A stretch of DNA of 64,000 nt, counting the filler, from an uncultured Methanosarcinales archaeon (lineage in GTDB: Archaea; Nanobdellota; Nanobdellia; Woesearchaeales; BS150m-G63): assembly GCA_964630685.1 (NCBI GenBank). It is 5 parts of 5 records of this genome, joined end to end, with 100 filler letters (N's around TTAATTAATTAA, not from the genome) between each part and the next. Parts side by side here need not be neighbours in the genome. Positions count along the whole stretch, not along the records: positions 1 to 30,235 come from CAZVVW010000001.1; 4 more parts are not named here. The stretch is one strand, 5' to 3'. The stretch's first letter is position 1, and each line of letters opens with the position of its first letter. Shown piece by piece: positions 1 to 64,000 of this stretch. The translations under genes and the position numbers were made by a program. The notes beneath the pieces are model-generated. The model saw only the letters and a list, made by a program, of their open reading frames with translations, was not told where the DNA came from and made no database searches.

Positions 1-2
1 CA

Positions 3-407
3 GTTTCAGCAGAATCTGCAACAACAAGTACTAGCTCAGTAACAACTCAAACTGTTACACAGATTGAAGTTGGAGCAGCAAAATTAGCAAGCGAAGTAGC
101 TGATATCACAGCAGTTAATGCTATTGTTATCGGTGGACCATGTGCTAATGCAGCAGCAGCAACATTGATGGGTAATCCATCACCATGTTATGCTGGATTT
201 ACTGAAGGCGAAGCAACTGTTAAGCTATATGAAAATGGCGGAAACGTTGCAATGCTTATTGCAGGCGCAACTGGTGACGACACCAGAACCGCAGCAAAAG
301 TAGTCGCTAATGGTGGAATCGCTGCTATAGATGGAACAGAAGCTGTTGTTACAACTCTAACTGAGACTGTAACAGTACCAACTGTTGTTGACGCAGACGC
401 AGAATAA
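3..407 (+). CDS. S-layer protein, C-terminal part (5' truncated by window edge)
   Basis: Frame is open from base 3. Reads AKLASEV..NAIVIGGPCANAAAATLMG..GEATVKLYENG..MLIAGATGDDTRTAAKVV, the typical archaeal S-layer C-terminal motif set. Confidence 0.8.
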   Translation, partial: VSAESATTSTSSVTTQTVTQIEVGAAKLASEVADITAVNAIVIGGPCANAAAATLMGNPSPCYAGFTEGEATVKLYENGGNVAMLIAGATGDDTRTAAKVVANGGIAAIDGTEAVVTTLTETVTVPTVVDADAE

Positions 408-417
408 GTGACCAACT

Positions 418-478
418 AAAAAGGGCTAACGCCCTTATTTTTTTTCTTTTTTCTTTTTTCTTTTTTTTACCTTTTTCT
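418..478 (+). terminator. Hairpin plus oligo-T terminator of the S-layer gene
   Basis: AAGGGC-TAAC-GCCCTT (421-436) followed by long T tracts, just after the stop codon. Confidence 0.7.
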
Positions 479-620
479 TAGTCTCATCCTATCTATAGTA
501 CCTAACACCTTTTTCTCTCCATGACAAAACAAGAAGATTTATCCCATAAATCGTCGAGCTTTACAAAAATATTTAAAAAAATATTTTAGCAAAAAAAACA
601 AAAAACGACTTCTAGTTCCA

Positions 621-686
621 TCCAGTCTACAGGACTTTCCCGTCCAATCCTCAGGACCTAAAACCTATCCAATTCTCAGGACCTAA
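621..686. repeat. Three copies of TCCA-N5-CAGGAC
   Basis: tccagtctacaggac 621-635, tccaatcctcaggac 643-657, tccaattctcaggac 668-682. Confidence 0.6.
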
Positions 687-876
687 ACTAAAAAATTAGA
701 TCTAATTTATACAACCCCTAAAAATAATTATTCAAATGACCTTCCAGTGTAATGGAAACCTCTATAAATAAACTAATTTTTATTCAAAAAAGATTGTTAA
801 TAATAATTAACACCTGTTAAATTAATTTAACAACCAAAAACATTTAAATATTTGTTCTTATATATAGTTATATAAG

Positions 877-1143
877 ATGACTCAAACTACAATTTTGCAT
901 AGTCCAACTTTAGAATCTGTGATCATGGTAGAAAAAACTATACAAAAATATACTCAAGAATGTGGTAAATATCAGTTATGGAAAAAATTACCTAAAAAGA
1001 TGATGTATCAAACCTTCCAAGTTATTTTAGATTATTTAATACAATCAGGGAAGATTCTAATAGATAAAGAAGGGTGTGTTATTTGGACATATGATCCTGA
1101 AGGAATCAAAAAATTTATTTCTAAAGGGCTTAAATTAAGATGA
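877..1143 (+). CDS. Small hypothetical protein, probable winged-HTH
   Basis: 88-aa ORF with a TATA-like tttaaata upstream. Helical segments followed by a beta-hairpin (ILDYLIQSGKILIDKEGCVIW). Confidence 0.65.
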   Translation: MTQTTILHSPTLESVIMVEKTIQKYTQECGKYQLWKKLPKKMMYQTFQVILDYLIQSGKILIDKEGCVIWTYDPEGIKKFISKGLKLR

Positions 1144-1162
1144 AATAACCCACGTTAAATCA

Positions 1163-1198
1163 AATACTTCTCCAATAACTTTCAACCTTATTGAAAAT
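1163..1198. repeat. 36-bp direct repeat, copy 1
   Basis: aatacttctccaataactttcaaccttattgaaaat. 34/36 identical to 3244-3279. Confidence 0.85.
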
Positions 1199-1251
1199 CT
1201 TTCAGAAAAAGAGGATATGAATTTATTAATCTCAAAATTTCATCTAAATGT

Positions 1252-2199
1252 ATGGATGAAACTAAATGTATTCATTGCAAGAGTAAAGAAATCATCAAAA
1301 AAGGAAAACAAAAGAACTCTAAAGAAATTAAGCAAAGATATTACTGTAAAGATTGCAAAAAAAGATTTGTTTTTTCCAGCCAGCCAGGAAAAAAATATAG
1401 TACGGCAATAATTTTAAATGCAATTTCTCATTATAATTTAGGAAATAACACTTATCAAAGCAGTAAGTTAGTTAATAGACAATTTAAAGTTAAAGTAAGC
1501 AATTCTATAGTGGGTGTTTGGATTAATGAATTTAAACGGCTTTGTCCTTATTACAAGATAAGAGATAAAGTAATCAACGAATATGGGAAAAATATTATTG
1601 CATCTAAATTATTTAAACATAAGGGACTTACTTATAATTATAAATATCATCGGGCAAAGATAGATTTTTTAGATAAAGAATTTAATGAATTAGTTAAATA
1701 CTTAAAGAGAATCAAAGACGATTTTCCACATGAATTTTTTGAGGTAAATAAAAGATGTTCATAATTGAAAATGAAATTAAATGGGATTGAAAACATTGAT
1801 AGAAAAAAGAGTTATGCTTCTGATCTAGCCAGATTTTCTGTGTCTGCTGCTAGAAATGATTACTTAAGACATAAAGTGATTGAAGAATTTATGCTTATTA
1901 ATGATGTCTGTACTGTTGCCATAGAAGTGCCAATATGGTTTTGGGATAAAAAATGGCAAAAAGGGATTTGTGGCCATATTGATTTATTACAAACAAGGGG
2001 AAATAAAATATACATTTTAGATTATAAACCTAAAGCTATATCTGAAAATTTATCAAAAGTTTGCTCTCAGTTATTTTTTTATGCTAAAGGGATCAGTTTT
2101 CGTACAGGAATCAAACTCAAAGATATCAGGTGTGCATGGTTTGATGATCAAGATTATTTTGAGTTTCAGCCAGAGAAAATTTTCAGGAAAAGAGAATAG
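1252..2199 (+). pseudogene. IS1/InsA-like Zn-ribbon + HTH + PD-(D/E)XK nuclease, split by an in-frame TAA at 1762-1764
   Basis: 1252-1764 has CIHC..QRYYCKDC and an HTH. 1765-2199 continues in the same frame with EVPIW..GHIDLLQ..ILDYKP. The junction reads RCS*LKMKL. Confidence 0.7.
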
Positions 2200-2204
2200 A
2201 AAGA

Positions 2205-2234
2205 TTTATAAATTAGTACCTATAAGGGGTACTA
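2205..2234 (+). promoter_or_regulatory. TATA box and palindromic operator of the MNT-HEPN operon
   Basis: tttataaa at ~2205-2212, then TAGTACC-N7-GGTACTA (2214-2234) immediately before ATG 2237. Confidence 0.55.
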
Positions 2235-2236
2235 TT

Positions 2237-2785
2237 ATGAAAAGTAAAGAAAACAAAGTAATTGAGTTATTTTTCAATAATCCAACTAAGGAATGGCACT
2301 TTGAAGAAATAGTTAAAGAAGCTAAAATTGCTAGAAGCAAAACTAATGATTGGCTAAAAAAATTCATTAAAATGAAATTAATTAAAAAAGTAAAAGAAAA
2401 AGGGAATATGCCTTATTATTTAAGCAATCACGATTCTTTGGAGTATAAACATAAGAAAAAATTATTTGGATTGAATCAATTATATAAAAGCGGATTTTTA
2501 GCCCATTTAAATTCTTTAAAAAAAACTAATTCAATTATTCTTTTTGGGAGTTTTTCACGTTCAGATTGGTATAAAGATAGTGATATTGATTTATTTATTT
2601 ATGGAGATCCAGAAGGACTAAAAATAGTAGATTATGAATTAAAATTACATAGAAATATACAATTATTTATTTGTCAAAATCCCATGGAATTATCAAAATT
2701 AGGAAAAGGTTTAATTAAACATATAATCAAAGGAAATTTAATTAAAGGGAATTTAGATTTTATAGAGGTGGTTGTTAATGCCTAA
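2237..2785 (+). CDS. HTH + minimal nucleotidyltransferase (MNT) antitoxin
   Basis: N-terminal wHTH and LFGSFSRSDWYKDSDIDLFI (GS..DxD) motif. ATG 2237 preferred over the ORF-track start at 2081. Confidence 0.85.
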   Translation: MKSKENKVIELFFNNPTKEWHFEEIVKEAKIARSKTNDWLKKFIKMKLIKKVKEKGNMPYYLSNHDSLEYKHKKKLFGLNQLYKSGFLAHLNSLKKTNSIILFGSFSRSDWYKDSDIDLFIYGDPEGLKIVDYELKLHRNIQLFICQNPMELSKLGKGLIKHIIKGNLIKGNLDFIEVVVNA

Positions 2786-3245
2786 ATATTTAACTCAAAA
2801 AGAAGCATTTATGAAATGTAAAAAAGAAGGAAATTTTTTAGTTGTAGAAGAAGTGAATTTAGAAAAAATAAAATCTACACTTTATATTGCGGATGCAGAT
2901 GTTGAAGCTGCAAATTATATTAAAAAATCTCTTCCAAAACAAAGCAACCAATGGAATAGTGTCTATAAATTATATTATGATGCTTTACACGAATTAGTTG
3001 AATCATTTTTGAGATTTGAAAAGACTAAAATTAATAATCATCAATGCTTATTTGTGTATTTATGTGGGGAATATCAAAAATTAGATTTTGATTGGGATTT
3101 TTTTGAAAAAGTAAGAACTAAAAGAAATGGAATCAATTATTATGGCACCCCAATTGATTTTAATGACTGGAAAGAAGTTGAACTTCAGTTTATTCTTTAT
3201 ATTAAAAGATTAAGAGAAGAAATTAATAAGAAATTAAGAGATTAA
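2778..3245 (+). CDS. HEPN-domain protein (toxin partner of MNT)
   Basis: Overlaps the MNT stop. LYYDALHEL, NHQCLF and RTKRNGINYYG (R-X4-Y HEPN variant). Confidence 0.75.
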   Translation: MPKYLTQKEAFMKCKKEGNFLVVEEVNLEKIKSTLYIADADVEAANYIKKSLPKQSNQWNSVYKLYYDALHELVESFLRFEKTKINNHQCLFVYLCGEYQKLDFDWDFFEKVRTKRNGINYYGTPIDFNDWKEVELQFILYIKRLREEINKKLRD

Positions 3246-3279
3246 TACTTCTTTAATAACTTTCAACCTTATTGAAAAT
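3244..3279. repeat. 36-bp direct repeat, copy 2
   Basis: aatacttctttaataactttcaaccttattgaaaat, starting at the HEPN stop codon. Confidence 0.85.
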
Positions 3280-3319
3280 TCTCCAATAAAACCCACATAA
3301 CACTTATTAATTTTAACTT

Positions 3320-4327
3320 TTATTCACCTAGTTGCATTAATCCATAACAGGCTGGAGCGCCAAGATAAGATCCGATAAGAGTACCTGCACCAGGGTCTAT
3401 AAAAGTTCCGATAGCACTTCCAATTGCAGAAAATAAAGTTATTCTACTTGCCCTTCCAATAAAACTATCCCCAAATTCATAAGGCAAATCATCTCCAATC
3501 CCCCATGCACCCAGTAATCCTAAAGAAGTGCCAATTCCTATACTGGCCATTCCACCAATAGCACCATTTAATAAGGTTAAATTAAGCATGGTATCTATTT
3601 GATTAATTGCATTTGTAAAAGAGATATCAAAAAATCCAGTATTATTAGTCATATCTTCTGCTAAGTCAAAGATATATTTATTACCTTTATAAACACCATA
3701 AGCCAATCCTCCAGCGATACCTGCACCAAAAGTTGTTTTTAGTATTGGTTTATATGCTTTGCTAATTAAATCCTTTAAAGTGCCTCCAATCTTGCTTGTT
3801 GTATATAGTAGTTTGTCAGATGATCTACTAACTATATCGGTTAATTTATTTTTTGCTTTTCTTATTTTACTGTTTGATTTAATATTCTCTTTAGTAATCT
3901 CTTTATTTTTTTTATAAGTCTCATTTTCAGGATTTAGCTTTAAGGCGGCATCATAACATTTTAATGCAGATTTTTTGTCTCCTAATTTAGAAAAAAGATA
4001 CCCCATATTATTCCATGTAGGAGAATATTCTGGATTTATATCCAGCACCTTTCGATAACATTCATTAGCTTCTTTGTGTTTGCCCAATTTCTCCAAATCT
4101 ATCCCTTTATTATTCCAATATTTACAATTTTTTAATTCCAAATCAATAATATCATTATATCTTTTCATTAATTTATCAAACTCTCCATCTTTATATGGTT
4201 CTCTTGCTTTTTCAAATAAATCTTTTTCTTCTTTTGATTCTTTTTCTGAAACATCTATTTTTATTTGTTTGATAATCCCCTCTAGTTTTTGTTCTAAATT
4301 CTGTTGTCCAGAAGAACATTGAATCAT
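3320..4327 (-). CDS. TPR protein with C-terminal hydrophobic glycine-zipper region
   Basis: WNNKG..A..CY..VLDINP TPRs. C-terminal GAIGGMASIGIGTSLG and AIGSAIGTFIDPGAGTLIGSYLG. Confidence 0.75.
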   Translation of the reverse strand: MIQCSSGQQNLEQKLEGIIKQIKIDVSEKESKEEKDLFEKAREPYKDGEFDKLMKRYNDIIDLELKNCKYWNNKGIDLEKLGKHKEANECYRKVLDINPEYSPTWNNMGYLFSKLGDKKSALKCYDAALKLNPENETYKKNKEITKENIKSNSKIRKAKNKLTDIVSRSSDKLLYTTSKIGGTLKDLISKAYKPILKTTFGAGIAGGLAYGVYKGNKYIFDLAEDMTNNTGFFDISFTNAINQIDTMLNLTLLNGAIGGMASIGIGTSLGLLGAWGIGDDLPYEFGDSFIGRASRITLFSAIGSAIGTFIDPGAGTLIGSYLGAPACYGLMQLGE

Positions 4328-4890
4328 TTTCTAATCCCTCTATGATTCAAAGCATCATCTAAATTAATAAAATAAGATATTTCTTTAGGATTCAATTCTA
4401 TAGCTTTTAAGTAAGATTCAATTGCTTTATTGTAATCTTTTTTTGCGTGTAATGCATACCCTCTACCATTCCACATTACACTATTTATAATCTTATTTTC
4501 TTTAGGGGATAGCTCTAGTGCTTTATCATAACATTCGATTGATTCTTCTAAGATTTGAATGGACTTTTCTTTTCTAATATCTGAAGGATATTTTTTTAAA
4601 TATTCTTCTAAATTTCCTAATTTCCTTAATGAAACACCTTTACAATTCCATCCAGGATATTCGTTTGGGCTTATTGTGATAGCTTTATTAAAACACTCAA
4701 TAGATTCTTCTAATTTTCCCTGCATTGTTAATACAGTTCCTTTATTGATCCAAGCAGAATAATTTTCATTCCATAAGTCTATAGATTTATCATAACAAAT
4801 TATTGATTCACTATATCTTTTTTGTCCTGTTAATTTAAATCCTTGTTCACCCCATATTTTACTTTCTAATATATTATGTTCTTTTTCCAT
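4324..4890 (-). CDS. TPR repeat protein
   Basis: Four to five TPRs (AWINKG..ESIECFNKAI). GGGGTGA RBS before ATG 4890. Confidence 0.85.
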   Translation of the reverse strand: MEKEHNILESKIWGEQGFKLTGQKRYSESIICYDKSIDLWNENYSAWINKGTVLTMQGKLEESIECFNKAITISPNEYPGWNCKGVSLRKLGNLEEYLKKYPSDIRKEKSIQILEESIECYDKALELSPKENKIINSVMWNGRGYALHAKKDYNKAIESYLKAIELNPKEISYFINLDDALNHRGIRK

Positions 4891-4904
4891 TCCAATCACC
4901 CCTT

Positions 4905-5372
4905 TTAAGAATTAATTAACCCAACATCGTCTAGAGATTCCATGAATGCTTCTTTTTTGAGTTCTTCTATTACAAAATAGTATTCATTCTTTTTGATGTT
5001 AAATCTTTCTTCTAAATCTTCATTGAATTCTTCTAAATTTTTTATGTGTCTGAAAACACCGTCAACCATAAAATCAAATCCATTGCTTACTTTAAAGATG
5101 GAATTAACATTGAAGTTGCTTTCCAAGTAATCTTTTAGTGAATCTTTATCTTCTTTAATTACTTTTATTAGAAGTTGTGCTCTTGTGTTAAAACCGAGTT
5201 TTCCAAAATCAATTAAACAAGCGTTTTTTTTGATCAATCCTTGGTTGTAGATTTTTAATTTTTCATAGATGGTACTTATAGGAATGTTTGTTTTCCTGCT
5301 TAATTTAGTGAGTGTTTGTCGAGCATCTTGTCGTAAACAACTCAAAATCATCATTTCTTTTTTTGATAACAT
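4905..5372 (-). CDS. Lrp/AsnC family transcriptional regulator
   Basis: ILSCLRQDARQTLTKLSRKTNIPISTIYEKL HTH, DFGKLGF linker and a RAM domain. Confidence 0.88.
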   Translation of the reverse strand: MLSKKEMMILSCLRQDARQTLTKLSRKTNIPISTIYEKLKIYNQGLIKKNACLIDFGKLGFNTRAQLLIKVIKEDKDSLKDYLESNFNVNSIFKVSNGFDFMVDGVFRHIKNLEEFNEDLEERFNIKKNEYYFVIEELKKEAFMESLDDVGLINS

Positions 5373-5527
5373 TTGTTTTACCCCATTTTCGAATAATCTT
5401 TTGATTGCCCGAATATATTTCAATTATAGTGAAAGATTTATATATATTTAATCAATATATTCTATATACTAGTATAGAAATATAGAAAACCGAAATATTT
5501 ATATAATTTGGACCTTTTTTGTTAATT

Positions 5528-6448
5528 ATGAAAAGAAAATTAGTGAAACAAGGTGGTTCTGCTATAACTATAACGCTTCCAAAGTTTTGGGTTGATAAGT
5601 ATGGGTTAAAACCAGGAGATGAAATCAATGTAGAAGAAAGGGGAAGGGAGTTGAGTATAGGGACTGAAAAAGAAGAAAGTGGAAGAATTACAACTTTAGA
5701 TGCCAAACAACTTAATGAGAGAACCTTGAGGTGGGCATTATCGAGTTTACATAAAAGTGGGTATGATTCTATTGAAGTTCTTTTTGAGGATTTTAAGGTT
5801 ATGGATATTGTAAATGAATTAGTTAAAAATTTATTTATGGGGTTTGCAGTTGTTGAACAAAGTACTAAAAGGTGTTTGTTAAAAAATATTTCAAAAGAGC
5901 TTGAGTCTGAATTTGACACTATACTAAGAAGAGCTTTTTTAGTCACAATGTCTATGGGGGAAAGTACTTTAGAATTAATTAAAGAAAAAAATTTCAAAGG
6001 TATGAATAGTTTGATCTCTTTAGAAAATACAAATAATCAATTGACTAATTTTTGTGAGAGATTGTTAAACAAAAAAGGGGCTAAAGATCACAGAAAAACT
6101 TGTTTTATGTATGTTATAACTTGGAATCTGGAAAAAATATGTGATAATTATAAATATATCTGTAATTATCTTGCTGAAAAAAAGAATGCAAAATTAAATA
6201 ATGGCACAATAGGGTTTTATGAAAAATCAAATAACTTAATGAGGGGATATTATGAGATATTTTATAATTTTGATATCCAAAAACTTAGCGAGTGGAGTGG
6301 GGACAGAAAAAAATTAGTTAAAGAGGGTCAGAAAATAATAATGGAAGGAGATGATTCTGATAGGATGGTTATCCATTATTTACAAAATTTAATTTATCAA
6401 CTTGCAGACTTTTCTGCATCAACTATAGCAATAAATCAAATTGATTGA
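5528..6448 (+). CDS. AbrB-PhoU phosphate uptake regulator
   Basis: RKLVKQGGSAITITLPKFW AbrB domain and PhoU helices (NLEKICD). Confidence 0.85.
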   Translation: MKRKLVKQGGSAITITLPKFWVDKYGLKPGDEINVEERGRELSIGTEKEESGRITTLDAKQLNERTLRWALSSLHKSGYDSIEVLFEDFKVMDIVNELVKNLFMGFAVVEQSTKRCLLKNISKELESEFDTILRRAFLVTMSMGESTLELIKEKNFKGMNSLISLENTNNQLTNFCERLLNKKGAKDHRKTCFMYVITWNLEKICDNYKYICNYLAEKKNAKLNNGTIGFYEKSNNLMRGYYEIFYNFDIQKLSEWSGDRKKLVKEGQKIIMEGDDSDRMVIHYLQNLIYQLADFSASTIAINQID

Positions 6449-8538
6449 GCTATTGATTCTAATTCTTTAAGTGCTATAGTCAAATTATTATAGCTTTTAT
6501 TATTTTGGCCAAAGTAATCTTTATGTTCAATAGATAATCTATCAATTGCATGGAGTGCATTATTTACTATTATTTTTCTACTCCCCCAGAGAGACTTTCT
6601 GTTCGGGGAAGACCAGGCAGAATAAAGTGAGATAGTTCTTTGTACAATCGCATTCAAATACCTAAACTCATTTATTTTTTCTAATGCAGTTATGTCTCCA
6701 GAATGTTCAACATAACATTGTTTGTATAAATCTATTACTTCTTTTCTTTTTTTATCACCTTGAGAATCATTTGTGAAAAAGTCTGAGTATTCTATCAGGT
6801 TGGCTAAATCAAATTCTACAGGTACAGCTCCTTTGTTTTCAATATCTATTGCTACAATTTCATTATATTCTGTTATTAACCAATTTTGTGGATGGGCATC
6901 TTTATTGAAAACCATTATAGCATCATCAAAAGCATGAACAATAGGATCTATGTTATTAACTATCAGATTTTTTAAGCTAGAATCCACATAAGGCACTTCA
7001 TTGAGTACCTTTTCTATTTTTTCGCGGTAATTTAGTGTTTTAAGCCCATAAAGAGAGGTTTTAGCATGGATTAGGGATAAATATTCAGCTACACCTTTGA
7101 TGTGCTCAAATGGCTCTGTTTTTGATTCTATGAGCTCCATAAGGGTTTTTCCACTTTCTCTCATCATTGCATAGATGTATTTGCTATCATATTCTGTTAT
7201 GTTTATGTCTTGAGGTACTTTGTATTGAGAATAAGAAGAAACTAATCCTTCTAACTCATTAGTTAGTTTAATCTCTTTTTCTAAACTTTCTTTATCTCTG
7301 CTTTCTTTAAAGATGAATGAGTTTTTTAGAATTCCCCCTTCCCCAACTATCAACACTTTATTTTTACTTTCACCTATTTGTTCATATTCTAAAGAATCAT
7401 CTTTTAATATTAGCCCAATTACTTTTTTCCATTGTGGTTCTGCATTTTTTTTCATAACATCAAGAGCATAAGCATATAAACAGTTTAAGTCTAAGTCATT
7501 TTCAGGATATTTTTTTATAGAATCTTCAAATGTTTTGCAGGCGTTATTGAAATTGCCAATTGAAAAATGATCTATTGCTAATTCTAAATAATCATCAATT
7601 GTTGTTTTTTCAGAATCAATCAATTTAGTTTTCTTTTTGATATTTTTTACATTTCCTTTTCTTATAATTGGCGCGGAGTTCATTATTTTGAGCCATAAAG
7701 AATCTTTTCTTGAAGATCTATTGATATATTCTCCATAATGTTGTATTGTTTTTGGAAGATTTTTTTGTCTTTGATAGATATCACTCAACACTAAATGATT
7801 CCATGAAGAAGGATTGATAGAGATTGCTTTTTCAAGAAGTTTTTTTGCTTTTCCATATTTCTTTAAAGCCATCATCCCCACTCCTGGCAACATATAACGA
7901 TTAGAATTGATATCTTTTGAATTGATAAATGGAGAAATTAATTTTGTAAGTAGATAAAAACCAACAAAATTAACTGATAGATTTATGGCAGCAGCTTGAT
8001 GATATTGAATAGGTGGTTGTAGTTGAGTGAAGACATCAATTATTTCATTGAAACTATCCCCTCTTTTCCAGAAATTATGTGCCATTTTTATTGCAATTTG
8101 TTCTATCTCAAAATATTTTAAAGGAGGATTAAAAGTTTTTATAGTTAAAACTGTTGCAGTTGTTTTTGGGTGTTTTAATGGCCAATCATATATCTTTTTT
8201 AAGATTCCAGAAAAACTTTTTTTATCTTTTAATGGTTTAAGTTTTATTAGGTTTTCTAAGTTCTTTTTTGCATTTTTTTCTAGAATTTCTTTTTTATCTT
8301 TTTTGGATTGGATAAATTCATATCCTAGGTACCCTAAAAGTGTAGCACTAACTGTTATGGCTTCTTGTGAAAAAACAGTCATAACTTTGGTTGGACTAAT
8401 TAAATAAATTGGTTCAATTAAAGAGTAAAATCCATATCCTATTCCCAACCCAACTACTTTAGGATATTGATTATACAAAAACTTGCCTGTTTTCTTGACT
8501 ATGTCTTCTAGTTTGGAATTCAACCTATTACTCCCCAC
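6436..8538 (-). CDS. Membrane-associated TPR + APH/protein-kinase-like protein
   Basis: N-terminal hydrophobic segments, TPR-like helices, and a kinase fold with FIFKE, KDAHPQNW and IDIE motifs. Confidence 0.7.
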   Translation of the reverse strand: MGSNRLNSKLEDIVKKTGKFLYNQYPKVVGLGIGYGFYSLIEPIYLISPTKVMTVFSQEAITVSATLLGYLGYEFIQSKKDKKEILEKNAKKNLENLIKLKPLKDKKSFSGILKKIYDWPLKHPKTTATVLTIKTFNPPLKYFEIEQIAIKMAHNFWKRGDSFNEIIDVFTQLQPPIQYHQAAAINLSVNFVGFYLLTKLISPFINSKDINSNRYMLPGVGMMALKKYGKAKKLLEKAISINPSSWNHLVLSDIYQRQKNLPKTIQHYGEYINRSSRKDSLWLKIMNSAPIIRKGNVKNIKKKTKLIDSEKTTIDDYLELAIDHFSIGNFNNACKTFEDSIKKYPENDLDLNCLYAYALDVMKKNAEPQWKKVIGLILKDDSLEYEQIGESKNKVLIVGEGGILKNSFIFKESRDKESLEKEIKLTNELEGLVSSYSQYKVPQDINITEYDSKYIYAMMRESGKTLMELIESKTEPFEHIKGVAEYLSLIHAKTSLYGLKTLNYREKIEKVLNEVPYVDSSLKNLIVNNIDPIVHAFDDAIMVFNKDAHPQNWLITEYNEIVAIDIENKGAVPVEFDLANLIEYSDFFTNDSQGDKKRKEVIDLYKQCYVEHSGDITALEKINEFRYLNAIVQRTISLYSAWSSPNRKSLWGSRKIIVNNALHAIDRLSIEHKDYFGQNNKSYNNLTIALKELESIAQSI

Positions 8539-8656
8539 CTCAAATGTTCTTTAAGTGTTTGATTTTATAAATTTTGTTATAAAAATGAGTTTTTAGAGAT
8601 AATTTTATATAATAGTGTGGATTTTGATATACTAGGCACTTAAAGAAGAAACTAAA

Positions 8657-9064
8657 ATGGTAATGTTGTTTGATAGGTTTAATTTATCTGAAGATATTTT
8701 CACTATTCTATTTGCTACAGAACAACAGAGTTTAGTGGCCAGACTTTTAATTGGGTATATAAAAGACAATGAAGGCGAGATAACTAAAACAGAGATGTCT
8801 ATGTTTGCAACACAATTACATGATGGAAACTATGTTGTGGGTGGAGATGTTGTTAAGATGAAAGTTAAAACTGTTAAATTGAGTTATAACAAAAGACAAT
8901 TTTATGATAGAATTCTTACACCTTTGAAATCCATGGGTTTGGTGGATTATGATTTGTATAAGAAGACTTATAGGATTAGTGAAAACTTTAATAAAGAGAT
9001 GACTAGAATAGGGTTGTTGTGGCTTAGGGAACTGCGAAAATCTCCTTTGAATTTAAAGAAATAA
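8657..9064 (+). CDS. Hypothetical protein, probable winged-helix
   Basis: 135-aa ORF. QFYDRILTPLKSMGLVDY..KTYRIS resembles a wHTH wing. Confidence 0.65.
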   Translation: MVMLFDRFNLSEDIFTILFATEQQSLVARLLIGYIKDNEGEITKTEMSMFATQLHDGNYVVGGDVVKMKVKTVKLSYNKRQFYDRILTPLKSMGLVDYDLYKKTYRISENFNKEMTRIGLLWLRELRKSPLNLKK

Positions 9065-9076
9065 TTATTTGAAAGT

Positions 9077-9289
9077 TTATTTGAAAGCTAATTTAATATC
9101 ACTACTTTTAACTGTTTTTCTTCCAGAATGTTTTGCTATCTTGATAGCTCTTTCAGATACTTCTTCACCAATATCTGTGAGAATTTCAGCTAGAGTGTTC
9201 ATAGCATCTGCACTCACTCTTTGTGCACCTGCTTTTACCATTATTCTCCCTACAGGAGCTCTAGGTATTATTTCAGTTCTTCGTGACAT
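9077..9289 (-). CDS. Archaeal histone (HMf family)
   Basis: IPRAPVGRIM..GAQRVSADA..AKHSGRKTVKSSDIKLA histone-fold signature. Confidence 0.95.
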   Translation of the reverse strand: MSRRTEIIPRAPVGRIMVKAGAQRVSADAMNTLAEILTDIGEEVSERAIKIAKHSGRKTVKSSDIKLAFK

Positions 9290-9371
9290 ATAATAAATTT
9301 AAAGCAAAAGAGTTTAAATAAGTTTTGATTTTCTCATAAGTTTTTTATACTTTAACTCTTTTTATTTTTTT

Positions 9372-10598
9372 ATGAAAATAATCGCTGATATCCATATCCA
9401 TAGCAGATTTAGTAGAGCTACATCTAAACAATTGAACATTCAAAATCTGGAAAAATATGCTAAAATTAAAGGGGTAGAGCTATTAGGTACTGGAGATTTT
9501 ACACACCCAGAATGGATTAAGGAATTAAAACAAGAACTTAAAGAAGATGGTTCTGGAATACTAAAGACTAAAACAGGTTTTCCTTTTATTCTTCAGACAG
9601 AAATTTCTTTGATTTATACACAAGATGGAAGTGGAAGAAGAGTCCACCTTATTGTTTTAGCATCTAATTTTGAAGTTGTTGAAAAAATAACAGAATACTT
9701 AAAAACTCACGGAAGAGTAGATTATGATGGTAGACCTATATTTAAAATTCCTTGTGATGAATTTGTAAGAGAATTAAAAAAGATATCAGAAGAGATTGAA
9801 GTGATACCTGCGCATATTTGGACGCCTTGGTTTAGCCTTTTTGGAAGTAAATCTGGATTTGATTCTGTTGAAGAATGTTTTAAAGAGCAATCTAAACATA
9901 TTTTTGCATTGGAAACTGGTTTGAGCAGTGACCCTGCAATGAACTGGAGACTCAGTGCTCTTGATAAATATACTTTAGTGAGTAATTCTGACTTACATAG
10001 CTTTTGGCCATGGAGAATTGGTAGGGAAGCTAATATTGTTGAATTAGGAGAATTGACTTATAATGATTTTATAGGAGCATTAAAAAATAAAAAAGTGACT
10101 ACAATTGAGATGGATCCGAGTTATGGAAAATACCATTATGATGGTCATCGTAAGTGTAATGTTTGTATGAGTCCTACTGATTCAATTAAAAACAAAGATA
10201 TTTGTCCAAAATGTAAAAAAATGTTGACTATTGGAGTGCTTCATAGGGTAGAAGAATTAGCAGATAGGCCAGAAGGGTTTAAACCAAAAGATGCTCAAGA
10301 ATTTAAGACATTGATTCCATTATCGGAGATTATTTCTGCTTTGATTGGGAGTCCTGTTGCTTCAACAAAAGTTTGGCCAATATATAATCAATTAATTGAT
10401 GCTTTTGATTCTGAATATAATGTGCTTTTGAATGTAGAAAAAGAGAAACTTGTTGAAATTGTTTCAGAAGAATTGGCAGATGCAATCATAAAAAATAGAA
10501 ATCAAGAAATAGAAGTAAAACCAGGTTATGATGGGATGTATGGAGTTCCTATTTTGGGAAAAAAGAAAGAAAAAACAAAGAGATTTAAAAATCCTTAA
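9372..10598 (+). CDS. Endonuclease Q family PHP-domain protein
   Basis: DIHIHSRFSRATS, GTGDFTHP, PAHIWTPW, ETGLSSD, SNSDLHS, and a GKYHYDGHRKC..CPKC Zn site. Confidence 0.9.
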   Translation: MKIIADIHIHSRFSRATSKQLNIQNLEKYAKIKGVELLGTGDFTHPEWIKELKQELKEDGSGILKTKTGFPFILQTEISLIYTQDGSGRRVHLIVLASNFEVVEKITEYLKTHGRVDYDGRPIFKIPCDEFVRELKKISEEIEVIPAHIWTPWFSLFGSKSGFDSVEECFKEQSKHIFALETGLSSDPAMNWRLSALDKYTLVSNSDLHSFWPWRIGREANIVELGELTYNDFIGALKNKKVTTIEMDPSYGKYHYDGHRKCNVCMSPTDSIKNKDICPKCKKMLTIGVLHRVEELADRPEGFKPKDAQEFKTLIPLSEIISALIGSPVASTKVWPIYNQLIDAFDSEYNVLLNVEKEKLVEIVSEELADAIIKNRNQEIEVKPGYDGMYGVPILGKKKEKTKRFKNP

Positions 10599-10739
10599 GC
10601 CCCCTATTTTAAAAAATAAAATAAAGAAATAAAAAAGATGTTGGGCTAAAGAATAATTAAATAGGTTTAAATAATTTTTCTTAAATGGTAAATAAGGATT
10701 ATTTTATTTATTTATTATTTTATTTATTTATTATTTTAT

Positions 10740-11681
10740 TTAAACATGCGCAAAGAACTTAAATCTCACTATCGCATAAATGATATATGCTAAAATTAAT
10801 GTTATTGCTTCTTTTTTTTCAAGTTTCATTTTTCGTTTAAAGAAAAACATGGCTAATATAGATATAAAAAACCAAAATGGAAGATCATACCAAAGAATCG
10901 CACTATCGATTGTATAACCGGAAATCATTGCACCTATACCTAGTGCGAGCATAGGGTTTGTTATATTGCTACCAATTAGGGTGCCAAGAGACATTTTTGT
11001 GGATCCTTTAAGTATAGCAATTAATGCAGTTGTTAATTCTGGAAGTGCTGTTGCTGCACCAATCATTAATACACCTATCAAAGATTCAGAAACTCCCCAA
11101 ATCATTGATAAAGAGATCGCATTATCTACTACTATCTTTGCTGCAAATAATAATGCAGTTAACCCTACTATAAGATTAAGGAAATAATTTAATTTGTGTT
11201 TTTCAGGATTTCTTTCAATTACTTTTTCTTTTTTGATAAGCCAAATTAAAAACCAAATATATCCTATAACTAATAAAAATCCTTCAAATCTGCCGATTGT
11301 TTGGTTTAATGAAAAGAGAAATAACAAGAGTATTGCTCCGAGCATTATAGGATAATCTAATTTTAGTATTTTTTTATCTGTGTGTACTTTGGTTAATAAT
11401 GCAATGACGCCCAAAATTAATGTTATTTGAATTATGTTAGAACCTATATTTGTACCTACTGCAATTCCACTGCTCTCAACACCATTTAAGATGTTTATAC
11501 TAGCCATAATGTGAGTAAATATTTCTGGAAGAGACGTTCCTATAGATAAAATGGTTAATCCAATAATTGCTTCACTGATATTAAAAGCATATGCAATTTT
11601 TTTTGCTGCTTCTACAGTAATATTCGCACTTAACCATATAAAAATTAACCCCAATATTAGAAGTAATAATTCAAGATACAT
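10740..11681 (-). CDS. Ca2+/Na+ antiporter (YrbG/CaCA family)
   Basis: Alpha repeats GTSLPE..GTNIGSNI and ATALPE..GTLIGSNI. Confidence 0.9.
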   Translation of the reverse strand: MYLELLLLILGLIFIWLSANITVEAAKKIAYAFNISEAIIGLTILSIGTSLPEIFTHIMASINILNGVESSGIAVGTNIGSNIIQITLILGVIALLTKVHTDKKILKLDYPIMLGAILLLFLFSLNQTIGRFEGFLLVIGYIWFLIWLIKKEKVIERNPEKHKLNYFLNLIVGLTALLFAAKIVVDNAISLSMIWGVSESLIGVLMIGAATALPELTTALIAILKGSTKMSLGTLIGSNITNPMLALGIGAMISGYTIDSAILWYDLPFWFFISILAMFFFKRKMKLEKKEAITLILAYIIYAIVRFKFFAHV

Positions 11682-11682
11682 T

Positions 11683-12858
11683 TTATTCCATTATGTGAGG
11701 GCTTTTTTTTAATGTTCTTTCTAGTACAAATGGAAATATAAATGTGGTTATCAGTGCCATTGCGATGATTATTGAGTAAATTTCAATAGGTATCAATCCA
11801 TTTAGTCTTGCTACTTCTGCGATAACTAGTTCAACTGCACCCCTACTATTCATTCCCCACCCAATTAGTGCTGTTTGTTTTAAACTAAGTTTTGAGAATA
11901 ATTTTAATATCATTGAGCCAATTAATTTTCCACAAATAGCCATTATCATGATAAGAATAAAGATATGCCAATTAGATATGATTGAAGCGAGATCCATGTT
12001 AAGCCCAAGATGAATAAAGAAAAATGGAACTATAAAACCAAAACTGATTACTTTCAAATCATTTATTATTTTTCGTTCTTCTCTTTTATCTTTTCTCATT
12101 GATATTTGAAGAATCAGTCCTGCAATAAATGCACCAATGACTAATCCAAGACCAAATACTTGTGCTATTACAGCAATAAATAGTGCGAGAATTATGCTTG
12201 TTGTAAAATCACCTATTTCTGATTTTTCTTTTTGGATAGATGTTACTAATTTTGGAATCAGTTTAAACAACACGATTGCGATTAATATGAAAATAATTAT
12301 CCTTACAGGAAACATAACAATCCCAATTGCTGATTTGGAATGAACTATAACTAGTAGTAAACTTAGGAATATTGCAGCAAGTAAATCATCAATTATTGCT
12401 GCTTCTATAAGTATTTCTCCCATCCTAGTTTTAAGTTTTTTGAGTTCCATTAAAAGACGGATACTTGTTCCTGGTGCTGTGATAGATAATGCTGCACCTA
12501 ATACCACTGCAGCGATAGTGTCATAACCAAGAAGTTTCATGGTTAGATATCCTAAACCAAAGGGGACTACTGCTCCAAAGATTGCTATTAATATTCCTTC
12601 TTTCGAAGCTTTTTTTAGTCGTTTATAATCAATTTCCATACCTACCAGCAGAATTAAAAAGATGATCCCCAATTCAGCAAGAAAAGCGATAGCTGTTGTT
12701 GAACCAGGTAATAAGATTGAACTTTTTATGAAAGGAATGCTTACAATAAGTCCTGCAGCGATTTGACCAAGTACTCTTGGATAATGCATGCTGTGAGCTA
12801 ATTCTGATAGGGCAAAAGAAATAGTTAAACAAACTGCAATAGTCAGTAGCACCTCCAT
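11683..12858 (-). CDS. Cation:proton antiporter (CPA2/NapA-like)
   Basis: Many TM helices, with AAIIDD, GAFIAG and GMNSRG motifs. Confidence 0.9.
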   Translation of the reverse strand: MEVLLTIAVCLTISFALSELAHSMHYPRVLGQIAAGLIVSIPFIKSSILLPGSTTAIAFLAELGIIFLILLVGMEIDYKRLKKASKEGILIAIFGAVVPFGLGYLTMKLLGYDTIAAVVLGAALSITAPGTSIRLLMELKKLKTRMGEILIEAAIIDDLLAAIFLSLLLVIVHSKSAIGIVMFPVRIIIFILIAIVLFKLIPKLVTSIQKEKSEIGDFTTSIILALFIAVIAQVFGLGLVIGAFIAGLILQISMRKDKREERKIINDLKVISFGFIVPFFFIHLGLNMDLASIISNWHIFILIMIMAICGKLIGSMILKLFSKLSLKQTALIGWGMNSRGAVELVIAEVARLNGLIPIEIYSIIIAMALITTFIFPFVLERTLKKSPHIME

Positions 12859-12917
12859 TTTGAATAAAGATTAGTTTAGTAGTTTATATATTTTATGATA
12901 AAGAAAGAAAATGAGGT

Positions 12918-14567
12918 TTAAATTGAGAAACTTATGTATTCTACTTGTGGTGCTTGTGCAGGTGGTTGAATAGGTTCGGTTGTAGGTGTTGTTTCTTGTG
13001 TGGAGGGTGTTGAAGTTGTTTCTTGGTTTTGGGTTGTGGATGTTTGTGTCTGGGGTTTTAGCACTTTAAAATTCCAAACTTTTTCAACAATATTTTCTCC
13101 ATCATTTGCTTGAAATACAACCTTTTTATTTCCTGTTCTTTGAAATACTCTTTTGTGGATTGTTGAACCAGCATATGCATTAAACATTCCAAAGTCCCAA
13201 GTGTAAGTTAAATTATCATTATCTGCATCAATTGTATCAACTTCAAATACAACTGCCCCACCAACATAAACTTCAAATTCATTTGTTGAAGGTGTGCTGT
13301 TAGTTATTTCTGGAGCTCTGTTAATATTTTTTACTTTTATTGTAGTTTGTTTTGTATCACTATTTTTTCCATCAAAAGTTGTAATATTGAGATTAAATTC
13401 TTTTTCTTTTTCTTCTGTACTTACAGCATCAAAATTAGGGGTCCAAGAAAATGTTTTTCCATCAAAGATTGCTCCTTCTGGTAAAGGTGTTGCATGAAAA
13501 CTTAATTCATCTACATCTTCATCAAAACCAGAAATCTCAAAAGAAACTTCTTCTCCTTCATCAATCTTATATGATTTTATTTTACCTAATACTGGTGCTC
13601 TATTTGTGTTTTCAATTATCACAGTTGCTGTTGTTGAATCTGATAAAAAACCATCAGATGCAGTAACTGTTACTAGATGTATCCCAGCATCATTATATGT
13701 TGTTTCATAATTATTCTGAGAAACCCATCCAGAAAAATAATAACTTATTGAATCACTATCAGGGTCAGAAGAGTTTGGAGTAAAATATAATTTTTCTCCT
13801 TCTTTTATGGTGGTGTTTTCAATAGATTGTATTTTTGGTGGTCTGTTGAAATCTATTACATTTATTGGGATTATTTCATTTGTATCGAGATCTTTTCCTT
13901 TTGCATTTATTGTTGCTGTAAATTCTTTATTGTCTTTTAGAATATCTAAATGAAGTTTTGCTAATATTTTTCTTAACCAGCTTTTACTAAGAGTATCATA
14001 TCCTGGTTGCCAGTAAAGGGTGTTATTCACAAATAGTGCATTTTCAGGTAATTCAATTGCTGTTAAAGTTACATTATCTTTATCTAAATCAAATGCTTCG
14101 ATTGGTAAAATCAATTCTTGGTTTTCGTTTAAAGTTTGTTTCCCTACTGCCACAATAATGGGGGGTCTGTCTTTTTCAAGAACAATAATATTTATTTGAC
14201 TGTGATCAGAATATTCTCCATCTGTTACTGTGACATCGATAGTGTATTCTCCTGCATCTTCATAACCGGGAGTCCAAGTGCCATTTTCATCAAATGGTGC
14301 TGAAAAGAAATATTTGAGGGTATCTTCTTTATCAGGATCACTTGCACTTACATTGATAGTAATCAATTCTGTTTCGTCTGCTGTTATTGTGTTAATTGGT
14401 TCTGTATTAATTGGTTCTGTATTAATTGGTTCTGTATTAATTGGTTCTGTATTAATTGGTTCTGTATCTATAGGGGTTGTTTGATTGTCTGAAAGATTAT
14501 CAGCTTTGATAGAACTGACTATTAGAATTAATATTAAACTCGTGAATAATAGTTTTTCTAACTTCAT
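12918..14567 (-). CDS. Secreted Ig-like/cadherin-like repeat + PKD surface protein
   Basis: Signal peptide, repeated NRAP/DPDxD/SDG modules, LTYTWDFG PKD motif and a Thr/Pro-rich tail. Confidence 0.8.
   Translation of the reverse strand: MKLEKLLFTSLILILIVSSIKADNLSDNQTTPIDTEPINTEPINTEPINTEPINTEPINTITADETELITINVSASDPDKEDTLKYFFSAPFDENGTWTPGYEDAGEYTIDVTVTDGEYSDHSQINIIVLEKDRPPIIVAVGKQTLNENQELILPIEAFDLDKDNVTLTAIELPENALFVNNTLYWQPGYDTLSKSWLRKILAKLHLDILKDNKEFTATINAKGKDLDTNEIIPINVIDFNRPPKIQSIENTTIKEGEKLYFTPNSSDPDSDSISYYFSGWVSQNNYETTYNDAGIHLVTVTASDGFLSDSTTATVIIENTNRAPVLGKIKSYKIDEGEEVSFEISGFDEDVDELSFHATPLPEGAIFDGKTFSWTPNFDAVSTEEKEKEFNLNITTFDGKNSDTKQTTIKVKNINRAPEITNSTPSTNEFEVYVGGAVVFEVDTIDADNDNLTYTWDFGMFNAYAGSTIHKRVFQRTGNKKVVFQANDGENIVEKVWNFKVLKPQTQTSTTQNQETTSTPSTQETTPTTEPIQPPAQAPQVEYISFSI
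14392..14466. repeat. 15-bp coding tandem repeat x5 (TEPIN)
   Basis: ttaattggttctgta in five exact copies. Confidence 0.95.
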
Positions 14568-14669
14568 TTTCTATTTACCCACCCCCCTTACAAATAAATA
14601 ATAAAAAATAAAAACAAGAAGACTAATAAGATTATTAGTCTTTTAAATCACTTAAATGTAATTTTATGT

Positions 14670-16019
14670 TTATGAAACACCTAAAATTACAGGCGGTCTG
14701 TTTACGTTATTAACTGTGATAGTTAAATCCATTGTGTCTATTCCGCCATATTGGTCCATTGCAGTTATTGTTACTGTGTGTTCTCCTGCATCATCATATG
14801 TTGTTTTATATGTGTTTGAGTTCATCCATCCTGAAAAGGTGAATGCCACATCATCATCATTTGCGTCAGTTGCTGTTGGACTCAATGTTATGGTGTCTGT
14901 TTCATCAACTACAAGGTCATCCATTGCTCCTAATACTGGATCTTCGTTGATACTGTTGATGGTTAATGTTAGTTTTTCTGAAGTGCTTAAATCACCATCA
15001 GATGCAGTAACATATATAATGTATTCACCAACATCTCCTCTCTTGCTCTCTAATTTTCCTTGATCGTTTAATGGAGCTGTGAAAGAGAAGGTTATTTCAT
15101 CTCCGTCAAGATCTGTTGCAGATGCTTCGATTTCAACGAGTTCTTCTTCATCGATAACGATATCTTCAACTTCTCCCAATGATGGAGCTCTGTTGGTATT
15201 GGTTACTGTGATTCCAACATTTTGAACAATTTCTGAGAATCCATCAGATGCAGTGATTGTGGTTGAGAATATTTTTAAGCAATTAAATACTCCTTTTTCA
15301 CACACAACATCATTATAGCTTACCTCATATTCTTCTGAATTCATTAATCCTGAAAAGGAAAATACTACAGTATCATCATTTCCATCAGTTGCTTTTGGTT
15401 CAAGAACTATTTTATCGCCTTCTTTTACCGCAATGTTTTCTATTTTTTCCATTACAGGTTCTTTATTGATTGATTCTACTACAACCAATACTTTAGCCAT
15501 TGTTTCTAAATCACCGTCAGATACAGTAATGTTTACAATATAATCTCCAACATCTCCCCTTTTAGTTTGCCATTCTCCATCTTTACTTAATGGAGCACTG
15601 AAAGTATACATCAGTTGATTTCCATCTGGATCTTGTGCATTCACATTAAGACTTACAATTTCTTTTTCTTTTACAGTTATTTTTTTGAATACTCCTGCTG
15701 GAAGTGATTGTACAATATCTTCGACTTTTATTTGAGTTAATTCTTCATTTTCTTCTTCATTTTCATCAGTCATTATTGTTGTATCTATTGTTGTATCTTC
15801 CCCTAAGACAATAGTTTCATTTTCTAAACTAACTATTTCTTCTTCAATTTGGATTATAGCGTCTAACTCTTGTTTTTCTACAGGTATATTTTCTACCTGA
15901 GAAACTAATTCTTCTGGCATTGTGATTAATCCAGAAGGTTCATAAGGTTGTTTTACGCAACCATTTAGCATTAAAGCTAATAGAATAATTAAAACACCTA
16001 TCAATCTTTTTTTATTCAT
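14670..16019 (-). CDS. Lipoprotein with Ig-like/cadherin-like repeats
   Basis: MNKKR start with lipobox LNGC, and four DPDG/SDG/NRAP modules. G-rich RBS supports ATG 16019. Confidence 0.8.
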   Translation of the reverse strand: MNKKRLIGVLIILLALMLNGCVKQPYEPSGLITMPEELVSQVENIPVEKQELDAIIQIEEEIVSLENETIVLGEDTTIDTTIMTDENEEENEELTQIKVEDIVQSLPAGVFKKITVKEKEIVSLNVNAQDPDGNQLMYTFSAPLSKDGEWQTKRGDVGDYIVNITVSDGDLETMAKVLVVVESINKEPVMEKIENIAVKEGDKIVLEPKATDGNDDTVVFSFSGLMNSEEYEVSYNDVVCEKGVFNCLKIFSTTITASDGFSEIVQNVGITVTNTNRAPSLGEVEDIVIDEEELVEIEASATDLDGDEITFSFTAPLNDQGKLESKRGDVGEYIIYVTASDGDLSTSEKLTLTINSINEDPVLGAMDDLVVDETDTITLSPTATDANDDDVAFTFSGWMNSNTYKTTYDDAGEHTVTITAMDQYGGIDTMDLTITVNNVNRPPVILGVS

Positions 16020-16116
16020 TCTTATAATACCCCCATTGTATAGTAAATAAAGTATGTTGCTATTTAATAATAGCAACCTCTATAAAAACTTTTCTATAAC
16101 TGATTATATAAATTTA

Positions 16117-16725
16117 TTATTTTGACTTTTTTAATGAGAATCCAATTAATACTAATACGAATCCAGCTAGAAGGATTTTGCTGAAGATATTTAAACTTAT
16201 CTGCTGAAAAAAGGCGATTGGAAAGAGTTGTATTAAAACACTGCTTTTTGGAAACAACCAAGTTCCTTGTTGAAACAATAAAGAATGGAATAAATTAAAT
16301 GCAAAATCAAAATTAAGTGCTAAAAAAGATAGTGTTGTTATTGTTATTAGGGTAATTATACTCCCTATTCTGAGATAGTCAGACAGAAATTTTTTAAAAT
16401 TCTTATTGCTTAACTTTGTTGAGGTGTATAAGAGCAAGATAATGCTGAGAGAGGTATAAAAAAGAAGGAAAGAATTCATGTTTTGGATTACTTTTTTTAC
16501 ATCAGCCATATGAGTTATTTCTCTTTGGTTGAACTCTTGTGGTGATAAAAACTCTTGATCATTTTGAAAATAGTTTAAAATATTGTTAATGGTTTTTTCC
16601 TTGTTTTCAATCTCTCCTGTTTTAGTGTAGGTTGAATTATTAAAGATTACAGAATTAGCGCTTGCTATGATTACTATTATTGGAAGACTTATTACTAATA
16701 TTGTTAGGACTATTTTGTGATTCAT
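16117..16725 (-). CDS. Integral membrane protein (DUF1461/TIGR01906-like)
   Basis: EITHMADVK and FHSLLFQQGTWLFP..LIQLFP motifs, four TM segments. Confidence 0.8.
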   Translation of the reverse strand: MNHKIVLTILVISLPIIVIIASANSVIFNNSTYTKTGEIENKEKTINNILNYFQNDQEFLSPQEFNQREITHMADVKKVIQNMNSFLLFYTSLSIILLLYTSTKLSNKNFKKFLSDYLRIGSIITLITITTLSFLALNFDFAFNLFHSLLFQQGTWLFPKSSVLIQLFPIAFFQQISLNIFSKILLAGFVLVLIGFSLKKSK

Positions 16726-16773
16726 AAGATATGTGTGGAAATGCTTATATATTAGTTTTTCTTAATAATAATT

Positions 16774-17610
16774 ATGTATATTAAAAAAGATATATTCAAA
16801 AAAGTCGTTAAAATAAGAAAAAAAGACGCACGTAAGGGAGATTCTGGAAAAATTTTAGTGATTGCAGGTAGTAAAGATTACGTGGGTGCTGCTGAATTGG
16901 TTGGTAGTGCTGCTTTAGTTGTACTTAGAACAGGGGCTGATTTAGTGACTGTTGCTGCACCAGAGAAAGTTGCATGGGCAGTTAATAGTCTTAATTCAGA
17001 TTTAATCACTAAAAAAATTAAAGGAGATTATTTTAGCTCTGAACATGTGAAAGAAATCATGGAGCTTTCAAAAGATTTTGATGTTGTTGTTGTGGGTCCT
17101 GGATTGGGAAGAGAAAAAGAAACCTTCTCATTTGTTAAATCAGTTGTAGAAAAGATAAAAAAACCAAAAGTGATAGATGCTGACGCTATTAAGGCGATAG
17201 ATCTTAACAAGGTTGTTAATGCAATAATTACACCACATAGGACTGAATTTAGTAGATTGTTAAAGAATAGTAAAATTAGAATAGAAAGGGACGAAGAGAT
17301 GACAAATTATGTTAAAAATAATGTTCTTTTAATAAAAGGAAGAATGGATGTAGTTATTTCTAAAAAAGATATTGCTTATAATAAATTAGGTAATCCAGGG
17401 ATGACTGTAGGTGGAACAGGAGATGTTTTGGCTGGGTTATGTGCTGGTTTTTTAGCCCAAGATAATAGTTTGTTTGATTCTGCCTGTGCTGCTGCATATC
17501 TCAATGGGGCTGTTGGTGAAAAATTATTGAAAAAATTAGGTTATGGTTTTGTTGCTAGTGATTTTATTGTAGAAATTTCGTCTGTGTTGAAAAAATTAAA
17601 GAAAGTTTAA
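16774..17610 (+). CDS. nnrD: ADP-dependent NAD(P)H-hydrate dehydratase
   Basis: KGDSGKILVIAGS, GPGLG, IDADA, TPH and GGTGDVLAG motifs. Confidence 0.92.
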   Translation: MYIKKDIFKKVVKIRKKDARKGDSGKILVIAGSKDYVGAAELVGSAALVVLRTGADLVTVAAPEKVAWAVNSLNSDLITKKIKGDYFSSEHVKEIMELSKDFDVVVVGPGLGREKETFSFVKSVVEKIKKPKVIDADAIKAIDLNKVVNAIITPHRTEFSRLLKNSKIRIERDEEMTNYVKNNVLLIKGRMDVVISKKDIAYNKLGNPGMTVGGTGDVLAGLCAGFLAQDNSLFDSACAAAYLNGAVGEKLLKKLGYGFVASDFIVEISSVLKKLKKV

Positions 17611-17660
17611 GTAGTTTTCCCAAAAAATTTATATACCTCTCAATTTTATTCTTTACCAAT

Positions 17661-18740
17661 ATGAAAAAGGGGTTAAAAAAGTCTCAAATACAGTCACAAA
17701 TATTTGTCTACCTTCTTGTTGCAGTAATTATTGGATTTATGTTACTTTTTGCATTTAAAGCGATAAGTGGTTTTGGTAAGAAAAATATCGAACATCAAAT
17801 AATTTTGTTTCAAGAAAACATCAAAAAAGACATAGAAGCACAAGGGATTCATGTTGGTTCTGTTGTTGAAGAATCTTATGTTGTACCTAGTTTTGTTACG
17901 CGTGCTTGTTTTTTAGATATTTCTAAAAGAGAAGAAATATTGGGTCAGGGAGATTTTGAAGATTATCCGCTAGTAGTGGATAGTTTAGAAACTACTGACA
18001 ACAATATGTTTTTATTTGATAAAGATGATAATTTTTATAATTCTTTTAATGTTGGGAGTATAAATCTTTTAGGGGATTATAATTGTCAACCACACGTTTG
18101 TTTTGATGTGCAAAATAAAGTGTTGAATATGCTTATGATGGGGAGAGGACATGCTACGCTTTTGTTGCCTAGCACTGTAAATAAACAGTATTTAGTTACT
18201 TGTGATTGTCCAAAAGGATGTAGGATAAGACCTATTGCTCAATTGTTGGCAGAAGAAGGAATGCAGTATCTGCCTGTTTTTTTTAATGCTTCTGGTTCAC
18301 ATGATATTGATGATGAGATATCCCAGTATTTCTGGAATTTTGGAGATGGAAACAATAAAACTACTGAGTTACCTACAACTGAACATATTTATAGTGGTGT
18401 TGATGAATATGGGGTTGAATTGGTTGTTACAGATGTTGATGGGTTAGAAGGAAAAACAACACTCAATGTAGGGATAATGCCTTATCAATTAATTGCTAAT
18501 GCTGGGGGAGACAGAACAGTCATGGTTGGGGATGACATTGCTTTTGATGGATCTAATTCAATAGGAAGGATAGTGAGTTGGCATTGGGAATTTGGAGATA
18601 TAAGGGATAAAGAAGACGAAGACGAAATAGTTCATTTTACTTATATTCAACATGGCTCAAAAGTTGCAACCCTTACTGTTATAGATGTTTTTGATAATAT
18701 TGCTGTAGATACAATTAATGTAGAGGTTACACCAAGATAA
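17661..18740 (+). CDS. Class III signal-peptide (prepilin-like) protein with two PKD domains
   Basis: KKSQ followed by a hydrophobic helix. FNASGSHD..YFWNFGDG and FDGSNS..WHWEFGD PKD motifs. Confidence 0.75.
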   Translation: MKKGLKKSQIQSQIFVYLLVAVIIGFMLLFAFKAISGFGKKNIEHQIILFQENIKKDIEAQGIHVGSVVEESYVVPSFVTRACFLDISKREEILGQGDFEDYPLVVDSLETTDNNMFLFDKDDNFYNSFNVGSINLLGDYNCQPHVCFDVQNKVLNMLMMGRGHATLLLPSTVNKQYLVTCDCPKGCRIRPIAQLLAEEGMQYLPVFFNASGSHDIDDEISQYFWNFGDGNNKTTELPTTEHIYSGVDEYGVELVVTDVDGLEGKTTLNVGIMPYQLIANAGGDRTVMVGDDIAFDGSNSIGRIVSWHWEFGDIRDKEDEDEIVHFTYIQHGSKVATLTVIDVFDNIAVDTINVEVTPR

Positions 18741-20512
18741 TGGAACACATATTTTTAGATATTGCAATTATATTTATTGTAGCTGCCATTTTTGGGTTTA
18801 TTGCTAAAAAATTAAATCAGCCAAAGATTCCATTTTATATTTTTGCAGGGTTTGTTGTAGGTCCTTTTGGGTTGATGCTTGCTGAAAAAGTAGGATTGGT
18901 TTCTCTTTTTTTATCATGGTTCGTAGTTGATATTAGTGGATTATTTGTCAATGATCCAAGCACTATCAAGATTCTTGCAGAAATAGGAATTGCTTTCCTG
19001 TTGTTTGTGGTGGGTCTGGAATTAAATTTATCAAAATTAAAAGATATTGGGATTATTGCAACATTAGGTGGAAGTTTACAAGTGTTGATTCTTTTTACTA
19101 TTGGTTCTATTCTCGCTTTAGGGATGGGATTTTTACATATTGAATCAATTTATATTGGATTGATATTAGCTTTTAGTAGTACTGTTGTGGTTGTTAAGTT
19201 GCTTGCAGATAATAAGGAATTAAATACACTTCATGGAAGGATAGTGATGGGTACCTTATTAATGCAAGACGTTATAGCTGTGATTGTGTTATCTATGTTA
19301 GCTACATTTAATTCTTTTTCTGCAATGGTTCTTTTATTTGCGTTGTTCAAGGCTATTGCTGTTTTGGTTGTTGCTTGGTTTTTGAGCAAATTTATTTTTC
19401 CCAAAATATTTACTTTTGCAGCCAAATCCAATGAAGTGTTGTTTTTGGTTTCGTTAGCTACATGTTTTTTCTTTTCTCTATTGTTGACATCACTTGGATT
19501 TTCAATAGCGATTGGGGCATTTATTGCAGGAATCACTTTAGCTAACTTACCTTATAATATTGCGATTGTTGGAAGAGTAAAATCTATCAGAGATTTTTTT
19601 GCTACCCTATTTTTTGTTTCATTAGGAATGGAATTTTTTCTTGAACCTGGAGTAGGAATACTTAAGCCTTTGTTGATTTTCTTTTTGTTTATTATTATAG
19701 TTAAACCTCTTATAACTATGTTGCTTTGCAGTCTTTTTGGATATATGAAAAGCACATCTTTCTTTGCTTCACTCTCCCTTGCTCAAATAAGTGAATTTTC
19801 ATTAATAATTTTATCTCAAGGATTATTGTTAGGACATATTTCTCAAGATATATTCTCTATAGGGGTTATGCTTGGAGTGATAACAATGACTTCTGCTTCT
19901 TATTTTATAAATTATGATAATCAAATCTATAAAGGGATGTCTAAGGTGCTGAAAGTTTTTGATTTCATAAAACCAGATAAGCAAAAATTAGAATATTTGC
20001 CAGAAGAAATGAAATATGATGTTGTTCTTGTAGGTGTTAATAGAATTGGATATAGTATTATAAAATCATTAAATAAAATCAAAGAAAATGTGCTTGTTAT
20101 TGATTATAATCCAGAAATCATCAAGGATTTTATGAGAAAGAAACAGCCATGTTTTTATGGAGATATTGGGGATTTAGAAACTATAAGTAGATTAAATTTT
20201 AAAGATGTGGATATAGTTGTTTCTACTGTACCTACACAGTCTTACAATGTTATGTTAATTAAAAAAATCAAAGAACAAAACAAAGATGCATTAATTTTTG
20301 TTACCACAGAAGAAATAGACAATGCATTAGAATTATATGATCATGGTGCTGATTATGTTATTCTTCCTCATTTTTTAGGGGGAGAATATGTTTCTGTATT
20401 GCTTGAAGAAAGTCATAAAAATATGAATAAATTGATAGTTGCAAAATTAAAACATATTGAAGAATTGAAGAAGAGGAAAAAGATAGGACATGAACACCCA
20501 AAACACCACTAA
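18740..20512 (+). CDS. Kef-type K+/H+ antiporter with C-terminal TrkA-N domain
   Basis: CPA2 motifs (FSSTVVVVK, LMQD, QISEFS) and an RCK domain (GVNRIG, FYGD, GADYVILP). Confidence 0.9.
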   Translation: MEHIFLDIAIIFIVAAIFGFIAKKLNQPKIPFYIFAGFVVGPFGLMLAEKVGLVSLFLSWFVVDISGLFVNDPSTIKILAEIGIAFLLFVVGLELNLSKLKDIGIIATLGGSLQVLILFTIGSILALGMGFLHIESIYIGLILAFSSTVVVVKLLADNKELNTLHGRIVMGTLLMQDVIAVIVLSMLATFNSFSAMVLLFALFKAIAVLVVAWFLSKFIFPKIFTFAAKSNEVLFLVSLATCFFFSLLLTSLGFSIAIGAFIAGITLANLPYNIAIVGRVKSIRDFFATLFFVSLGMEFFLEPGVGILKPLLIFFLFIIIVKPLITMLLCSLFGYMKSTSFFASLSLAQISEFSLIILSQGLLLGHISQDIFSIGVMLGVITMTSASYFINYDNQIYKGMSKVLKVFDFIKPDKQKLEYLPEEMKYDVVLVGVNRIGYSIIKSLNKIKENVLVIDYNPEIIKDFMRKKQPCFYGDIGDLETISRLNFKDVDIVVSTVPTQSYNVMLIKKIKEQNKDALIFVTTEEIDNALELYDHGADYVILPHFLGGEYVSVLLEESHKNMNKLIVAKLKHIEELKKRKKIGHEHPKHH

Positions 20513-20771
20513 AGAACTTCGAAAAAAAGCTAAACTTTTGAAACCTATGGTTTGGATAGGTAAAAATGGATTTAATGAAGAGGTGTTTAAAGAGATTGAT
20601 CTTCAGTTAAAGAAAAAAGAACTCATTAAAATAAAATTAGTCAAATCTTTTATTTCTGGTAAAAATAAAAAAGAGGTTGCTGAAGATATTGCAATGAAAA
20701 CAAGTTCAAAGATAATCGAATTGGTTGGGTTTATGCTTACTATTTATAGAAAATCTCCAAAAAATAGATAA
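20490..20771 (+). CDS. yhbY: YhbY/CRM-domain RNA-binding protein
   Basis: LRKKAKLLKPMVWIGKNG..ELIKIK..VGFMLTIYR. Confidence 0.9.
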   Translation: MNTQNTTKELRKKAKLLKPMVWIGKNGFNEEVFKEIDLQLKKKELIKIKLVKSFISGKNKKEVAEDIAMKTSSKIIELVGFMLTIYRKSPKNR

Positions 20772-20815
20772 ATAGAAAATAATTTAAAGATTTGAGACAT
20801 AGATTGTGATAAAAG

Positions 20816-22264
20816 ATGGTAAAAGTAGAAGATTATTTTGTTGAAGAAGAGGAAAAATTTGAAGAAGTAGTTGGATCTATAGAAAAAACAGGATATCCAG
20901 ACCCTATAAGTCATTATAAATTACTTTATGAGAAATTTAATAATTCTGTCGAAGAAAGTTATTATTGGATTATGCAATTTTTACAACATGGTCCAATAGG
21001 TGGGCATCCAGAAGTTATAAAAGTGACTGATTTATTTTCTGCTTCTGAGCAATCTGCTTTTTTTGGTTCTGCCCAATCTAGATTGGGATTACAACAAGAT
21101 AAAGTAAGTCAATTTATGGCAACTGTCGGTAAGATGGTTAAAGAATTATTTCAATTAGTTAGGGAGTTAAGAGTTATTGATGAAAGATTAGATATGTATA
21201 ATAAAAGTACTGATGAAAAAGATTTGGCTTCTGAAATTGCTTTAAAGGGTTATTGGATTGATTTGGTTGAAGGAGGTGCAAAGAATCCTGCATCTGTTTA
21301 TGGGATGGCAAGAGAGTTACAATTCGCTACATTGCCTGATTTGTTTTTTGGGGTAAAACCTATTGATTCAAATGATGTTGAAGAGACAGTGGAAAAATTA
21401 GATTTTAATAAAAAAGTTAAAGAAGTTTTAATGAGAAAATTAAAAACTTTTTTGACTTGGAAAAAACATACCCATAAAGAATTAAACAATAGACGAAATT
21501 TTACAATTAAATTTCTTAGACAACATTGGAGCATTATTCATATGTATATGAGTTGGGTTAAACCATACCTTTTGAATATAAAGAGGATGAGATTAAATCA
21601 AAAGGATATTGAAAGAAATCCCAATCTAGTTTCTGCTTTTGAAGGAAGTATTGTAGAAGTGGAATATTTAGCAAGAAGAAATAGGCCAGGTTCAGATTAT
21701 AATGCGGTTACTTTAGTGCATTTTTGGTTTAGAACTGCCCCCAAAATGGATTATCATCAACAAGAATATCATCACAAAGGGCCAATTCATGTAGGTAAAT
21801 TAATTATTAATTTTAGATCGTATGCTTGGACTGATCAAGATATACAAAATTATCTCAAAATGAGGGAAGATGAAAATCTGGAATTGATTGGTGAGATTGA
21901 TTCTTCTGTAAAAGCTGCAATGGAATCTTTAGGAGATGAGTTAAGAGATTATTTGATTGAAGCAGGGGAAACTGATTTATTACCTCCTGAAAAACAAAAA
22001 AAGAAAACAAAAAAGAAATCTAAATTGGATAATCCTTTTGTTGCTGTTTTTAGTGGATTTGGGGAACTTTTTGGCAGTTTGGTTGGAATGGAGCCAGGCA
22101 AGGCAGGAGAGGAAGATAAGAAAAAGAAAAAAAAGAAAGATAAAAATGCTAAAAACGCATATAAATTGAGTGGTGAAAGAGCTTCTGCGACAGGAGATGC
22201 TAAAACTTCTACTTGGAATGTTTATAAGAATTTTAAGAAGGCACATAAGATGCTTGCTTGGTAA
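20816..22264 (+). CDS. Hypothetical protein (482 aa)
   Basis: Long ORF with a TATA-like element upstream. No family recognised. Lys-rich C-terminal region. Confidence 0.8.
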   Translation: MVKVEDYFVEEEEKFEEVVGSIEKTGYPDPISHYKLLYEKFNNSVEESYYWIMQFLQHGPIGGHPEVIKVTDLFSASEQSAFFGSAQSRLGLQQDKVSQFMATVGKMVKELFQLVRELRVIDERLDMYNKSTDEKDLASEIALKGYWIDLVEGGAKNPASVYGMARELQFATLPDLFFGVKPIDSNDVEETVEKLDFNKKVKEVLMRKLKTFLTWKKHTHKELNNRRNFTIKFLRQHWSIIHMYMSWVKPYLLNIKRMRLNQKDIERNPNLVSAFEGSIVEVEYLARRNRPGSDYNAVTLVHFWFRTAPKMDYHQQEYHHKGPIHVGKLIINFRSYAWTDQDIQNYLKMREDENLELIGEIDSSVKAAMESLGDELRDYLIEAGETDLLPPEKQKKKTKKKSKLDNPFVAVFSGFGELFGSLVGMEPGKAGEEDKKKKKKKDKNAKNAYKLSGERASATGDAKTSTWNVYKNFKKAHKMLAW

Positions 22265-22270
22265 ATTATA

Positions 22271-22825
22271 ATGGCTAAAGAAAAAGATGTAGATAATCTA
22301 GATGATATTAAGAAATTATCCCCTGAGGAAAGAATTGATAGATTAAAGAAACTTGAAGAGGATAAGAAAAAAGAGATAGAAGAAGCTCATAAACTGATTG
22401 AAGAGTCTGTTGGCCAGATAAAAAAGGAAGAAGAGCTCATGGAAGAGATAGAAACTCCAAAACCTAAACAAGTTGATATTACTAAACTATTTGAAGGAGA
22501 AGAAGAGAGTTTGGAAGGGGTTGTTGAGCGTGAGAAAAAGGAATTGAGTGAACAAGAGCTTGAACAACATAGGCAATATCAACATCAATTGAGTAAAGAA
22601 GCTGTTGGTAATTTATATGATAGGGTGAAAGATGTTTATAATCAAATTAAAGAAACTGGAGAAATTACAGGAGATCAACAAAACCAACTTAATGATATTA
22701 ATTATGCTATGCAATACAAATCAAAAGATATTCAATCAGGAGTTTACAAAACTGCTGGAGATGAAATAAATGATATTATGACTGCTTCTAAAGGTATTTT
22801 GAATTATATGAGGGGTGAAAGATGA
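22271..22825 (+). CDS. Acidic coiled-coil hypothetical protein
   Basis: E/K-rich heptads. ATGA overlap with the next gene. Confidence 0.75.
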   Translation: MAKEKDVDNLDDIKKLSPEERIDRLKKLEEDKKKEIEEAHKLIEESVGQIKKEEELMEEIETPKPKQVDITKLFEGEEESLEGVVEREKKELSEQELEQHRQYQHQLSKEAVGNLYDRVKDVYNQIKETGEITGDQQNQLNDINYAMQYKSKDIQSGVYKTAGDEINDIMTASKGILNYMRGER

Positions 22826-24852
22826 AATTTAGTGATGGATATACTACACCCATGGATAGAGAATATTTTGGAAGGGGTGGGGCTGATGATTTAGAGCAAC
22901 CAATAATTGGTATTGCAGATATTGGACAGACTGTTTCTGAAGGTAGCAGAGTTGGAGGCTCTTTTAGGGATACTATACAGGCTGCGATAAGAAGTGGTGC
23001 TAAACAAGTTGAACTATCTACTCAAATGGAGGGGAGTGATAAAGGAGTCGGTGCTGAAGCTTATGGAAAAGAAGCTCGAGAAGAATTGCGTGAATTACAG
23101 CGAGCTAATGATATTAAAGTTGTTTCTACTCATACTCCAACTCAGATAGGAAATCTTTCTGGTTATACAGGTCCTGAAAGGGGATTTGATGATGATACGC
23201 GAAAAAGAGAATTAGATGAAGTAAAAAAAGCAATAAGTTTTGCTGCAGAAGCTGCTGGAGGTGGAGCAGTTGTTGTGCATACTGGAGAATTTGCTAGGCC
23301 AATTTCTGAGCAAGAATGGGCTAAAGACAAAGAAACTGGAGGGTATTTGTTCAAAGGATATTTAGAAGAGCCTGAGAGGGCCATTATACCTATAGTGGAT
23401 AGTCGAACAGGAAGAGTTATGGATCAAGTTCGAAAAAATCAAATAGTGCATAGGCCAGAATGGTTAAGAAATGAAAAAGGAGAGTATATTAATTATGAAA
23501 AGGAAGTGGTCGGAATTGAAGAAAGAGTGCCTATCTTTGACTCTGAATCTGGAAGATTTAAAGTTAGAGAAATGAGGTGGGCTGATTTTGAAAAAGAAGC
23601 TGAAGAGAGAAATAGAATAAAAGAGAAACAACTAGGTAGGGGGCTTGTTAAAGATGAAAAATTAACTACAGAGGAAGCATTTTTACGAGCACAAATTGAT
23701 TCTAATGTAGGCCATTCGAGGGGTTGGGCACTAACTTATGCTAGAGGTTTTGAAGAATCAAAGAAAACATTGGAGAGATTGAAAAAAGCAAAAGAATTTT
23801 ATGATGAATTAGATAAATCTCTTCCAGAAGAAGATAAATGGAAAATAATGAAAAAGAGTTCATCTAATTTTGACGGACTTTTACCTACAGAATATAAACC
23901 TATACCTGAAATTTTGACTGAACAGATAAAAAGAACAAGGCACGAAATTGAATCTGCTCATGAAGCTTCTGTATCTCAAGAACAACAAGCAGAATCAACT
24001 GCATTGAATGGCAAATATGCTATGCCTGTTGATAAATATGCTAAGAAACAGAGTATGAAATCTTATGCTGAGGCAGGAATTACTGCAATGGAACAAAGTG
24101 ATGCAAAACATACAGATAGACCGGTTTTTATTGCTCCTGAAAATTTATTTCCTGAAATGGGTTATGGTACGCACCCAGAAGAGTTAATTGATTTAGTGCA
24201 TAATGCTAGAAAAGAGATGGTGAAAACCTTAACCCATAAACAAGTAGAAGATCCTAGTGGTAGGTTAGATGACAAAGGAAATCCTATTATGGTGAATAAC
24301 CCTCATTATCGTGGATGGAATAAGAATAAAGCCCAAAAAGAAGCTAAAGAACATATAAGGGCAACTCTTGATACTGCTCATTTAGGTTTATGGTGGAAAT
24401 ATTTTGAACCTAGAACTGGAGAAACAGAACAAAAGAGGTTTAAGAGGTTTGAAGGGTGGTATATGGATCAAATTAAGAATTTAGAAAAAGCAGATGTACT
24501 TGGGCATGTTCACGTTGTAGACACAATGGGGAGGGGAGATTCTCATATTCCTGCAGGCCAAGGAATAATGCCAATTAAAACGGCTTTGGAATATTTGAAA
24601 GAAAAAGGATTGGATGCTAGTATGGTTTCAGAAGCTTTTGGTGAAGGGCCTGGAAGACAATTGACTAAAACTTGGGAGCATTTTGGAAGTACAATTTATG
24701 GTGCAGGTGGTCCTGTAAGTCCTGGGGCTCCAGTAAGATTTTCAGATGTACATCAGAGTTATTTTGGAAAAGATAGGCCACCATATTATGTGTTTGGTGC
24801 TTATTCGCCAAGTAATGATTGGACTTTATGGACTCAAGTTCCTTTGGAATAA
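22822..24852 (+). CDS. Xylose-isomerase/AP-endonuclease-2-like TIM barrel with a large helical insertion
   Basis: STHTP, VVHTGE, APENL, TLDTAH, HVHVVD..DSHIPAGQG and VSE metal-ligand motifs. Confidence 0.8.
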   Translation: MKFSDGYTTPMDREYFGRGGADDLEQPIIGIADIGQTVSEGSRVGGSFRDTIQAAIRSGAKQVELSTQMEGSDKGVGAEAYGKEAREELRELQRANDIKVVSTHTPTQIGNLSGYTGPERGFDDDTRKRELDEVKKAISFAAEAAGGGAVVVHTGEFARPISEQEWAKDKETGGYLFKGYLEEPERAIIPIVDSRTGRVMDQVRKNQIVHRPEWLRNEKGEYINYEKEVVGIEERVPIFDSESGRFKVREMRWADFEKEAEERNRIKEKQLGRGLVKDEKLTTEEAFLRAQIDSNVGHSRGWALTYARGFEESKKTLERLKKAKEFYDELDKSLPEEDKWKIMKKSSSNFDGLLPTEYKPIPEILTEQIKRTRHEIESAHEASVSQEQQAESTALNGKYAMPVDKYAKKQSMKSYAEAGITAMEQSDAKHTDRPVFIAPENLFPEMGYGTHPEELIDLVHNARKEMVKTLTHKQVEDPSGRLDDKGNPIMVNNPHYRGWNKNKAQKEAKEHIRATLDTAHLGLWWKYFEPRTGETEQKRFKRFEGWYMDQIKNLEKADVLGHVHVVDTMGRGDSHIPAGQGIMPIKTALEYLKEKGLDASMVSEAFGEGPGRQLTKTWEHFGSTIYGAGGPVSPGAPVRFSDVHQSYFGKDRPPYYVFGAYSPSNDWTLWTQVPLE

Positions 24853-24934
24853 TTTAAATTAAGTTGGATTAACTATCAATCAATGGTTATAAAATTTAAT
24901 AAACAACAAAACAAAAAAAGGTATAAGGCTAATA

Positions 24935-25747
24935 ATGAAATTTGATATAGAAAAAAAAGATAGTCCTGCAAAAGAGGATTACCATAAAAAAGATATGGAA
25001 TTAGCTTATAGTTTTGCTAAAAAGACATATAAAGAATTTGGTTCTTTCTTGAAAGCGATTGTGCTTTTTGGTAGTAGTGCTAGGCGAGAGAAAAAGAAAG
25101 ATGGAGATATTGATATTCTATTGATTGTTGATGATGTATCTATGGTGCTTTCTCCAGATGTTGTCGAAGCGTATAGGATTATTGTTGAAAAAATAATTGC
25201 AGATACTTCTACTAAAATACATGTTACGACACTTAAATTTACTAGTTTTTGGGAATATGTGCGAGCAGGAGATCCTGTCGGAGTGAATATTTTGAGAGAT
25301 GGATTGGTGTTATTAGATTCTGGATTTTTTGAACCTTTACAGAGTTTACTTGTGCAAGGAAGAATCCGGCCGAGTCCTGAATCTGTTTGGGTTTATTTTG
25401 CTAGAGCACCAAGAACACTACATAATTCTAGGTGGCATTTAGTGCAGGCAACTCTTGACCTTTATTGGGCTGTTATTGATAGTGCACATTCTGCTTTAAT
25501 GAATTTAGGGGAAATTCCTCCATCGCCATCACATGTTGCAGACTTACTTGATGAAAAATTAGCAAAAAAAGGTTTGCTTGAGAAAAAATATATTAAAACC
25601 ATGAAGAATTTTTATGAACTCGCAAAAAAGATAGGGCATAAAGAAGTAAGAAGTATCGAAGGCAAACATTATGATAAATATTTGATAGATGCGCGTGATT
25701 TTGTAGAAAGGATGAAAAAATTTATATTGGAATCTAATACTAAATAA
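24935..25747 (+). CDS. Fused nucleotidyltransferase (MNT) + HEPN protein
   Basis: LFGSSAR..DGDIDILLIVDD. C-terminal DLYWAVIDSAHSAL..PSHV HEPN-like helices. Confidence 0.85.
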   Translation: MKFDIEKKDSPAKEDYHKKDMELAYSFAKKTYKEFGSFLKAIVLFGSSARREKKKDGDIDILLIVDDVSMVLSPDVVEAYRIIVEKIIADTSTKIHVTTLKFTSFWEYVRAGDPVGVNILRDGLVLLDSGFFEPLQSLLVQGRIRPSPESVWVYFARAPRTLHNSRWHLVQATLDLYWAVIDSAHSALMNLGEIPPSPSHVADLLDEKLAKKGLLEKKYIKTMKNFYELAKKIGHKEVRSIEGKHYDKYLIDARDFVERMKKFILESNTK

Positions 25748-25779
25748 CAAATTAATTTATCTTCCTTAATATCAATTGC

Positions 25780-26175
25780 ATGGGGGTGTTTATAGTGAAT
25801 AAGGAAAAAGAACAAGTAGAAGAGAAAGTAGAAGAGAAAAAATCTCTTCAAGACTCTGGAAAACAGAGCCAAGAAGAGAAAGTAGAAAAGCAGAAACGAG
25901 AAAATAGTGGAGATAAATTAACTTTAGGTGGTGGAATAGAGCTCTCTGGATTTAAAACAGTGGATCTTGGAATGATGGTTGTGGTGAAAAAGATTGTTGG
26001 CAGTTATGCTAGAAAGTTTTCTGATGACAATAAAGACTTTGAGAAATTGAGTGTTTCTTTGGATGGCAAAAAATTAAGTGGGGAATTGACTGTTGGCGGT
26101 AAAGCAAAAACAAGTGAAGTGGAAGAAGACAATCTGTTTGTCACATTAGATAAAGTAATGAAAGGATTGGAATAA
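25780..26175 (+). CDS. HPF/RaiA-like (ribosome hibernation fold) protein, putative. True start may be GTG 25795
   Basis: beta-alpha-beta-beta-beta-alpha pattern ending in EEDNLFVTLDKVMKGLE. Confidence 0.55.
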   Translation: MGVFIVNKEKEQVEEKVEEKKSLQDSGKQSQEEKVEKQKRENSGDKLTLGGGIELSGFKTVDLGMMVVVKKIVGSYARKFSDDNKDFEKLSVSLDGKKLSGELTVGGKAKTSEVEEDNLFVTLDKVMKGLE

Positions 26176-26266
26176 TTTTATTTTTTATTTGTGTAGATTA
26201 CTTATTATATATATATATATATATTTAAGAGAAATATTTAAATAGTGAATAAAGTTTGGTTAAAAC

Positions 26267-27715
26267 ATGGCAAAGAAAGGTAAACAAGAGGCAGGTATAA
26301 CTGTCAATAAAGAGGATGATTTTTCTGAGTGGTATACTCAAGTTATCCAGAAGGCAGAATTGATAGAATATACTGGAGTTTCTGGTTGTATGGTTATTAG
26401 GCCTTTGGCTTATGAGATGTGGGAAAAAATACAGCAATTTTTTGATAAAGAGATTAAAAAATTAGGTGTGCGAAATGCATATTTTCCTTTATTGATTCCT
26501 GAAAATTTATTAAAAAAAGAACAATACCATGTTGAAGGATTTACACCTGAAGTTGCGTGGGTTACCCATACAGGAACGTCAAAATTAAAAGAAAGATTGG
26601 CGATTAGACCAACTTCTGAAACAATTATGTATGATAGTTATAAAAAATGGATAAGGAGCTATCAAGATTTGCCTCTTTTGATAAACCAGTGGTGTAATGT
26701 TGTTAGGTGGGAATTCAAACACCCTATGCCATTCATAAGGACGCGAGAATTTTTATGGCAAGAAGGCCACACTGCACATACTGATAAAAAAGGGGCAGAT
26801 AAAGAAGTGTTTAAGATTCTTGACTTGTACGCTAAAGTTTTTGAAGAATTATTAGCTGTTCCTGTTTTGATGGGAACTAAGTCAGATAAAGAGAAGTTTG
26901 CTGGTGCAGATTATACTGTTAGTGTTGAGATGATGTTTCCAGATGGAAAAGCGATTCAAGGAGCAACTTCCCATAGTCTTGGACAGAATTTTGCTAAGGT
27001 TTTTGGTATAAGTTTTGTTGATAAAGATATGAAAAAGAAATATGTTTGGCAGAATTCTTGGGGGATAACTACTAGGAGTTTGGGAATAATGTATGCAATT
27101 CATGGAGATGATAAGGGGTTGGTGATACCCCCAAAAATGGCACCTAATAAAGTTGTTATTGTGCCTATATTGTTCAAAGATACTAAAGCTAAGGTTTTGA
27201 AAAAAGCAAAAGAGCTTAAGAAAAAAATTGGAAAATACGATGTGCTTTTGGACGAAAGAGAAGATTATAGTCCAGGATGGAAATTTAATGAATGGGAGCT
27301 AAAAGGAGTTCCTGTTAGGTTGGAAATAGGTCCAAGAGATTTAGAAAAAGGAAGTGTTATGCTTGCTCGAAGAGATACTGGAGAAAAAGAAATTGTTAAA
27401 TTTGGCGGGCTTGATAAAAAAATTAAAATTGTTTTAGATGATATGCAGAAAAACATGTATGAAAAAGCCAAGAAGTTTTTGCAAAATAATATTGTTGAAG
27501 CTAAGAGTTTTGCTGAATTAAAAAAAGCGATTAAAGATAAAAAGTTTGTCAAAGCCAGCTGGTGCGGAAAACTTGGATGTGAAGAGAATATTAAGTTTGA
27601 AACGGGCGGAGCTAAAACTTTGAATATCCCTTTTTCTCAACCCAAGAAAATTGATAAATGTGTTTACTGTGGAAAAGAAGGGAAACATTTGCTTTATTTT
27701 GCTAAGAGTTATTAG
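26267..27715 (+). CDS. proS: Proline--tRNA ligase (archaeal/eukaryote type)
   Basis: RPTSET, VRWEFK, RTREFLWQEGHT, QNSWG, and C-terminal FAKSY. Confidence 0.97.
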   Translation: MAKKGKQEAGITVNKEDDFSEWYTQVIQKAELIEYTGVSGCMVIRPLAYEMWEKIQQFFDKEIKKLGVRNAYFPLLIPENLLKKEQYHVEGFTPEVAWVTHTGTSKLKERLAIRPTSETIMYDSYKKWIRSYQDLPLLINQWCNVVRWEFKHPMPFIRTREFLWQEGHTAHTDKKGADKEVFKILDLYAKVFEELLAVPVLMGTKSDKEKFAGADYTVSVEMMFPDGKAIQGATSHSLGQNFAKVFGISFVDKDMKKKYVWQNSWGITTRSLGIMYAIHGDDKGLVIPPKMAPNKVVIVPILFKDTKAKVLKKAKELKKKIGKYDVLLDEREDYSPGWKFNEWELKGVPVRLEIGPRDLEKGSVMLARRDTGEKEIVKFGGLDKKIKIVLDDMQKNMYEKAKKFLQNNIVEAKSFAELKKAIKDKKFVKASWCGKLGCEENIKFETGGAKTLNIPFSQPKKIDKCVYCGKEGKHLLYFAKSY

Positions 27716-27718
27716 TTT

Positions 27719-27736
27719 CAAAAGTTTTATATATTT
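27719..27736 (+). promoter_or_regulatory. Archaeal BRE/TATA promoter of the riboswitch transcript
   Basis: caaaagTTTTATATAT about 25 nt upstream of the riboswitch P1 5' strand. Confidence 0.6.
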
Positions 27737-27754
27737 ATTCTGTTTTTTATTTTG

Positions 27755-27862
27755 TTATCCTCTAAAGGAAACTAAGGTGAAAATCCTTGACTGTGCCGCA
27801 ACCGTAAATCCCATTTAGGGAAAGTCGGAAAACTTATTGGATATATTACCTCGAGCAAGGAA
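27755..27862 (+). ncRNA. Cobalamin (B12) riboswitch
   Basis: AAAGGAAAC, then TAAGG-TGAAAAT-CCTTG (P4/T-loop), ACTG-TGCCG-CAAC (P5), CCGTAA..TCCC-ATTTA-GGGA..AAGTCGG-AAAAC (B12-box-like). P1 is TATCC/GGATA and P13 is CCT-CGAGCA-AGG. Lies upstream of B12-uptake genes. Confidence 0.88.
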
Positions 27863-27900
27863 AGTCAATTCTTTCTCAAGGCAATTAATTAGGTGAGTTA

Positions 27901-28371
27901 GTGAAACAAAAAGAGATTGCTAAACAAAAAAAAAGTAAAGAAAAAAATTCTTTAACTGAAGTGCTTAGTGCTATTGAGTTAATGCAAAAAGTGGAATCTA
28001 TTGATGCTAAATTCGACTCTAAAGATTTTGTTCAATTAGATGATGGTAAAGTTAAATTTGATTATTCTACTAATTTGATAGATAAACAAATGGATTATTC
28101 TGAATTGTTTTCTTATCTAAATTCTAAAGCAAAAGAAAATCCTTATACTTCTTATGAATCTGTTGATGAAGAAAAAAAACAAGAAGATAATTTGGATGTT
28201 AAAGAATCAATATCTTATGAAGAAGTTGAAGAAGTCATAAAAACTAAAAAATTTAATGATATGTTATCTAGATCTACTCTTTTTCAGATGCCTCCATCAG
28301 TTAAAGAGCGATTTGATTGGTTTAAAATTTTTAATAAAGCTTATTTGGATTTAATGTATGATATGATTTAA
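27901..28371 (+). CDS. Hypothetical protein, first gene behind the cobalamin riboswitch
   Basis: AGGTGA SD at 27891-27896, GTG start, 156 aa, no family recognised. Confidence 0.7.
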   Translation: MKQKEIAKQKKSKEKNSLTEVLSAIELMQKVESIDAKFDSKDFVQLDDGKVKFDYSTNLIDKQMDYSELFSYLNSKAKENPYTSYESVDEEKKQEDNLDVKESISYEEVEEVIKTKKFNDMLSRSTLFQMPPSVKERFDWFKIFNKAYLDLMYDMI

Positions 28372-28385
28372 ATGAATCTTAAAAA

Positions 28386-29087
28386 ATGGAACAAAAAATA
28401 ATCCAAAAAAAGAAAGAAAAAAGTAAAACAAAAAAGAAGATTAAAGGGAAAGAGAAATTAGCTCTACATCTTTTATTGAAACAACTAGATCTTCTTAAGA
28501 TGAAAGAATATCTTGTTTTGATTGGGTTGATGTTTGGTGGTGCTTTGTTGAGAATTCCTATGCAAGCAGTACCGAGTGCTGAGCCTATTACTTTTTTTGC
28601 GATTTTGGCTGGCTGGCTTTTTGGAAAGAAAAAAGGATTCTTGACAGGAGCCTCTGCTTTGTATGTTTCTAATTTTTTAGTTTTTGGAGGGCAAGGTGTT
28701 TGGACCATTTTTCAGGCATTAGGATTTGGAATGGCTGGTTTTTTTGGAGGTTATTTGAGAAAGAAGGCTAAATGGTTTGAGGTGATGATTGTTGCAGGAA
28801 TAGCAACACTTGCTTATGAGATAATTGTTAATTTTGGCACTTTGATGTTTATGCCTTTTAGTATATTCGCGATATTTTTTACAGCTCTTCCTTTTACATT
28901 AGTGCATTTGGTTTCAAATGTTGCGTTTTCTTTAGGGTTAGGGAAAGCTAAATCTTTTGTGGAAGAAAAAGGAGGGTTTAACGAAAAAAAGATGTGTAAA
29001 GATATGATTAAAGTTTTGAAAAGTAAGTTTAAATATAAAAAGAGCAATGAAAATGAAATTAAAGAAGGTAAGGGGGTAAGTATATGA
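28386..29087 (+). CDS. cbrT: ECF transporter S-component, CbrT-like (cobalamin)
   Basis: PSAEPITFF..G..KGFLTGA..VSNFLVFGGQGVWTIFQ matches the CbrT-type SNF..GQGPWT.Q motif. About six TM helices. Confidence 0.8.
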   Translation: MEQKIIQKKKEKSKTKKKIKGKEKLALHLLLKQLDLLKMKEYLVLIGLMFGGALLRIPMQAVPSAEPITFFAILAGWLFGKKKGFLTGASALYVSNFLVFGGQGVWTIFQALGFGMAGFFGGYLRKKAKWFEVMIVAGIATLAYEIIVNFGTLMFMPFSIFAIFFTALPFTLVHLVSNVAFSLGLGKAKSFVEEKGGFNEKKMCKDMIKVLKSKFKYKKSNENEIKEGKGVSI

Positions 29088-30235
29088 AACAAATAATTTG
29101 GGTTATGATGGTTTTGATTTTGGTGGGAGCTGGTGTTGCAGTAGATGTTTGTGTTGTTGTGGAATTTCCAGATAAAATTGAGAGCGAATGTTTAGATGTT
29201 GATCAAGGAATTAGAGGGTATGAATTATTGGAAGAAAGTAGTTTTAGCGCTTTTTGGAACGAATATCATGGTTTTGGATACATGTTGTGTAAAATAAATG
29301 GTGTTGGAACTAATGCTGCTGTAGGTGGAGGATGTGAATATGCTGGAGAATATTGGGCGTTTTATACTGTAGATGATGGAGAATTAGCATATTCAATGGT
29401 TGGATTGAGTAGTTATGAAGTAAATGATGGAGATTTATTATTGCTAAGCTATGGAGACGGAACTTCTGTGCCTTTGCTGTTACAGATTGATAATTTAAAA
29501 GCATATGTTAATGGAGACAAAGATAAAAATGTAGATGAAACTGGTGGAGTAATTAAGGATGTTAGTCCAGGTTCTGTTGTGAAACTGAAGTTTGATATCA
29601 AGAATCTGTTTGATAAGGATACTGATGTTGGGATGGAAGATGTTGAATTGAGAGTGATTCTTAAGGATATTGATGATGGCGATGATTTGGAATTGGAATT
29701 TGAAGAGGTTTCTATTGACGCAGATAAAGAAGAAGAAATTGAAGTGGAATTTGAGATTCCTTTACAATTGAAAGAGAAAAATTATGAGCTTGTATTGGAA
29801 TTGAATGGAGAGGATGATTTTGGAGTGAATTATGAACAAAATCTTGAGTTTGCAGTTGAATTAGATAAAACCACTCATGCGCTTTGTCTTTTTGGTGATA
29901 TTGATAATGTGATTGAATGTGGCGATACAGCTAAGTTAGATATTGAATTAGTGAACATAGGAAAAAGAGATGAAGATGTTGCACTTTCAATATATAGTGA
30001 TGGATTGGGATTTAGTGTTTCTGAAAATATTGAGTTGGATAGTAACTATAAAGACGATGACAATAAGTTTGAGAAGAGCTATTATGTTGATGCATTGACT
30101 AGGGGATTTTTTCCAATAACAATTAAAGCAGATTATGGCACTGATGCTGAACAAGTGGTTGTTTACCTAAATGTAAGCTGTGAAAGTGGTCTAGTTAGTG
30201 ATGTTGATTCACTTGTTCAACAACATTTAGATATG
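29084..30235 (+). CDS. Secreted DUF4430 (transcobalamin beta-domain-like) protein with S-layer/Ig-type domains, truncated at contig end
   Basis: Signal peptide, then FGYMLCKINGVG..YWAFY..SMVGLSSYEVNDGDLLLLSY, followed by acidic beta-rich domains. Confidence 0.78.
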
Positions 30236-30335
30236 NNNNNNNNNNNNNNNNNNNNNNNNNNNNNNNNNNNNNNNNNNNNTTAATTAATTAANNNNNNNNN
30301 NNNNNNNNNNNNNNNNNNNNNNNNNNNNNNNNNNN
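30236..30335. other. Artificial contig junction (N44-TTAATTAATTAA-N44)
   Basis: N run with a six-frame-stop linker. Confidence 0.95.
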
Positions 30336-32209
30336 GTTCCTGGACAGGTAAGGTTTTCGTTGAGTGTTAATGAAGTGTTTAAGTTCATGTCACAACCTAC
30401 TTGAGATGTTATTATTCCATTACATATACAATAATTTGAGTTTTCACAAACAGTATCATCACCTGCCCAACAATCTTTTCCTGAACATCCATCTTCACAA
30501 GTTGTGCTTGCATTAGTTTGAGAACAATAACCATCATCACAACCTATATTTAGACAATAACTAGAACACCCTATAGAATCATAAGCATACTTAATCTGTC
30601 CACCGAAATTGAATTTAAGAGCTATCTGTTTTTCTGTTGGAGCTAGTTTTTTACTTATTTCTGAAGATGTTTCTGTACATAGGAAAGGATTTGCAATCAC
30701 GCTTTTTGTTGATTCATCCCAAGTAAATGGGAAGTTTTCATTTCCACATTTTAATTTTAAGAATTGTAAATCATATCCGGGATAATTTGCGTTAGATTGG
30801 TTGGTCCAATTAGTGTTCCAATTACTTTCATTTCTTGGATATGGAAGTTCACTACTATCATTAACTGCTGTAATTATTAATGGGGCTTTTCCTATTGTGT
30901 TAAATGAAACAGTCCAATTATCGTTTTGGTGAACATAAGTGTCAATGTTTATGATGTTAATTTCTACTCCAAATTCTTTTGTGCTAAGATTTGTTTTCCA
31001 TTCTATTACATCTGTAATATTATCAGAATCTAAATCTTCTGCTGTAAATGGAATTTCTTCTTTTTCTTTTGTTAAATCATATACGTTAATAGCTTTTTCA
31101 ATTTGTGCTAAAGGAATTATCTGGAGTATGGCTAAAGGTACTGTTACATTTTCATAATGTTCATCTGACCAAACAGTGACTATTGTTTTAAATGGGTTTA
31201 TTTCTTCTATAGCCATATTAGGCCCAGGAAGTTTATGATGTATTTCTATACATCCCAATTCTTTTCTGATAGTTATTTGGTCTTTTTTGATTATTGAATC
31301 TTCGAGTGGGATATTATTACAACCTCTTGCTTTGATATTATATGCTTGTGGATGTAATTCTTCTTTGAATTTTAATTTTCCTTTAACTTTACGGTTTAAA
31401 TTCAGCGTTTTAACAAATTCTATTGGTTTTCCTGCTGTTATTTCTCCATAAGTTGTGCTTTCTGTAACTTCTAATTCAGGCATAGGCATACAGCAGTACA
31501 TCTCTCCTTTGTAGGCTTCTCCAACTAAGTTTCCTTGTTGTGTTGGTGGAGCGAATAGATTTGAAAGCCAATTCCAGAATTTAGTTAAGAAATTATCTTG
31601 CAGGTTTGGATCTATGTTGTAGGCTTTTCCTGCTAAGTTTTTTTCATCTGCTTTTGGAGATTGTTTTTTCTTTTCTTCTTGAGGTTTTTCTTCTTTTATA
31701 TCCACTTTTTGTGGTTTTAATTTATTTACATCTATAGAAGAAGTTGATTTAGAAGTTTTCTCAGACTTTTTCTTTATTTTTACCTTACAACTAAGTGTTA
31801 ATTTTTCTTCAACATATTCATCTTTTTTACATTTTGACCTACATCTTCCACCTTTTTGTTCACAGTCAGTTTCTTTTAATGATTTAATTTCTTTTATTGG
31901 TTTAAGGGATACTGATTTTTTTGTATCTTTATTTTCTGCTTTTTCATTTGCTTCTTTTAATTTTTTTTCTTTTTGTGCGTTTTTGATAACCTCCGAATTT
32001 GCTGGATTAGCAGTAAGTTTCCCTGTAATATCTTCTTCTGAAAATGTTTCTTGGATATTTTCCCAGATATTTTCAAAGAAGCCGACACCTTCTTCTTGGG
32101 AGTTAGAATTAGTGGATTCAGCTACAACAGAAGTTAAGAAGAGGAGTGATAAGAATAAAGCTATGACTATCTTAAACCCTGCAGTTTCCATATAATTTAA
32201 TCTAGTCAT
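30336..32209 (-). CDS. Large secreted Cys-rich surface protein, truncated at contig end
   Basis: Signal peptide, Cys-rich modules and many N-X-S/T sequons. Runs into the N gap. Confidence 0.75.
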
Positions 32210-32453
32210 TTTTATTTTTGGGAGTTTTTTTCCTCTTTTCTTGTAGAGACGTTAGTCTCTTCTTTTTGGATCTGTTGTATACTGTCCAGACATTCCTCTC
32301 ATCTCTATTAATGAGCTCACTAATTTGATGGTATGTTAAGCCTTTCTTTTCTTTTAAAAACTCAACAATGGCTTCTAGAACGCTTATAGAGTTATCTCTA
32401 AGAACATTGGACGGAATCCATACATTAGAAGGTGTTTTGGGCCTCTTTTTCAT
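32202..32453 (-). CDS. Small HTH (sigma-70 region 4-like) DNA-binding protein
   Basis: IPSNVLRD..SVLEAIVEFLKE..LTYHQISELINRDERNVWTVY. Confidence 0.75.
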   Translation of the reverse strand: MKKRPKTPSNVWIPSNVLRDNSISVLEAIVEFLKEKKGLTYHQISELINRDERNVWTVYNRSKKKRLTSLQEKRKKTPKNKND

Positions 32454-32460
32454 TATTTTT

Positions 32461-32719
32461 TACATACACTGTATGTATTTTTAGCTAGCTAGTTACTAAT
32501 TTTACATACATTGTATGTATTACNNNNNNNNNNNNNNNNNNNNNNNNNNNNNNNNNNNNNNNNNNNNNNNNNNNNNNNNNNNNNNNNNNNNNNNNNNNNN
32601 NNNNNNNNNNNNNNNNNNNNNNNTTAATAAATGTTTCTATTTTTTACATACATTGTATGTATTACTTAATAAATGTTTCTATTTTTTACATACATTGTAT
32701 GTATTACTTAATAAATGTT
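32461..32719. repeat. Array of the palindrome TACATACA-N-TGTATGTA (at least 4 copies), two inside a 42-bp tandem unit; spans scaffold gap 32524-32623
   Basis: Copies near 32461, 32503, 32645 and 32687. Unit ttaataaatgtttctattttttacatacattgtatgtattac occurs twice after the gap. Confidence 0.8.
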
Positions 32720-32733
32720 TGGATATTAGAATT

Positions 32734-33399
32734 CTATTTTTTCTTAACTACAAAGAAAGCATGGTCTTTTTCATAAGGATCCAGAACTCGATAATCAACT
32801 ACTGTGGTTTTTTGGTTTAGTTCATCCATGACTTTTTTAAATATTTCTTTTGGCTTTTTTGTTACATCAATACTTCTTGCTTTAATTGCTAGTAACCCAA
32901 AACCACCTTTTTTCAAAAACAGATCATAATTTTTCATAAAGATTCCAACTTGATCTCTTTGAGCGATGTCTTGATAGAGAACATCTACTTGAGGAACTTG
33001 AGAATAATCTTCTGGATGATTTGCACTTTCTAAAAATGGAGCTATATTTTTTCTTTTTTCGCACATGAAAATAAAATCTCTCATAACTCTTGGAGAGAAT
33101 TCTACTGCAAAAATAAATCCTTTTGTACATATATCTGAAATATGGCTTACTGTTGTTCCAGAAGCAGAACCAAGATATAAAACTAAACTGTTTTCAGTTA
33201 TGCCTATTTGTGAGATTCCTTTGGTCAAGGCAGCGGATAATTTGCTTCTTTCAGGATCCCATTGCCTATATTCTGTTTTCCCTTCTTTGAATAATCTTTC
33301 ATCATATACTCTTTTTCCCGGTACCGCATTGATTGTATAGATTTCTTTTCTTTTTTCTCTTATAAAGATTTCTGGAAATTTATAATTTAATTGTTTCAT
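32734..33399 (-). CDS. flpA: Fibrillarin (box C/D rRNA/tRNA 2'-O-methyltransferase)
   Basis: YRQWDPERSKL, VLYLGSASGTTVSHISD, YQDIAQRDQ, IKARSID. Confidence 0.96.
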   Translation of the reverse strand: MKQLNYKFPEIFIREKRKEIYTINAVPGKRVYDERLFKEGKTEYRQWDPERSKLSAALTKGISQIGITENSLVLYLGSASGTTVSHISDICTKGFIFAVEFSPRVMRDFIFMCEKRKNIAPFLESANHPEDYSQVPQVDVLYQDIAQRDQVGIFMKNYDLFLKKGGFGLLAIKARSIDVTKKPKEIFKKVMDELNQKTTVVDYRVLDPYEKDHAFFVVKKK

Positions 33400-34295
33400 T
33401 TTGATTTATTTCTAGTTTTATTTTTATTTTGATTATTAGTTTTATGATTATTTTTATATTTTTTAAAATCATTTCTAAAATCTTTTCTATGATTTTGTTT
33501 TTGGAGTGGTTTTTTTTTAAATTTAAAATCTTTTTTGTAAATTTGTTTTGATAGTGATTGTTTGGGGAATTTTTCTTCTAATTCTTTGTTTAATTTATCT
33601 CCAATAAATTTTCCTTTAAAATAATCTACTTTTACTGCAATGCTTATTTTATCTGCTAGGGTTCTTGCTCTTTTTCCGTGTTCTGCTTGTTTAGCAGATG
33701 CGATTAAAGGATGTTTGATTATTATTCCATGTCTAGGTGGTTTTGCTCCAGTCTTCATATGTCTGAATAATGCTTTTTCTGCTCCTAAAACTTGGATTGT
33801 TGAAGCTGGCATAAACATTAATCTTTTTAGACTACCTACTTTAGCTAATAATTTTGCACCTAATGTTGCTCCAGTAACAGCCAATAGATTTGGGCAGATA
33901 TTTTTCATTGAAGATTCAAGATATTTTTGAAGCTCTTTTTTTGAAATATACAATTCGTTGATTTGTTTTGCAAAGAACAAAATTGCAGAAATATCTTTTT
34001 TATCTAGATCTGCACCCATACTATCTTTGGCATTTATTTCTTTTAATAAGGTTTTTTTATCTTTTTTTATTATTAATTCAGTAAATTTTTCTTGATTAAA
34101 TATTGATTCTGAGAATTCTGGATTGTAAAGAGAATACCATTCTCTCAACCTTGTTGTTAACATATTTGCAACTTTATCAATATCTTCCATTGCATTTATA
34201 GCTTGAATTATTAAATTATCTTGATGTACAGACTCTTTTAATTTCTTCTTAACTAATTTTATACTTTGTTCTCTTAATTTGTCAAATTTTCCCAT
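33396..34295 (-). CDS. nop5: Nop5/Nop56 box C/D RNP protein (lacks the N-terminal domain, basic tail)
   Basis: RLREWYS, PASTIQVLGAEKALFRH, PPRHGII. Confidence 0.93.
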   Translation of the reverse strand: MGKFDKLREQSIKLVKKKLKESVHQDNLIIQAINAMEDIDKVANMLTTRLREWYSLYNPEFSESIFNQEKFTELIIKKDKKTLLKEINAKDSMGADLDKKDISAILFFAKQINELYISKKELQKYLESSMKNICPNLLAVTGATLGAKLLAKVGSLKRLMFMPASTIQVLGAEKALFRHMKTGAKPPRHGIIIKHPLIASAKQAEHGKRARTLADKISIAVKVDYFKGKFIGDKLNKELEEKFPKQSLSKQIYKKDFKFKKKPLQKQNHRKDFRNDFKKYKNNHKTNNQNKNKTRNKSK

Positions 34296-34384
34296 GTTTC
34301 TTGTTTTATACTACCTAACTTTTAAAAGTTTTGATTTTATAGTTGTACGAAAGATTAATATATGAATATTATTTTGTTTTGGTT

Positions 34385-34924
34385 ATGCTTGAGATAAGGA
34401 TACATGGAAGAGGTGGTCAGGGTGCAGTTAGTACTGGTCAAATAATGGCGATAGCTGCTTTTCATGACAAAAAAGAGAGCCAAAGTTTTCCTGTTTTTGG
34501 AGTAGAAAGATCTGGAGCGCCAGTCCAGGCTTTTGTACGAATTTCCGATAAAAAAATAAATCTCAGAAGTCAGGTGTATAATCCTAAAATAGTTGTGGTG
34601 CTTGAACCTTCTTTAATTGAAGTTGTTGATGTTACTCAAGGATTACCTAAAGATGGATTAGTGATAATAAATTCAGATAAACTAGCTAAAGATTTTAAAC
34701 TGAATTGTAAAGTTGAAACTATTGATGCTACGAGTATTGCAATGGAAGTGTTTGGAAAGCCAATTGTTAACACTTTGATGATTGGAGCATTTGCAAAAAT
34801 AACTGGGTTGTTATCTAAAGAATCGTTAAAAAAAGCAATGGATGAAAAGTTTTTATATTCAAAAGGTAAAAAGATAGCTGAATTAAATAAAAAGGCTATT
34901 GATAAGATTATGGATCAAAAATGA
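34385..34924 (+). CDS. porG: Pyruvate/2-oxoacid:ferredoxin oxidoreductase gamma subunit
   Basis: [11 protein letters not shown] and [10 protein letters not shown] motifs. Confidence 0.93.
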
Positions 34925-35181
34925 GTAAATTGAAAATAAGTTGTGGTGGGATAATTGAAGATTGCGGTTCAACTAGAGCTAACAAAACAGGTGGATGGAG
35001 AACATTTAAACCAGTTAGAGATGTTGAGAAATGTATTAAATGTATGAAATGTTGGATGTTTTGTCCTGATCACTCTATAGATAAAAATATTGAAGTGAAT
35101 TTAGATTATTGTAAAGGATGTGGAATATGTGCTGAAAGATGTCCTGTCAAAGCAATAGAAATGGTTAAAGAAGAAAAATGA
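34921..35181 (+). CDS. porD: Pyruvate/2-oxoacid:ferredoxin oxidoreductase delta subunit
   Basis: [10 protein letters not shown] and two 4Fe-4S motifs ([24 protein letters not shown]). Confidence 0.93.
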
Positions 35182-35230
35182 AAAACAAGAAGATTTAATA
35201 TCTTTAAGTTTTCCATTTTTTAAAAAGAAA

Positions 35231-36370
35231 ATGAAAAAAGTAATTGAAGCAAGTACTGCGGCGGCTATTGGTGTTAAATTAAGTAGGCCTGAAGTAATAC
35301 CCATGTATCCTATCACTCCGCAAACCCACATTGTTGAAAGATTGGCAGAATTTATTAATGATGGTGAACTAGATGCAGATATGATTCATGTTGAATCAGA
35401 ACATTCTGCAATTTCTGCAGCTATAGGTTCACAAGCAACGGGTGTAAGAACCTTTACAGCTACTGCTTCTCAAGGATTGGCATTAATGCATGAAGTGTTA
35501 CATATTGTTTCTGGAATGAGACTTCCTGTGGTGATGGAAGTTGCTAATAGGGCTTTATCTGCCCCAATTAGTATTTGGAATGATCATCAAGATAGTATTT
35601 CAGCAAGAGATACTGGTTGGATTCAATTATATGTTGAAAGTGCTCAAGAAGCTTTAGATACTGTGATTCAAGCTTTTAAAATTACCGAAGATAAAAATGT
35701 TTTATTGCCTGCAATGGTTTGTTTAGATGGATTTACTTTAACTCATGTGTTTGAACCAGTCGATGTTCCTAGCCAAGTTAGTGTTGATAAATTTTTACCA
35801 AAATATAAACCCTCATTTTGTTTAGATCCAAAAAAACCAATTACTATGGGGCCTATTGCATATCCTAATTCTTTTACTGAATTTAAAGAGGCAGAACACT
35901 TAGCTATGAAAAATACTTTGAAAATTATAAAAGATACTAATATTCAATTCAAAAAACAATTTGGAAGGGGGTATGGCGATGGTTTAATTGAAACTTATAG
36001 ACTTAAAGATGCAAAATATGCTGTTGTTTGTATGGGAACTATTGTTGGGACTTCAAGGGTTGTAATAGATAAATTAAGGAAAAAAGGTAAGAAAGTTGGA
36101 TTAATAAAATTAAGATCATTTAGGCCATTTCCATTTGAAGAAATGTTGAAAGTTACAAAAGGATTAAAAGCAATAGCTGTTGCCGATAGAAATATTTCTC
36201 TTGGTCAAGAAGGTGCTTTATTTTCAGAAATAAAATCTGCTTTGTATGGAAAAAGTAAAACAATCGTTAGTGGATTTATTGTTGGATTAGGTGGTAGGGA
36301 TGTTAAAGAAGAAACTATAGAAAAAATGTTTAATAAGATAAATAATGGGGGCACTATTTGGTTAAAATGA
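35231..36370 (+). CDS. porA: Pyruvate:ferredoxin oxidoreductase alpha subunit
   Basis: YPITPQT, VESEHSA, TATASQGL, NRALSAP, GLGGRD. Confidence 0.95.
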   Translation: MKKVIEASTAAAIGVKLSRPEVIPMYPITPQTHIVERLAEFINDGELDADMIHVESEHSAISAAIGSQATGVRTFTATASQGLALMHEVLHIVSGMRLPVVMEVANRALSAPISIWNDHQDSISARDTGWIQLYVESAQEALDTVIQAFKITEDKNVLLPAMVCLDGFTLTHVFEPVDVPSQVSVDKFLPKYKPSFCLDPKKPITMGPIAYPNSFTEFKEAEHLAMKNTLKIIKDTNIQFKKQFGRGYGDGLIETYRLKDAKYAVVCMGTIVGTSRVVIDKLRKKGKKVGLIKLRSFRPFPFEEMLKVTKGLKAIAVADRNISLGQEGALFSEIKSALYGKSKTIVSGFIVGLGGRDVKEETIEKMFNKINNGGTIWLK

Positions 36371-36636
36371 CTTCACACCATTTGATTACAGAAGGATTTA
36401 CAAGAACTGTTTGTCCTTATTGTTGGAGAACTATAGATGAAAGAGAATGGGGTTCAGAATTTGAAGGTGAAGTTCATTATAAAAGTGCTGTTTGTGAATG
36501 TGGAAAACAAATAAGATTGACTGTAGATTTTCAAGGTTCAGGGCATGATGAGTGGCAAGAAAGAACAACATCTTTTTTGGCTAAAAAAGAAATTGAGAAT
36601 CAATCAAATACTTCAATTGAGGATAAATTAAAATGA
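36367..36636 (+). CDS. Small Zn-ribbon protein inside the por operon
   Basis: CPYC..CECG. ATGA overlaps with both porA and porB. Confidence 0.7.
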
Positions 36637-38630
36637 TTTTAGGATTAAACGAAGAAGAATTATTGGAATTTGGACATAATGCTTGTGCTGGTTGTGGTGA
36701 AGCGTTGGCTGCGAGATATGTTATGAAGGCAGCTGGAAAAAATACAATAGTTGTAAATGCTACTGGTTGTTTAGAAGTGTTTTCTACACCTTATCCTCAA
36801 ACTGCATGGAAAGTTCCTTGGATTCATGGAGCTTTTGAAAATGCATCTGCTATTGCTTCTGGAGTCGAAACCGCACTAAAAAAATTAGGAAAGAAAAAAG
36901 ATGTAAATGTGCTGGCTTTTGGTGGGGATGGCGGAACCTTTGATATTGGGTTTCAATCATTAAGTGGAATGGCTGAGAGGGGACATAATGTGTGTTATGT
37001 GTGTTATGATAATGAAGCTTATATGAATTGTTTAAGTGTAGATTCTTTAGTTATGACAGAAAAAGGTTTGAAGAAAATAACTGAAGTTAAAAAAGGAGAA
37101 ATGGTTTACGCGTTCAATCAAAAAAATTATCAATTAGTACTAAAAAAATGTATGGGTGTTTTTGACAATGGAAGAAAAAGAGTTTTTGAGTTAGAAACGC
37201 TGCATCATAATATAAAAGCAACGGGGAATCATCCTTTTTTAGTGTTAAAACATAATAGAAGAGGGAAAGAAAACACTTTTGTATGGAAAAATTTGGATAA
37301 GATTAAAAAAGGAGATGAAATAGTTACACTAAAAAAAATAAGTGAAGGTATTTCATATATTTTTAAGAAAATAAAATTAACTAAAAAAGGAGATTATAAA
37401 GTAAATAAATTAAATAAGGTTAAATTACCCCTTAAATCCAGTGTTGAGTTAATGAGATATTTTGGAATTTATCTTGGTGATGGGTGGATAAGAAAAGAGC
37501 GAGGAGAATTGGGATTTGATGTTCCCAAAAAGAATCGTGCCAGAAAAAAATTATTAGAGTTACAGAAAAAAATATTTAAGTTAAGTGCTAAAACAGATGA
37601 TAATTATGTTTATGTTAATTCAGTAAACATAACAAAATTTATTGATTCTTTAGGGTTTGGAAAAGGTGCAAAAAATAAAATAATTCCATCATGGATTTTT
37701 ACACTTCCAGAAAAAGAAAAAATTGCATTTGTTGATGGATTAATGCTTTCTGATGGTTATAAACATGGGAAAAGTTGGAGATATGTTTCAGCGAGTAAAG
37801 AGTTATTATCTAGATTGAGATTGCTTCTTCAAACCATGAATTTTAGGGTTGGCAAAATACATTGCCAAGTAAAGAAAAAAGGAACTCATTGTGTTTATAG
37901 AAATCTTTTGAAGGATTCTTCTTATGGGTATATATGTTTTAGCAAAAAAAGCAAACCAAAAATATCTAAATATATAAGTCAATATAAATATACTAATTTT
38001 TTAATAGATAATCTTAATTTTGATATAGAAAAAGTTAAGAACGTAGTTAAAAAAGGAGTGGAATCAACTTTTGATTTGAGGGTGGATGGAGAGCATAATT
38101 TTGTTGCCGATGGAATTGTTGTACATAATACTGGCGTTCAAAGGTCTGGGGCCACACCTAAATATGCATCTACTACAACTTCTCCTGCTGGAAAAAAAAT
38201 TCCAGGCAAAACAGAGTATGCTAAACCTATGCCATTTATCATGGCTGCACATGGAATTTATGTTGCTACTGCCAGTATTGCTTATCCACAAGATTTAATT
38301 AGGAAAGTTAAAAAAGCATTGAGCATGGATGGACCTTCTTATATTCAAATTTTTAATTCTTGCCCTCTTGGTTGGAAACATAAATTTAATTTAGGAATTA
38401 GGATAGCAGAATTAGCATATAAAACAAATGTGTTCCCCTTATATGAAATTGAAAAAGGAATTGTAACAATTAGTAAAAAACCTGTACAGAAAACACCTGT
38501 TGTAGAATATTTAAAACTACAAGGCAGATTTAAACACTTGGGTGAAGAAGAAGTAAAAGAAATACAAGGAAATGTTGATGCTAAGTGGGAAAAATTGTTA
38601 AAGCTTGAAGAAACAAAAATTGGTTTTTGA
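36633..38630 (+). CDS. porB: Pyruvate:ferredoxin oxidoreductase beta subunit (intein-containing)
   Basis: [28 protein letters not shown]|intein|TGVQRS, CPLGW. Confidence 0.95.
37029..38129 (+). mobile_element. Intein (367 aa) with LAGLIDADG homing endonuclease
   Basis: Starts CLSVDS, block [16 protein letters not shown] and DGLMLSDG endonuclease blocks, ends [12 protein letters not shown] with Thr at +1. Confidence 0.95.
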
Positions 38631-38649
38631 TTTATTTATTTATTTATTG

Positions 38650-39333
38650 TTATTTTATTGTGGTTCCAATAAATTTTTTATTGTTGAGATAATTTTTTAA
38701 ATTTTTGAGATTTGTTCCTTTCATGATTACTGTTTTTAGTTTTAGTTTTTCTGCTAATTTGCTTGCTATAGGGTCAAAAGGATAATTTGCGCCAGGAATC
38801 CATTTATTTCCAACAATTTTTCTGAATTCTTTCCAAGTTGTTTTAGTTATTGGTTTGGCAGATTTGTATTTTTTAGGATCTTTAGTGTAAGCTTTTGTGA
38901 TATTACTTAGATTAATGATTGTTTTTGCTTTGAAAGTTCTTGCTAATAGCACTGCATCATAATCTGTTGAACAACCAGGTTTCCAACCACAGGCGATAAG
39001 TAATTTTTTGAATCTCATTTTTTTGGTTGGATTTTCTACAATTTTATTGTGGGCGATTTTTGAAAAAATCGTTTTTACTAATTGAGCGTTTAACCAAGTA
39101 CAATGAATACCTAACCAATCTAATTCTGTTGAGTTTAGTTTTGAAAGTGATTTAGCTGTTTTTTGGTAATTTCTTGCTGTATGCCCACCACCACAGATTA
39201 AGATAAATTTTTTTCCTTTTTTTATTTCTGAGAGAATAAGTGACTTGAATTTTTTTAGAAAAAGGGGGTTTATTTTATCTGGTACTATTAAAGAACCACC
39301 TAAAGATATAACTATTACCTCTTCTTTTTTCAT
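38650..39333 (-). CDS. pyrH: UMP kinase
   Basis: ISLGGS, CGGGHTARNY, PGCSTDYDA, PFDPIAS. Confidence 0.93.
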   Translation of the reverse strand: MKKEEVIVISLGGSLIVPDKINPLFLKKFKSLILSEIKKGKKFILICGGGHTARNYQKTAKSLSKLNSTELDWLGIHCTWLNAQLVKTIFSKIAHNKIVENPTKKMRFKKLLIACGWKPGCSTDYDAVLLARTFKAKTIINLSNITKAYTKDPKKYKSAKPITKTTWKEFRKIVGNKWIPGANYPFDPIASKLAEKLKLKTVIMKGTNLKNLKNYLNNKKFIGTTIK

Positions 39334-39351
39334 ATTTATTTTATATTAGAT

Positions 39352-41082
39352 TTACTCTTTTAATAAGATTTCGATTGTTGCAGCATAAGCAGGTCTCGAG
39401 ATAAATACTCCAATTGAAACTCCAATTATAGTTGTTAGTGCGAATCCTTTTAGAAGTCCTGCACCTGCGAACATTAATGGAGCCATTGCTACAACGGTTG
39501 TTGTGTATGCTGCCATAATGATAAAGAAAGCTCTTTTAATTTTTGTTTTCCAATCATAAATCTTGGCTGTTAATCCCTTGAGGCTTTCGTCTGCAATAAT
39601 AATTTGGTGGTCTATTCCTGTACCTACTGCGATTATGATTCCTGCAATAGCTGCAAGATCGAGATCCCATCCAATTAATGCTGCGATACCTAGTATTAAA
39701 ACAACTTCAATAATAATTGTTAAACTCATAGGGATAGTTACTTTGAAAGTTCTGTATTTTATGAAGATGATTATGAAAATTGCAATTATTGCCAGTAATG
39801 CTATAAGTCCTGCTTCTTGGATAAATTCAGAACCAAGTGCTGGTGAGATAACATCTATTTTTGCAATATCTAATTGAACAGGTAGTGAACCAGTTACAAG
39901 AACGGTTTGCATTTTTTTCATGTTTTCTAATGCATTATATACTGCTTCTTGTTGAGTGTTTCCAGATCCAGATCCAGAAATTTGAATATCTGTTACAGGT
40001 CTTCCCTTGAGGTCTGCTCCAATTTTTAATATATCCACTTCTTTATCATCTAAGAATAATTTTAAATCCTGACTCAAATATTCTTGACCGGACTCATCTG
40101 GAATAATTTCAAGATTGTTTGTTAAATCTGCTTGTCTTTGAGCTGCTTCTGGTTTTAAGGCAATGCTAAAACGAAAACTGCAAGCCCAAGTTCCATCACT
40201 TACTTTTCCACAACCTTTTGCTGGATCAATTCCAGAACAATCAGCGCTTCTACACACATAAGTGATATCTTTTTCTCCGCCATTAAATACAACATCTTCT
40301 CCAATTTTTGCTTCAAATTTACCTTGTTTAGCAAGTAAACCCCTTACTTCTTCTTCTGCCATTCCAGCTATTTCAGCTAGTATATATTGATTACCCGATA
40401 AATCTCCCGCTTCTCTAACAATAACATCTGTGATACCATAAACATTAAGACGTTCCTTCATGTTTTCAATAGTTAAACCCATTAAATCTTTAGGAATAAT
40501 TTCTTGTGGTTGGAGTAATACTCTAGTTCCCCCCTGCAAATCAAGGCCTTTTCTTATGTTAGTTGTTGGAGCATTATAAACTCTGAGTCCAATATTTTCC
40601 ATACCAATAAATTCTTTTAATGTTTTATTGACTAAAATTGTTTTGTTTATTGTTTGGTTTATGAGTGTAGTTGTACCATTAATTGTTTCATTTACTTGAA
40701 TTGTTTCTGGCACTATTTGTTCTTCTGTTTCATTTAGAATAGTTATTTGGTATTCTGGTTTTGTTTTTAGTAAATAAGTATTTTTGTTTGTTTGCAAGGT
40801 TATTGTACGATTAACTGTAAGAGTATTCACAAAATTTTCATAATCAGTTATATCTTTAATAGGGATATTGTTCATAGAAATTACTCTTTCTTTACTCATA
40901 GGAGCAGAAGTTGGTTTTGGACTTTCAATACCTGCAAGACTAGCGGAACTATTTAATTCAACGGTTCTTATTGCAACTCCTTCCACCCAAGGATTTGGAT
41001 GGATTGCAACTAATGCTAGTAAAACAGCAATTAATACTAGTATAATTCTAAATTTAGTAAATATTTTTTTAATTTTTCCCAT
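39352..41082 (-). CDS. secD: Preprotein translocase subunit SecD
   Basis: GLDLQGGTRVLL, GSLPV, GTGIDHQIII, GFALTTIIG. Confidence 0.92.
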   Translation of the reverse strand: MGKIKKIFTKFRIILVLIAVLLALVAIHPNPWVEGVAIRTVELNSSASLAGIESPKPTSAPMSKERVISMNNIPIKDITDYENFVNTLTVNRTITLQTNKNTYLLKTKPEYQITILNETEEQIVPETIQVNETINGTTTLINQTINKTILVNKTLKEFIGMENIGLRVYNAPTTNIRKGLDLQGGTRVLLQPQEIIPKDLMGLTIENMKERLNVYGITDVIVREAGDLSGNQYILAEIAGMAEEEVRGLLAKQGKFEAKIGEDVVFNGGEKDITYVCRSADCSGIDPAKGCGKVSDGTWACSFRFSIALKPEAAQRQADLTNNLEIIPDESGQEYLSQDLKLFLDDKEVDILKIGADLKGRPVTDIQISGSGSGNTQQEAVYNALENMKKMQTVLVTGSLPVQLDIAKIDVISPALGSEFIQEAGLIALLAIIAIFIIIFIKYRTFKVTIPMSLTIIIEVVLILGIAALIGWDLDLAAIAGIIIAVGTGIDHQIIIADESLKGLTAKIYDWKTKIKRAFFIIMAAYTTTVVAMAPLMFAGAGLLKGFALTTIIGVSIGVFISRPAYAATIEILLKE

Positions 41083-42070
41083 TTTCCTGTTTGTCTATAT
41101 ATAATCGTAAAAGTCCTACATTTTGAATCCATGTGTTGATTAAGTCTACTATTAGCCCAATTAATAATATTGTCATGATCTGTCTGATTGTTTCTGATTG
41201 TGTGAAAATCAATGCTAAAATCACTACTGCCATTGTTGTAGCAGTCATTGTGAGTCCTGTTTTCATTGCATTCATTAATCTTTGAAATACTGTACCCTCT
41301 TTTCTTTTTATTAATCTAGTTGTAAGTAAGATGTCTGTATCTACAGAGTAACCAATTATCATTAAGAATGCAGCAATACCTGCAGTAGATAATTTAATTC
41401 CCATTAGATTTACAATTGCTAAAGTAACTAAAATGTCTGAAACTGCCGCTAAAATTACAGCCATTGAAGGTACAAATGTTTTGAAATATAAGAAAACAAT
41501 AATGCCCATAAATGCAAATGCGAGAAGTAACGCAATTATAGTTTCTTTGAAAAAACTCGCTCCTAATGATGAACCCATATGTTCTGTACTATATTCACCC
41601 AAATCATCTATCTTAGATTCTAAAAAAGTTAAAAGATTCTGTAGCTGTGTTTGATCTTGAATATCTGTGTCTATAATTATCCCTGTAGAAGTTCCTGCTT
41701 TTGTGAGTGATCTTACTGATAAATCTAAATCTTTAAATTCTTGAGAAAGAAGATCTTCAAGCATATCTATATTGATTATTTTATCTGAGGGGATCGTTAT
41801 AGTTGTCCCCCCTTTTAATGAAACTGCTTTGTGAATAAAATCTCCTGTTGTTATTGCTTGGGCAGATATTAAAATAATGGATATTAATAACATTAAAATT
41901 GGAATAATAAGGAGTTTTTTGTATTGAGTGTTATAAAAATGTAATAAAGGATTTTTTGTTTCTCTTGGTTTTTCTCTTGGTTTAAATTCTTGGGGAGATT
42001 CTTCTACTGTTTCAATTATCTTTTTCCTTTTCTCATGAAATCTTCTTAGCCTTCTATCTCTCCTAGACAT
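41069..42070 (-). CDS. secF: Preprotein translocase subunit SecF
   Basis: LKGGT, GYSVDTDILLTTR, DLINTW. Confidence 0.92.
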   Translation of the reverse strand: MSRRDRRLRRFHEKRKKIIETVEESPQEFKPREKPRETKNPLLHFYNTQYKKLLIIPILMLLISIILISAQAITTGDFIHKAVSLKGGTTITIPSDKIINIDMLEDLLSQEFKDLDLSVRSLTKAGTSTGIIIDTDIQDQTQLQNLLTFLESKIDDLGEYSTEHMGSSLGASFFKETIIALLLAFAFMGIIVFLYFKTFVPSMAVILAAVSDILVTLAIVNLMGIKLSTAGIAAFLMIIGYSVDTDILLTTRLIKRKEGTVFQRLMNAMKTGLTMTATTMAVVILALIFTQSETIRQIMTILLIGLIVDLINTWIQNVGLLRLYIDKQENGKN

Positions 42071-42166
42071 AATATCTGAGAATTGGTGTGTTATTAATAA
42101 ACCTTACGAAAATTTACCTTATTTTAATTAAATTAATTGAATTATTTATTGATTTATTGATTAATT

Positions 42167-43765
42167 TTATTTAATTAAAGCTTGGATAAAACCGAGAAAT
42201 AAAGGTGCAGGTCTTTCCAATCTAGATTTTAATTCAGGGTGAGCTTGAGTTGCTACAAAATATTTATGTTTTGGTAGTTCTATGAATTCAATCAAAGTGT
42301 TGTCTGGGGAAGTTCCTGAAAGGGATAGGCCTTTTTCAGTTAAGATTTTATGATATTCCGGATTTACTTCATATCTATGACGGTGTCTTTCATAAACTCT
42401 TAGAGAGTCATATAATTTTGCTGTTATACTGTTTTTTTTAAGTATTGCTTCATAAGCACCAAGACGCATTGTTCCCCCTTTTTTATGGATCTTTTTTTGT
42501 TCTGGAAGGAAATCGATTACTGGGTGGTTTGTTTTTTTATTTACTTCTGTTGAATCTGCTGTGAGGTTACAGACATTTCTTGCAAATTCTGTTACTGCTA
42601 ATTGTAAACCCAAACAAAGTCCTAAGAATGGAAGATTGTTGGTTCTTACATATTCAATCACTTTTATTTTTCCTTCTGTGCCTCTTGAGCCAAAACCTCC
42701 TGGTACAATAACTCCCTGAATTCCTTTTAGTGCTTCTTCTATTGATATTTTTTTATCTTCAATATCTGTTGTTTCTATCCATTTAGTGTTAATTTTGGTT
42801 TTAAATGTAGCACCGCAATGAATCAATGCTTCTGAAATGCTTATATAAGAATCCTTTAATTCTGTGTATTTTCCACACATCGCAATCGTTACTTCTTTTT
42901 CAGGGTTTTTTATATTGTTTACTAGTTTTTCCCATTCAACTAAATCTTTTGATTTTGGAAGTGCTAATTTTTCCTCAATAATTTTTAATAAGCCTTCTTC
43001 TTTGAAGATTAATGGAAGTTCGTAAACCGTCTTTAGATCTGGGTCGCTAATCACCTCCTCTTTTTTTATGTTACAGAATAGAGCTATTTTTTCTTTTGAT
43101 TTAGGAATTAATTTATTGGGTGAACGTCCTATGATTATATCTGGTTGAATTCCTCTTGCTTGCATTAAATCAACACTTTGTTGTGTAGGTTTCGTTTTTT
43201 GTTCTCCAACACAATGAAGTATAGGAACATAAGTGAGGTGACAGAATAAAAGATTTTTTTTTCCTACTTCTAATCTTAATTGTCTTGCTGCTTCAAAGAA
43301 AAGATCCATTTCTATATCGCCGACTGTACCCCCTAATTCAATAATCATAACATCTGCTTGTTCTTTTTTTGCTAATTCTTTCCATTTGGTTTTAATCTCA
43401 TTAGATATATGAGGAACCATTTGAACTGTTTTTCCTAAGAATTGCCCTCTTCTTTCTTTTTCTATAATAGATTGGTATACTTTTCCTGAAGTTATATTCC
43501 AGTCGAATTTACAGTCAATTTTTAGAAATCTTTCATAATGGCCGAAGTCCATATCCACTTCTCCACCATCATCTAACACAAAAACTTCTCCATGTTCTAT
43601 TGGATTCATTGTGCCTGGATCTACATTTAGATATCCATCACATTTTACTGGAACAACTTTTAGATTAGAGGATAAAAGTCTACCAATAGATGCAGTTACG
43701 ATTCCTTTACCTAAACCAGATAGAACTCCCCCAGAAACAATTATCCATTTTGTTTGTTTGGGCAT
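42167..43765 (-). CDS. pyrG: CTP synthase
   Basis: GGVLSGLGKG, KTKPTQ, PGGFGSRG, CLGLQ, ERHRHRYE, QAHPE. Confidence 0.97.
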   Translation of the reverse strand: MPKQTKWIIVSGGVLSGLGKGIVTASIGRLLSSNLKVVPVKCDGYLNVDPGTMNPIEHGEVFVLDDGGEVDMDFGHYERFLKIDCKFDWNITSGKVYQSIIEKERRGQFLGKTVQMVPHISNEIKTKWKELAKKEQADVMIIELGGTVGDIEMDLFFEAARQLRLEVGKKNLLFCHLTYVPILHCVGEQKTKPTQQSVDLMQARGIQPDIIIGRSPNKLIPKSKEKIALFCNIKKEEVISDPDLKTVYELPLIFKEEGLLKIIEEKLALPKSKDLVEWEKLVNNIKNPEKEVTIAMCGKYTELKDSYISISEALIHCGATFKTKINTKWIETTDIEDKKISIEEALKGIQGVIVPGGFGSRGTEGKIKVIEYVRTNNLPFLGLCLGLQLAVTEFARNVCNLTADSTEVNKKTNHPVIDFLPEQKKIHKKGGTMRLGAYEAILKKNSITAKLYDSLRVYERHRHRYEVNPEYHKILTEKGLSLSGTSPDNTLIEFIELPKHKYFVATQAHPELKSRLERPAPLFLGFIQALIK

Positions 43766-43819
43766 AATTAAAAATAGGTTAGATGATATTTAAAGATTTA
43801 TTTAGTGGAGTATATGTTT

Positions 43820-44386
43820 TTAACCACTGAATGTTTTTATTATATTGATAAAGAAGTGACTCCCATCAAAAGGAGGTATTGGAAGCATGTTGAATATAAA
43901 GAGGAATAGGTTTATTTTTTTTGTTAGTACAAGAAAGGGGATGTATTTTTTTGAGGTGTTTTTTTGTTTAAGGAAAAATGCTGCCATTCCGAATAATGCA
44001 AGGTTTGTTAGTGGACCTGCTACTGCAATCATTGCTGTTTGAAAATGTGTTGCTAATCCTGAATGTGCAACATAACCTGGGATAAAGAATATAAATCCAA
44101 AATTTAAGAGTTTTAACACTATTCCCAATCCCAAGAAAAAATAATGCGCGTGAAAAGTTGCAGATAATCCATAATAGATGGCCACTAATTTATGTGCAAG
44201 TTCGTGAAGAATTATTGCTGGTGCTGTTACCATGACTGCAAATTTGAAATTTTCAAAGTTGAATCTTTTTTTGTAGTGAGTTAAAGGATCATATGGCCCT
44301 GTTGGTTTTTTGAATATATCTTTGAAGATAAAGCCTAGTACAGCTATCATAATTATTAAATCTATAAATTCTTGTAGGCTGAACAT
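43820..44386 (-). CDS. M50 family membrane metalloprotease (site-2 protease)
   Basis: HELAH, AGPLTN, NMLPIPPFDG. Confidence 0.9.
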   Translation of the reverse strand: MFSLQEFIDLIIMIAVLGFIFKDIFKKPTGPYDPLTHYKKRFNFENFKFAVMVTAPAIILHELAHKLVAIYYGLSATFHAHYFFLGLGIVLKLLNFGFIFFIPGYVAHSGLATHFQTAMIAVAGPLTNLALFGMAAFFLKQKNTSKKYIPFLVLTKKINLFLFIFNMLPIPPFDGSHFFINIIKTFSG

Positions 44387-44439
44387 ATTTTGGAATTAAA
44401 TGGTAAAGATTTAAATAATTATGCTTATTCTTTTTTATT

Positions 44440-44796
44440 ATGGCAGAATTAGTTGTGTATTTATCTAGTGGAAAAGGAACTTGGAATTATGTTGTTAAAT
44501 TGATTAATGAACATGATTGGGATAAGGTTTTTGTAGTTACAGATGAATTTGGGAAAAAGAATTTTAAGTCTAGTAAAAAAGTTGAGATAATTGTTGTTGA
44601 TTCCAGTAAACCTTTGGTTGAATTTGCTAAAGAGATTAGTGGATGTTTGAAAGGGAAGGTTAAAGGAATTGAGGTTGCCGTTAATTTTGTTTCTGGTTCT
44701 GGAAAAGAGCATATGGCTCTGATGAGTGCATTGTTGAAATTAGGGATTGGAGTTAGATTGATTGCTTTAGAACCTAAAGGGATTTCTGAGATTTGA
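44440..44796 (+). CDS. Hypothetical protein, possible stand-alone CARF-like Rossmann fold
   Basis: beta-alpha pattern with AVNFVSGSGKEHMAL. Confidence 0.55.
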   Translation: MAELVVYLSSGKGTWNYVVKLINEHDWDKVFVVTDEFGKKNFKSSKKVEIIVVDSSKPLVEFAKEISGCLKGKVKGIEVAVNFVSGSGKEHMALMSALLKLGIGVRLIALEPKGISEI

Positions 44797-44854
44797 TTTT
44801 GATTTGGTTGTTTAAAACACAAATAATTTAAAATCCGAGTACTTATTAACTTAT

Positions 44855-45913
44855 ATGAATAAATTAGTTCTTTTTTTGGTGCTTTTAGTGAGTTTATCAT
44901 TAGTTGTATCTAGTTATAATGTTGTTTTGAATTCTAAATCAACGCGAGGAGATATGGGCTCCATTTTTGAAGTAAAAACACCTATTCCAAATAAAGCAAT
45001 ACCTCTGATTATTAAGAAAAATATTACCATTGTAACATATAATGTGTTAAATTTTGGTGAATCAGGGGTCGAAAGAGTTGAATATTTTAGAAAGGTGATT
45101 GATGAAATAGACCCAGATATACTTGTTGTTCAAGAAATGAATGTAGGGGGAGTGGATATTTTTTTAGATGATGTGATGAATTATGGAGAAGAAGAATATT
45201 TAGCTTCTCCTTTTATTGATGGCCCAAGTACAGATAATATTATTTTTTATAAACCAACGAAAATTGAATATCTTGAAACAGAACAAATTCCTACTGAATC
45301 AAGAGATATTTCTGCTTATACTTTATCTTTAGTGGATAAGCATAACTCTGAGTTTATTATTTATTCAGTACATTTACATCCTGGACAATATGGGGCTAAT
45401 AAAATTTTAAGATATAATGAAGTTTTAGAACTGAAAGAACATGCAGATAATCTTCCAGAAGGTTCTCATTTTATGGTTTTGGGCGATTTTAATATTTATG
45501 AAGATGTTGAACCAGTATATGAATTATTGATGGAGGAATTTGTAATAGATTTATATGATCCAATAAATCAACCAGGTGATTGGCATGACCATAGCGAATT
45601 TGCAGAAATTCATACACAAGCAACCAGATCAATTCAATTTGGTGGTGGAGCTTATGGTGGTTTAGATGATAGGTTTGATATGATTTTACTTTCTCAGTCA
45701 TTTGAGAATCATCTTAATTTAGAATATATTAATAACTCTTATCATGCATTTGGTAATGATGGAGAACATTTTAATCAAGCAATAAATGAAGGAGAAAATT
45801 CTGTTGTTTCAGTAGAAATAGCAGATGCACTCCATTATGCTTCAGATCATCTTCCTGTTGTTGCTAAATTCCAGTATAGGCTTCATAGATATGCTTTGAG
45901 AAGAATGGAGTGA
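44855..45913 (+). CDS. Secreted endonuclease/exonuclease/phosphatase (DNase I-like)
   Basis: Signal peptide, then TYNVLN, VQE, SVHL, GDFN, RFDMI and SDHLPV motifs. Confidence 0.9.
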   Translation: MNKLVLFLVLLVSLSLVVSSYNVVLNSKSTRGDMGSIFEVKTPIPNKAIPLIIKKNITIVTYNVLNFGESGVERVEYFRKVIDEIDPDILVVQEMNVGGVDIFLDDVMNYGEEEYLASPFIDGPSTDNIIFYKPTKIEYLETEQIPTESRDISAYTLSLVDKHNSEFIIYSVHLHPGQYGANKILRYNEVLELKEHADNLPEGSHFMVLGDFNIYEDVEPVYELLMEEFVIDLYDPINQPGDWHDHSEFAEIHTQATRSIQFGGGAYGGLDDRFDMILLSQSFENHLNLEYINNSYHAFGNDGEHFNQAINEGENSVVSVEIADALHYASDHLPVVAKFQYRLHRYALRRME

Positions 45914-45938
45914 TTAGATTAATCTAATTGATTTTGAT

Positions 45939-46589
45939 TTATTTATTCATAATTCTATACCAATAAAGAATTAGTTTATCTGTTGCTTTTACTAAATCTA
46001 ATTTGTTTCCTTGGATGATTAAACAGTTATCTTTTTGTTCTACAAATGCAACTGGATCTTGTTGAATTAATATTACTGGAGCGTTGGTGTTCTCACAGTT
46101 TTTTATGGGTGTATCAATTGGGCAATTATCTTTTTCATTTTCTGAACATGCGGCTTTAGGTATTATGTTTAAAACTTTTATTAGATTCATTTGAAGGTCT
46201 GCGGTTGCAAGACCTATATATTTTAAATTTCCAGAATTAGAATTAAAGTTATGACTCACATAAGTGCTGTTTAAGTTTAAGAATAATTCTGGTTTGCCCA
46301 TTATAGGTATATCTTCTAAATCTCTTGGCCCATACCTTAACTCAATTGTGTAGAGTTTATTTTGCCCAGGTGGTTGAATTTGTGTGAACCAATTTTCTCC
46401 ATATTTGGCAAATGAAAATCCATTGTAAGTGTAACTCGTTTGATTTTTTGGGAGAATTTTGTCTAGGTTAAAAAGAATTAAAAAAAGACTTATTACAATT
46501 ATGATAGTATAAATAAGATATTTTATTGAAGAATCTTTTTCTTTATTTTTTTGTTTGTTCTCTTTTTTATGGCTCTTTTTTTTAGGCAT
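45939..46589 (-). CDS. Membrane-anchored hypothetical protein
   Basis: Basic N-terminus plus one TM. Shares a C-terminal pattern (C..PVI..DNCLIIQG..DKLI) with its neighbour. Confidence 0.75.
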   Translation of the reverse strand: MPKKKSHKKENKQKNKEKDSSIKYLIYTIIIVISLFLILFNLDKILPKNQTSYTYNGFSFAKYGENWFTQIQPPGQNKLYTIELRYGPRDLEDIPIMGKPELFLNLNSTYVSHNFNSNSGNLKYIGLATADLQMNLIKVLNIIPKAACSENEKDNCPIDTPIKNCENTNAPVILIQQDPVAFVEQKDNCLIIQGNKLDLVKATDKLILYWYRIMNK

Positions 46590-46615
46590 TTTATTTAGTT
46601 GTTAATTATTATTTA

Positions 46616-47194
46616 TTATATTACATCAAATAAAGCATAAAGAAGTCTATCTTTTAATGCAAGAAAACCTTCCCTGGAATTGCTTTCTCCGATTATGCAG
46701 TTATTTTCTAAAGTGAATTTAGTGATGTTACTGTCTTTGAAATAAATTACAGGTACAAATTCTGTTGCATTATCACAAGTTATAATTGGGAGATTATAAG
46801 TGGTCGTGTTTTTTGTTTTTCCACTTTGAATATATTTGTTTGTTTTTTGAAGTTCATTTGTTAGATCAAATCTCGCTTTATCCAAATATGCAATGTTTTT
46901 GCTTTCAGGATCAAATGTAAAATATATCATTTGTGAATTTTCTAATAAATACTCAAGTTCATAACTAAAGTTTATATCTTGGATATCTGAAGGGAAATAA
47001 TAGAATTTTAATTGTTCCCCATTTAGTTTCAATGTAAAATATTCATTTTGTCTAGTGAATGTGTAGTCTTTGTATTTGAAAGTTTCATTGGGATCACTCC
47101 ACATCATACCTATTATACTGCTAGTCATAATTACCACTATAAATATAGCCATAATTCCGCTTGAAGTTATTCTTTTCTTTTTTTGACGTCTCAT
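46616..47194 (-). CDS. Membrane-anchored hypothetical protein (paralog of 45939-46589)
   Basis: One TM and ITCDNA..PVIY..NNCIIGE..DRLLY. Confidence 0.75.
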   Translation of the reverse strand: MRRQKKKRITSSGIMAIFIVVIMTSSIIGMMWSDPNETFKYKDYTFTRQNEYFTLKLNGEQLKFYYFPSDIQDINFSYELEYLLENSQMIYFTFDPESKNIAYLDKARFDLTNELQKTNKYIQSGKTKNTTTYNLPIITCDNATEFVPVIYFKDSNITKFTLENNCIIGESNSREGFLALKDRLLYALFDVI

Positions 47195-47303
47195 AGTGTA
47201 TTTTGGTGTTATAGGTTACTTATTTATATCTTTTTTGATTGGGGAGTATTTATTAATGGTTTTTGACGAAATGTTTATATAGGTATCTGTATGTATTTAT
47301 CCT

Positions 47304-47987
47304 ATGAAAAAAAAGGTGTTGATTAAGTTAAAGGAGGTATGGAAAACTTATCTTATGGGTAAAGTTGAAGTACATGCTTTGCGTGGACTTGATTTAGAAG
47401 TTAAAAAAGGAGAATTTATTGCGATACAAGGTCCTTCTGGTTCTGGGAAATCAACTGCTATGAATATGGTGGGTTGTTTAGATATTCCTACTACAGGGAG
47501 TATTTTTCTTGAAGGAAGAAATATAGCACATTTACAAGAATCTCAATTAGCACAATTACGTGGAAAAAAGATAGGGTTTGTTTTTCAACAGTTTAATTTA
47601 ATAAATACACTAAGTGCTTTAGAAAATGTTATGTTGCCAATGACTTTTCAAGGTGTTGAAGCTGAAAAAAGAAAGAATAGGGCTAAAAGTTTATTGGAAT
47701 TTCTTGAATTGGGAGATAGGGTGAATCATAAGCCCACTGAAATGAGTGGTGGTGAACAACAAAGAGTTGCCATTGCAAGAGCACTTGCTAATGATCCTGA
47801 TATTCTTTTGGCAGACGAACCTACTGGTAATCTCGATAGTAAAACGGGGAAATATATTATGAATTTGCTTATGAAATTGAATAAAGAAAAAAATAAAACT
47901 ATAATTATGGTGACTCATGATGATAAATTAGGCAAATTTGCTGAAAGAGTTTATTATTTGAAGGATGGTAAGATTGTTAATAGTTAA
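47304..47987 (+). CDS. ABC transporter ATP-binding protein (LolD/MacB type)
   Basis: [32 protein letters not shown]. Confidence 0.95.
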
Positions 47988-48034
47988 ATTTATATATTTG
48001 AAGAGATAAATATATCCACATAAAGGAGGTATAA

Positions 48035-49276
48035 ATGAAAAAAATATTTGTTTTAGGACTAATTTTCTTGTTTTTAGTTAGTGTTGGACACGCTACGCGA
48101 CCTGATAATGCTGCTATTAAAGTTGATTCTTTAAAATATGAACCCTACCCTGTTGAGGCAGGACAATATTTTAAAGTATGGATAAAAGTCGAAAATTATG
48201 GTAATGATGAAGCAGAAGATGCTACTTTTATTTTAGAACCCAAATTTCCTTTTTCTTTAGATTCAAATGAAGATGCTGAAAGAAATATAGGTCAACTCGA
48301 TGTTGCCGAGGAAGTTGTATTTGAATATCTTGTTCGAGTTGATGATAATGCTGTTGAAGGGGATAATGAGATTGATTTTAAATTTACAACTGATGGGATG
48401 GCTTGGGTTACACATACATTTGAAATATTTGTGAGAACTCATGATACTATGCTTAATGTGCAAAATGTGGGTGTGAGTCCTGCAGAAGTTGCGCCAGGTG
48501 AAATGACTACTTTATCTATTCAGTTAAAAAATATGGCAGATTCTTTGATTAAAGATTTGCGAGCGGAACTTGAATTAACAAGAAGAGATGTTTTGGCTGC
48601 AAGTGTTGAATATAGTGAGTTACCATTTACAACTGTCGGTTCTACCAATGTAATCATGACAAAAAGCATTGGACCTTTGGAACAAAAAATATTTAATTTT
48701 AAATTATTAGTTGATCCAGATACTGAGCCAAAAGTATATAGAATTCCTTTGACTCTTACTTATACTGATGAATTAGGAAACACAACTTATGAAGAAGAAA
48801 GTGTTGTTGCTGTGACTGTTGCTATGGAGCCAGATATCATGATTAATTTAGATGATAGAGATATTTACCTGACAAATTCTAAAGGAGGGGTTTCTATTGG
48901 GATATATAATAAAGGTATTGGAGATCTTAAATTTGCGACTATAGAATTGCTTGAAAGCGAAGATTATGAAATATTATCTACTCCATTGATGTATTTGGGT
49001 AATGTTGATAGTGATGATTATGAAACTGCAGATTTTAATATTTATGTTGAGGGGGAAAATCCTCAATTATTAGTTGAATTAAATTATGAAGATGAGTTTA
49101 ATAAAGGGTATGTGAAATCTGACAAAATATCACTGAATACATATTCATCTGAAGAAGCACAAAAATATGGATTTATTCAAGGAAAAAGCAATTCTTGGAT
49201 CTTTTTTGTTGTTTTAATATTGGCAATTGGCGGTTGGGTTTGGTTTAAAAAACACAAGAAGAAAAAACGCCATTAA
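48035..49276 (+). CDS. COG1361 S-layer-domain family protein
   Basis: Signal peptide, YEPYPVEAG, Ig-like domains, C-terminal TM with basic tail. Confidence 0.85.
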   Translation: MKKIFVLGLIFLFLVSVGHATRPDNAAIKVDSLKYEPYPVEAGQYFKVWIKVENYGNDEAEDATFILEPKFPFSLDSNEDAERNIGQLDVAEEVVFEYLVRVDDNAVEGDNEIDFKFTTDGMAWVTHTFEIFVRTHDTMLNVQNVGVSPAEVAPGEMTTLSIQLKNMADSLIKDLRAELELTRRDVLAASVEYSELPFTTVGSTNVIMTKSIGPLEQKIFNFKLLVDPDTEPKVYRIPLTLTYTDELGNTTYEEESVVAVTVAMEPDIMINLDDRDIYLTNSKGGVSIGIYNKGIGDLKFATIELLESEDYEILSTPLMYLGNVDSDDYETADFNIYVEGENPQLLVELNYEDEFNKGYVKSDKISLNTYSSEEAQKYGFIQGKSNSWIFFVVLILAIGGWVWFKKHKKKKRH

Positions 49277-49281
49277 TTATA

Positions 49282-50502
49282 ATGCTACTTGATTATTTTA
49301 ATCTTGCCCTTAAAGGTATTAAACGTCGTAAACTTAGATCTTGGTTAACTATGCTTGGCATATTTATAGGTATATCTGCTGTTGTTGCATTGATTGGTTT
49401 AGGAGAAGGATTGCGAGAGTCTATAAATTCTCAATTTAATTTTCTAGGAACAGATCTTCTTGCTATTACTGCTTCTGGGGGAATGGGTCCTCCTGGTAGT
49501 GGTGTTGTTAATCCTTTAACAGATAAAGAATTGAATCGAATTAAAGGAGTTTTGGGGGTAGAAAAAGTAGCAGGAAGAATACAGGAATCAGTTAAATTAG
49601 TTTTTAATAAAAAATCAAGTTTTACTTATGCTATTAGTGTTCCTGATGGAGAATACAGAGAAGTAATCGAGCATGCTTTGAGTATGGAAGTACAAGAAGG
49701 AAGACTTTTAGAAGATGAGGACAAAGATGTTGTTTTTTTGGGAGCGAGATATCTTGAAGAGGATAATAGATTCGGAAAAGCAGTTTTTCGTGGATCTAAA
49801 ATTGAAATACAAGGAAAAGAATTTGAAGTCATAGGTATAATGGAAAAAAAAGGGAATCCCATGATAGATTCTGCTATATTTATGAATGACGATGATCTTA
49901 GGGAATTAGTGGGTAGGCCAAAAGATGAATATGATTTGATAGGTGTTATATTTGATGAAAACAAAGATGTAGTTAAAATAAAAGAAGATATTGAAGATAG
50001 ATTAAGAAAAGTAAGGGACGTAAAAAAAGGGAATGAAGATTTTAGTGTTGAAACTCCTGCTTCTATGTTAGAACAAGTTAATTCAATTATTCTTGGAGTG
50101 CAGATATTTGTTTATATAATTGCAGGAATTTCTATTTTGGTCGGAGGTATTGGGATAATGAACACTATGTATACTGCTGTTGTTGAAAGAACAAAGGAAG
50201 TTGGAATAATGAAATCAATTGGAGCTAAGAATTCAATCATATTTACCTTATTTTTTATGGAATCTGGTTTTTTAGGAACTGTTGGGGGGATAATAGGAAT
50301 TATTTTAGGATATTCAATGGCAACAGGTCTAGCATTTGTTGGTAGAATGGTTTTAGGGGTAAAACTTTATCCTTATTTTCATTGGAGTTTGATTGTGGGT
50401 GCATTTTTATTTTCATTTGTAATTGGTTCATTTTTTGGAACACTTCCAGCAATACAGGCTTCAAAATTAAATCCAGTAGATGCATTGAGGAAAATAAAAT
50501 AG
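49282..50502 (+). CDS. ABC transporter permease (MacB/FtsX family)
   Basis: RSWLTMLGIFIG, GIMNTMYTAVVERTKEVGIMKSIGA, PVDALR. Confidence 0.93.
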   Translation: MLLDYFNLALKGIKRRKLRSWLTMLGIFIGISAVVALIGLGEGLRESINSQFNFLGTDLLAITASGGMGPPGSGVVNPLTDKELNRIKGVLGVEKVAGRIQESVKLVFNKKSSFTYAISVPDGEYREVIEHALSMEVQEGRLLEDEDKDVVFLGARYLEEDNRFGKAVFRGSKIEIQGKEFEVIGIMEKKGNPMIDSAIFMNDDDLRELVGRPKDEYDLIGVIFDENKDVVKIKEDIEDRLRKVRDVKKGNEDFSVETPASMLEQVNSIILGVQIFVYIIAGISILVGGIGIMNTMYTAVVERTKEVGIMKSIGAKNSIIFTLFFMESGFLGTVGGIIGIILGYSMATGLAFVGRMVLGVKLYPYFHWSLIVGAFLFSFVIGSFFGTLPAIQASKLNPVDALRKIK

Positions 50503-50525
50503 TGCAAGTGTAATAAAAATTTAAA

Positions 50526-51743
50526 ATGATAAGAGAAACATTAAAATATTCAATTTCAAACATCTGGCATAGGAAACTCAGGAGTTTTCTTTCGATTCTT
50601 TCAATATTTATAGGGATAATGGCTATAGTTGCATTATCTAGTTTTGGTATAGGGATACAATATTATATTGAAGATATGGCTAAAAAAATGGGTACTGATA
50701 AAGTAATGGTTATGCCTAGGGATTATATGAGTGCAATGGGCGAAACTAATGTAGTTTTAAATGAAGACGATCTTGATTTTCTTGAAAAAATACATGGTGT
50801 AAGCGAAGTTACTGGAATGAGAATGTCAACTGCCAAGATTAAATTCAAAAATTATCCAGAAATTTATCCTTATATTATGGGGATGGCAACAGATTCAGAA
50901 TCAAAAATATTAGTTGAAGAGATGTTTGCTGGTTATGGTGTAGAAAAGGGAAGAAATTTAGAAAAAGGAAATATATTAAAAGTAGTATTAGGGTATAGTT
51001 ACCTTATTCCCGATAAGGCATTTAAAAAAGCTGTGTCTGTAGGGGATAAAATTGAAATTAATGATGTTGAATTAAAAGTTATAGGATTTTATGAAGAGAT
51101 AGGAAATCCTGCAGATGACTTAAATGTGTATGTTTCATTAGAAGGGTATGAAAAGCTATTTGGGGAAGGGGATTATTTTTTTATTCTTTTGAGGGCTGAT
51201 TCGAATCAAGATTCTGTAAAATTAGCAGATAGAGTAAAAGAAAAGTTTAGAAAACATAGAGACCAAAAAGAAGGAGAAGAAGATTTTTCTGTACAAACTT
51301 ATGAAGAAATGATAGCAACATATGGGATGGTGATTGATATTTTAATTGGAATATTAGTGTTAATAGCTTTGATTTCAGTATTTGTTGCAGCTGTTAATAT
51401 TGCAAATACAATGTATACTTCTGTTTTAGAAAGAACTAAAGAAATTGGGATAATGAAATCAATTGGAGCTAAGAATAAATTAATATTATTTATTTTTGTG
51501 ATTGAATCAGGAATCTTGGGTTTGATTGGAGGGGTTATTGGTGTTTATCTTGGTTATTTGGTTGCTAAAGCTGGTGGTTGGATTGCTGCTTCAAATGGTC
51601 TTGCAATGTTAAAACCTGCATTTCCTTTTTGGTTAATGGGTGGCAGTTTATTGTTTGCTTTTTTAGTCGGGGTTGTTTCTGGATTATTGCCTGCGATAGG
51701 TGCTTCAAAACAGAAACCAGTAGATTCGTTGAGGTACGAGTGA
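50526..51743 (+). CDS. ABC transporter permease (MacB/FtsX family)
   Basis: NIANTMYTSVLERTKEIGIMKSIGA, PVDSLRYE. Confidence 0.93.
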   Translation: MIRETLKYSISNIWHRKLRSFLSILSIFIGIMAIVALSSFGIGIQYYIEDMAKKMGTDKVMVMPRDYMSAMGETNVVLNEDDLDFLEKIHGVSEVTGMRMSTAKIKFKNYPEIYPYIMGMATDSESKILVEEMFAGYGVEKGRNLEKGNILKVVLGYSYLIPDKAFKKAVSVGDKIEINDVELKVIGFYEEIGNPADDLNVYVSLEGYEKLFGEGDYFFILLRADSNQDSVKLADRVKEKFRKHRDQKEGEEDFSVQTYEEMIATYGMVIDILIGILVLIALISVFVAAVNIANTMYTSVLERTKEIGIMKSIGAKNKLILFIFVIESGILGLIGGVIGVYLGYLVAKAGGWIAASNGLAMLKPAFPFWLMGGSLLFAFLVGVVSGLLPAIGASKQKPVDSLRYE

Positions 51744-51749
51744 AATAAT

Positions 51750-51866
51750 GTGGTTAAAGAAGAATTAGATTATGGAACACGGAAATCCAAAAGGGATAAG
51801 AAAGCTAAAAGAGAATACAGAGTGTATAAAACTGGTGGGAAAGATAGAGTTAAGAAGAAGTGTTAG
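51750..51866 (+). CDS. Possible 38-aa highly basic micro-protein
   Basis: GTG-start ORF MVKEELDYGTRKSKRDKKAKREYRVYKTGGKDRVKKKC fills the gap after the permease. Confidence 0.35.
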   Translation: MVKEELDYGTRKSKRDKKAKREYRVYKTGGKDRVKKKC

Positions 51867-52851
51867 TTTTTTTTATTTGTTTTAAATATTTGTCTAATTT
51901 GACTTTGATTTCTTTTTTTAGTTCAACATTAAATAATTTAGAATCAAGTTGTGTTATTTTTTTATCCCAATCTATTTTTGGAAGTTTAGTAAATGTGCTC
52001 TTAAATACTCTTCCGGATTTTTTTACTCCTAATTCAACTTTTTTCAATTCTTTTGAATTAAATTTTCTTATTGAAGGTATTTTGGTAATGTTATTTGCAC
52101 CTGCTTTTAACATCATTGAATAATATTTGGGTTTATCGACCCACGCACCAGCAATAATGTGTAATTGAGGGAATTCAATTCTTGTTTTAGCTATCCATTC
52201 AGATACATATTCTTTTGTAGGTGAAGTTTTGAAAGGAGTTCCTGGATGAGGGTTTAATGTGTAGAATGTTACTTTCGAGATGTTGTGTTTTTTTATGAAT
52301 TGTTTTAGATTTTGGAAATCTTTTATTGTCTCTCCAAGACCGAGAATTATTGTGATTGCTTTTTTTAGATTTAATTCATCACAGTATTGGAATGTTTTAA
52401 GAATTGGTTGAAGGGTTTTACTTGGACATACTTCTTTTCTTAATTCCCAGTTTACTGTTTCTATTGTGCCTACGTATCCTTTTGTGTAAGGCTTAAATAT
52501 TGTTAGCTCTTTTTTGTTTAGTGTTCCAATATTTAACCACTGTTTTTCCTTAGTGATACTATGAATTGCTTTAACTAAAAACAACAACTCTTCCTTTGTA
52601 TAGGAATGATATCCACCAGAAACAAATTCTATTTTCCAGTTAAGCTTTTTTGAAATCAAAGTTTCTGCCAAGATTGAAGCAAATGTCCTCTTAGATTTCA
52701 AAGGATCTTGTTTATCTTTATTCAAGGACATATAACAAAAAGTACAATCTCCTAAGCTACAATACCAACTAAAAAAAAGCGCCCTTTCAAAATAAGTATC
52801 TCTATTAAAATTCTCCAAATATATTTTATTTGCTTTTTGAATTAAGTCCAT
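51850..52851 (-). CDS. Radical SAM protein (biotin-synthase-like family)
   Basis: ERALFFSWYCSLGDCTFCY (CX4CX2C), SGG, IILGLGET, LNPHPGTPF. Confidence 0.88.
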   Translation of the reverse strand: MDLIQKANKIYLENFNRDTYFERALFFSWYCSLGDCTFCYMSLNKDKQDPLKSKRTFASILAETLISKKLNWKIEFVSGGYHSYTKEELLFLVKAIHSITKEKQWLNIGTLNKKELTIFKPYTKGYVGTIETVNWELRKEVCPSKTLQPILKTFQYCDELNLKKAITIILGLGETIKDFQNLKQFIKKHNISKVTFYTLNPHPGTPFKTSPTKEYVSEWIAKTRIEFPQLHIIAGAWVDKPKYYSMMLKAGANNITKIPSIRKFNSKELKKVELGVKKSGRVFKSTFTKLPKIDWDKKITQLDSKLFNVELKKEIKVKLDKYLKQIKKTNTSS

Positions 52852-52874
52852 TGTTGTTTTGTTTTTTTATATGA

Positions 52875-52966
52875 AGTCTCTGCCCGGAGTTGCACCGGGG
52901 ACCTGCTGATGTTTCGAAAATATACGGAATACGAATCAGCCGCAATAGATACTATGCTACAGAGGC
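52875..52966 (-). tRNA. tRNA-Thr(CGT) with a 19-nt intron at 37/38 (52911-52929)
   Basis: Acceptor GCCTCTG/CAGAGAC, anticodon arm GCTGA-TTCGTA|intron|A-TCAGC, T arm CCCGG-TGCAACT-CCGGG. BHB central helix TTCG/CGAA. Confidence 0.9.
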
Positions 52967-52993
52967 AATAATAGAACAATTTATTGCTGGTAT

Positions 52994-53149
52994 TTATAAT
53001 TTTTTAAGTATGTCTTGTTTTGAGCCGAGCTCTTTCTGGCAGTTTGGACACACTGTGTGTTTTTTTCCTTTTTTGTCTTTTATGTATGTGCCTATTATCT
53101 TCTTTAAGAAATTCTCTTCAATCTTCTTTTTACATATTTCACATTTCAT
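52994..53149 (-). CDS. Small Zn-finger protein (51 aa), absent from the ORF track
   Basis: MKCEICKKKIEENFLKKIIGTYIKDKKGKKHTVCPNCQKELGSKQDILKKL, with a TATA-like element upstream. Confidence 0.75.
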   Translation of the reverse strand: MKCEICKKKIEENFLKKIIGTYIKDKKGKKHTVCPNCQKELGSKQDILKKL

Positions 53150-53275
53150 AATGAAGTGTCATTGCTGAGAGATATATAAATTTTGTTAAAAACGTTAAAT
53201 CTTTTTTATTTAAAACTTTTGAAAAATACTATTTTCTTCAAAAAACTTATAAACTATGCAGATTAGATTAAGCTT

Positions 53276-55030
53276 ATGACCCGTATAGCTGTAGTTGAGA
53301 GGGAGAAATGTAATCCTGCTAAATGTGGAGATCATCTTTGTTTTAGACTGTGCCCTATTAATCGTAGTGGTGATGAGTGTATTGTAAAGGAAAATAAAAA
53401 GATAATAATTAATGAAGAGCTATGTAATGGGTGTGGGATATGCGCTAATAAATGTCCTTTTGAAGCGATTTCTATAATTAATTTACCAGAAGAATTAACT
53501 AAACAGCCGATTCACCAGTATGGGCAGAATGGTTTTAGGTTGTATAGTTTACCAGTGCCTATTTTTGGGAAAGTTGTTGGTATTTTGGGTAAAAATGGCA
53601 TTGGAAAGAGTACTGCTATTAAGATTTTGGCTGATGTTTTGAAGCCAAATTTAGGTGAGTTGGATTCAAAAGAAGTGGATTATAATAAATTGATTGAATT
53701 TTTTAAAGGAAGCGAAGCTCAAGGATTTTTTGAAAAAGTGAGGGATGGAAAAATAAAAGTTGCTTATAAGCCACAACAAGTAGAATTGATTCCAAAACAA
53801 GCTAAAGGAAAAGTAAAAGAACTGCTTAAGAAAGTTGATGAAGTTGGTAAATTTGATGAGATTGTGGAGAAGTTGGAGTTGAGTAAATTATTAGATCATA
53901 AAATTGCAGATATTTCTGGCGGTGAATTACAGAGAGTTGCTATTGCTGCGACTGTGTTGAAAAAAGCCAATGTATATATTTTTGACGAGCCGAGTTCTTA
54001 TCTTGATATAAAGCAGAGAATTAAAGTTAGTAGATTCATAAGGGGGTTAGCTGATGAAAACACTGCTGTATTAGTTGTAGAGCACGATTTGATTATTTTA
54101 GATTATATGACTGATTTAATTCATCTGATGTATGGGAAAGAAGCGTGTTATGGTATTATATCTCAACCTAAGAGCACAAGAACAGGAATAAATGTTTATC
54201 TTGAAGGATATCTTAAAGGGGAAAACATCAGATTTAGGAATTATAAGATTAAATTTATTACTCGGATTGCTAAGAAATTAGAAAAAGGAGTCAAACTGAG
54301 TTATTGGAAAGGAATCAAGAAAAAATTAGGGAAATTTGAGCTTACTGCTGAAGAAGGTTTTGTAAATACCTATGATACTGTTGGAATTTTAGGGGAAAAT
54401 GGGATAGGAAAAACGACTTTTGTTAAAGTGCTTGCTGAAGTGATTAAAGCTGATGAAGGGAAAGTGGGGGGCAAGATTAAGGTTGCTTACAAACCCCAGT
54501 ATATTGAGAGTTCTAACAAACTAGTTGTTGATATGTTGAAAGAAGCTGTTAAGAGATATGATGCTGAATTAATTAAACCCTTAAAGATTAAACCTTTGTT
54601 AACCAGGCAAGTAAGTGAATTAAGTGGAGGAGAATTACAAAGAGTGGCAATTGCTTTTTGTTTATCTCAAGAAGCTGAACTTTATCTATTGGATGAACCA
54701 AGCGCTTATTTGGATGTAGAACAGAGATTAATTGTTGCTAAAGTGATTAAAGATATAATGGATAAAAGGGGAACAAGTGCGTTAGTTGTTGACCATGATT
54801 TACTTTTTGCTGATTATTTGAGTAAAAATCTGTTAGTGTTTAGTGGAGAGTCTGCTGTTGAGGGAAAGGTTGATGGGCCTTTTAGTATGGAAGACGGAAT
54901 GAATTTCTTTTTGAAAGATTTGGAAATTTCTATGAGGAGAGATAAAGAGAGTTTTAGACCTAGAATAAATAAACATGGCTCTGTTATGGATAGAGAACAA
55001 AAAGGAAAAAATAAATTATATTATAGTTGA
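53276..55030 (+). CDS. rli1: Ribosome recycling ATPase ABCE1/Rli1
   Basis: N-terminal Fe-S motifs, two ABC domains (SGGELQR twice), and RPRINK.GS..DREQK. Confidence 0.97.
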   Translation: MTRIAVVEREKCNPAKCGDHLCFRLCPINRSGDECIVKENKKIIINEELCNGCGICANKCPFEAISIINLPEELTKQPIHQYGQNGFRLYSLPVPIFGKVVGILGKNGIGKSTAIKILADVLKPNLGELDSKEVDYNKLIEFFKGSEAQGFFEKVRDGKIKVAYKPQQVELIPKQAKGKVKELLKKVDEVGKFDEIVEKLELSKLLDHKIADISGGELQRVAIAATVLKKANVYIFDEPSSYLDIKQRIKVSRFIRGLADENTAVLVVEHDLIILDYMTDLIHLMYGKEACYGIISQPKSTRTGINVYLEGYLKGENIRFRNYKIKFITRIAKKLEKGVKLSYWKGIKKKLGKFELTAEEGFVNTYDTVGILGENGIGKTTFVKVLAEVIKADEGKVGGKIKVAYKPQYIESSNKLVVDMLKEAVKRYDAELIKPLKIKPLLTRQVSELSGGELQRVAIAFCLSQEAELYLLDEPSAYLDVEQRLIVAKVIKDIMDKRGTSALVVDHDLLFADYLSKNLLVFSGESAVEGKVDGPFSMEDGMNFFLKDLEISMRRDKESFRPRINKHGSVMDREQKGKNKLYYS

Positions 55031-55047
55031 TTTCAATCGTTTTAGAT

Positions 55048-55272
55048 TTACTTAGCTACAATCATGGTGCTTGTGAGCTTTACTTCTTTAATTGGTCTAA
55101 TTTTATCCATTACAAAAGCACTCAAACCTTCTGGTGAATCTACAGTTACTTTAGCGATAATATCCCATTCGCCAAATAAGATGTGGGCTTCTTTTATTTT
55201 AGGTAAGCTTTGTATTTCTTCTACAATTTTTTGTTCGTTTTCAGTTACACTGATTAATAAATATGCTAACAT
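55048..55272 (-). CDS. Stand-alone Lrp/AsnC ligand-binding (RAM) domain protein
   Basis: AYLLI..EAHILFGEWDIIAKV..IRPIKEVKLTSTMIV. Confidence 0.88.
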   Translation of the reverse strand: MLAYLLISVTENEQKIVEEIQSLPKIKEAHILFGEWDIIAKVTVDSPEGLSAFVMDKIRPIKEVKLTSTMIVAK

Positions 55273-55336
55273 TTTATAGCACCCCCGTTGTTATAGTAAT
55301 TATTTTTAGACTACTTAAACTTTTTTATTTAAGTAA

Positions 55337-55391
55337 ATATATATATATATACCTATATATATATAGGTATATATATATATATATATATATT
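55337..55391. repeat. (TA)n microsatellite forming a long palindrome around ACCT..AGGT
   Basis: (AT)n-ACC-(TA)n-GGT-(AT)n. Confidence 0.85.
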
Positions 55392-55447
55392 GATTATATT
55401 TAACTAAAAAAGATAAATTTATATTTTGTTTCCTTTTTTTGACTTAT

Positions 55448-55893
55448 ATGGGAGATAAATATAGGGTCCAAAAATTATTAAGTAGTTATGGTTATTGTTC
55501 AAGGAGGAAAGGGGAGAAGTTGATTGAGGAAGGTAGAGTTAAAGTTAATGGTGAAACCATTTCAATAGGTGATCAAGCAGAAGAAGAAGATGAAATTTAT
55601 GTGGATAATAAATTAGTTGAAAAACAAAAAAAGATTTATTTGATGTTTAATAAACCAGTAGGATGTGTTACTTCTTTAAAAGATCCAAAATACAAGACTG
55701 TAATGGAATATATAGATGTTTTTGAGAGGGTTTTTCCAATAGGAAGATTAGATTATAATACTTCGGGAATGTTGATTTTAACAAATGATGGCGATTTTGC
55801 AAATAAAATAATGCATCCAAGATATGAGATTAAAAAAACTTATGTTGTAAATTTGAAAGATAGATTAACAAACAAACAAGAAGAAATGATTAG
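55448..55893 (+). CDS. RsuA/RluB-family pseudouridine synthase, truncated at contig end
   Basis: S4 domain (CSRRKGEKLIEEGRVKVNG), NKPVG, and catalytic GRLDYNTSG. Confidence 0.9.
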
Positions 55894-55993
55894 NNNNNNN
55901 NNNNNNNNNNNNNNNNNNNNNNNNNNNNNNNNNNNNNTTAATTAATTAANNNNNNNNNNNNNNNNNNNNNNNNNNNNNNNNNNNNNNNNNNNN
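55894..55993. other. Artificial contig junction
   Basis: N run with TTAATTAATTAA linker. Confidence 0.95.
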
Positions 55994-55995
55994 AT

Positions 55996-56316
55996 AGACG
56001 TGCGCTTAAAGAAAATATATATGGGGTTAATAAAGAAATGGATGGAGAATTTACTGTTTTAAGAGATATTGCTAAAAAAAGTCGTGCGAGTGTAATTGTA
56101 ACTAATCAAGTTTATGCTGATTTTAAGGAAAAAGATGCTGTGCAGATAGTTGGAGGAAATATGTTTAGGAACTGGAGTGGGGTATTATTAGAATTAAAAA
56201 AATTTTCTGAAAGTAAGCGTGGTGCTGTTTTAATGAAATCAAAAAAAGAGGGAAAAAGGAAAAAAGAAAAAGAAATTGTTTTTAAAATAAAAGAAAGAGG
56301 ATTTACTCCTCTGTAA
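55996..56316 (+). CDS. radB: RadB/RecA-superfamily protein, C-terminal fragment
   Basis: VIVTNQVY..IVGG..WS..LLEL..RGAVLMKS..FKIKERG. Frame is open from the contig start. Confidence 0.7.
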   Translation, partial: RRALKENIYGVNKEMDGEFTVLRDIAKKSRASVIVTNQVYADFKEKDAVQIVGGNMFRNWSGVLLELKKFSESKRGAVLMKSKKEGKRKKEKEIVFKIKERGFTPL

Positions 56317-56902
56317 AATCCTCTATTGTTTGTTTTAAGTCTGAATCTTTTTTAATCACTCCTTTGTTTTTCATGAATTCTTTTGCAAGAATATAAAATA
56401 AGATTCCTAAACTTTTCTTTCCTTTATTATTGCAGGGGATTACTAAATCTATTTTATTTGATTGGTTGTTAGTATCACATAAAGCAATTACTGGCACCCC
56501 TATCCTTATTGCATCGTTTACGGCATTTCTATCTGGCCAAGGATCTACAACTAAAATTAATTTGGTTTCCATATAATTTTCTAAAGCCGGGTTTGTTAAT
56601 ATTCCTGGGGGGTATCTTCCAGCAAAGCATTTTATTCCTGTTAATTTGCTTAAAAGTTTAACTGGTTTCCAACCATTTTCCCTTCTACTAACGATTAAAA
56701 TGTCTTCTGGTTCGTATTGAGAAATAAAATCTACAGCTACCTTTATTCTTTCATCTATTTTTGATAGATTAAGCACGGATAATCCATCTGGCCTTGTTTT
56801 GTAGATGAATCTATCCATATGTTTTGTTTTGAATTTTGTTCCTATGTGAATTCCTGCTTTCAAATATGTATCTTTTGCTACTAAAAATTTTTCTTCAGTC
56901 AT
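56303..56902 (-). CDS. rps2: 30S ribosomal protein uS2
   Basis: YLKAGIHIGTK, GRYPPGILTN, ALCDTNN, IPCNNKG. Confidence 0.97.
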   Translation of the reverse strand: MTEEKFLVAKDTYLKAGIHIGTKFKTKHMDRFIYKTRPDGLSVLNLSKIDERIKVAVDFISQYEPEDILIVSRRENGWKPVKLLSKLTGIKCFAGRYPPGILTNPALENYMETKLILVVDPWPDRNAVNDAIRIGVPVIALCDTNNQSNKIDLVIPCNNKGKKSLGILFYILAKEFMKNKGVIKKDSDLKQTIEDFTEE

Positions 56903-57101
56903 GTTAATTACCTCTCTGCAATCTTTCTAACCTCATGCAGCGTTGATATCATCCAAGTGGGTTGATGTCTTTGGTTTTAATGGAGAAATATCTGGGTTTA
57001 TTTATAAAATTTGCGTTAATTTTTCCTAATTTTAATGAATTTCCGAAACATTTAAATACAATTAGTACTATTTTACTATTAAATAGGTAATTATAAATTA
57101 T

Positions 57102-57162
57102 TTATTTAATAATTATTTAAGTTTTATTTAATAATTATTTAAGTTTAATATAATAATTATTT
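57102..57162. repeat. 22-bp AT-rich tandem repeat (2 copies plus a partial)
   Basis: ttatttaataattatttaagtt at 57102-57123 and 57124-57145. Confidence 0.6.
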
Positions 57163-57205
57163 AGTACTAATATACAGAATAAAATGCGTGTCGTTGTAAG
57201 CAATA

Positions 57206-57305
57206 NNNNNNNNNNNNNNNNNNNNNNNNNNNNNNNNNNNNNNNNNNNNTTAATTAATTAANNNNNNNNNNNNNNNNNNNNNNNNNNNNNNNNNNNNNNN
57301 NNNNN
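57206..57305. other. Artificial contig junction
   Basis: N run with TTAATTAATTAA linker. Confidence 0.95.
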
Positions 57306-57330
57306 ACCAAACTCAAAAATCACTTCGTGA

Positions 57331-57398
57331 CTTCATATAACATTGACTAAACGGTTCGCTGACGCTCTCCCAAATTTTTCTCTTACTAGGGGGTCGCC
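57331..57398 (+). repeat. Left half of an attC-like element plus left inverted repeat
   Basis: ATATAAC, attgactaaacg, gttcgctgacgctc, ccaaa, then tttttctcttact (57375-57387) and tagggggtcgcc (57387-57398). Confidence 0.5.
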
Positions 57399-59284
57399 TA
57401 AATAAAATTCATCTGATACCATCTGATGAATGTAAGAACACTAAAAACATGATTTGTCCTAATCTCTACTTCTTGACTTATTGGTAACCAAGCAGTTAGA
57501 TACTCTCCTCCTCTCCCTCTTCCTAACTTTTTCTCTAATTCTTTTATTCTTTCTTTAAACACTTTATTCAATTTAACAATATATTTTTTATCCAAAATGC
57601 TCCAAACTCCAGCAGGTGCAGACTTAATATTCTTATCCAATTCTTTTGCTACTAATTTATGCAATTTCATCTCTTCATTTGCTGGCAATGGTGCTTTTCT
57701 TCTCTCGTAGATCTCTTTAGGAAGAACTTCTTTGAATGCTTCACGCAAAACAAATTTCTCAGTTCCACCTTTCAAATTTTCCTGCATTGGAACTTCTAAT
57801 GCAATCTTGACAACATTATGATCACAAAATGGAAGTCTTGCTTCTACAGAATTAGCCATACTACACCGATCATTTGCATCCTGTAAAAACTTTAAGAATT
57901 TTTTTGCATAAAAATATTGCATTCTTTCTACAGAATTTTTGCTCTTACATCTATCATAATAATTTGAAACATTATAGTCTATAACCTTATCAAAGTTCAC
58001 TGAACCTAAAAAATCTTTAGTGAAGTATTGACTACAATGAGGGACTCTCTTTTTCCATAAAGATCTAAATTTCTTAGAAGTAGCACAAGCTTCTTTATCC
58101 AATTTTAGTCCTGGAAATTTATGAAAATATCCTAAATTAAACTCGTCTGCCCCTTCTCCTGTTAAAACAACTTTACAACCAGCTTTATGTAAAGTACGAT
58201 AGTTTGCTAACATTCCAAGTTGTCTTATTGTATCATGAGGTTCATCCATTGCTTTAATCATAAAATCAACATCAGAAATCATTTTCTCCGCAGTTAAATT
58301 TGGAGTTAATAATTTAATTCCTCTTTGCTTTGCTAGAACTTGCGCATGTTCAAAATCAGGATTCTTTGTATCTCCTTTAAATTTAATAGATGAGGAAGTA
58401 AATTTTCCATCAAAATTATCATCTGCAACAGCAGTAATTATGCTTGAATCTAATCCTCCACTTAATGCAGTTCCAAATTTAACTTCATCAGGCAGTCTTA
58501 TTTTAATTGCTTTTTCAACTTTTCTTCCTAATTCTTTGACAAAATTCTTTCTTTTATCATGTAATTTTTTTGTATGAATTGGAACATCCCAATATTCTTT
58601 TATCTTCAATCCATTTTTATCAAAGATTGCATAAGTTCCAGGATTAAATCCCAAAATTCCTTTAAAGAATGATCTGTTAAGACCAGCATTTCCCGCTGCA
58701 AAAGTAAGCATTCCTAAAAAATAATCAGCAATTGTTTCATTATCTGGCTCTTTCCTAAATCCAGGATAACCTAAAATTCCTTTTGGCTCTGAACTGAATA
58801 GGAAAGTTCCATCTTCTAATAAAGAATAATAATATGGCTTTATTCCAGTTCTGTCTCTAGCCATAAAAACCAAATTTTTCTTACCATCATATATTGCAAA
58901 AGCAAAAGCACCTACAAATTTATTGACACATTTATTTCCCCATTCAAGATAAGATTTTAAGATTACTTCTGTATCAGAATGAGTTTTAAATTTATATCCT
59001 TTCTTTCTTAACTCTTCCCCTAGTTCATTATGATTATAAATTTCGCCATTAAATGTGATAGCATATTCATTTCCTTTATGTTTCTCAATAATTGGTTGAT
59101 GCCCTCTTTTCACATCTACAATACTTAATCTAGCGTGACCAAAGACAATATTCTTATTTTTAGAAATAAATGTGCCTTTATCATCTGGACCTCTATGATC
59201 TAAACATTGGTTCATAGATTTAACTATCTTAAGAGAATTCTTGATTGGAGAAGAAAAATTTATGATACCATTTATTCCGCACAT
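57398..59284 (-). CDS. asnB: Asparagine synthase (glutamine-hydrolysing) family amidotransferase
   Basis: MCGI, HRGPD, NGEIYN, LSGGLDSS, TGEGADE, EARLPF. Confidence 0.93.
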   Translation of the reverse strand: MCGINGIINFSSPIKNSLKIVKSMNQCLDHRGPDDKGTFISKNKNIVFGHARLSIVDVKRGHQPIIEKHKGNEYAITFNGEIYNHNELGEELRKKGYKFKTHSDTEVILKSYLEWGNKCVNKFVGAFAFAIYDGKKNLVFMARDRTGIKPYYYSLLEDGTFLFSSEPKGILGYPGFRKEPDNETIADYFLGMLTFAAGNAGLNRSFFKGILGFNPGTYAIFDKNGLKIKEYWDVPIHTKKLHDKRKNFVKELGRKVEKAIKIRLPDEVKFGTALSGGLDSSIITAVADDNFDGKFTSSSIKFKGDTKNPDFEHAQVLAKQRGIKLLTPNLTAEKMISDVDFMIKAMDEPHDTIRQLGMLANYRTLHKAGCKVVLTGEGADEFNLGYFHKFPGLKLDKEACATSKKFRSLWKKRVPHCSQYFTKDFLGSVNFDKVIDYNVSNYYDRCKSKNSVERMQYFYAKKFLKFLQDANDRCSMANSVEARLPFCDHNVVKIALEVPMQENLKGGTEKFVLREAFKEVLPKEIYERRKAPLPANEEMKLHKLVAKELDKNIKSAPAGVWSILDKKYIVKLNKVFKERIKELEKKLGRGRGGEYLTAWLPISQEVEIRTNHVFSVLTFIRWYQMNFI

Positions 59285-59285
59285 T

Positions 59286-60092
59286 TTATTTACCTCTTTT
59301 ATACATCTGTTTTACTTTTTTGTTTATTAAATTTGTCTTTTCAGTACTTGTGGAAACATTAACTTCGTTAACTTCTCTCACTGGCATTGCACCCATGCTT
59401 GTACTTGAGATAAATACTTCGTCATACTTTCCATCCAACACATCCTTAATCAGAATTTTCTCAAAAACTAAATTTAATCCTAATTCTTTTGCAGCTACTA
59501 AAATATGCTTTCTAGTTACACCTTCTAAAACTTGTTCATTAGTTGTAATCAATTCATTCCCTTTGATAACAAATAAATTAGACCTTGTTCCTTCCAAAGC
59601 AAAACCATCTTTATCAACGAGTAATGCATCTAAAGCTTTCTGTTCTTGTGCCTTTCTATAGGCAACATAATTCAAAAGCAAACAATTAGATTTAGCTTCT
59701 GGAAGATATCGTTCTCCATTATAAGTTACAACTTTAATGCCCTCTCGGTAAAACTTCTTTGGATAAAATGTAATACCAACAGTAAAAACAAACAGAGTAG
59801 GATTCTCTCCCCCAATTAATTGGACTCTCAATAATCCATTTTCAGTATTATTTTTTTCAATTAGTTTGTTAAAACTATTAATCAAATCAGATTTAGAAAA
59901 GCTATGCTCAATACCAACAACTTTAGCTGAGTTCATCAACCTTTCAATATATTCATCAACAAAATACACTTTCCCCTGAATCACTTTTAGAGACTCATAG
60001 ATACTAAAATTAAAAAAATATTCTCTATGAGTAACAGGCATTACAGCTTCTTCTTCAGGAATTAGTTGATAATTTTTTATTACGTATTTCAT
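59286..60092 (-). CDS. PLP-dependent class IV aminotransferase (BCAT/DAAT/ADC-lyase family)
   Basis: YESLK, EAKS (PLP Lys), EGTRSNLF, LEGVTR, EVFISST. Confidence 0.88.
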   Translation of the reverse strand: MKYVIKNYQLIPEEEAVMPVTHREYFFNFSIYESLKVIQGKVYFVDEYIERLMNSAKVVGIEHSFSKSDLINSFNKLIEKNNTENGLLRVQLIGGENPTLFVFTVGITFYPKKFYREGIKVVTYNGERYLPEAKSNCLLLNYVAYRKAQEQKALDALLVDKDGFALEGTRSNLFVIKGNELITTNEQVLEGVTRKHILVAAKELGLNLVFEKILIKDVLDGKYDEVFISSTSMGAMPVREVNEVNVSTSTEKTNLINKKVKQMYKRGK

Positions 60093-61306
60093 TTTGACTC
60101 CAAATTAACTTTATGAGCATTTCCTGTAAGAGAAAACACAACAATTTTATCTTGTCCATCAAATTCCTTAGCTTTCTCAATAGCACCTTTAATCGCATAA
60201 CAAGATTCAGCAGCTGGTTTGATTCCTTCAGTTTTTTCAAAAAGTTCACTTACTGGATCAACCTCATTTGGTTCATAAGCTACTGCCTTAATTACATTAT
60301 TGTGTACTAACAATGATAATAATGGATTCTTACCATGATAATTAAGTCCACTTGCACCTAAGCTTGTAGGAACAAAATCATTTCCTAGAGTAAACATTTT
60401 AGCCTTTGGCATCAAACCAATTAAATCTGGATTTTCATATCTGTAAGTACCTTTAGTAAAACTTGGAACTCTTGCAGATTCTACAGCAATGAAATCAGTA
60501 GTATCTCTTAGACCTTCAATTAACGGAAATACTAATCCAGAAAAACTACTTCCACCACCAACTACACCAATTACAGCATCTGGTACAATGTTAAGCTCAT
60601 TTAATTGATCTTTTAATTCCATACCAATTACAGTGTTATGTAATGCAGAATAGGCACTAAGACAACCTAGTGACAATTTATTTCTTTCATCTTTGTTTAC
60701 GTGTTGCATAGCATGACTAATACTTGCTGCAATTGTTCCTTGTTTGGTTATAATTGGTTTTACAATTGCTCCTTGCTGTTTCATTACATCAACTTTATCA
60801 ATTTTCAAATTGTAATTACTTTCTTCCATGTAGATTGTTGCAGGAATTCCAAATTCTTTACAAGCAACAGCCATACCCATTCCCCAATTACCTGGACCAG
60901 TATCACCAATAAATTCTTTTACTCCTTCTTTATTAGCAAAATATGCCTGTACATAAGAAGAATTTAGTTTGTAGCTGTTGATTGGACTTTTATCTTCTCT
61001 TTTAAAGAAAATTTTTACTTTCTTTAGCCCTAATGCTTTCTCAAGTTTCTTAGCTCTGACAAGTGGAGTGCTTCTATAAGTTTCATATAAATCTTGAATT
61101 TTCTTAGGAATCTCAATTAATTTCTCTTTTTTATATTTTCCAATATTTAACTCCTGTTTTGCCAATTCAACAGGAAGAATTTTGGATAACTTTGATAGCT
61201 TCATATTTTCTCCTGTTTTTGGATCTAAAAGTATAGGAATCTCTAATTGAAGCTCTTCCTTAATGAATGGAACAATATTATACCAATATTTTTGTTTTTT
61301 AGTCAT
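60089..61306 (-). CDS. Divergent TrpB2-like PLP enzyme
   Basis: WYNI, TPLVRAKKLEKAL, SYKLNS, DTGPGNWG, VGGGSSFSGL, SGLNYHG, PAAES. Confidence 0.85.
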   Translation of the reverse strand: MTKKQKYWYNIVPFIKEELQLEIPILLDPKTGENMKLSKLSKILPVELAKQELNIGKYKKEKLIEIPKKIQDLYETYRSTPLVRAKKLEKALGLKKVKIFFKREDKSPINSYKLNSSYVQAYFANKEGVKEFIGDTGPGNWGMGMAVACKEFGIPATIYMEESNYNLKIDKVDVMKQQGAIVKPIITKQGTIAASISHAMQHVNKDERNKLSLGCLSAYSALHNTVIGMELKDQLNELNIVPDAVIGVVGGGSSFSGLVFPLIEGLRDTTDFIAVESARVPSFTKGTYRYENPDLIGLMPKAKMFTLGNDFVPTSLGASGLNYHGKNPLLSLLVHNNVIKAVAYEPNEVDPVSELFEKTEGIKPAAESCYAIKGAIEKAKEFDGQDKIVVFSLTGNAHKVNLESK

Positions 61307-61349
61307 TTTTAATTACCTCGTTTTGTTATAACTTAGTAGTAAAGACTAA

Positions 61350-61404
61350 AATACTTAAAGAAGAGCGTCCCCTCACAGGACGACTTTAGAAAGATTTAAA
61401 TAGT
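61350..61404. promoter_or_regulatory. Divergent promoters with a central palindrome CGTCC-N7-GGACG (candidate TrmB operator)
   Basis: TATA-like tttaagta on minus (~61352-61359) and tttaaata on plus (~61396-61403) flank the palindrome at 61366-61382. Confidence 0.55.
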
Positions 61405-61425
61405 ATATCCTCTTTTTATAACAAT

Positions 61426-62184
61426 ATGGAGCTATCAGAACTACGAAAAATTGGCCTTACAGAGGGAGAAATTAAAGTATATGAAGCACTTTTAAACTTA
61501 GGGGAGTGTACCAAAACCTCTCTCGTTAAAGAAGCAGGAATCGCACCAAGTAATATCTATGATATTACAAATAGGCTTATTGAGAAAGGTATTGTGTCAA
61601 AAGTGCTGAAGAACGGAATTGCTCATTTTAGCCCTGCTAATCCGAGGCATATGTTGGATTTTTTGGATCTAAAAGAAAAAGAGATTGAGAAAGAGAGGGA
61701 TCTTGTAACTGAAATATTGCCTACATTATTGGCTAAATTTAAAGATTCTAGAGAAAAAGTAAATATTGAAGTTTTTCAGGGATGGAATGGATTGAAAACT
61801 ATTTTTGAGGAATTGCTTGAAGTTTGTAAAGAGGGAGAGGAGAATTATGTTTTTGGAGCTAGTAGAGGAGAGAGTGATAAAAAAGCAGATATCTTTTTTT
61901 TAAAGTATTCAAGAATGAGAGAAAAACAGGGAATTATTACTAAAATTATCTTTAATCAGGATATGAGGGAGAGGAAAGAGAGATTAAATTTCTTTCTCAG
62001 ATCAAAGAAATATGATGTGAAATTTCTCAATCAAACAACACCTACAGAAATAATGATTTATAAGAATTTTACTGCAATAATAATTCTAACTAAAGAACCT
62101 TTGGTCATTAGAATTTCAGGTAAAGAAGTTGCAAATAGTTTCAAACAATATTTTGATGCTATGTGGCAACTTGCAAAAAAGTAA
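61426..62184 (+). CDS. TrmB family transcriptional regulator
   Basis: LRKIGLTEGEIKVYEALL..IYDITNRLIEKG wHTH, VFQGWNGLKT, and FDAMW C-terminus. Confidence 0.9.
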   Translation: MELSELRKIGLTEGEIKVYEALLNLGECTKTSLVKEAGIAPSNIYDITNRLIEKGIVSKVLKNGIAHFSPANPRHMLDFLDLKEKEIEKERDLVTEILPTLLAKFKDSREKVNIEVFQGWNGLKTIFEELLEVCKEGEENYVFGASRGESDKKADIFFLKYSRMREKQGIITKIIFNQDMRERKERLNFFLRSKKYDVKFLNQTTPTEIMIYKNFTAIIILTKEPLVIRISGKEVANSFKQYFDAMWQLAKK

Positions 62185-62185
62185 T

Positions 62186-62245
62186 GGCGACCCCCTAAAT
62201 CTAGTCTGCTAAAGCAGAATTCAATAATAAAAAGTAAGAGAAAAA
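62186..62245. repeat. Right inverted repeat of the asnB-trmB cluster
   Basis: ggcgacccccta (62186-62197) and agtaagagaaaaa (62233-62245) are exact reverse complements of 57387-57398 and 57375-57387. Confidence 0.75.
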
Positions 62246-62343
62246 CTACAGTGGCACCTAAAGTAGAGGCAGTGTAAAAACTTCTCCGTTCGCTAACGCT
62301 CACTGCGACCCCGCTGCGCTCTCCTCCTTTCAGTCGTCGGGTC

Positions 62344-62464
62344 GGCTAACAGGAATTTAACGGAAAAATGCTCGGCTCGCATTTTTCCCAAATTTGATTT
62401 TCCAGCTATGTTCCGCTTCGCTTCACGAGGGAAAATCAAACTTCGTTAAATTCCGATGTTAAAC
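62344..62464 (+). repeat. attC-like integron cassette recombination site
   Basis: GGCTAAC at the left end and GTTAAAC at the right. 11-bp stem ggaatttaacg/cgttaaattcc, with internal hairpins gaaaaatgc/gcatttttc and tttgattttcc/ggaaaatcaaa. Confidence 0.65.
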
Positions 62465-62469
62465 TCAAT

Positions 62470-62569
62470 NNNNNNNNNNNNNNNNNNNNNNNNNNNNNNN
62501 NNNNNNNNNNNNNTTAATTAATTAANNNNNNNNNNNNNNNNNNNNNNNNNNNNNNNNNNNNNNNNNNNN
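62470..62569. other. Artificial contig junction
   Basis: N run with TTAATTAATTAA linker. Confidence 0.95.
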
Positions 62570-62570
62570 A

Positions 62571-64000
62571 ATTGATTATATTGAAGTTAATTATGATTAT
62601 GAAAATGAATTGTTTGCTATCCAGAGTAATAAAAGTATTAGGATAAGTGGACCTTCTAATGCAAATCTTGATAAATTAGTTTTAAATGCTGTTGAGATTG
62701 ATGTTGGGTTGAGTTGTGGTAATGATGAAAAACTGACTGGAAGTGATAATGTTTTGAGTTGTGAAACAGATTTAGTAAAGGATTCTGATTATATCATTGG
62801 TAATGAGTATCCTCTTGGTGGTGTTGGAATAACTATTAATGATAGAACAGTAAGTGTTAATGAGAGTTGGTTAGATGATAATTATATTGAACAAGATTTG
62901 TTGTCTTGGGATAATTTGACTGGTGTTCCTGGTGCTTTTTCTGATGGTGTTGATAATGATACTACTTATAGTGAAGATAGTGATTATTTGACTTTGACTA
63001 ATACTGTTTTTGATTTTAATGAATCTGTTTTGAATGATACTATTGATGCTCGTGCTGGTTCTGTGACAGATGTTTGGGTGAATGAAAGTGGAGATACCAT
63101 GACTGGGGCATTAAGTATTAATCAAAATGCCGGTGCACTAAATCTACGAGGAACAAACCATGTTTATATTCAGTTTTATCCAGATAATGGGGAAAGAAGA
63201 GCTTGGATTGGTTATGGGAGTTATGACAGTGATATTTTAACTATTCATAATCAATATGGTGGTGGAACTGTAATGATCAATAGTGGGCTTGGGGTTGTTG
63301 GCGGTGCTGAAATTGGGGGGCAAATTAAGATTAGTGGAGGAAATCCAAGGAATGGTAGAGTGCTCAAATCTGATGCTAATGGACTTGCTAGTTGGGGAGA
63401 TGATGATGATGTTCCAGATACAGATGAAGTAACCAAGACTGCTATAGCTAACAGTGGAACTCTTGACTTTGATTGGGAGGATGATGAGGTAAGTAATATA
63501 TTAACAATAAGTTCTAGTGGACATATTAATGCTGGGGCGATTGATAGTGGTACTGTTCCTAATGCTCATTTAGATACTGATTTACAAGATTTGGCAGACG
63601 GAACATTGAATGCGAGTAAAGTACAATATGGTACTTATTTTATTACTGGTGATGGAATTAATGGGCAAGTATGGAAGTCTGATGGTGTTGGTGTTGGTGG
63701 TTGGGGAAGTGATGATAGTGGTATTACTGAAGCAGAAGCTGATAATTTATATGTTAATATTGATGGGGATAATATGACTGGTGCGTTGCGTACCCTTACT
63801 TTAGATACTGGGCAAGGAGCTAATGAACTTTATGGTATGGATCAGAATGTTACGACTACTGATTCACCAACATTTGTAGATCTTACAACTACAGGAGATT
63901 TAACTGTTGGTGGCGATGTTACTGCTGATTTTTTTATTGGTAATGGATCCTCACTAACAAGTGTTGATGCAGACACTCTTGATGGTCTGGATTCTTCTGA
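62571..64000 (+). CDS. Internal fragment of a large tail-fibre-like/adhesin surface protein (open at both ends, absent from the ORF track)
   Basis: Stop-free frame with WVNESGDTMTGAL, YVNIDGDNMTGAL, GRVLKSDANGLASW, GQVWKSDGVGVGGW, GANELYGMDQNV and DADTLDGLDSS motifs. Confidence 0.8.
   Translation, partial: MDYIEVNYDYENELFAIQSNKSIRISGPSNANLDKLVLNAVEIDVGLSCGNDEKLTGSDNVLSCETDLVKDSDYIIGNEYPLGGVGITINDRTVSVNESWLDDNYIEQDLLSWDNLTGVPGAFSDGVDNDTTYSEDSDYLTLTNTVFDFNESVLNDTIDARAGSVTDVWVNESGDTMTGALSINQNAGALNLRGTNHVYIQFYPDNGERRAWIGYGSYDSDILTIHNQYGGGTVMINSGLGVVGGAEIGGQIKISGGNPRNGRVLKSDANGLASWGDDDDVPDTDEVTKTAIANSGTLDFDWEDDEVSNILTISSSGHINAGAIDSGTVPNAHLDTDLQDLADGTLNASKVQYGTYFITGDGINGQVWKSDGVGVGGWGSDDSGITEAEADNLYVNIDGDNMTGALRTLTLDTGQGANELYGMDQNVTTTDSPTFVDLTTTGDLTVGGDVTADFFIGNGSSLTSVDADTLDGLDSS

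Follow-up and report, generated by a model that had tools for sequence, protein, structure and literature searches.

The leader of a three-gene operon in a Woesearchaeota-like DPANN archaeon carries, as judged from sequence and comparative evidence, a genuine class-II (AdoCbl-II/RF01689-type) cobalamin riboswitch aptamer, which is predicted to bind cobalamin. It belongs to a conserved, covarying family of cobalamin riboswitches with archaeal promoters, in a domain where such switches are barely known. We consider it highly probable that the leader holds a true riboswitch of the cobalamin class, that the genome is archaeal and that the switch controls a corrinoid-uptake operon, a judgement that covers no single read-out. 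The first-pass annotation of the window (the whole stretch of 64,000 nucleotides analysed here) had proposed this central reading, with an archaeal promoter and a DPANN host, and it survives every test run.

Riboswitches are rare in archaea (PMC5473149; PMC8241225), where only the fluoride class has been validated (PMC8241225). The archaeal classes listed in PMC5473149 are TPP, fluoride, FMN, Mg2+-I and guanidine-II, with cobalamin absent, and cobalamin is also absent from the archaeal list of Gupta and Swati, as quoted in PMC8281238. In the literature searched, cobalamin riboswitches were not reported from archaea.

A class-II cobalamin aptamer in the leader

The leader was matched by cmscan to RF01689 (AdoCbl-II) at positions 27756-27843 (+), with a score of 35.7 bits and an E-value of 4.6e-7 in a 301-nt search, or about 1e-4 once scaled to the whole window. 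The alignment spans model positions 1-81 of 81, and overlapping weaker matches from clan CL00101 were suppressed. The elements are the following:

27756..27843 (+), class-II cobalamin aptamer (full-model RF01689 match, covariation)
27756-27760 / 27839-27843 (+), P1, TATCC / GGATA (direct read, cmscan)
27765-27767 / 27833-27835 (+), P3, AAG / CTT (direct read, cmscan)
27767-27772 (+), J3/4 junction GGAAAC (direct read, cmscan)
27773-27777 / 27785-27789 (+), P4, TAAGG / CCTTG, with loop TGAAAAT 27778-84
27792-94 / 27798-800 (+), P5, TGT / GCA, with loop GCC
27794..27798 (+), L5 kissing bases UGCCG
27802-27804 / 27826-27828 (+), P6, CCG / CGG
27806..27824 (+), enlarged L6, with mini-hairpin TCCC 27809-12 / GGGA 27818-21 in the predicted fold
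27829-32 (+), J6/3
27844..27848 (+), J1/13 linker TATTA, 5 nt
27849..27860 (+), P13, CCT 27849-51 / AGG 27858-60, presenting L13
27852-27857 (+), L13 CGAGCA, complementary to L5 TGCCG with A27854 bulged

The cmscan alignment contains the four-way junction P3-P6 closed by P1, with J3/4 GGAA, a GUGAAA-type L4 loop and J6/3 GUCGGAA. The complete aptamer first described from the sequence, with P1, the GGAA junction and P4 with its loop, was thus recovered both by direct reading and in the alignment. One detail of that description was wrong: P6 CCG/CGG, taken for a compensatory change, is the normal state for the class, being the Rfam consensus and invariant in all 16 copies described below.

The covariance-model match is significant, but it falls 0.8 bit short of the RF01689 gathering score of 36.5 bits, which is an operational cut-off and not a structural feature, and a whole-window Rfam scan gave no family at its own gathering score. 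The shortfall is probably due to a 14-nt hairpin inserted in L6, which cmscan scores as an insert. The lineage model R2 gives the window copy 64.8 bits (E = 2.7e-16). Of the columns that do not vary among the 15 related copies, all 25 are kept, as are 35 of 36 near-invariant positions, the sole difference being G27795, which is compensated in L13. Single-sequence folding did not recover the aptamer, and the folding energy was unremarkable (z = -1.16).

Syntenic, covarying copies in related genomes

Of 54 related DPANN (Woesearchaeota/Nanoarchaeota) loci, 14 repeat the arrangement, with the aptamer ahead of the homologous transporter gene and in the same orientation. Counting against the riboswitch reading, only 14 of the 48 loci in which at least 200 nt of upstream sequence is present have the aptamer. 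There are 16 copies including that of the window, every one on the strand of its gene, and 10 of them were not used in building the first model. Eleven reach or exceed the RF01689 gathering score, at 36.9-46.0 bits (L001, L016, L006, L025 twice, L031, L039, L024, L036, L048 and L046); the five not reported at threshold are the window copy, L053, L035, L023 and L049.

In the alignment of copies, which was fitted to the covariance model, 87.7% of cells are paired. Changes on both sides occur in all five P4 pairs and in one P5 pair, while P6 and P3 are conserved. The covariation score is 0.230, compared with 0.055 for shuffles, of which none in 500 reaches 0.230, and every slid register scores worse than the aptamer pairing. 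The junctions GGAA and GUCGGAA, which are core ligand contacts, are invariant in 16/16 copies.

The sub-threshold score and the unremarkable folding energy are what could be expected if an AT-rich leader resembled the model by chance and scored near threshold. This explanation retains almost no probability in the face of 16 syntenic, covarying copies, 11 of them above threshold, adjoining homologues of cobalamin binders, and we regard it as effectively refuted by the synteny, the scores and the covariation.

Relative to its closest relative, L001, the window copy has 14 extra bases in L6, an insertion found in the alignments in 1 of the 16 copies. Since L6 contacts L4 in class-II switches (PMC6158498), the insertion could impair the window copy. 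We think it quite improbable that this copy is a decaying relic, disabled by the insertion, of a family that is real in the relatives: the insertion is unique to the window and the copy is among the five under the gathering score, but the invariant and near-invariant positions are kept with the single difference compensated in L13, the insertion itself is a neat hairpin extending P6, much like the class-I P6 extension, and the promoter, P13 and downstream ORFs are intact.

An archaeal promoter and an archaeal contig

The archaeal BRE/TATA promoter that had been noted ahead of the aptamer was confirmed, and lies on a contig whose end cuts off the last ORF of the operon:

27720..27733 (+), archaeal-type promoter, with BRE-like purine-rich AAAAG 27720-27724 and TATA-like box TTTATATA 27726-27733
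30236..30335 (no strand), contig join, two 44-N runs flanking TTAATTAATTAA; last base of the riboswitch contig at 30235

In 15 of 16 copies the GGAAA junction is preceded, at a distance of 33-42 nt, by a TTTAWATA box with no more than one mismatch, compared with a background of 7.6% (binomial P = 2e-16). These boxes are position-specific, about 25 nt before P1, and in the window 22 nt separate the end of the box from P1. With the spacing between TATA box and start site that is usual in archaea, transcription would begin at about 27756, near the first base of P1.

The neighbouring genes also point to an archaeal origin, as originally proposed. Fibrillarin, Nop5, ABCE1 and an archaeal-type ProRS are encoded in the window, the last directly upstream on the riboswitch contig, and in related loci the genes for proteasome beta, FttA/aCPSF1 and TrmB are on the same contigs as the aptamer. 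Two related loci (L005 and L022) have tRNA genes with long introns, and 53 of the 54 loci are labelled archaeal, the remaining one, L052, being labelled Peribacteria and having no aptamer. That label could be taken to suggest that the riboswitch contig is bacterial and mis-binned, carrying an ordinary bacterial riboswitch, as could the concatenation of contigs in the window and the fact that the class is known from marine bacteria and metagenomes (PMC2864571). With the archaeal genes on the aptamer contigs, the ProRS gene beside the window copy, the TATA boxes in 15 of 16 copies, the intron-bearing tRNA genes and the labels all against it, a bacterial origin is scarcely credible.

The operon probably serves corrinoid uptake

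The three downstream ORFs reported at the outset are present, the last running to the contig end:

27891..27903 (+), Shine-Dalgarno-like AGGTGA 27891-96 and GTG start 27901-03 of ORF1
27901..28371 (+), ORF1, 156 aa, small uncharacterised family
28386..29087 (+), ECF-type S-component-like membrane protein, DUF6580, with a lysine-rich N-terminal extension
29084..30235 (+), secreted protein with signal peptide, N-terminal transcobalamin-beta/DUF4430-like domain and S-layer-like repeats, cut by the contig end

ORF1 gave no Pfam or NCBIfam family and no atlas match. Its product is 71% identical to that of the L001 ORF and 22% identical to that of L025 3202-3726, a homologue that has its own riboswitch copy, and a search of 1.84 billion proteins gave 49 representatives at E<=1e-3.

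The second protein matches Pfam DUF6580 (2.3e-8, 34.9 bits, cut-off 27) and, below the cut-off of 30.7, ECF_trnsprt (3.2e-5, 24.5 bits). Its AlphaFold model (pLDDT 88.5) gave Foldseek top matches that are all ECF S-components (probability 0.84-1.00, TM(target) 0.42-0.67, E 0.07-1), the best folds being FolT, RibU and PanT (TM 0.55-0.67). A profile of 38 homologues searched against PDB sequences gave E = 3.2 for CbrT (6fnp_A), the best match being 4hzu_S at E = 0.068. The proposed CbrT-like ECF S-component therefore holds for the ECF S-component fold and not for the CbrT-specific part. Among the 64 ORFs called in the window, Pfam identified no B12-dependent enzyme, class II ribonucleotide reductase or EcfA/A'/T, a result that carries little weight for the genome as a whole.

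For the secreted protein, a Foldseek search of the PDB placed transcobalamin, haptocorrin, intrinsic factor or 3U7Z at ranks 1-19 (E 1.8e-4 to 9e-3), with the next match only at E = 0.2. The domain has a TM(target) of 0.75 to the isolated beta domains 5NO0, 5NP4 and 3U7Z, in a model with a pLDDT of 72 overall and 81-91 over most of the domain core. Its assignment as a DUF4430 protein stands at the level of the fold but fails the Pfam cut-off: residues 62-123 match DUF4430 (PF14478) at E = 0.043, with 14.7 bits against 23.8. The L024 orthologue scores 19.7 bits (E = 0.0012), and hhalign against bona fide DUF4430 lipoproteins gives a probability of 28.9%. The protein also matches the NCBIfam PACE-CTERM S-layer-like family (9.7e-8), and its full-length orthologues have 443-510 aa. 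Small DUF4430 lipoproteins (E~1e-11) are encoded in related and sister operons, and their profile matches transcobalamin-1 (E = 0.004). Operon 27901-30235 is thus a probable B12/corrinoid uptake system.

The kissing loop and a non-bacterial read-out

The L5-L13 complementarity with one bulged A, also noticed in the first reading, is borne out by 27794-27798 and 27852-27857, with A27854 unpaired. It amounts to five pairs in the window, and four G·C pairs with one bulge are present in 16/16 copies. At kissing pair 4 the window and L001 have G-C where the other 14 copies have C-G; G27795 is a C to G change of the window lineage that is compensated in L13, so that the kissing-loop covariation is a single event, common to two close relatives. 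The strands of P13 read CCU/AGG in these two relatives and, in the other lineage, GGAU/GUCC, with variants UGAU/GUCA, GGAU/AUCC and GGAU/GUCU; the stem has 3-4 bp in 14 of 16 copies and is weak in the two copies of L025.

The start codon lies 24-50 nt past L13 in 15 copies, and 105 nt past it in L048. A ribosome-binding site inside L13, which is the env8 mechanism, was not found in the 16 copies: GGAG follows L13 in most of them, without a start codon at conserved Shine-Dalgarno spacing, and of the 11 copies with a GUG in L13, only 3 have it in the reading frame of the gene, roughly as expected by chance. The read-out differs from the bacterial one, since the start codon is neither in L13 nor adjoining it.

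Minimum-free-energy folds of the expression platform contain instead an alternative hairpin:

27849..27881 (+), alternative three-tier hairpin, with stems CCU/AGG 27879-81, GAG 27853-55/CUC 27875-77 and AAGGAA 27857-62/UUCUUU 27869-74

Within this hairpin the guanines of L13 are buried, as is the pyrimidine tract TTCTTTCTC (27869-27877), and the minimum-free-energy folds of most copies have an equivalent. Keeping L13 unpaired costs 0.4-7.5 kcal/mol. The tract UUCUC is conserved in 15 of 16 copies, and the predicted accessibility of the start site is equal in the two states of the platform.

We propose that the BRE/TATA promoter would most likely give a transcript beginning near the first base of P1, and that the leader would fold into the P1/P3-P6 aptamer, as the model match and covariation indicate. 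With corrinoid bound, L5 (UGCCG) would dock on L13 (CGAGCA), held out by the short P13, a step predicted from the one compensatory swap, the P13 covariation and the known mechanism of the class (PMC5028336; PMC6158498). Because docking and the three-tier hairpin use the same guanines, ligand binding should dissolve the hairpin and, as folding and conservation suggest, would expose the pyrimidine tract UUCUC. Plentiful corrinoid would then most likely lower expression of the operon, an OFF direction suggested by analogy with bacterial B12-uptake regulons.

There are several candidates for how the docked leader would act. To interference with translation initiation we assign slightly less than an even chance. 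That the transcript is terminated early or cleaved at the exposed U/C-rich tract, perhaps by way of FttA/aCPSF1, is possible but doubtful; archaeal terminators are oligo-U, for which a U/C tract is a poor match. The remaining probability falls to something else, including an ON switch.

It is unlikely, to our judgement, that the switch is real but of the ON type, or senses another corrinoid or precursor (such as cobinamide, or a cobamide whose lower ligand differs), so that the uptake genes are induced or tuned to a particular scavenged form. Bacterial B12-uptake genes under cobalamin riboswitches are repressed by the ligand, and the GGAA and GUCGGAA ligand-contact junctions are invariant in 16/16 copies, although the platform shows no sequestration of the start site on ligand binding. 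J1/3, short in the window copy and short and variable across the copies, also favours another ligand or direction, as it is the ligand-selectivity determinant of class-II switches, whose members have a wide selectivity range (both from PMC6158498).

Relatives without the aptamer have instead a winged-helix/DUF4443 regulator and a palindromic operator. These observations can be joined in a tentative wider picture, whose parts, taken all together, are rather unlikely to hold: a DPANN branch may have domesticated a bacterial-type cobalamin riboswitch under archaeal promoters; docking may expose a pyrimidine tract that acts on the archaeal machinery, through FttA/aCPSF1-dependent termination or Shine-Dalgarno-independent initiation, and not through occlusion of a ribosome-binding site; and in sister lineages a winged-helix/DUF4443 protein, together with a palindromic operator, may repeatedly have taken the place of the RNA sensor. 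If the swap reading is true, this protein is a candidate corrinoid-responsive archaeal transcription factor. The regulator and palindrome are mutually exclusive with the aptamer, which suggests that the RNA sensor has a protein counterpart.

The family offers a concrete system for how archaeal transcription and translation machinery decodes a ligand-sensing leader, a question to which the bacterial mechanism, with its ribosome-binding site in L13, gives no answer. It also marks out a dedicated corrinoid-scavenging operon in organisms with minimal biosynthesis, cofactor pathways being rarely complete in Woesearchaeota (PMC8421398). Two families of unknown function thereby gain a probable role, in an operon that combines a small unknown protein with a DUF6580 S-component and DUF4430/transcobalamin-like binders.

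Comparison with known systems

The closest known system is env8HyCbl/Cbl-IIa (RF01689, AdoCbl-variant/AdoCbl-II), with which the archaeal copies share the aptamer architecture and junctions, in a full-model match, and the lack of the large P6 peripheral domain. Both also have a short J1/13 leading to the P13 stem-loop, whose L13 pairs with L5 in a kissing helix interrupted by an unpaired nucleotide (PMC5028336); the 5-nt J1/13 of the window is similar in length to the 7-nt linker of env8, whereas the single unpaired nucleotide of the archaeal copies compares with two that are reported as strictly conserved in 144 family members (PMC5028336). In contrast to env8, the host is archaeal, with a TATA/BRE-type promoter, the start codon lies well past L13 and not at a ribosome-binding site within it, and the copies have a competing three-tier hairpin overlapping L13 and a short J1/3, with the L6 insertion in the window copy.

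Class-I cobalamin riboswitches (RF00174; E. coli btuB, T. tengcongensis), which prefer AdoCbl, belong to the same clan, CL00101, and typically target B12 uptake, as here. They have an extended P6 accessory region, whereas the archaeal copies match the class-II model best, and the regulatory L5-L13 kissing loop is common to both (PMC9600662). The Thermococcus kodakarensis fluoride riboswitch and the predicted archaeal TPP riboswitches are likewise bacterial-type classes in archaea, although the ligand class differs.

The small six-helix S-component-like protein behind the riboswitch resembles ECF-CbrT (L. delbrueckii, 6FNP) and the solitary S-components of the BtuM type, BtuM working alone, without an ECF module. 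Unlike ECF-CbrT, it is a DUF6580 protein, with no significant sequence similarity (E = 3.2) and no EcfA/A'/T seen in the window. Finally, the N-terminal domain of the secreted protein has the fold of the transcobalamin/intrinsic factor beta domain and of bacterial DUF4430 (3U7Z); here, in contrast, it stands at the start of a protein of about 450 aa that also carries S-layer-like repeats, and is a candidate corrinoid binder.

An AdoCbl-II aptamer heads the operon

Every element of the cobalamin riboswitch named in the first-pass annotation was found in the sequence, at essentially the same coordinates. The elements listed here were read from the sequence, with P1 assigned by cmscan as well; a scripted search for the P1 duplex was noisy.

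27726-27733 (+): TATA-like box TTTATATA, with a purine-rich AAAAG just before it
27756-27760 and 27839-27843 (+): P1, TATCC with GGATA
27767-27772 (+): junction GGAAAC
(+): P3, AAG with CTT
(+): P4, TAAGG with CCTTG, loop TGAAAAT
(+): P5, loop GCC
(+): P6, CCG with CGG
27852-27857 (+): L13, CGAGCA, complementary to L5 (UGCCG) given a bulged A27854

At gathering thresholds, the Rfam scan of the whole 64-kb window matched 0 families. In a local scan with an E-value threshold, RF01689 (AdoCbl-II, formerly AdoCbl-variant) matched 27756-27843 (+) over its complete model (1-81 of 81) with E = 4.6e-7, at a score below the gathering cut-off (35.7 versus 36.5 bits). Five further local matches to the region were noise (E of 2.7 or more), and a single-sequence fold of 27740-27905 was uninformative, with z = -1.16 and the aptamer missing from the minimum-free-energy structure.

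The window copy retains 25 of the 25 columns that are invariant across the other 15 copies described below and 35 of the 36 near-invariant ones, the sole change being an L5 base. Its L6 alone is enlarged (27806-27824), with 14 bases more than in the related locus L001 and a 4-bp hairpin inside, and cmscan handles this 14-nt stretch as an insertion. In class-II cobalamin aptamers L6 makes contact with L4 (PMC6158498); the inserted stretch could be an extension specific to the lineage, or it could make the aptamer weaker.

Related loci carry the same arrangement

For the membrane protein encoded at 28386-29087, 226 relatives were found (E ≤ 1e-3), and the named ones are almost all Woesearchaeota or Nanoarchaeota. 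From an alignment of 38 relatives we obtained at least 54 loci in a species-representative genome collection; the set comes from one scan seeded by two peptide patterns and is therefore no census. The labels of the 54 loci listed are archaeal in 53 cases and Peribacteria in one.

A strict regular expression for the aptamer core recovered just 5 of 55 sources, so covariance models were used instead. RF01689 reached its own gathering threshold on the gene's strand, just upstream of it, in L001, L016 and L006, and also upstream in L025 (two copies), L031, L039, L024, L036, L048 and L046, which amounts to 11 of 16 copies; the score was missed by the window, L053, L035, L023 and L049. A first lineage model, trained on six copies, gave 16 strong matches (E ≤ 2.7e-6), all on the plus strand, in the window and 14 of the 54 loci listed, and 10 of these matches come from outside the training set. 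Two weak matches (E of 0.06 and 0.9) were discarded as chance. A second model built from all 16 copies detected no extra or more divergent aptamer in the 40 aptamer-less loci, 34 of which extend 200 nt or more upstream; its next best match had E = 0.027 and lay on the wrong strand. The arrangement to be looked for in other Woesearchaeota genomes, an aptamer upstream of the transporter gene, is seen in 14 of the 54 loci listed. L025 holds two copies, each with its own TATA box: one (3112-3170) precedes the ORF1 homologue (3202-3729) and the other (3892-3950) the S-component gene (3986-4666).

In the alignment of the 16 copies, 87.7% of cells are standard pairs, with two-sided changes at all five P4 pairs and at one P5 pair. 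The covariation score is 0.230 versus 0.055 for shuffled alignments, a value reached by 0 of 500 shuffles, and all slid registers are far worse. P6 does not vary, nor does most of P3, and this is neutral as evidence for structure. These rows were fitted to the model, which biases them towards structure; the P4 covariation is still plain in the raw rows.

An archaeal-type promoter and an archaeal host

In 15 of the 16 copies a TTTAWATA box (at most one mismatch) precedes the GGAAA junction by 33-42 nt, against a background of 7.6% at random positions of the same sequences (binomial P = 2e-16). The archaeal promoter proposed before the aptamer is supported by a position-specific TATA-like box. 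In the window this box ends 22 nt before P1 and, by the usual archaeal TATA-to-start spacing, transcription is expected to begin at or near the aptamer's first base.

An archaeal-type ProRS is encoded on the aptamer contig of the window, ending at 27715, while fibrillarin, Nop5, ABCE1/RLI and SecDF are encoded on its other contigs. On the aptamer-bearing contigs, genes for TrmB, proteasome beta and FttA/aCPSF1 lie just downstream of the operon. Two related loci hold intron-containing tRNA genes:

L005, 283-399 (-): tRNA gene of 117 nt, with a 47-nt insertion shown; the length implies a long intron
L022, 1145-1283 (-): tRNA gene of 139 nt; the length implies a long intron

These long introns are consistent with an archaeal origin of the two loci. 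A bacterial origin of the aptamer contig, which the first-pass annotation had considered, is very unlikely in view of the ProRS on the contig and the archaeal neighbours in related loci.

Proteins of the operon

ORF1 (27901-28371) is preceded by AGGTGA and starts with GTG. It matches no Pfam or NCBIfam family and has no atlas match; its small unannotated family comprises 49 representatives (E ≤ 1e-3) among 1.84 billion proteins, and it shares 71% identity with its L001 neighbour and 22% with the L025 homologue. The ORF1 homologue and the S-component gene of L025 are each headed by their own riboswitch, and this separate copy ties ORF1 to corrinoid biology.

The second protein belongs to Pfam DUF6580, with weaker ECF S-component matches, and its model (pLDDT 88.5) resembles FolT, RibU, PanT, BioY and ThiT. 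Its description as a CbrT-like ECF S-component thus holds for the family and fold but not for the likeness to CbrT, to which there is no sequence similarity (6FNP, E = 3.2). A fusion joins the S-component of L048 (3929-5983) to a large extracellular part at its C-terminus (684 aa, with a weak CARDB match).

The third gene shares 4 nt with the end of the second and is cut off where the contig ends (30235), so it is incomplete; its full-length orthologues have 443-510 aa. For the modelled N-terminal domain (pLDDT 72), fold-search ranks 1-19 are the beta domain of transcobalamin, haptocorrin and intrinsic factor and 3U7Z, a bacterial DUF4430 structure, with E from 1.8e-4 to 9e-3 and the next match at E = 0.2. 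This resolves the DUF4430 relationship, for which hhalign against DUF4430 lipoproteins gave a probability of 28.9%, and the predicted fold agrees with the earlier call of a secreted DUF4430-type protein. Sister operons encode small DUF4430 lipoproteins (E about 1e-11) whose profile matches transcobalamin-1. In L035 (191-3148) and L023 (406-3336) the first gene after the riboswitch encodes a protein of some 980 aa that matches no Pfam family; only the C-terminal 250 aa or so are common to both (58% identity), ending in a motif that resembles DUF4430 by eye, and the N-terminal 700 aa or so are not alignable.

Within the 64-kb window we saw no ECF A/T module and no B12-dependent enzyme, and ARAGORN found no tRNA genes. 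Its contigs are joined by N44-TTAATTAATTAA-N44 linkers (30236-30335, 55894-55993, 57206-57305 and 62470-62569), so that synteny across the joins is meaningless; an additional run of 100 N occupies 32524-32623. Two further genes of the window are recorded here:

36633-38627 (+): pyruvate:ferredoxin oxidoreductase beta subunit (TPP_enzyme_C) with an apparent intein (Intein_splicing, E = 2.5e-17, residues 140-499)
30337-32209 (-), on the contig that follows: large protein, secreted and rich in cysteine, with 624 aa preceding the N run and just a weak "big defensin" match (E = 0.0028)

A candidate protein regulator in aptamer-less relatives

Of the 40 aptamer-less loci, 21 have a gene for a winged-helix (PH0730-like/CggR_N) protein with a DUF4443 domain, against 0 of the 14 aptamer loci (Fisher P = 3e-4); this gene was not found in the window. 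Eleven of the 40 aptamer-less loci, and none of the 14 with an aptamer, carry the palindrome TTGGATAT-N(1-3)-ATATCCAA immediately before the S-component gene. The palindrome is close to the regulator start, on the upstream side, in all 21 loci with the regulator, beginning 39-73 nt from that start in 11 of them. The regulator is usually transcribed divergently, and the palindrome beside it heads the same transporter operon. Examples are:

L014, 3294-3860 (-): winged-helix/DUF4443 regulator gene
L011, 3369-3956 (-): winged-helix/DUF4443 regulator gene
L038, 2958-3530 (+): winged-helix/DUF4443 regulator gene
L014 3896, L030 3906, L038 3887, L005 2565, L010 2659: palindromes

The DUF4443 protein is possibly the counterpart of the riboswitch. 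On a quick tree of the S-component, from which the partial L049 and L051 were left out, the aptamer label is clustered (as good in 5 of 500 shuffles) and requires 5 changes, at least 2 of them forced by well-supported branches; aptamer and palindrome loci can be sisters (L039 and L038, SH-aLRT 99%). These label changes and sister pairs suggest that RNA sensor and protein regulator may have been repeatedly exchanged on one operon.

Kissing loop and expression platform

L5 is NCCCG, or UGCCG in the window lineage, and in all 16 copies it can form four G·C pairs with L13 while one base bulges out, in line with the proposed kissing loop with its single bulged A. The window and L001 have G-C as the fourth pair where the other 14 copies have C-G, a compensatory swap that counts as one evolutionary event; a fifth pair (U-A) occurs in the window, L001 and L025b, one of the two L025 copies. 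A script, rather than pair-counting on an alignment, was used to tabulate the pairs of the kissing loop and P13, because the MAFFT alignment of aptamer plus platform set the two platform subtypes in different registers.

A conserved element follows the aptamer after a short linker in all copies. It reads, with some variation, GGAUCG(U/A)GGAG, two variable bases, GUCC(G), a variable loop, (C)GGAU and UUCUCU in 14 copies, and CCUCGAGCAAGG, a loop and UUCUUUCUCAAGG in the window and L001. The platform possibly has two mutually exclusive predicted folds. Fold A would contain a small P13 with CG(N)G(G/C) in its loop, the stem being GGAU/GUCC in most copies, CCU/AGG in the window and L001, UGAU/GUCA in L039, GGAU/AUCC in L048 and GGAU/GUCU in L046; both L025 copies have a poor P13 with no clear stem. 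Fold B would be a three-tier hairpin in which the L13 guanines are buried in a GAG/CUC helix, along with the pyrimidine tract. Keeping L13 unpaired is calculated to cost 0.4-7.5 kcal/mol of platform stability.

The start codon lies 24-50 nt beyond L13 in 15 copies and 105 nt in L048, whose leader is the longest in the set, and many copies are without any Shine-Dalgarno-like sequence. Several ideas for the read-out found no general support. Occlusion of the start site is not supported, since the predicted unpaired probability at -15 to +12 is essentially equal with L13 free or held in the 16 copies. A hidden AUG near L13 has Shine-Dalgarno spacing after GGAG in just 3 copies (L016, L006 and L036), and the L13 GUG as a start opens a stop-free frame that continues into the gene in just 3 of the 11 copies that have it (L016, L053 and L035), so that a hidden start was rejected as being at about chance level. 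Base-pairing between the pyrimidine tract, once freed, and a Shine-Dalgarno-like sequence is plausible in L023 only and was rejected as a general rule. With start-region accessibility unchanged and these ideas not generalising, the mechanism is well supported only in its sensing half.

Comparison with known riboswitches

The aptamer finding is real, and its first-pass interpretation is essentially right. The aptamer belongs to a known class, first reported from marine sequences (PMC2864571, Table 1); it stands out by its host domain, by its archaeal promoter and by a platform in which the ribosome-binding site is not placed in L13. Archaeal riboswitches in a distribution survey are TPP and fluoride, with FMN, Mg2+-I and guanidine-II as occasional finds (PMC5473149), and fluoride is described as the sole experimentally determined class in archaea (PMC8241225). 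PMC9600662 makes only a generic mention of the class in "bacteria and archaea". Full-text searches of openly available papers returned no report of a riboswitch in Woesearchaeota; matches for DPANN or Nanoarchaeota, judged by title or abstract, included no relevant report, and there was no archaeal cobalamin riboswitch among the literature matches listed. DUF6580 and DUF4443 had no literature mention in full text. These searches concern the literature and not database annotations, in which any pipeline built on Rfam would flag 11 of the copies.

With this operon, the decoding of riboswitches in archaea can be studied in a natural system that has a possible protein-regulator counterpart in sister lineages, which should interest specialists in riboswitches and in archaeal gene expression. 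In the mechanism of the class, as set out in PMC5028336 and PMC6158498, L13 must be presented in a stem-loop, the J1/13 linker is short, and docking is made ligand-dependent by unpaired nucleotides of the kissing helix. The archaeal copies resemble this description in their L13 stem-loop, short linker and unpaired base in the kissing helix. They differ in having one unpaired nucleotide there, compared with two reported to be strictly conserved in 144 family members (PMC5028336), and, whereas the published class has its ribosome-binding site in L13, the archaeal copies do not.

Follow-up and report, generated by a model that had tools for sequence, protein, structure and literature searches.

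The window considered here is a 64,000-nt stretch of DNA from an uncultured Methanosarcinales archaeon (GCA_964630685.1) in which several contigs are concatenated through artificial linkers (N44, a 12-base six-frame-stop and N44; 30236-30335, 55894-55993, 57206-57305 and 62470-62569). The last two linkers bound, on the left and right, a piece of 5,164 bp (57306-62469) that carries a four-gene cassette alone. Three of the genes lie on the minus strand: a TrpB2-like PLP enzyme (60089..61306), a fold-type IV (class IV) transaminase of the D-amino-acid-transaminase type (59286..60092; Pfam Aminotran_4) and a long-form, glutamine-dependent AsnB-type amidotransferase of 628 aa (57398..59284; Pfam GATase_7 and Asn_synthase). 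The fourth, on the plus strand, encodes a TrmBL2-type regulator (61426..62184; Pfam TrmB, 50.3 bits). This is the layout of three coupled genes divergent from a TrmB-family regulator that the initial annotation had described, including the ATGA overlap between the TrpB-like and transaminase genes and the 1-nt gap ahead of AsnB, and its family assignments were upheld by Pfam and NCBIfam. Because the cassette piece spans only 57306-62469, genes elsewhere in the window, such as rpS2, are not known to be adjacent to it. The earlier argument that no trpA or other trp gene lies on the contig proved empty, since the window consists of concatenated contigs and such an absence carries no weight; a Pfam scan found no trp gene among the 59 other window ORFs scanned, which represent 64 kb of a draft genome.

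The cassette was compared with 11 public genome loci from at least six CPR bacterial and two DPANN archaeal phyla, most carriers being CPR bacteria. The initial annotation had allowed that the three genes might never co-occur elsewhere; they do, with AsnB adjoining the TrpB-like gene in 8 of the 11 loci, the transaminase in six, and a divergent TrmB-like gene upstream in six. In all nine cassettes having both (window included), AsnB lies downstream of the TrpB-like gene, with gaps of ~1-13 nt in six loci, while the transaminase takes three different placements. Membership varies: L002 and L005 carry the TrpB-like gene by itself, L009 too lacks AsnB (3/11 in total), and the transaminase is missing from L003, L004 and L007. 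The only families recurring across the loci are the TrpB-like, AsnB, transaminase, TrmB-like and serine recombinase families. In 5/11 loci a recombinase or transposase gene is nearby: L001, L008, L009 and L010 have a large serine recombinase in the vicinity of the cassette, and L006 has a DDE transposase. Part of the co-occurrence among lineages stems from the block having been transferred whole, and the loci therefore do not count as independent observations. A search for fusions of the TrpB-like protein with a partner came back empty, which is weak evidence, the four proteins matched no family of the PADLOC anti-phage defence models, and the literature searched yielded no publication on the cassette.

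The relationships of the individual proteins differ from gene to gene. AsnB and the regulator of the window are 88% and 63% identical to the copies in the Woesearchaeota locus L006, whereas the nearest match of the TrpB-like protein in named genomes is that of Andersenbacteria (L001), at 73% compared with 66% to L006. Judging from these identities, the gene histories are mosaic, with the same three families re-assorted. The Andersenbacteria affinity, together with the fact that the contig carries nothing but the cassette, could also indicate a CPR bacterial contig misplaced in an archaeal bin, an explanation that concerns only the host and is compatible with all the functional readings below. 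We regard it as quite unlikely: AsnB and the regulator are closest to proteins on a contig with the archaeal markers L11, Spt5 and aIF5A, the promoter block aligns with that same Woesearchaeota locus, and the GC content of the cassette contig (~30-32%) is similar to that of the remaining window.

By sequence, the cassette is anchored by TrpB2-like PLP enzymes that form a new and compact subfamily. Among 1.84 billion representatives this subfamily comprises one full-length 50%-identity cluster (585 bits) and fragments, the next match outside the cluster scoring 328 bits. About 55 proteins are at least 54% identical to the query, followed by a gap to the nearest relative at 44% and ordinary TrpB2 at ~39%. 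Together with the 44%-identical sister P0121 the clade is monophyletic (SH-aLRT 100%), and its archaeal members split between two distinct, well-supported branches. The TrpB2 fold and full-length architecture, including the N-terminal extension, are recovered (6hul_B, E = 5.7e-72, residues 5-396). The protein scores 121.4 bits against the TrpB1 profile TIGR00263 (cut-off 392.45), 344.6 against TIGR01415 (cut-off 518.85) and 365.1 against NF009057 (cut-off 366), in the last case falling 0.9 bit short.

Alignments bear out the earlier observation that SYK and DTGPGNWG replace SHK and ETGAGQWG with the PLP lysine retained, and departure from tryptophan synthases at catalytic positions extends to all clade members examined. 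When 50 clade members were compared with 49 TrpB2 sequences (E. coli TrpB numbering), the signature residues, which in the window protein lie in SYK, DTGPGNWG, GGGSS, GLNYHGKN and ESCYA, were identical in at least 90% of the clade, most of them in 50/50, and differed from TrpB2. The changes H86Y, E109D, A112P and Q114N occur in every aligned member, at positions that do not vary among the 49 TrpB2 sequences and E. coli TrpB. Tyr86, Asp109 and the DTGPGNWG loop (all 50/50) thus stand where TrpB1 and TrpB2 have His86, the catalytic Glu109 and an ETGAGQ(H/W)G loop. Position 305, which is Asp in TrpB1 and Arg in 100% of the TrpB2 sequences compared (GLRYHG), is Asn in 98% of the clade, and the K87 equivalent that binds PLP is present throughout. 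Further differences from TrpB2 are L166I, Y186L, S190C, Q205N, C230V, N236S, H353Y and S377T, and a ~12-residue insertion of the TrpB2 structures is missing after query residue 182. In other respects the protein resembles TrpB2, the tryptophan synthase beta paralogues encoded in operons or on their own (Sulfolobus TrpB2i 6hul_B; 6hte/4qys), with which it aligns over its full length and shares the N-terminal extension, the PLP lysine, the GGGS phosphate loop, E350, W115 and Y306; like TrpB2, its gene is without a TrpA partner gene nearby in the loci examined. TrpB2 reportedly uses O-phosphoserine (Busch et al. 2014, by title), whose phosphate is presumably bound by Arg305, and is said to be linked to indole scavenging. 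As Asp109 retains a carboxylate, the TrpB-like enzyme may still be able to synthesize Trp. A TrpB2-like CPR group (e.g. P0061, 'TrpB-like ... Candidatus Uhrbacteria'), among the closest outside the clade at 41-45% identity, has Asp109, Leu186 and Cys190 in common with it and, unlike the clade, keeps SHK, TGAGQWG, Arg305, N236 and H353.

The SYK and G-N motifs shift the site toward the general fold-type II dehydratase pattern, which invites a catabolic interpretation in which the TrpB-like protein is mainly a serine/threonine beta-eliminase, yielding pyruvate or 2-oxobutyrate and ammonia, and the transaminase turns other amino acids into keto acids that feed fermentation. A pyruvate:ferredoxin oxidoreductase is encoded in the window genome (Pfam scan of window ORFs), and in L002 an ADP-forming acyl-CoA synthetase adjoins the TrpB-like gene. 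This nevertheless seems scarcely probable at all, as AsnB, the most constant partner, is ATP-consuming and biosynthetic, and the hydrophobic pocket residues W115, I166, L186 and Y306 are retained.

The AsnB-type protein scores 437.3 bits against the asparagine synthase (glutamine-hydrolysing) equivalog TIGR01536, well above the curated cut-off of 267.1. Among 61 relatives of at least 42% identity, 57-61 retain each of the glutaminase residues Cys1, R49, N74, G75, E76 and D98 and, in the synthetase domain, the SGGxDS PP-loop, E348, D351, E352, K429 and K449. The Ntn glutaminase site, the PP-loop and E348/D351/E352/K449 are common to E. coli AsnB (1ct9), the human enzyme (6gq3) and 7ylz. In human ASNS, the E348/D351/E352 cluster binds aspartyl-AMP at its amino acid end (PMC6748925). 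The best PDB match, 7ylz (E = 1e-67, residues 1-572), is a named 'hydroxyamidotransferase' that also carries the motif GEaADE, so this motif does not discriminate L-Asp as the acceptor, and the closest solved structure agrees with the earlier remark that AsnB-family enzymes act beyond Asp. We take 7ylz to be the trichostatin enzyme TsnB9. The suggestion that the pathway detoxifies a compound found no support, the amidotransferase being a synthetase that consumes ATP and retains its full set of catalytic residues. At ~70 residues longer than E. coli AsnB, the protein aligns best with 1ct9 over the N-terminal domain only, whereas 7ylz aligns across residues 1-572. Relatives at 52-59% identity lie on large contigs (697 kb and 1.37 Mb) whose lengths coincide with those of no TrpB-like hit, and by this proxy AsnB seems to occur without a TrpB-like gene as well.

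The transaminase reaches no NCBIfam cut-off. It scores best as a D-amino acid transaminase (TIGR01121, 129.6 against 277.45; NF005209, 128.8 against 320), followed by branched-chain profiles (113.5 against 363; TIGR01122, 97.9 against 245.55), and its best PDB matches, with E-values of just ~1e-25, are the Haliscomenobacter D-amino acid transaminase (7p8o/7p7x), Dat (9j0u) and 3daa. Y32, K134, E167 and an EGTR turn are invariant in 7/7 cassette transaminases. The window enzyme retains the catalytic Lys/Glu pair, a Tyr of the Y31 type and Arg residues of the R90 and R179 types, with residue roles for the Haliscomenobacter hydrossis enzyme taken from PMC8401098. The Tyr is common to the Bacillus sp. 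YM-1 enzyme (3daa), whereas the R98/H100 'carboxylate trap' of the canonical Bacillus type is missing, with Thr and Phe aligned there. Compared with the positively charged R28/R90/R179 O-pocket of H. hydrossis (7p7x/7p8o), the R90 position is Arg or Lys in 7/7 and the rare R179 turn position is Arg, within EGTR, in 7/7, whereas R28 aligns with Phe. On these features the transaminase looks D-specific.

A transaminase with D-amino-acid-type features beside a long AsnB (~625 aa, unlike the E. coli and human form, and with only its N-terminal domain aligned to 1ct9) might also point to the cell envelope. The transaminase would provide a D-amino acid, AsnB would amidate the carboxylate of an envelope precursor and the TrpB-like enzyme would make a matching building block. 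Some long-form AsnB relatives amidate peptidoglycan precursors, and the carriers are mostly CPR bacteria. The cassette is, however, also found on archaeal contigs with archaeal markers (L006), and no envelope-synthesis gene recurs beside it in the 11 loci, which leaves this alternative very improbable.

The regulator combines a winged helix-turn-helix, a long helix and a PLD-like domain, with no sugar-binding domain; Pfam matches the HTH only, and the structural model has a pLDDT of 85. A sugar-sensing TrmB with a C-terminal sugar-binding domain was rejected, as the model resembles the two-domain TrmBL2 instead and the scores of 21 and 36 bits against NF040851 and NF047390 are far from the cut-offs of 600 and 650. 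Foldseek places TrmBL2 first (5bqt/5bpd, E = 1e-15), followed by TrmB 3qph and PLD-fold proteins. The predicted three-part architecture over ~265 columns and the missing sugar-binding domain are common to TrmBL2, an archaeal chromatin-like TrmB-family protein, although identity is 16-18% and TM-scores are just 0.41-0.48, with a large rmsd from domain placement. Unlike TrmBL2, the regulator is a locus-specific divergent neighbour in 7/12 cassettes (window included). Between it and the TrpB-like gene lies a divergent promoter region of 119 bp (61307..61425), in which TATA-like boxes were read by eye from the archaeal consensus at ~61352-61359(-) and ~61395-61402(+); a Shine-Dalgarno-like GAGGT precedes the TrpB-like start. 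The palindrome reported between the boxes is present as the GC-rich inverted repeat CGTCC-N7-GGACG (61366-61382), but it has just 5 bp per arm and was not reported by a repeat search with a 6-nt seed. The equivalent intergenic region of L006 aligns with the two boxes and with the block that separates them; the palindrome arms show no strict conservation there. In the window, all four genes are flanked by a perfect 12-bp inverted repeat (2 matches against 0.01 expected), whose left arm (57387..57398, +) overlaps the AsnB stop codon and whose right arm (62186..62197, -) lies 2 nt past the TrmB-like stop; this repeat was not found in the 11 comparison loci. A 14-nt GC-rich direct repeat (57354..57367, +, and 62288-62301, with 1 mismatch) also has two matches in the window, against 0.09 expected. 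The right copies of both repeats fall within a GC-richer, structured right flank (62185..62469, +; fold z-score -2.8) that reaches the contig end.

These observations lead us to favour, tentatively and at chances somewhat short of even, a mobile module of functionally coupled genes that builds an amino-acid derivative other than tryptophan from a precursor of the serine type. As part of this interpretation, the four genes would be a self-contained, horizontally mobile cassette common to CPR bacteria and DPANN archaea, whose enzymes work together. Mobility is supported by the recombinase and transposase genes nearby, by the 12-bp inverted repeat around the window cassette and by the split of the archaeal TrpB-like proteins in the tree. 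The TrpB-like enzyme would form a PLP-aminoacrylate from a serine-type substrate and add some nucleophile in place of, or in addition to, indole; the amidotransferase would spend ATP and glutamine on amidating a carboxylate, either of that product or of the co-substrate; and the transaminase would install or remove an alpha-amino group, probably with D configuration. From the conserved stretch that separates the TATA boxes, the regulator would repress both promoters. The same enzyme classes yield beta-substituted alanine derivatives or amides in routes of beta-replacement followed by transamination, or of a PLP synthase with an AsnB-type enzyme, such as cysteate synthase in coenzyme M synthesis and dapdiamide DdaA/B with DdaH, although those routes need further enzymes that are missing here.

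Weighing against a coupled module, AsnB passes the true-asparagine-synthase cut-off and keeps E348/D351/E352, and membership varies among loci. The genes could instead be independent one-step amino-acid enzymes, co-regulated and co-travelling: one making Trp from serine and scavenged indole, or Cys from serine and sulfide, one making Asn from Asp, and one interconverting amino and keto acids. They would travel together because each works without the rest of a pathway in an auxotrophic symbiont. This is a serious rival, if a doubtful one, because AsnB (437 against 267) has all its catalytic and amino-acid-binding residues conserved, and the TrpB-like gene is alone in 2/11 loci and without AsnB in a third; the transaminase is absent from 3/11, AsnB relatives apparently exist apart from the TrpB-like gene, and TrpB2 enzymes have been tied to indole scavenging (PMC11917138; Hiyama et al. 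2014, by title). It fits poorly, however, with the replacement of H86, E109, A112, Q114 and Arg/Asp 305 alike in 50 clade members (Asn305 in 98%), with a transaminase that looks D-specific, an activity without evident benefit where protein amino acids are concerned, with the fixed and closely spaced TrpB-like to AsnB order, which suggests coupling, and with the re-assortment of the same three families rather than their exchange for others.

A bolder version of the coupled module, which we consider unlikely, is a new PLP beta-replacement chemistry in which the TrpB fold has been re-tooled for a non-indole nucleophile and a non-phosphate leaving group, with amidation and D-transamination as coupled steps. 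Such a pathway would yield a small amide of a non-proteinogenic amino acid, which ultra-small symbionts would use on, or turn against, their hosts in the role of antimetabolite, signal or envelope building block, and such a use would explain the trade of the cassette across the bacteria-archaea boundary on integrative elements.

Open reading frames were found for all four genes proposed by the initial annotation, and its family calls were borne out by both Pfam and NCBIfam. The minus strand carries an AsnB-type protein (57398-59284, 628 aa), a class IV aminotransferase (59286-60092, 268 aa) and a TrpB-like PLP enzyme (60089-61306, 405 aa), and a TrmB-family protein (61426-62184, 252 aa) is encoded divergently on the plus strand. 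The tight packing that had been described is also present, with the TrpB-like gene ending and the transaminase gene beginning in a common ATGA and a single base between the transaminase stop and the AsnB start. Linkers made up of N44, a 12-base six-frame stop and N44 occur at 30236-30335, 55894-55993, 57206-57305 and 62470-62569, and a plain N100 is also found at 32524-32623. Because this linker pattern is used for concatenating draft contigs, the window is a pseudo-molecule and not a single contig, with the cassette alone on a 5,164-bp piece (57306-62469). Adjacency over the linkers is artificial, so rpS2 on the left and a repetitive surface-type ORF on the right are not established neighbors of the cassette. 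Since the window consists of joined contigs and the cassette piece is this short, the earlier remark that no trp gene lies on the contig carries no force. The remaining window is archaeal (fibrillarin, Nop5, ABCE1, archaeal-type ProRS and pyruvate:ferredoxin oxidoreductase), and the GC content of the cassette is similar to the low value of the rest. It is unlikely that the 5.2-kb contig was mis-binned, an error that would alter the host and not the cassette. The contig of a related Woesearchaeota locus (L006) carries archaeal marker genes, so archaea do possess this cassette.

The TrpB-like enzyme belongs to a sharply bounded clade. About 55 proteins are at least 54% identical to it, beyond them the figure drops to 44%, and ordinary TrpB2 stands at about 39%; the few of these proteins named by their sources come from Patescibacteria, Microgenomates, Parcubacteria and Diapherotrites. 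A search of 1.84 billion representatives clustered at 50% identity recovered the clade as a single full-length cluster (585 bits) and some fragments, with 328 bits for the next match beyond it. A 63-row tree groups the clade with P0121, a sister at 44% identity, at an SH-aLRT support of 100%. The nearest solved structures are those of Sulfolobus TrpB2 (6hul_B, E 5.7e-72). Set against 49 TrpB2 proteins (positions as in E. coli TrpB), the clade is distinguished by H86Y, E109D, A112P, Q114N, L166I, Y186L, S190C, Q205N, C230V, N236S, R305N, H353Y and S377T, most of these 13 substitutions being at 100% frequency, whereas the PLP lysine, E350, W115 and Y306 are retained. A CPR group at 41-45% identity has only D109, L186 and C190 in common with the clade and therefore looks like its parent stock. 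Of the two curated cut-offs for TrpB-like proteins, the window protein reaches neither (365.1 for a cut-off of 366 and 344.6 for one of 518.85), and it is far under the curated trpB cut-off. In TrpB, indole is activated by Glu109, the loop at 110-115 binds the carboxylate of the substrate, and residue 305 points towards the leaving group. A concerted and invariant change at position 109, in this loop and at position 305 argues for a changed reaction, short of proof. Taken together, these comparisons define a new TrpB2-like subfamily whose active site, as read from sequence, is remodelled.

A search for longer or fused TrpB-like proteins found none, which is weak evidence, and tblastn against phage and plasmid collections recovered no clade member, only ordinary TrpB and TrpB2 relatives at no more than 39% identity. 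The ESM Atlas returned generic tryptophan-synthase clusters and nothing else. Full-text literature searches aimed at the cassette or the subfamily returned no paper describing either, and a term search of an article on gene exchange in Patescibacteria gave no match (PMC12455944). Many of the TrpB2-like 50%-identity representatives P0129-P0162 have D, S, G, A, H, Y, C, P or Q at the Glu109 position, and P0129 and P0148 lack the PLP lysine. This suggests that the label "tryptophan synthase beta" may cover many uncharacterized functions and some pseudoenzymes, and the many TrpB2-like subfamilies without Glu at 109 would represent a large uncharted set of functions under that name. The present subfamily is a natural experiment at residues that engineers target in TrpB, namely position 109 and the carboxylate loop, and its natural changes at engineered positions mark it as a possible source of novel biocatalysts.

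When species-representative genomes were scanned once for peptide patterns specific to the clade, 56 stretches matched, and 11 of them were confirmed as loci (L001-L011). They come from Andersenbacteria, Paceibacterota (2), a Patescibacteria group bacterium, Saccharibacteria (3), Kerfeldbacteria, Microgenomates, Iainarchaeum and Woesearchaeota. AsnB is adjacent to the TrpB-like gene in 8/11 (L001, L003, L004, L006, L007, L008, L010, L011), the transaminase in 6/11 (L001, L006, L008, L009, L010, L011), and a divergent TrmB-family gene lies upstream in 6/11 (L001, L003, L004, L006, L010, L011), a count that excludes a TrmB-family gene 6 kb off in L005. In an all-against-all comparison of ORFs, only the four cassette families and a large serine recombinase recur among the loci. 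The TrpB-like gene is upstream of AsnB in every case, and the transaminase lies before, between or after the two. Genes for serine recombinases occur next to the cassette or in its vicinity at L001, L008, L009 and L010, and L006 has one for a DDE transposase. TrpB-like identities are 60-86% over both domains, and the tree places archaeal rows in two distinct groups, each supported (98 and 100), implying at least two cross-domain moves. The window AsnB (88%) and regulator (63%) are nearest to those of Woesearchaeota L006, and the TrpB-like protein (73%) and transaminase (45%) to those of Andersenbacteria L001; on these identities, the histories of the cassette genes are mosaic. Together, these data show a compact and mobile cassette that crosses domains. 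Such a conserved set of three amino-acid enzymes points to a metabolite of importance to these symbionts.

Several loci depart from the common arrangement. In L010 (Saccharibacteria), the TrpB-like and AsnB genes (7959-9188 and 9192-11061) are each split into two ORFs, through either decay or assembly error, and a reverse transcriptase (RVT_1) is encoded nearby at 14405-15445. On a 166-kb Saccharibacteria contig (L007, 5910-13842), a TrpB-like/AsnB pair without regulator, transaminase or mobility gene sits amid core genes, rpsB-tsf on one side and pheS-pheT on the other. PADLOC gave no defence-system match on the cassette.

It is plausible, as a tentative reading that we hold with less than even confidence, that the enzymes are functionally coupled towards an amino-acid derivative other than tryptophan. 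The main rival, that they form a kit of independent salvage enzymes, seems somewhat less probable to us and draws on the variable membership of the cassette (the TrpB-like gene is alone in L002 and L005, and L009 lacks AsnB) and on the canonical scores of AsnB, which lies above the curated asparagine-synthase cut-off. Among the 120 AsnB relatives listed, 15 have a longest contig equal in length to that of a TrpB-like clade match and several closer ones, on very large contigs, do not, a weak proxy for association. AsnB is predicted to be catalytically complete: among 61 relatives at 42% identity or more, 57-61 share Cys1, R49, N74, G75, E76, D98 and SGGxDS, as well as E348, D351, E352, Y357, K429 and K449. 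Its best full-length solved relative is the "hydroxyamidotransferase" 7ylz (E 1e-67), whereas the best stretch against E. coli AsnB is the glutaminase domain only, and thus the acceptor is not fixed by sequence. The E348/D351/E352 cluster was dropped as a guide to whether the acceptor is Asp because 7ylz has the identical motif, and positions 322/325 and 384/387 of E. coli AsnB were left unused for want of a clean alignment.

The transaminase is nearest to D-amino acid transaminases (7p8o/7p7x, 9j0u and the Bacillus enzyme 3daa). The Tyr at the Bacillus Y31 position, an EGTR turn and both catalytic residues (Lys and Glu) are present in all 7 cassette copies, and the position of R90 in the Haliscomenobacter hydrossis enzyme (7p8o/7p7x) is Arg or Lys in 7/7. 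These copies lack the Bacillus R98/H100 trap and the Haliscomenobacter R28. The Arg of the EGTR turn is equivalent to Haliscomenobacter R179, a residue described as rare by that enzyme's authors (PMC8401098). An envelope-related reading of the three enzymes is weaker than the coupled or salvage readings and improbable, and a catabolic one, weaker as well, is more improbable still.

The structure model of the regulator (pLDDT 85) matches TrmBL2 best (E 1e-15), followed by TrmB and PLD-fold proteins. The protein is modelled as a helix-turn-helix plus a PLD-like domain and, unlike TrmB, is predicted to lack the sugar domain. The divergent region spans 119 bp and contains TATA-like boxes at about 61352-61359 (minus) and 61395-61402 (plus), with a short inverted repeat, CGTCC-N7-GGACG, between them, and GAGGT precedes the TrpB-like start. 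The equivalent region of L006 aligns: both TATA-like boxes are kept, as are large parts of the central block, but the arms of the inverted repeat are not strictly so. The TrmBL2-type protein may repress from the block between the boxes. Two TrmB-family genes (about 250 aa) occur in each of L001 (3801-4607, 6270-7025), L003 (1685-2458, 6569-7366) and L006 (3305-4060, 11689-12492). Because the type seems common in these lineages, its presence near the cassette weighs less. In L006, the transaminase is separated from the shared promoter block by an extra 117-aa ORF (4198-4551, plus) that has no Pfam match and no window counterpart; small ORFs without a match occupy the same position in L003 and L004 (100 aa) and L010 (104 aa).

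The four genes are flanked exactly by a perfect 12-bp inverted repeat, the left arm (57387-57398) overlapping the AsnB stop codon and the right arm (62186-62197) lying 2 nt past the regulator stop; the window contains 2 matches to it, where 0.01 would be expected. Its 11-nt core is found in none of the 11 related loci, which rules it out as a shared element end. Each flank also holds a copy of a 14-nt GC-rich direct repeat, and the right flank is more structured than shuffled sequence (fold z = -2.8). The flank repeats may be traces of insertion or local repeats that broke the assembly.

Over the whole window, Rfam gave no match at gathering score, the sole match in the cassette being sub-threshold (RT-2, 17 bits against 40), and a search for tRNA genes found none. 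PKD, cadherin-like and Big_9 domains, typical of surface proteins in small symbiotic archaea, occur in several proteins encoded at 12918-16076 (minus) and 17661-18740 (plus). A long ORF that runs past the window end (62610-63998, plus) has no Pfam match, is rich in Asp, Gly, Thr and Asn, and carries repeated "GD.MTGAL"-like motifs; it may encode a surface or fibre-like protein. Beside the pyruvate:ferredoxin oxidoreductase genes, a thiamine-diphosphate enzyme subunit (36633-38630, plus) matches Pfam Intein_splicing over residues 140-499.
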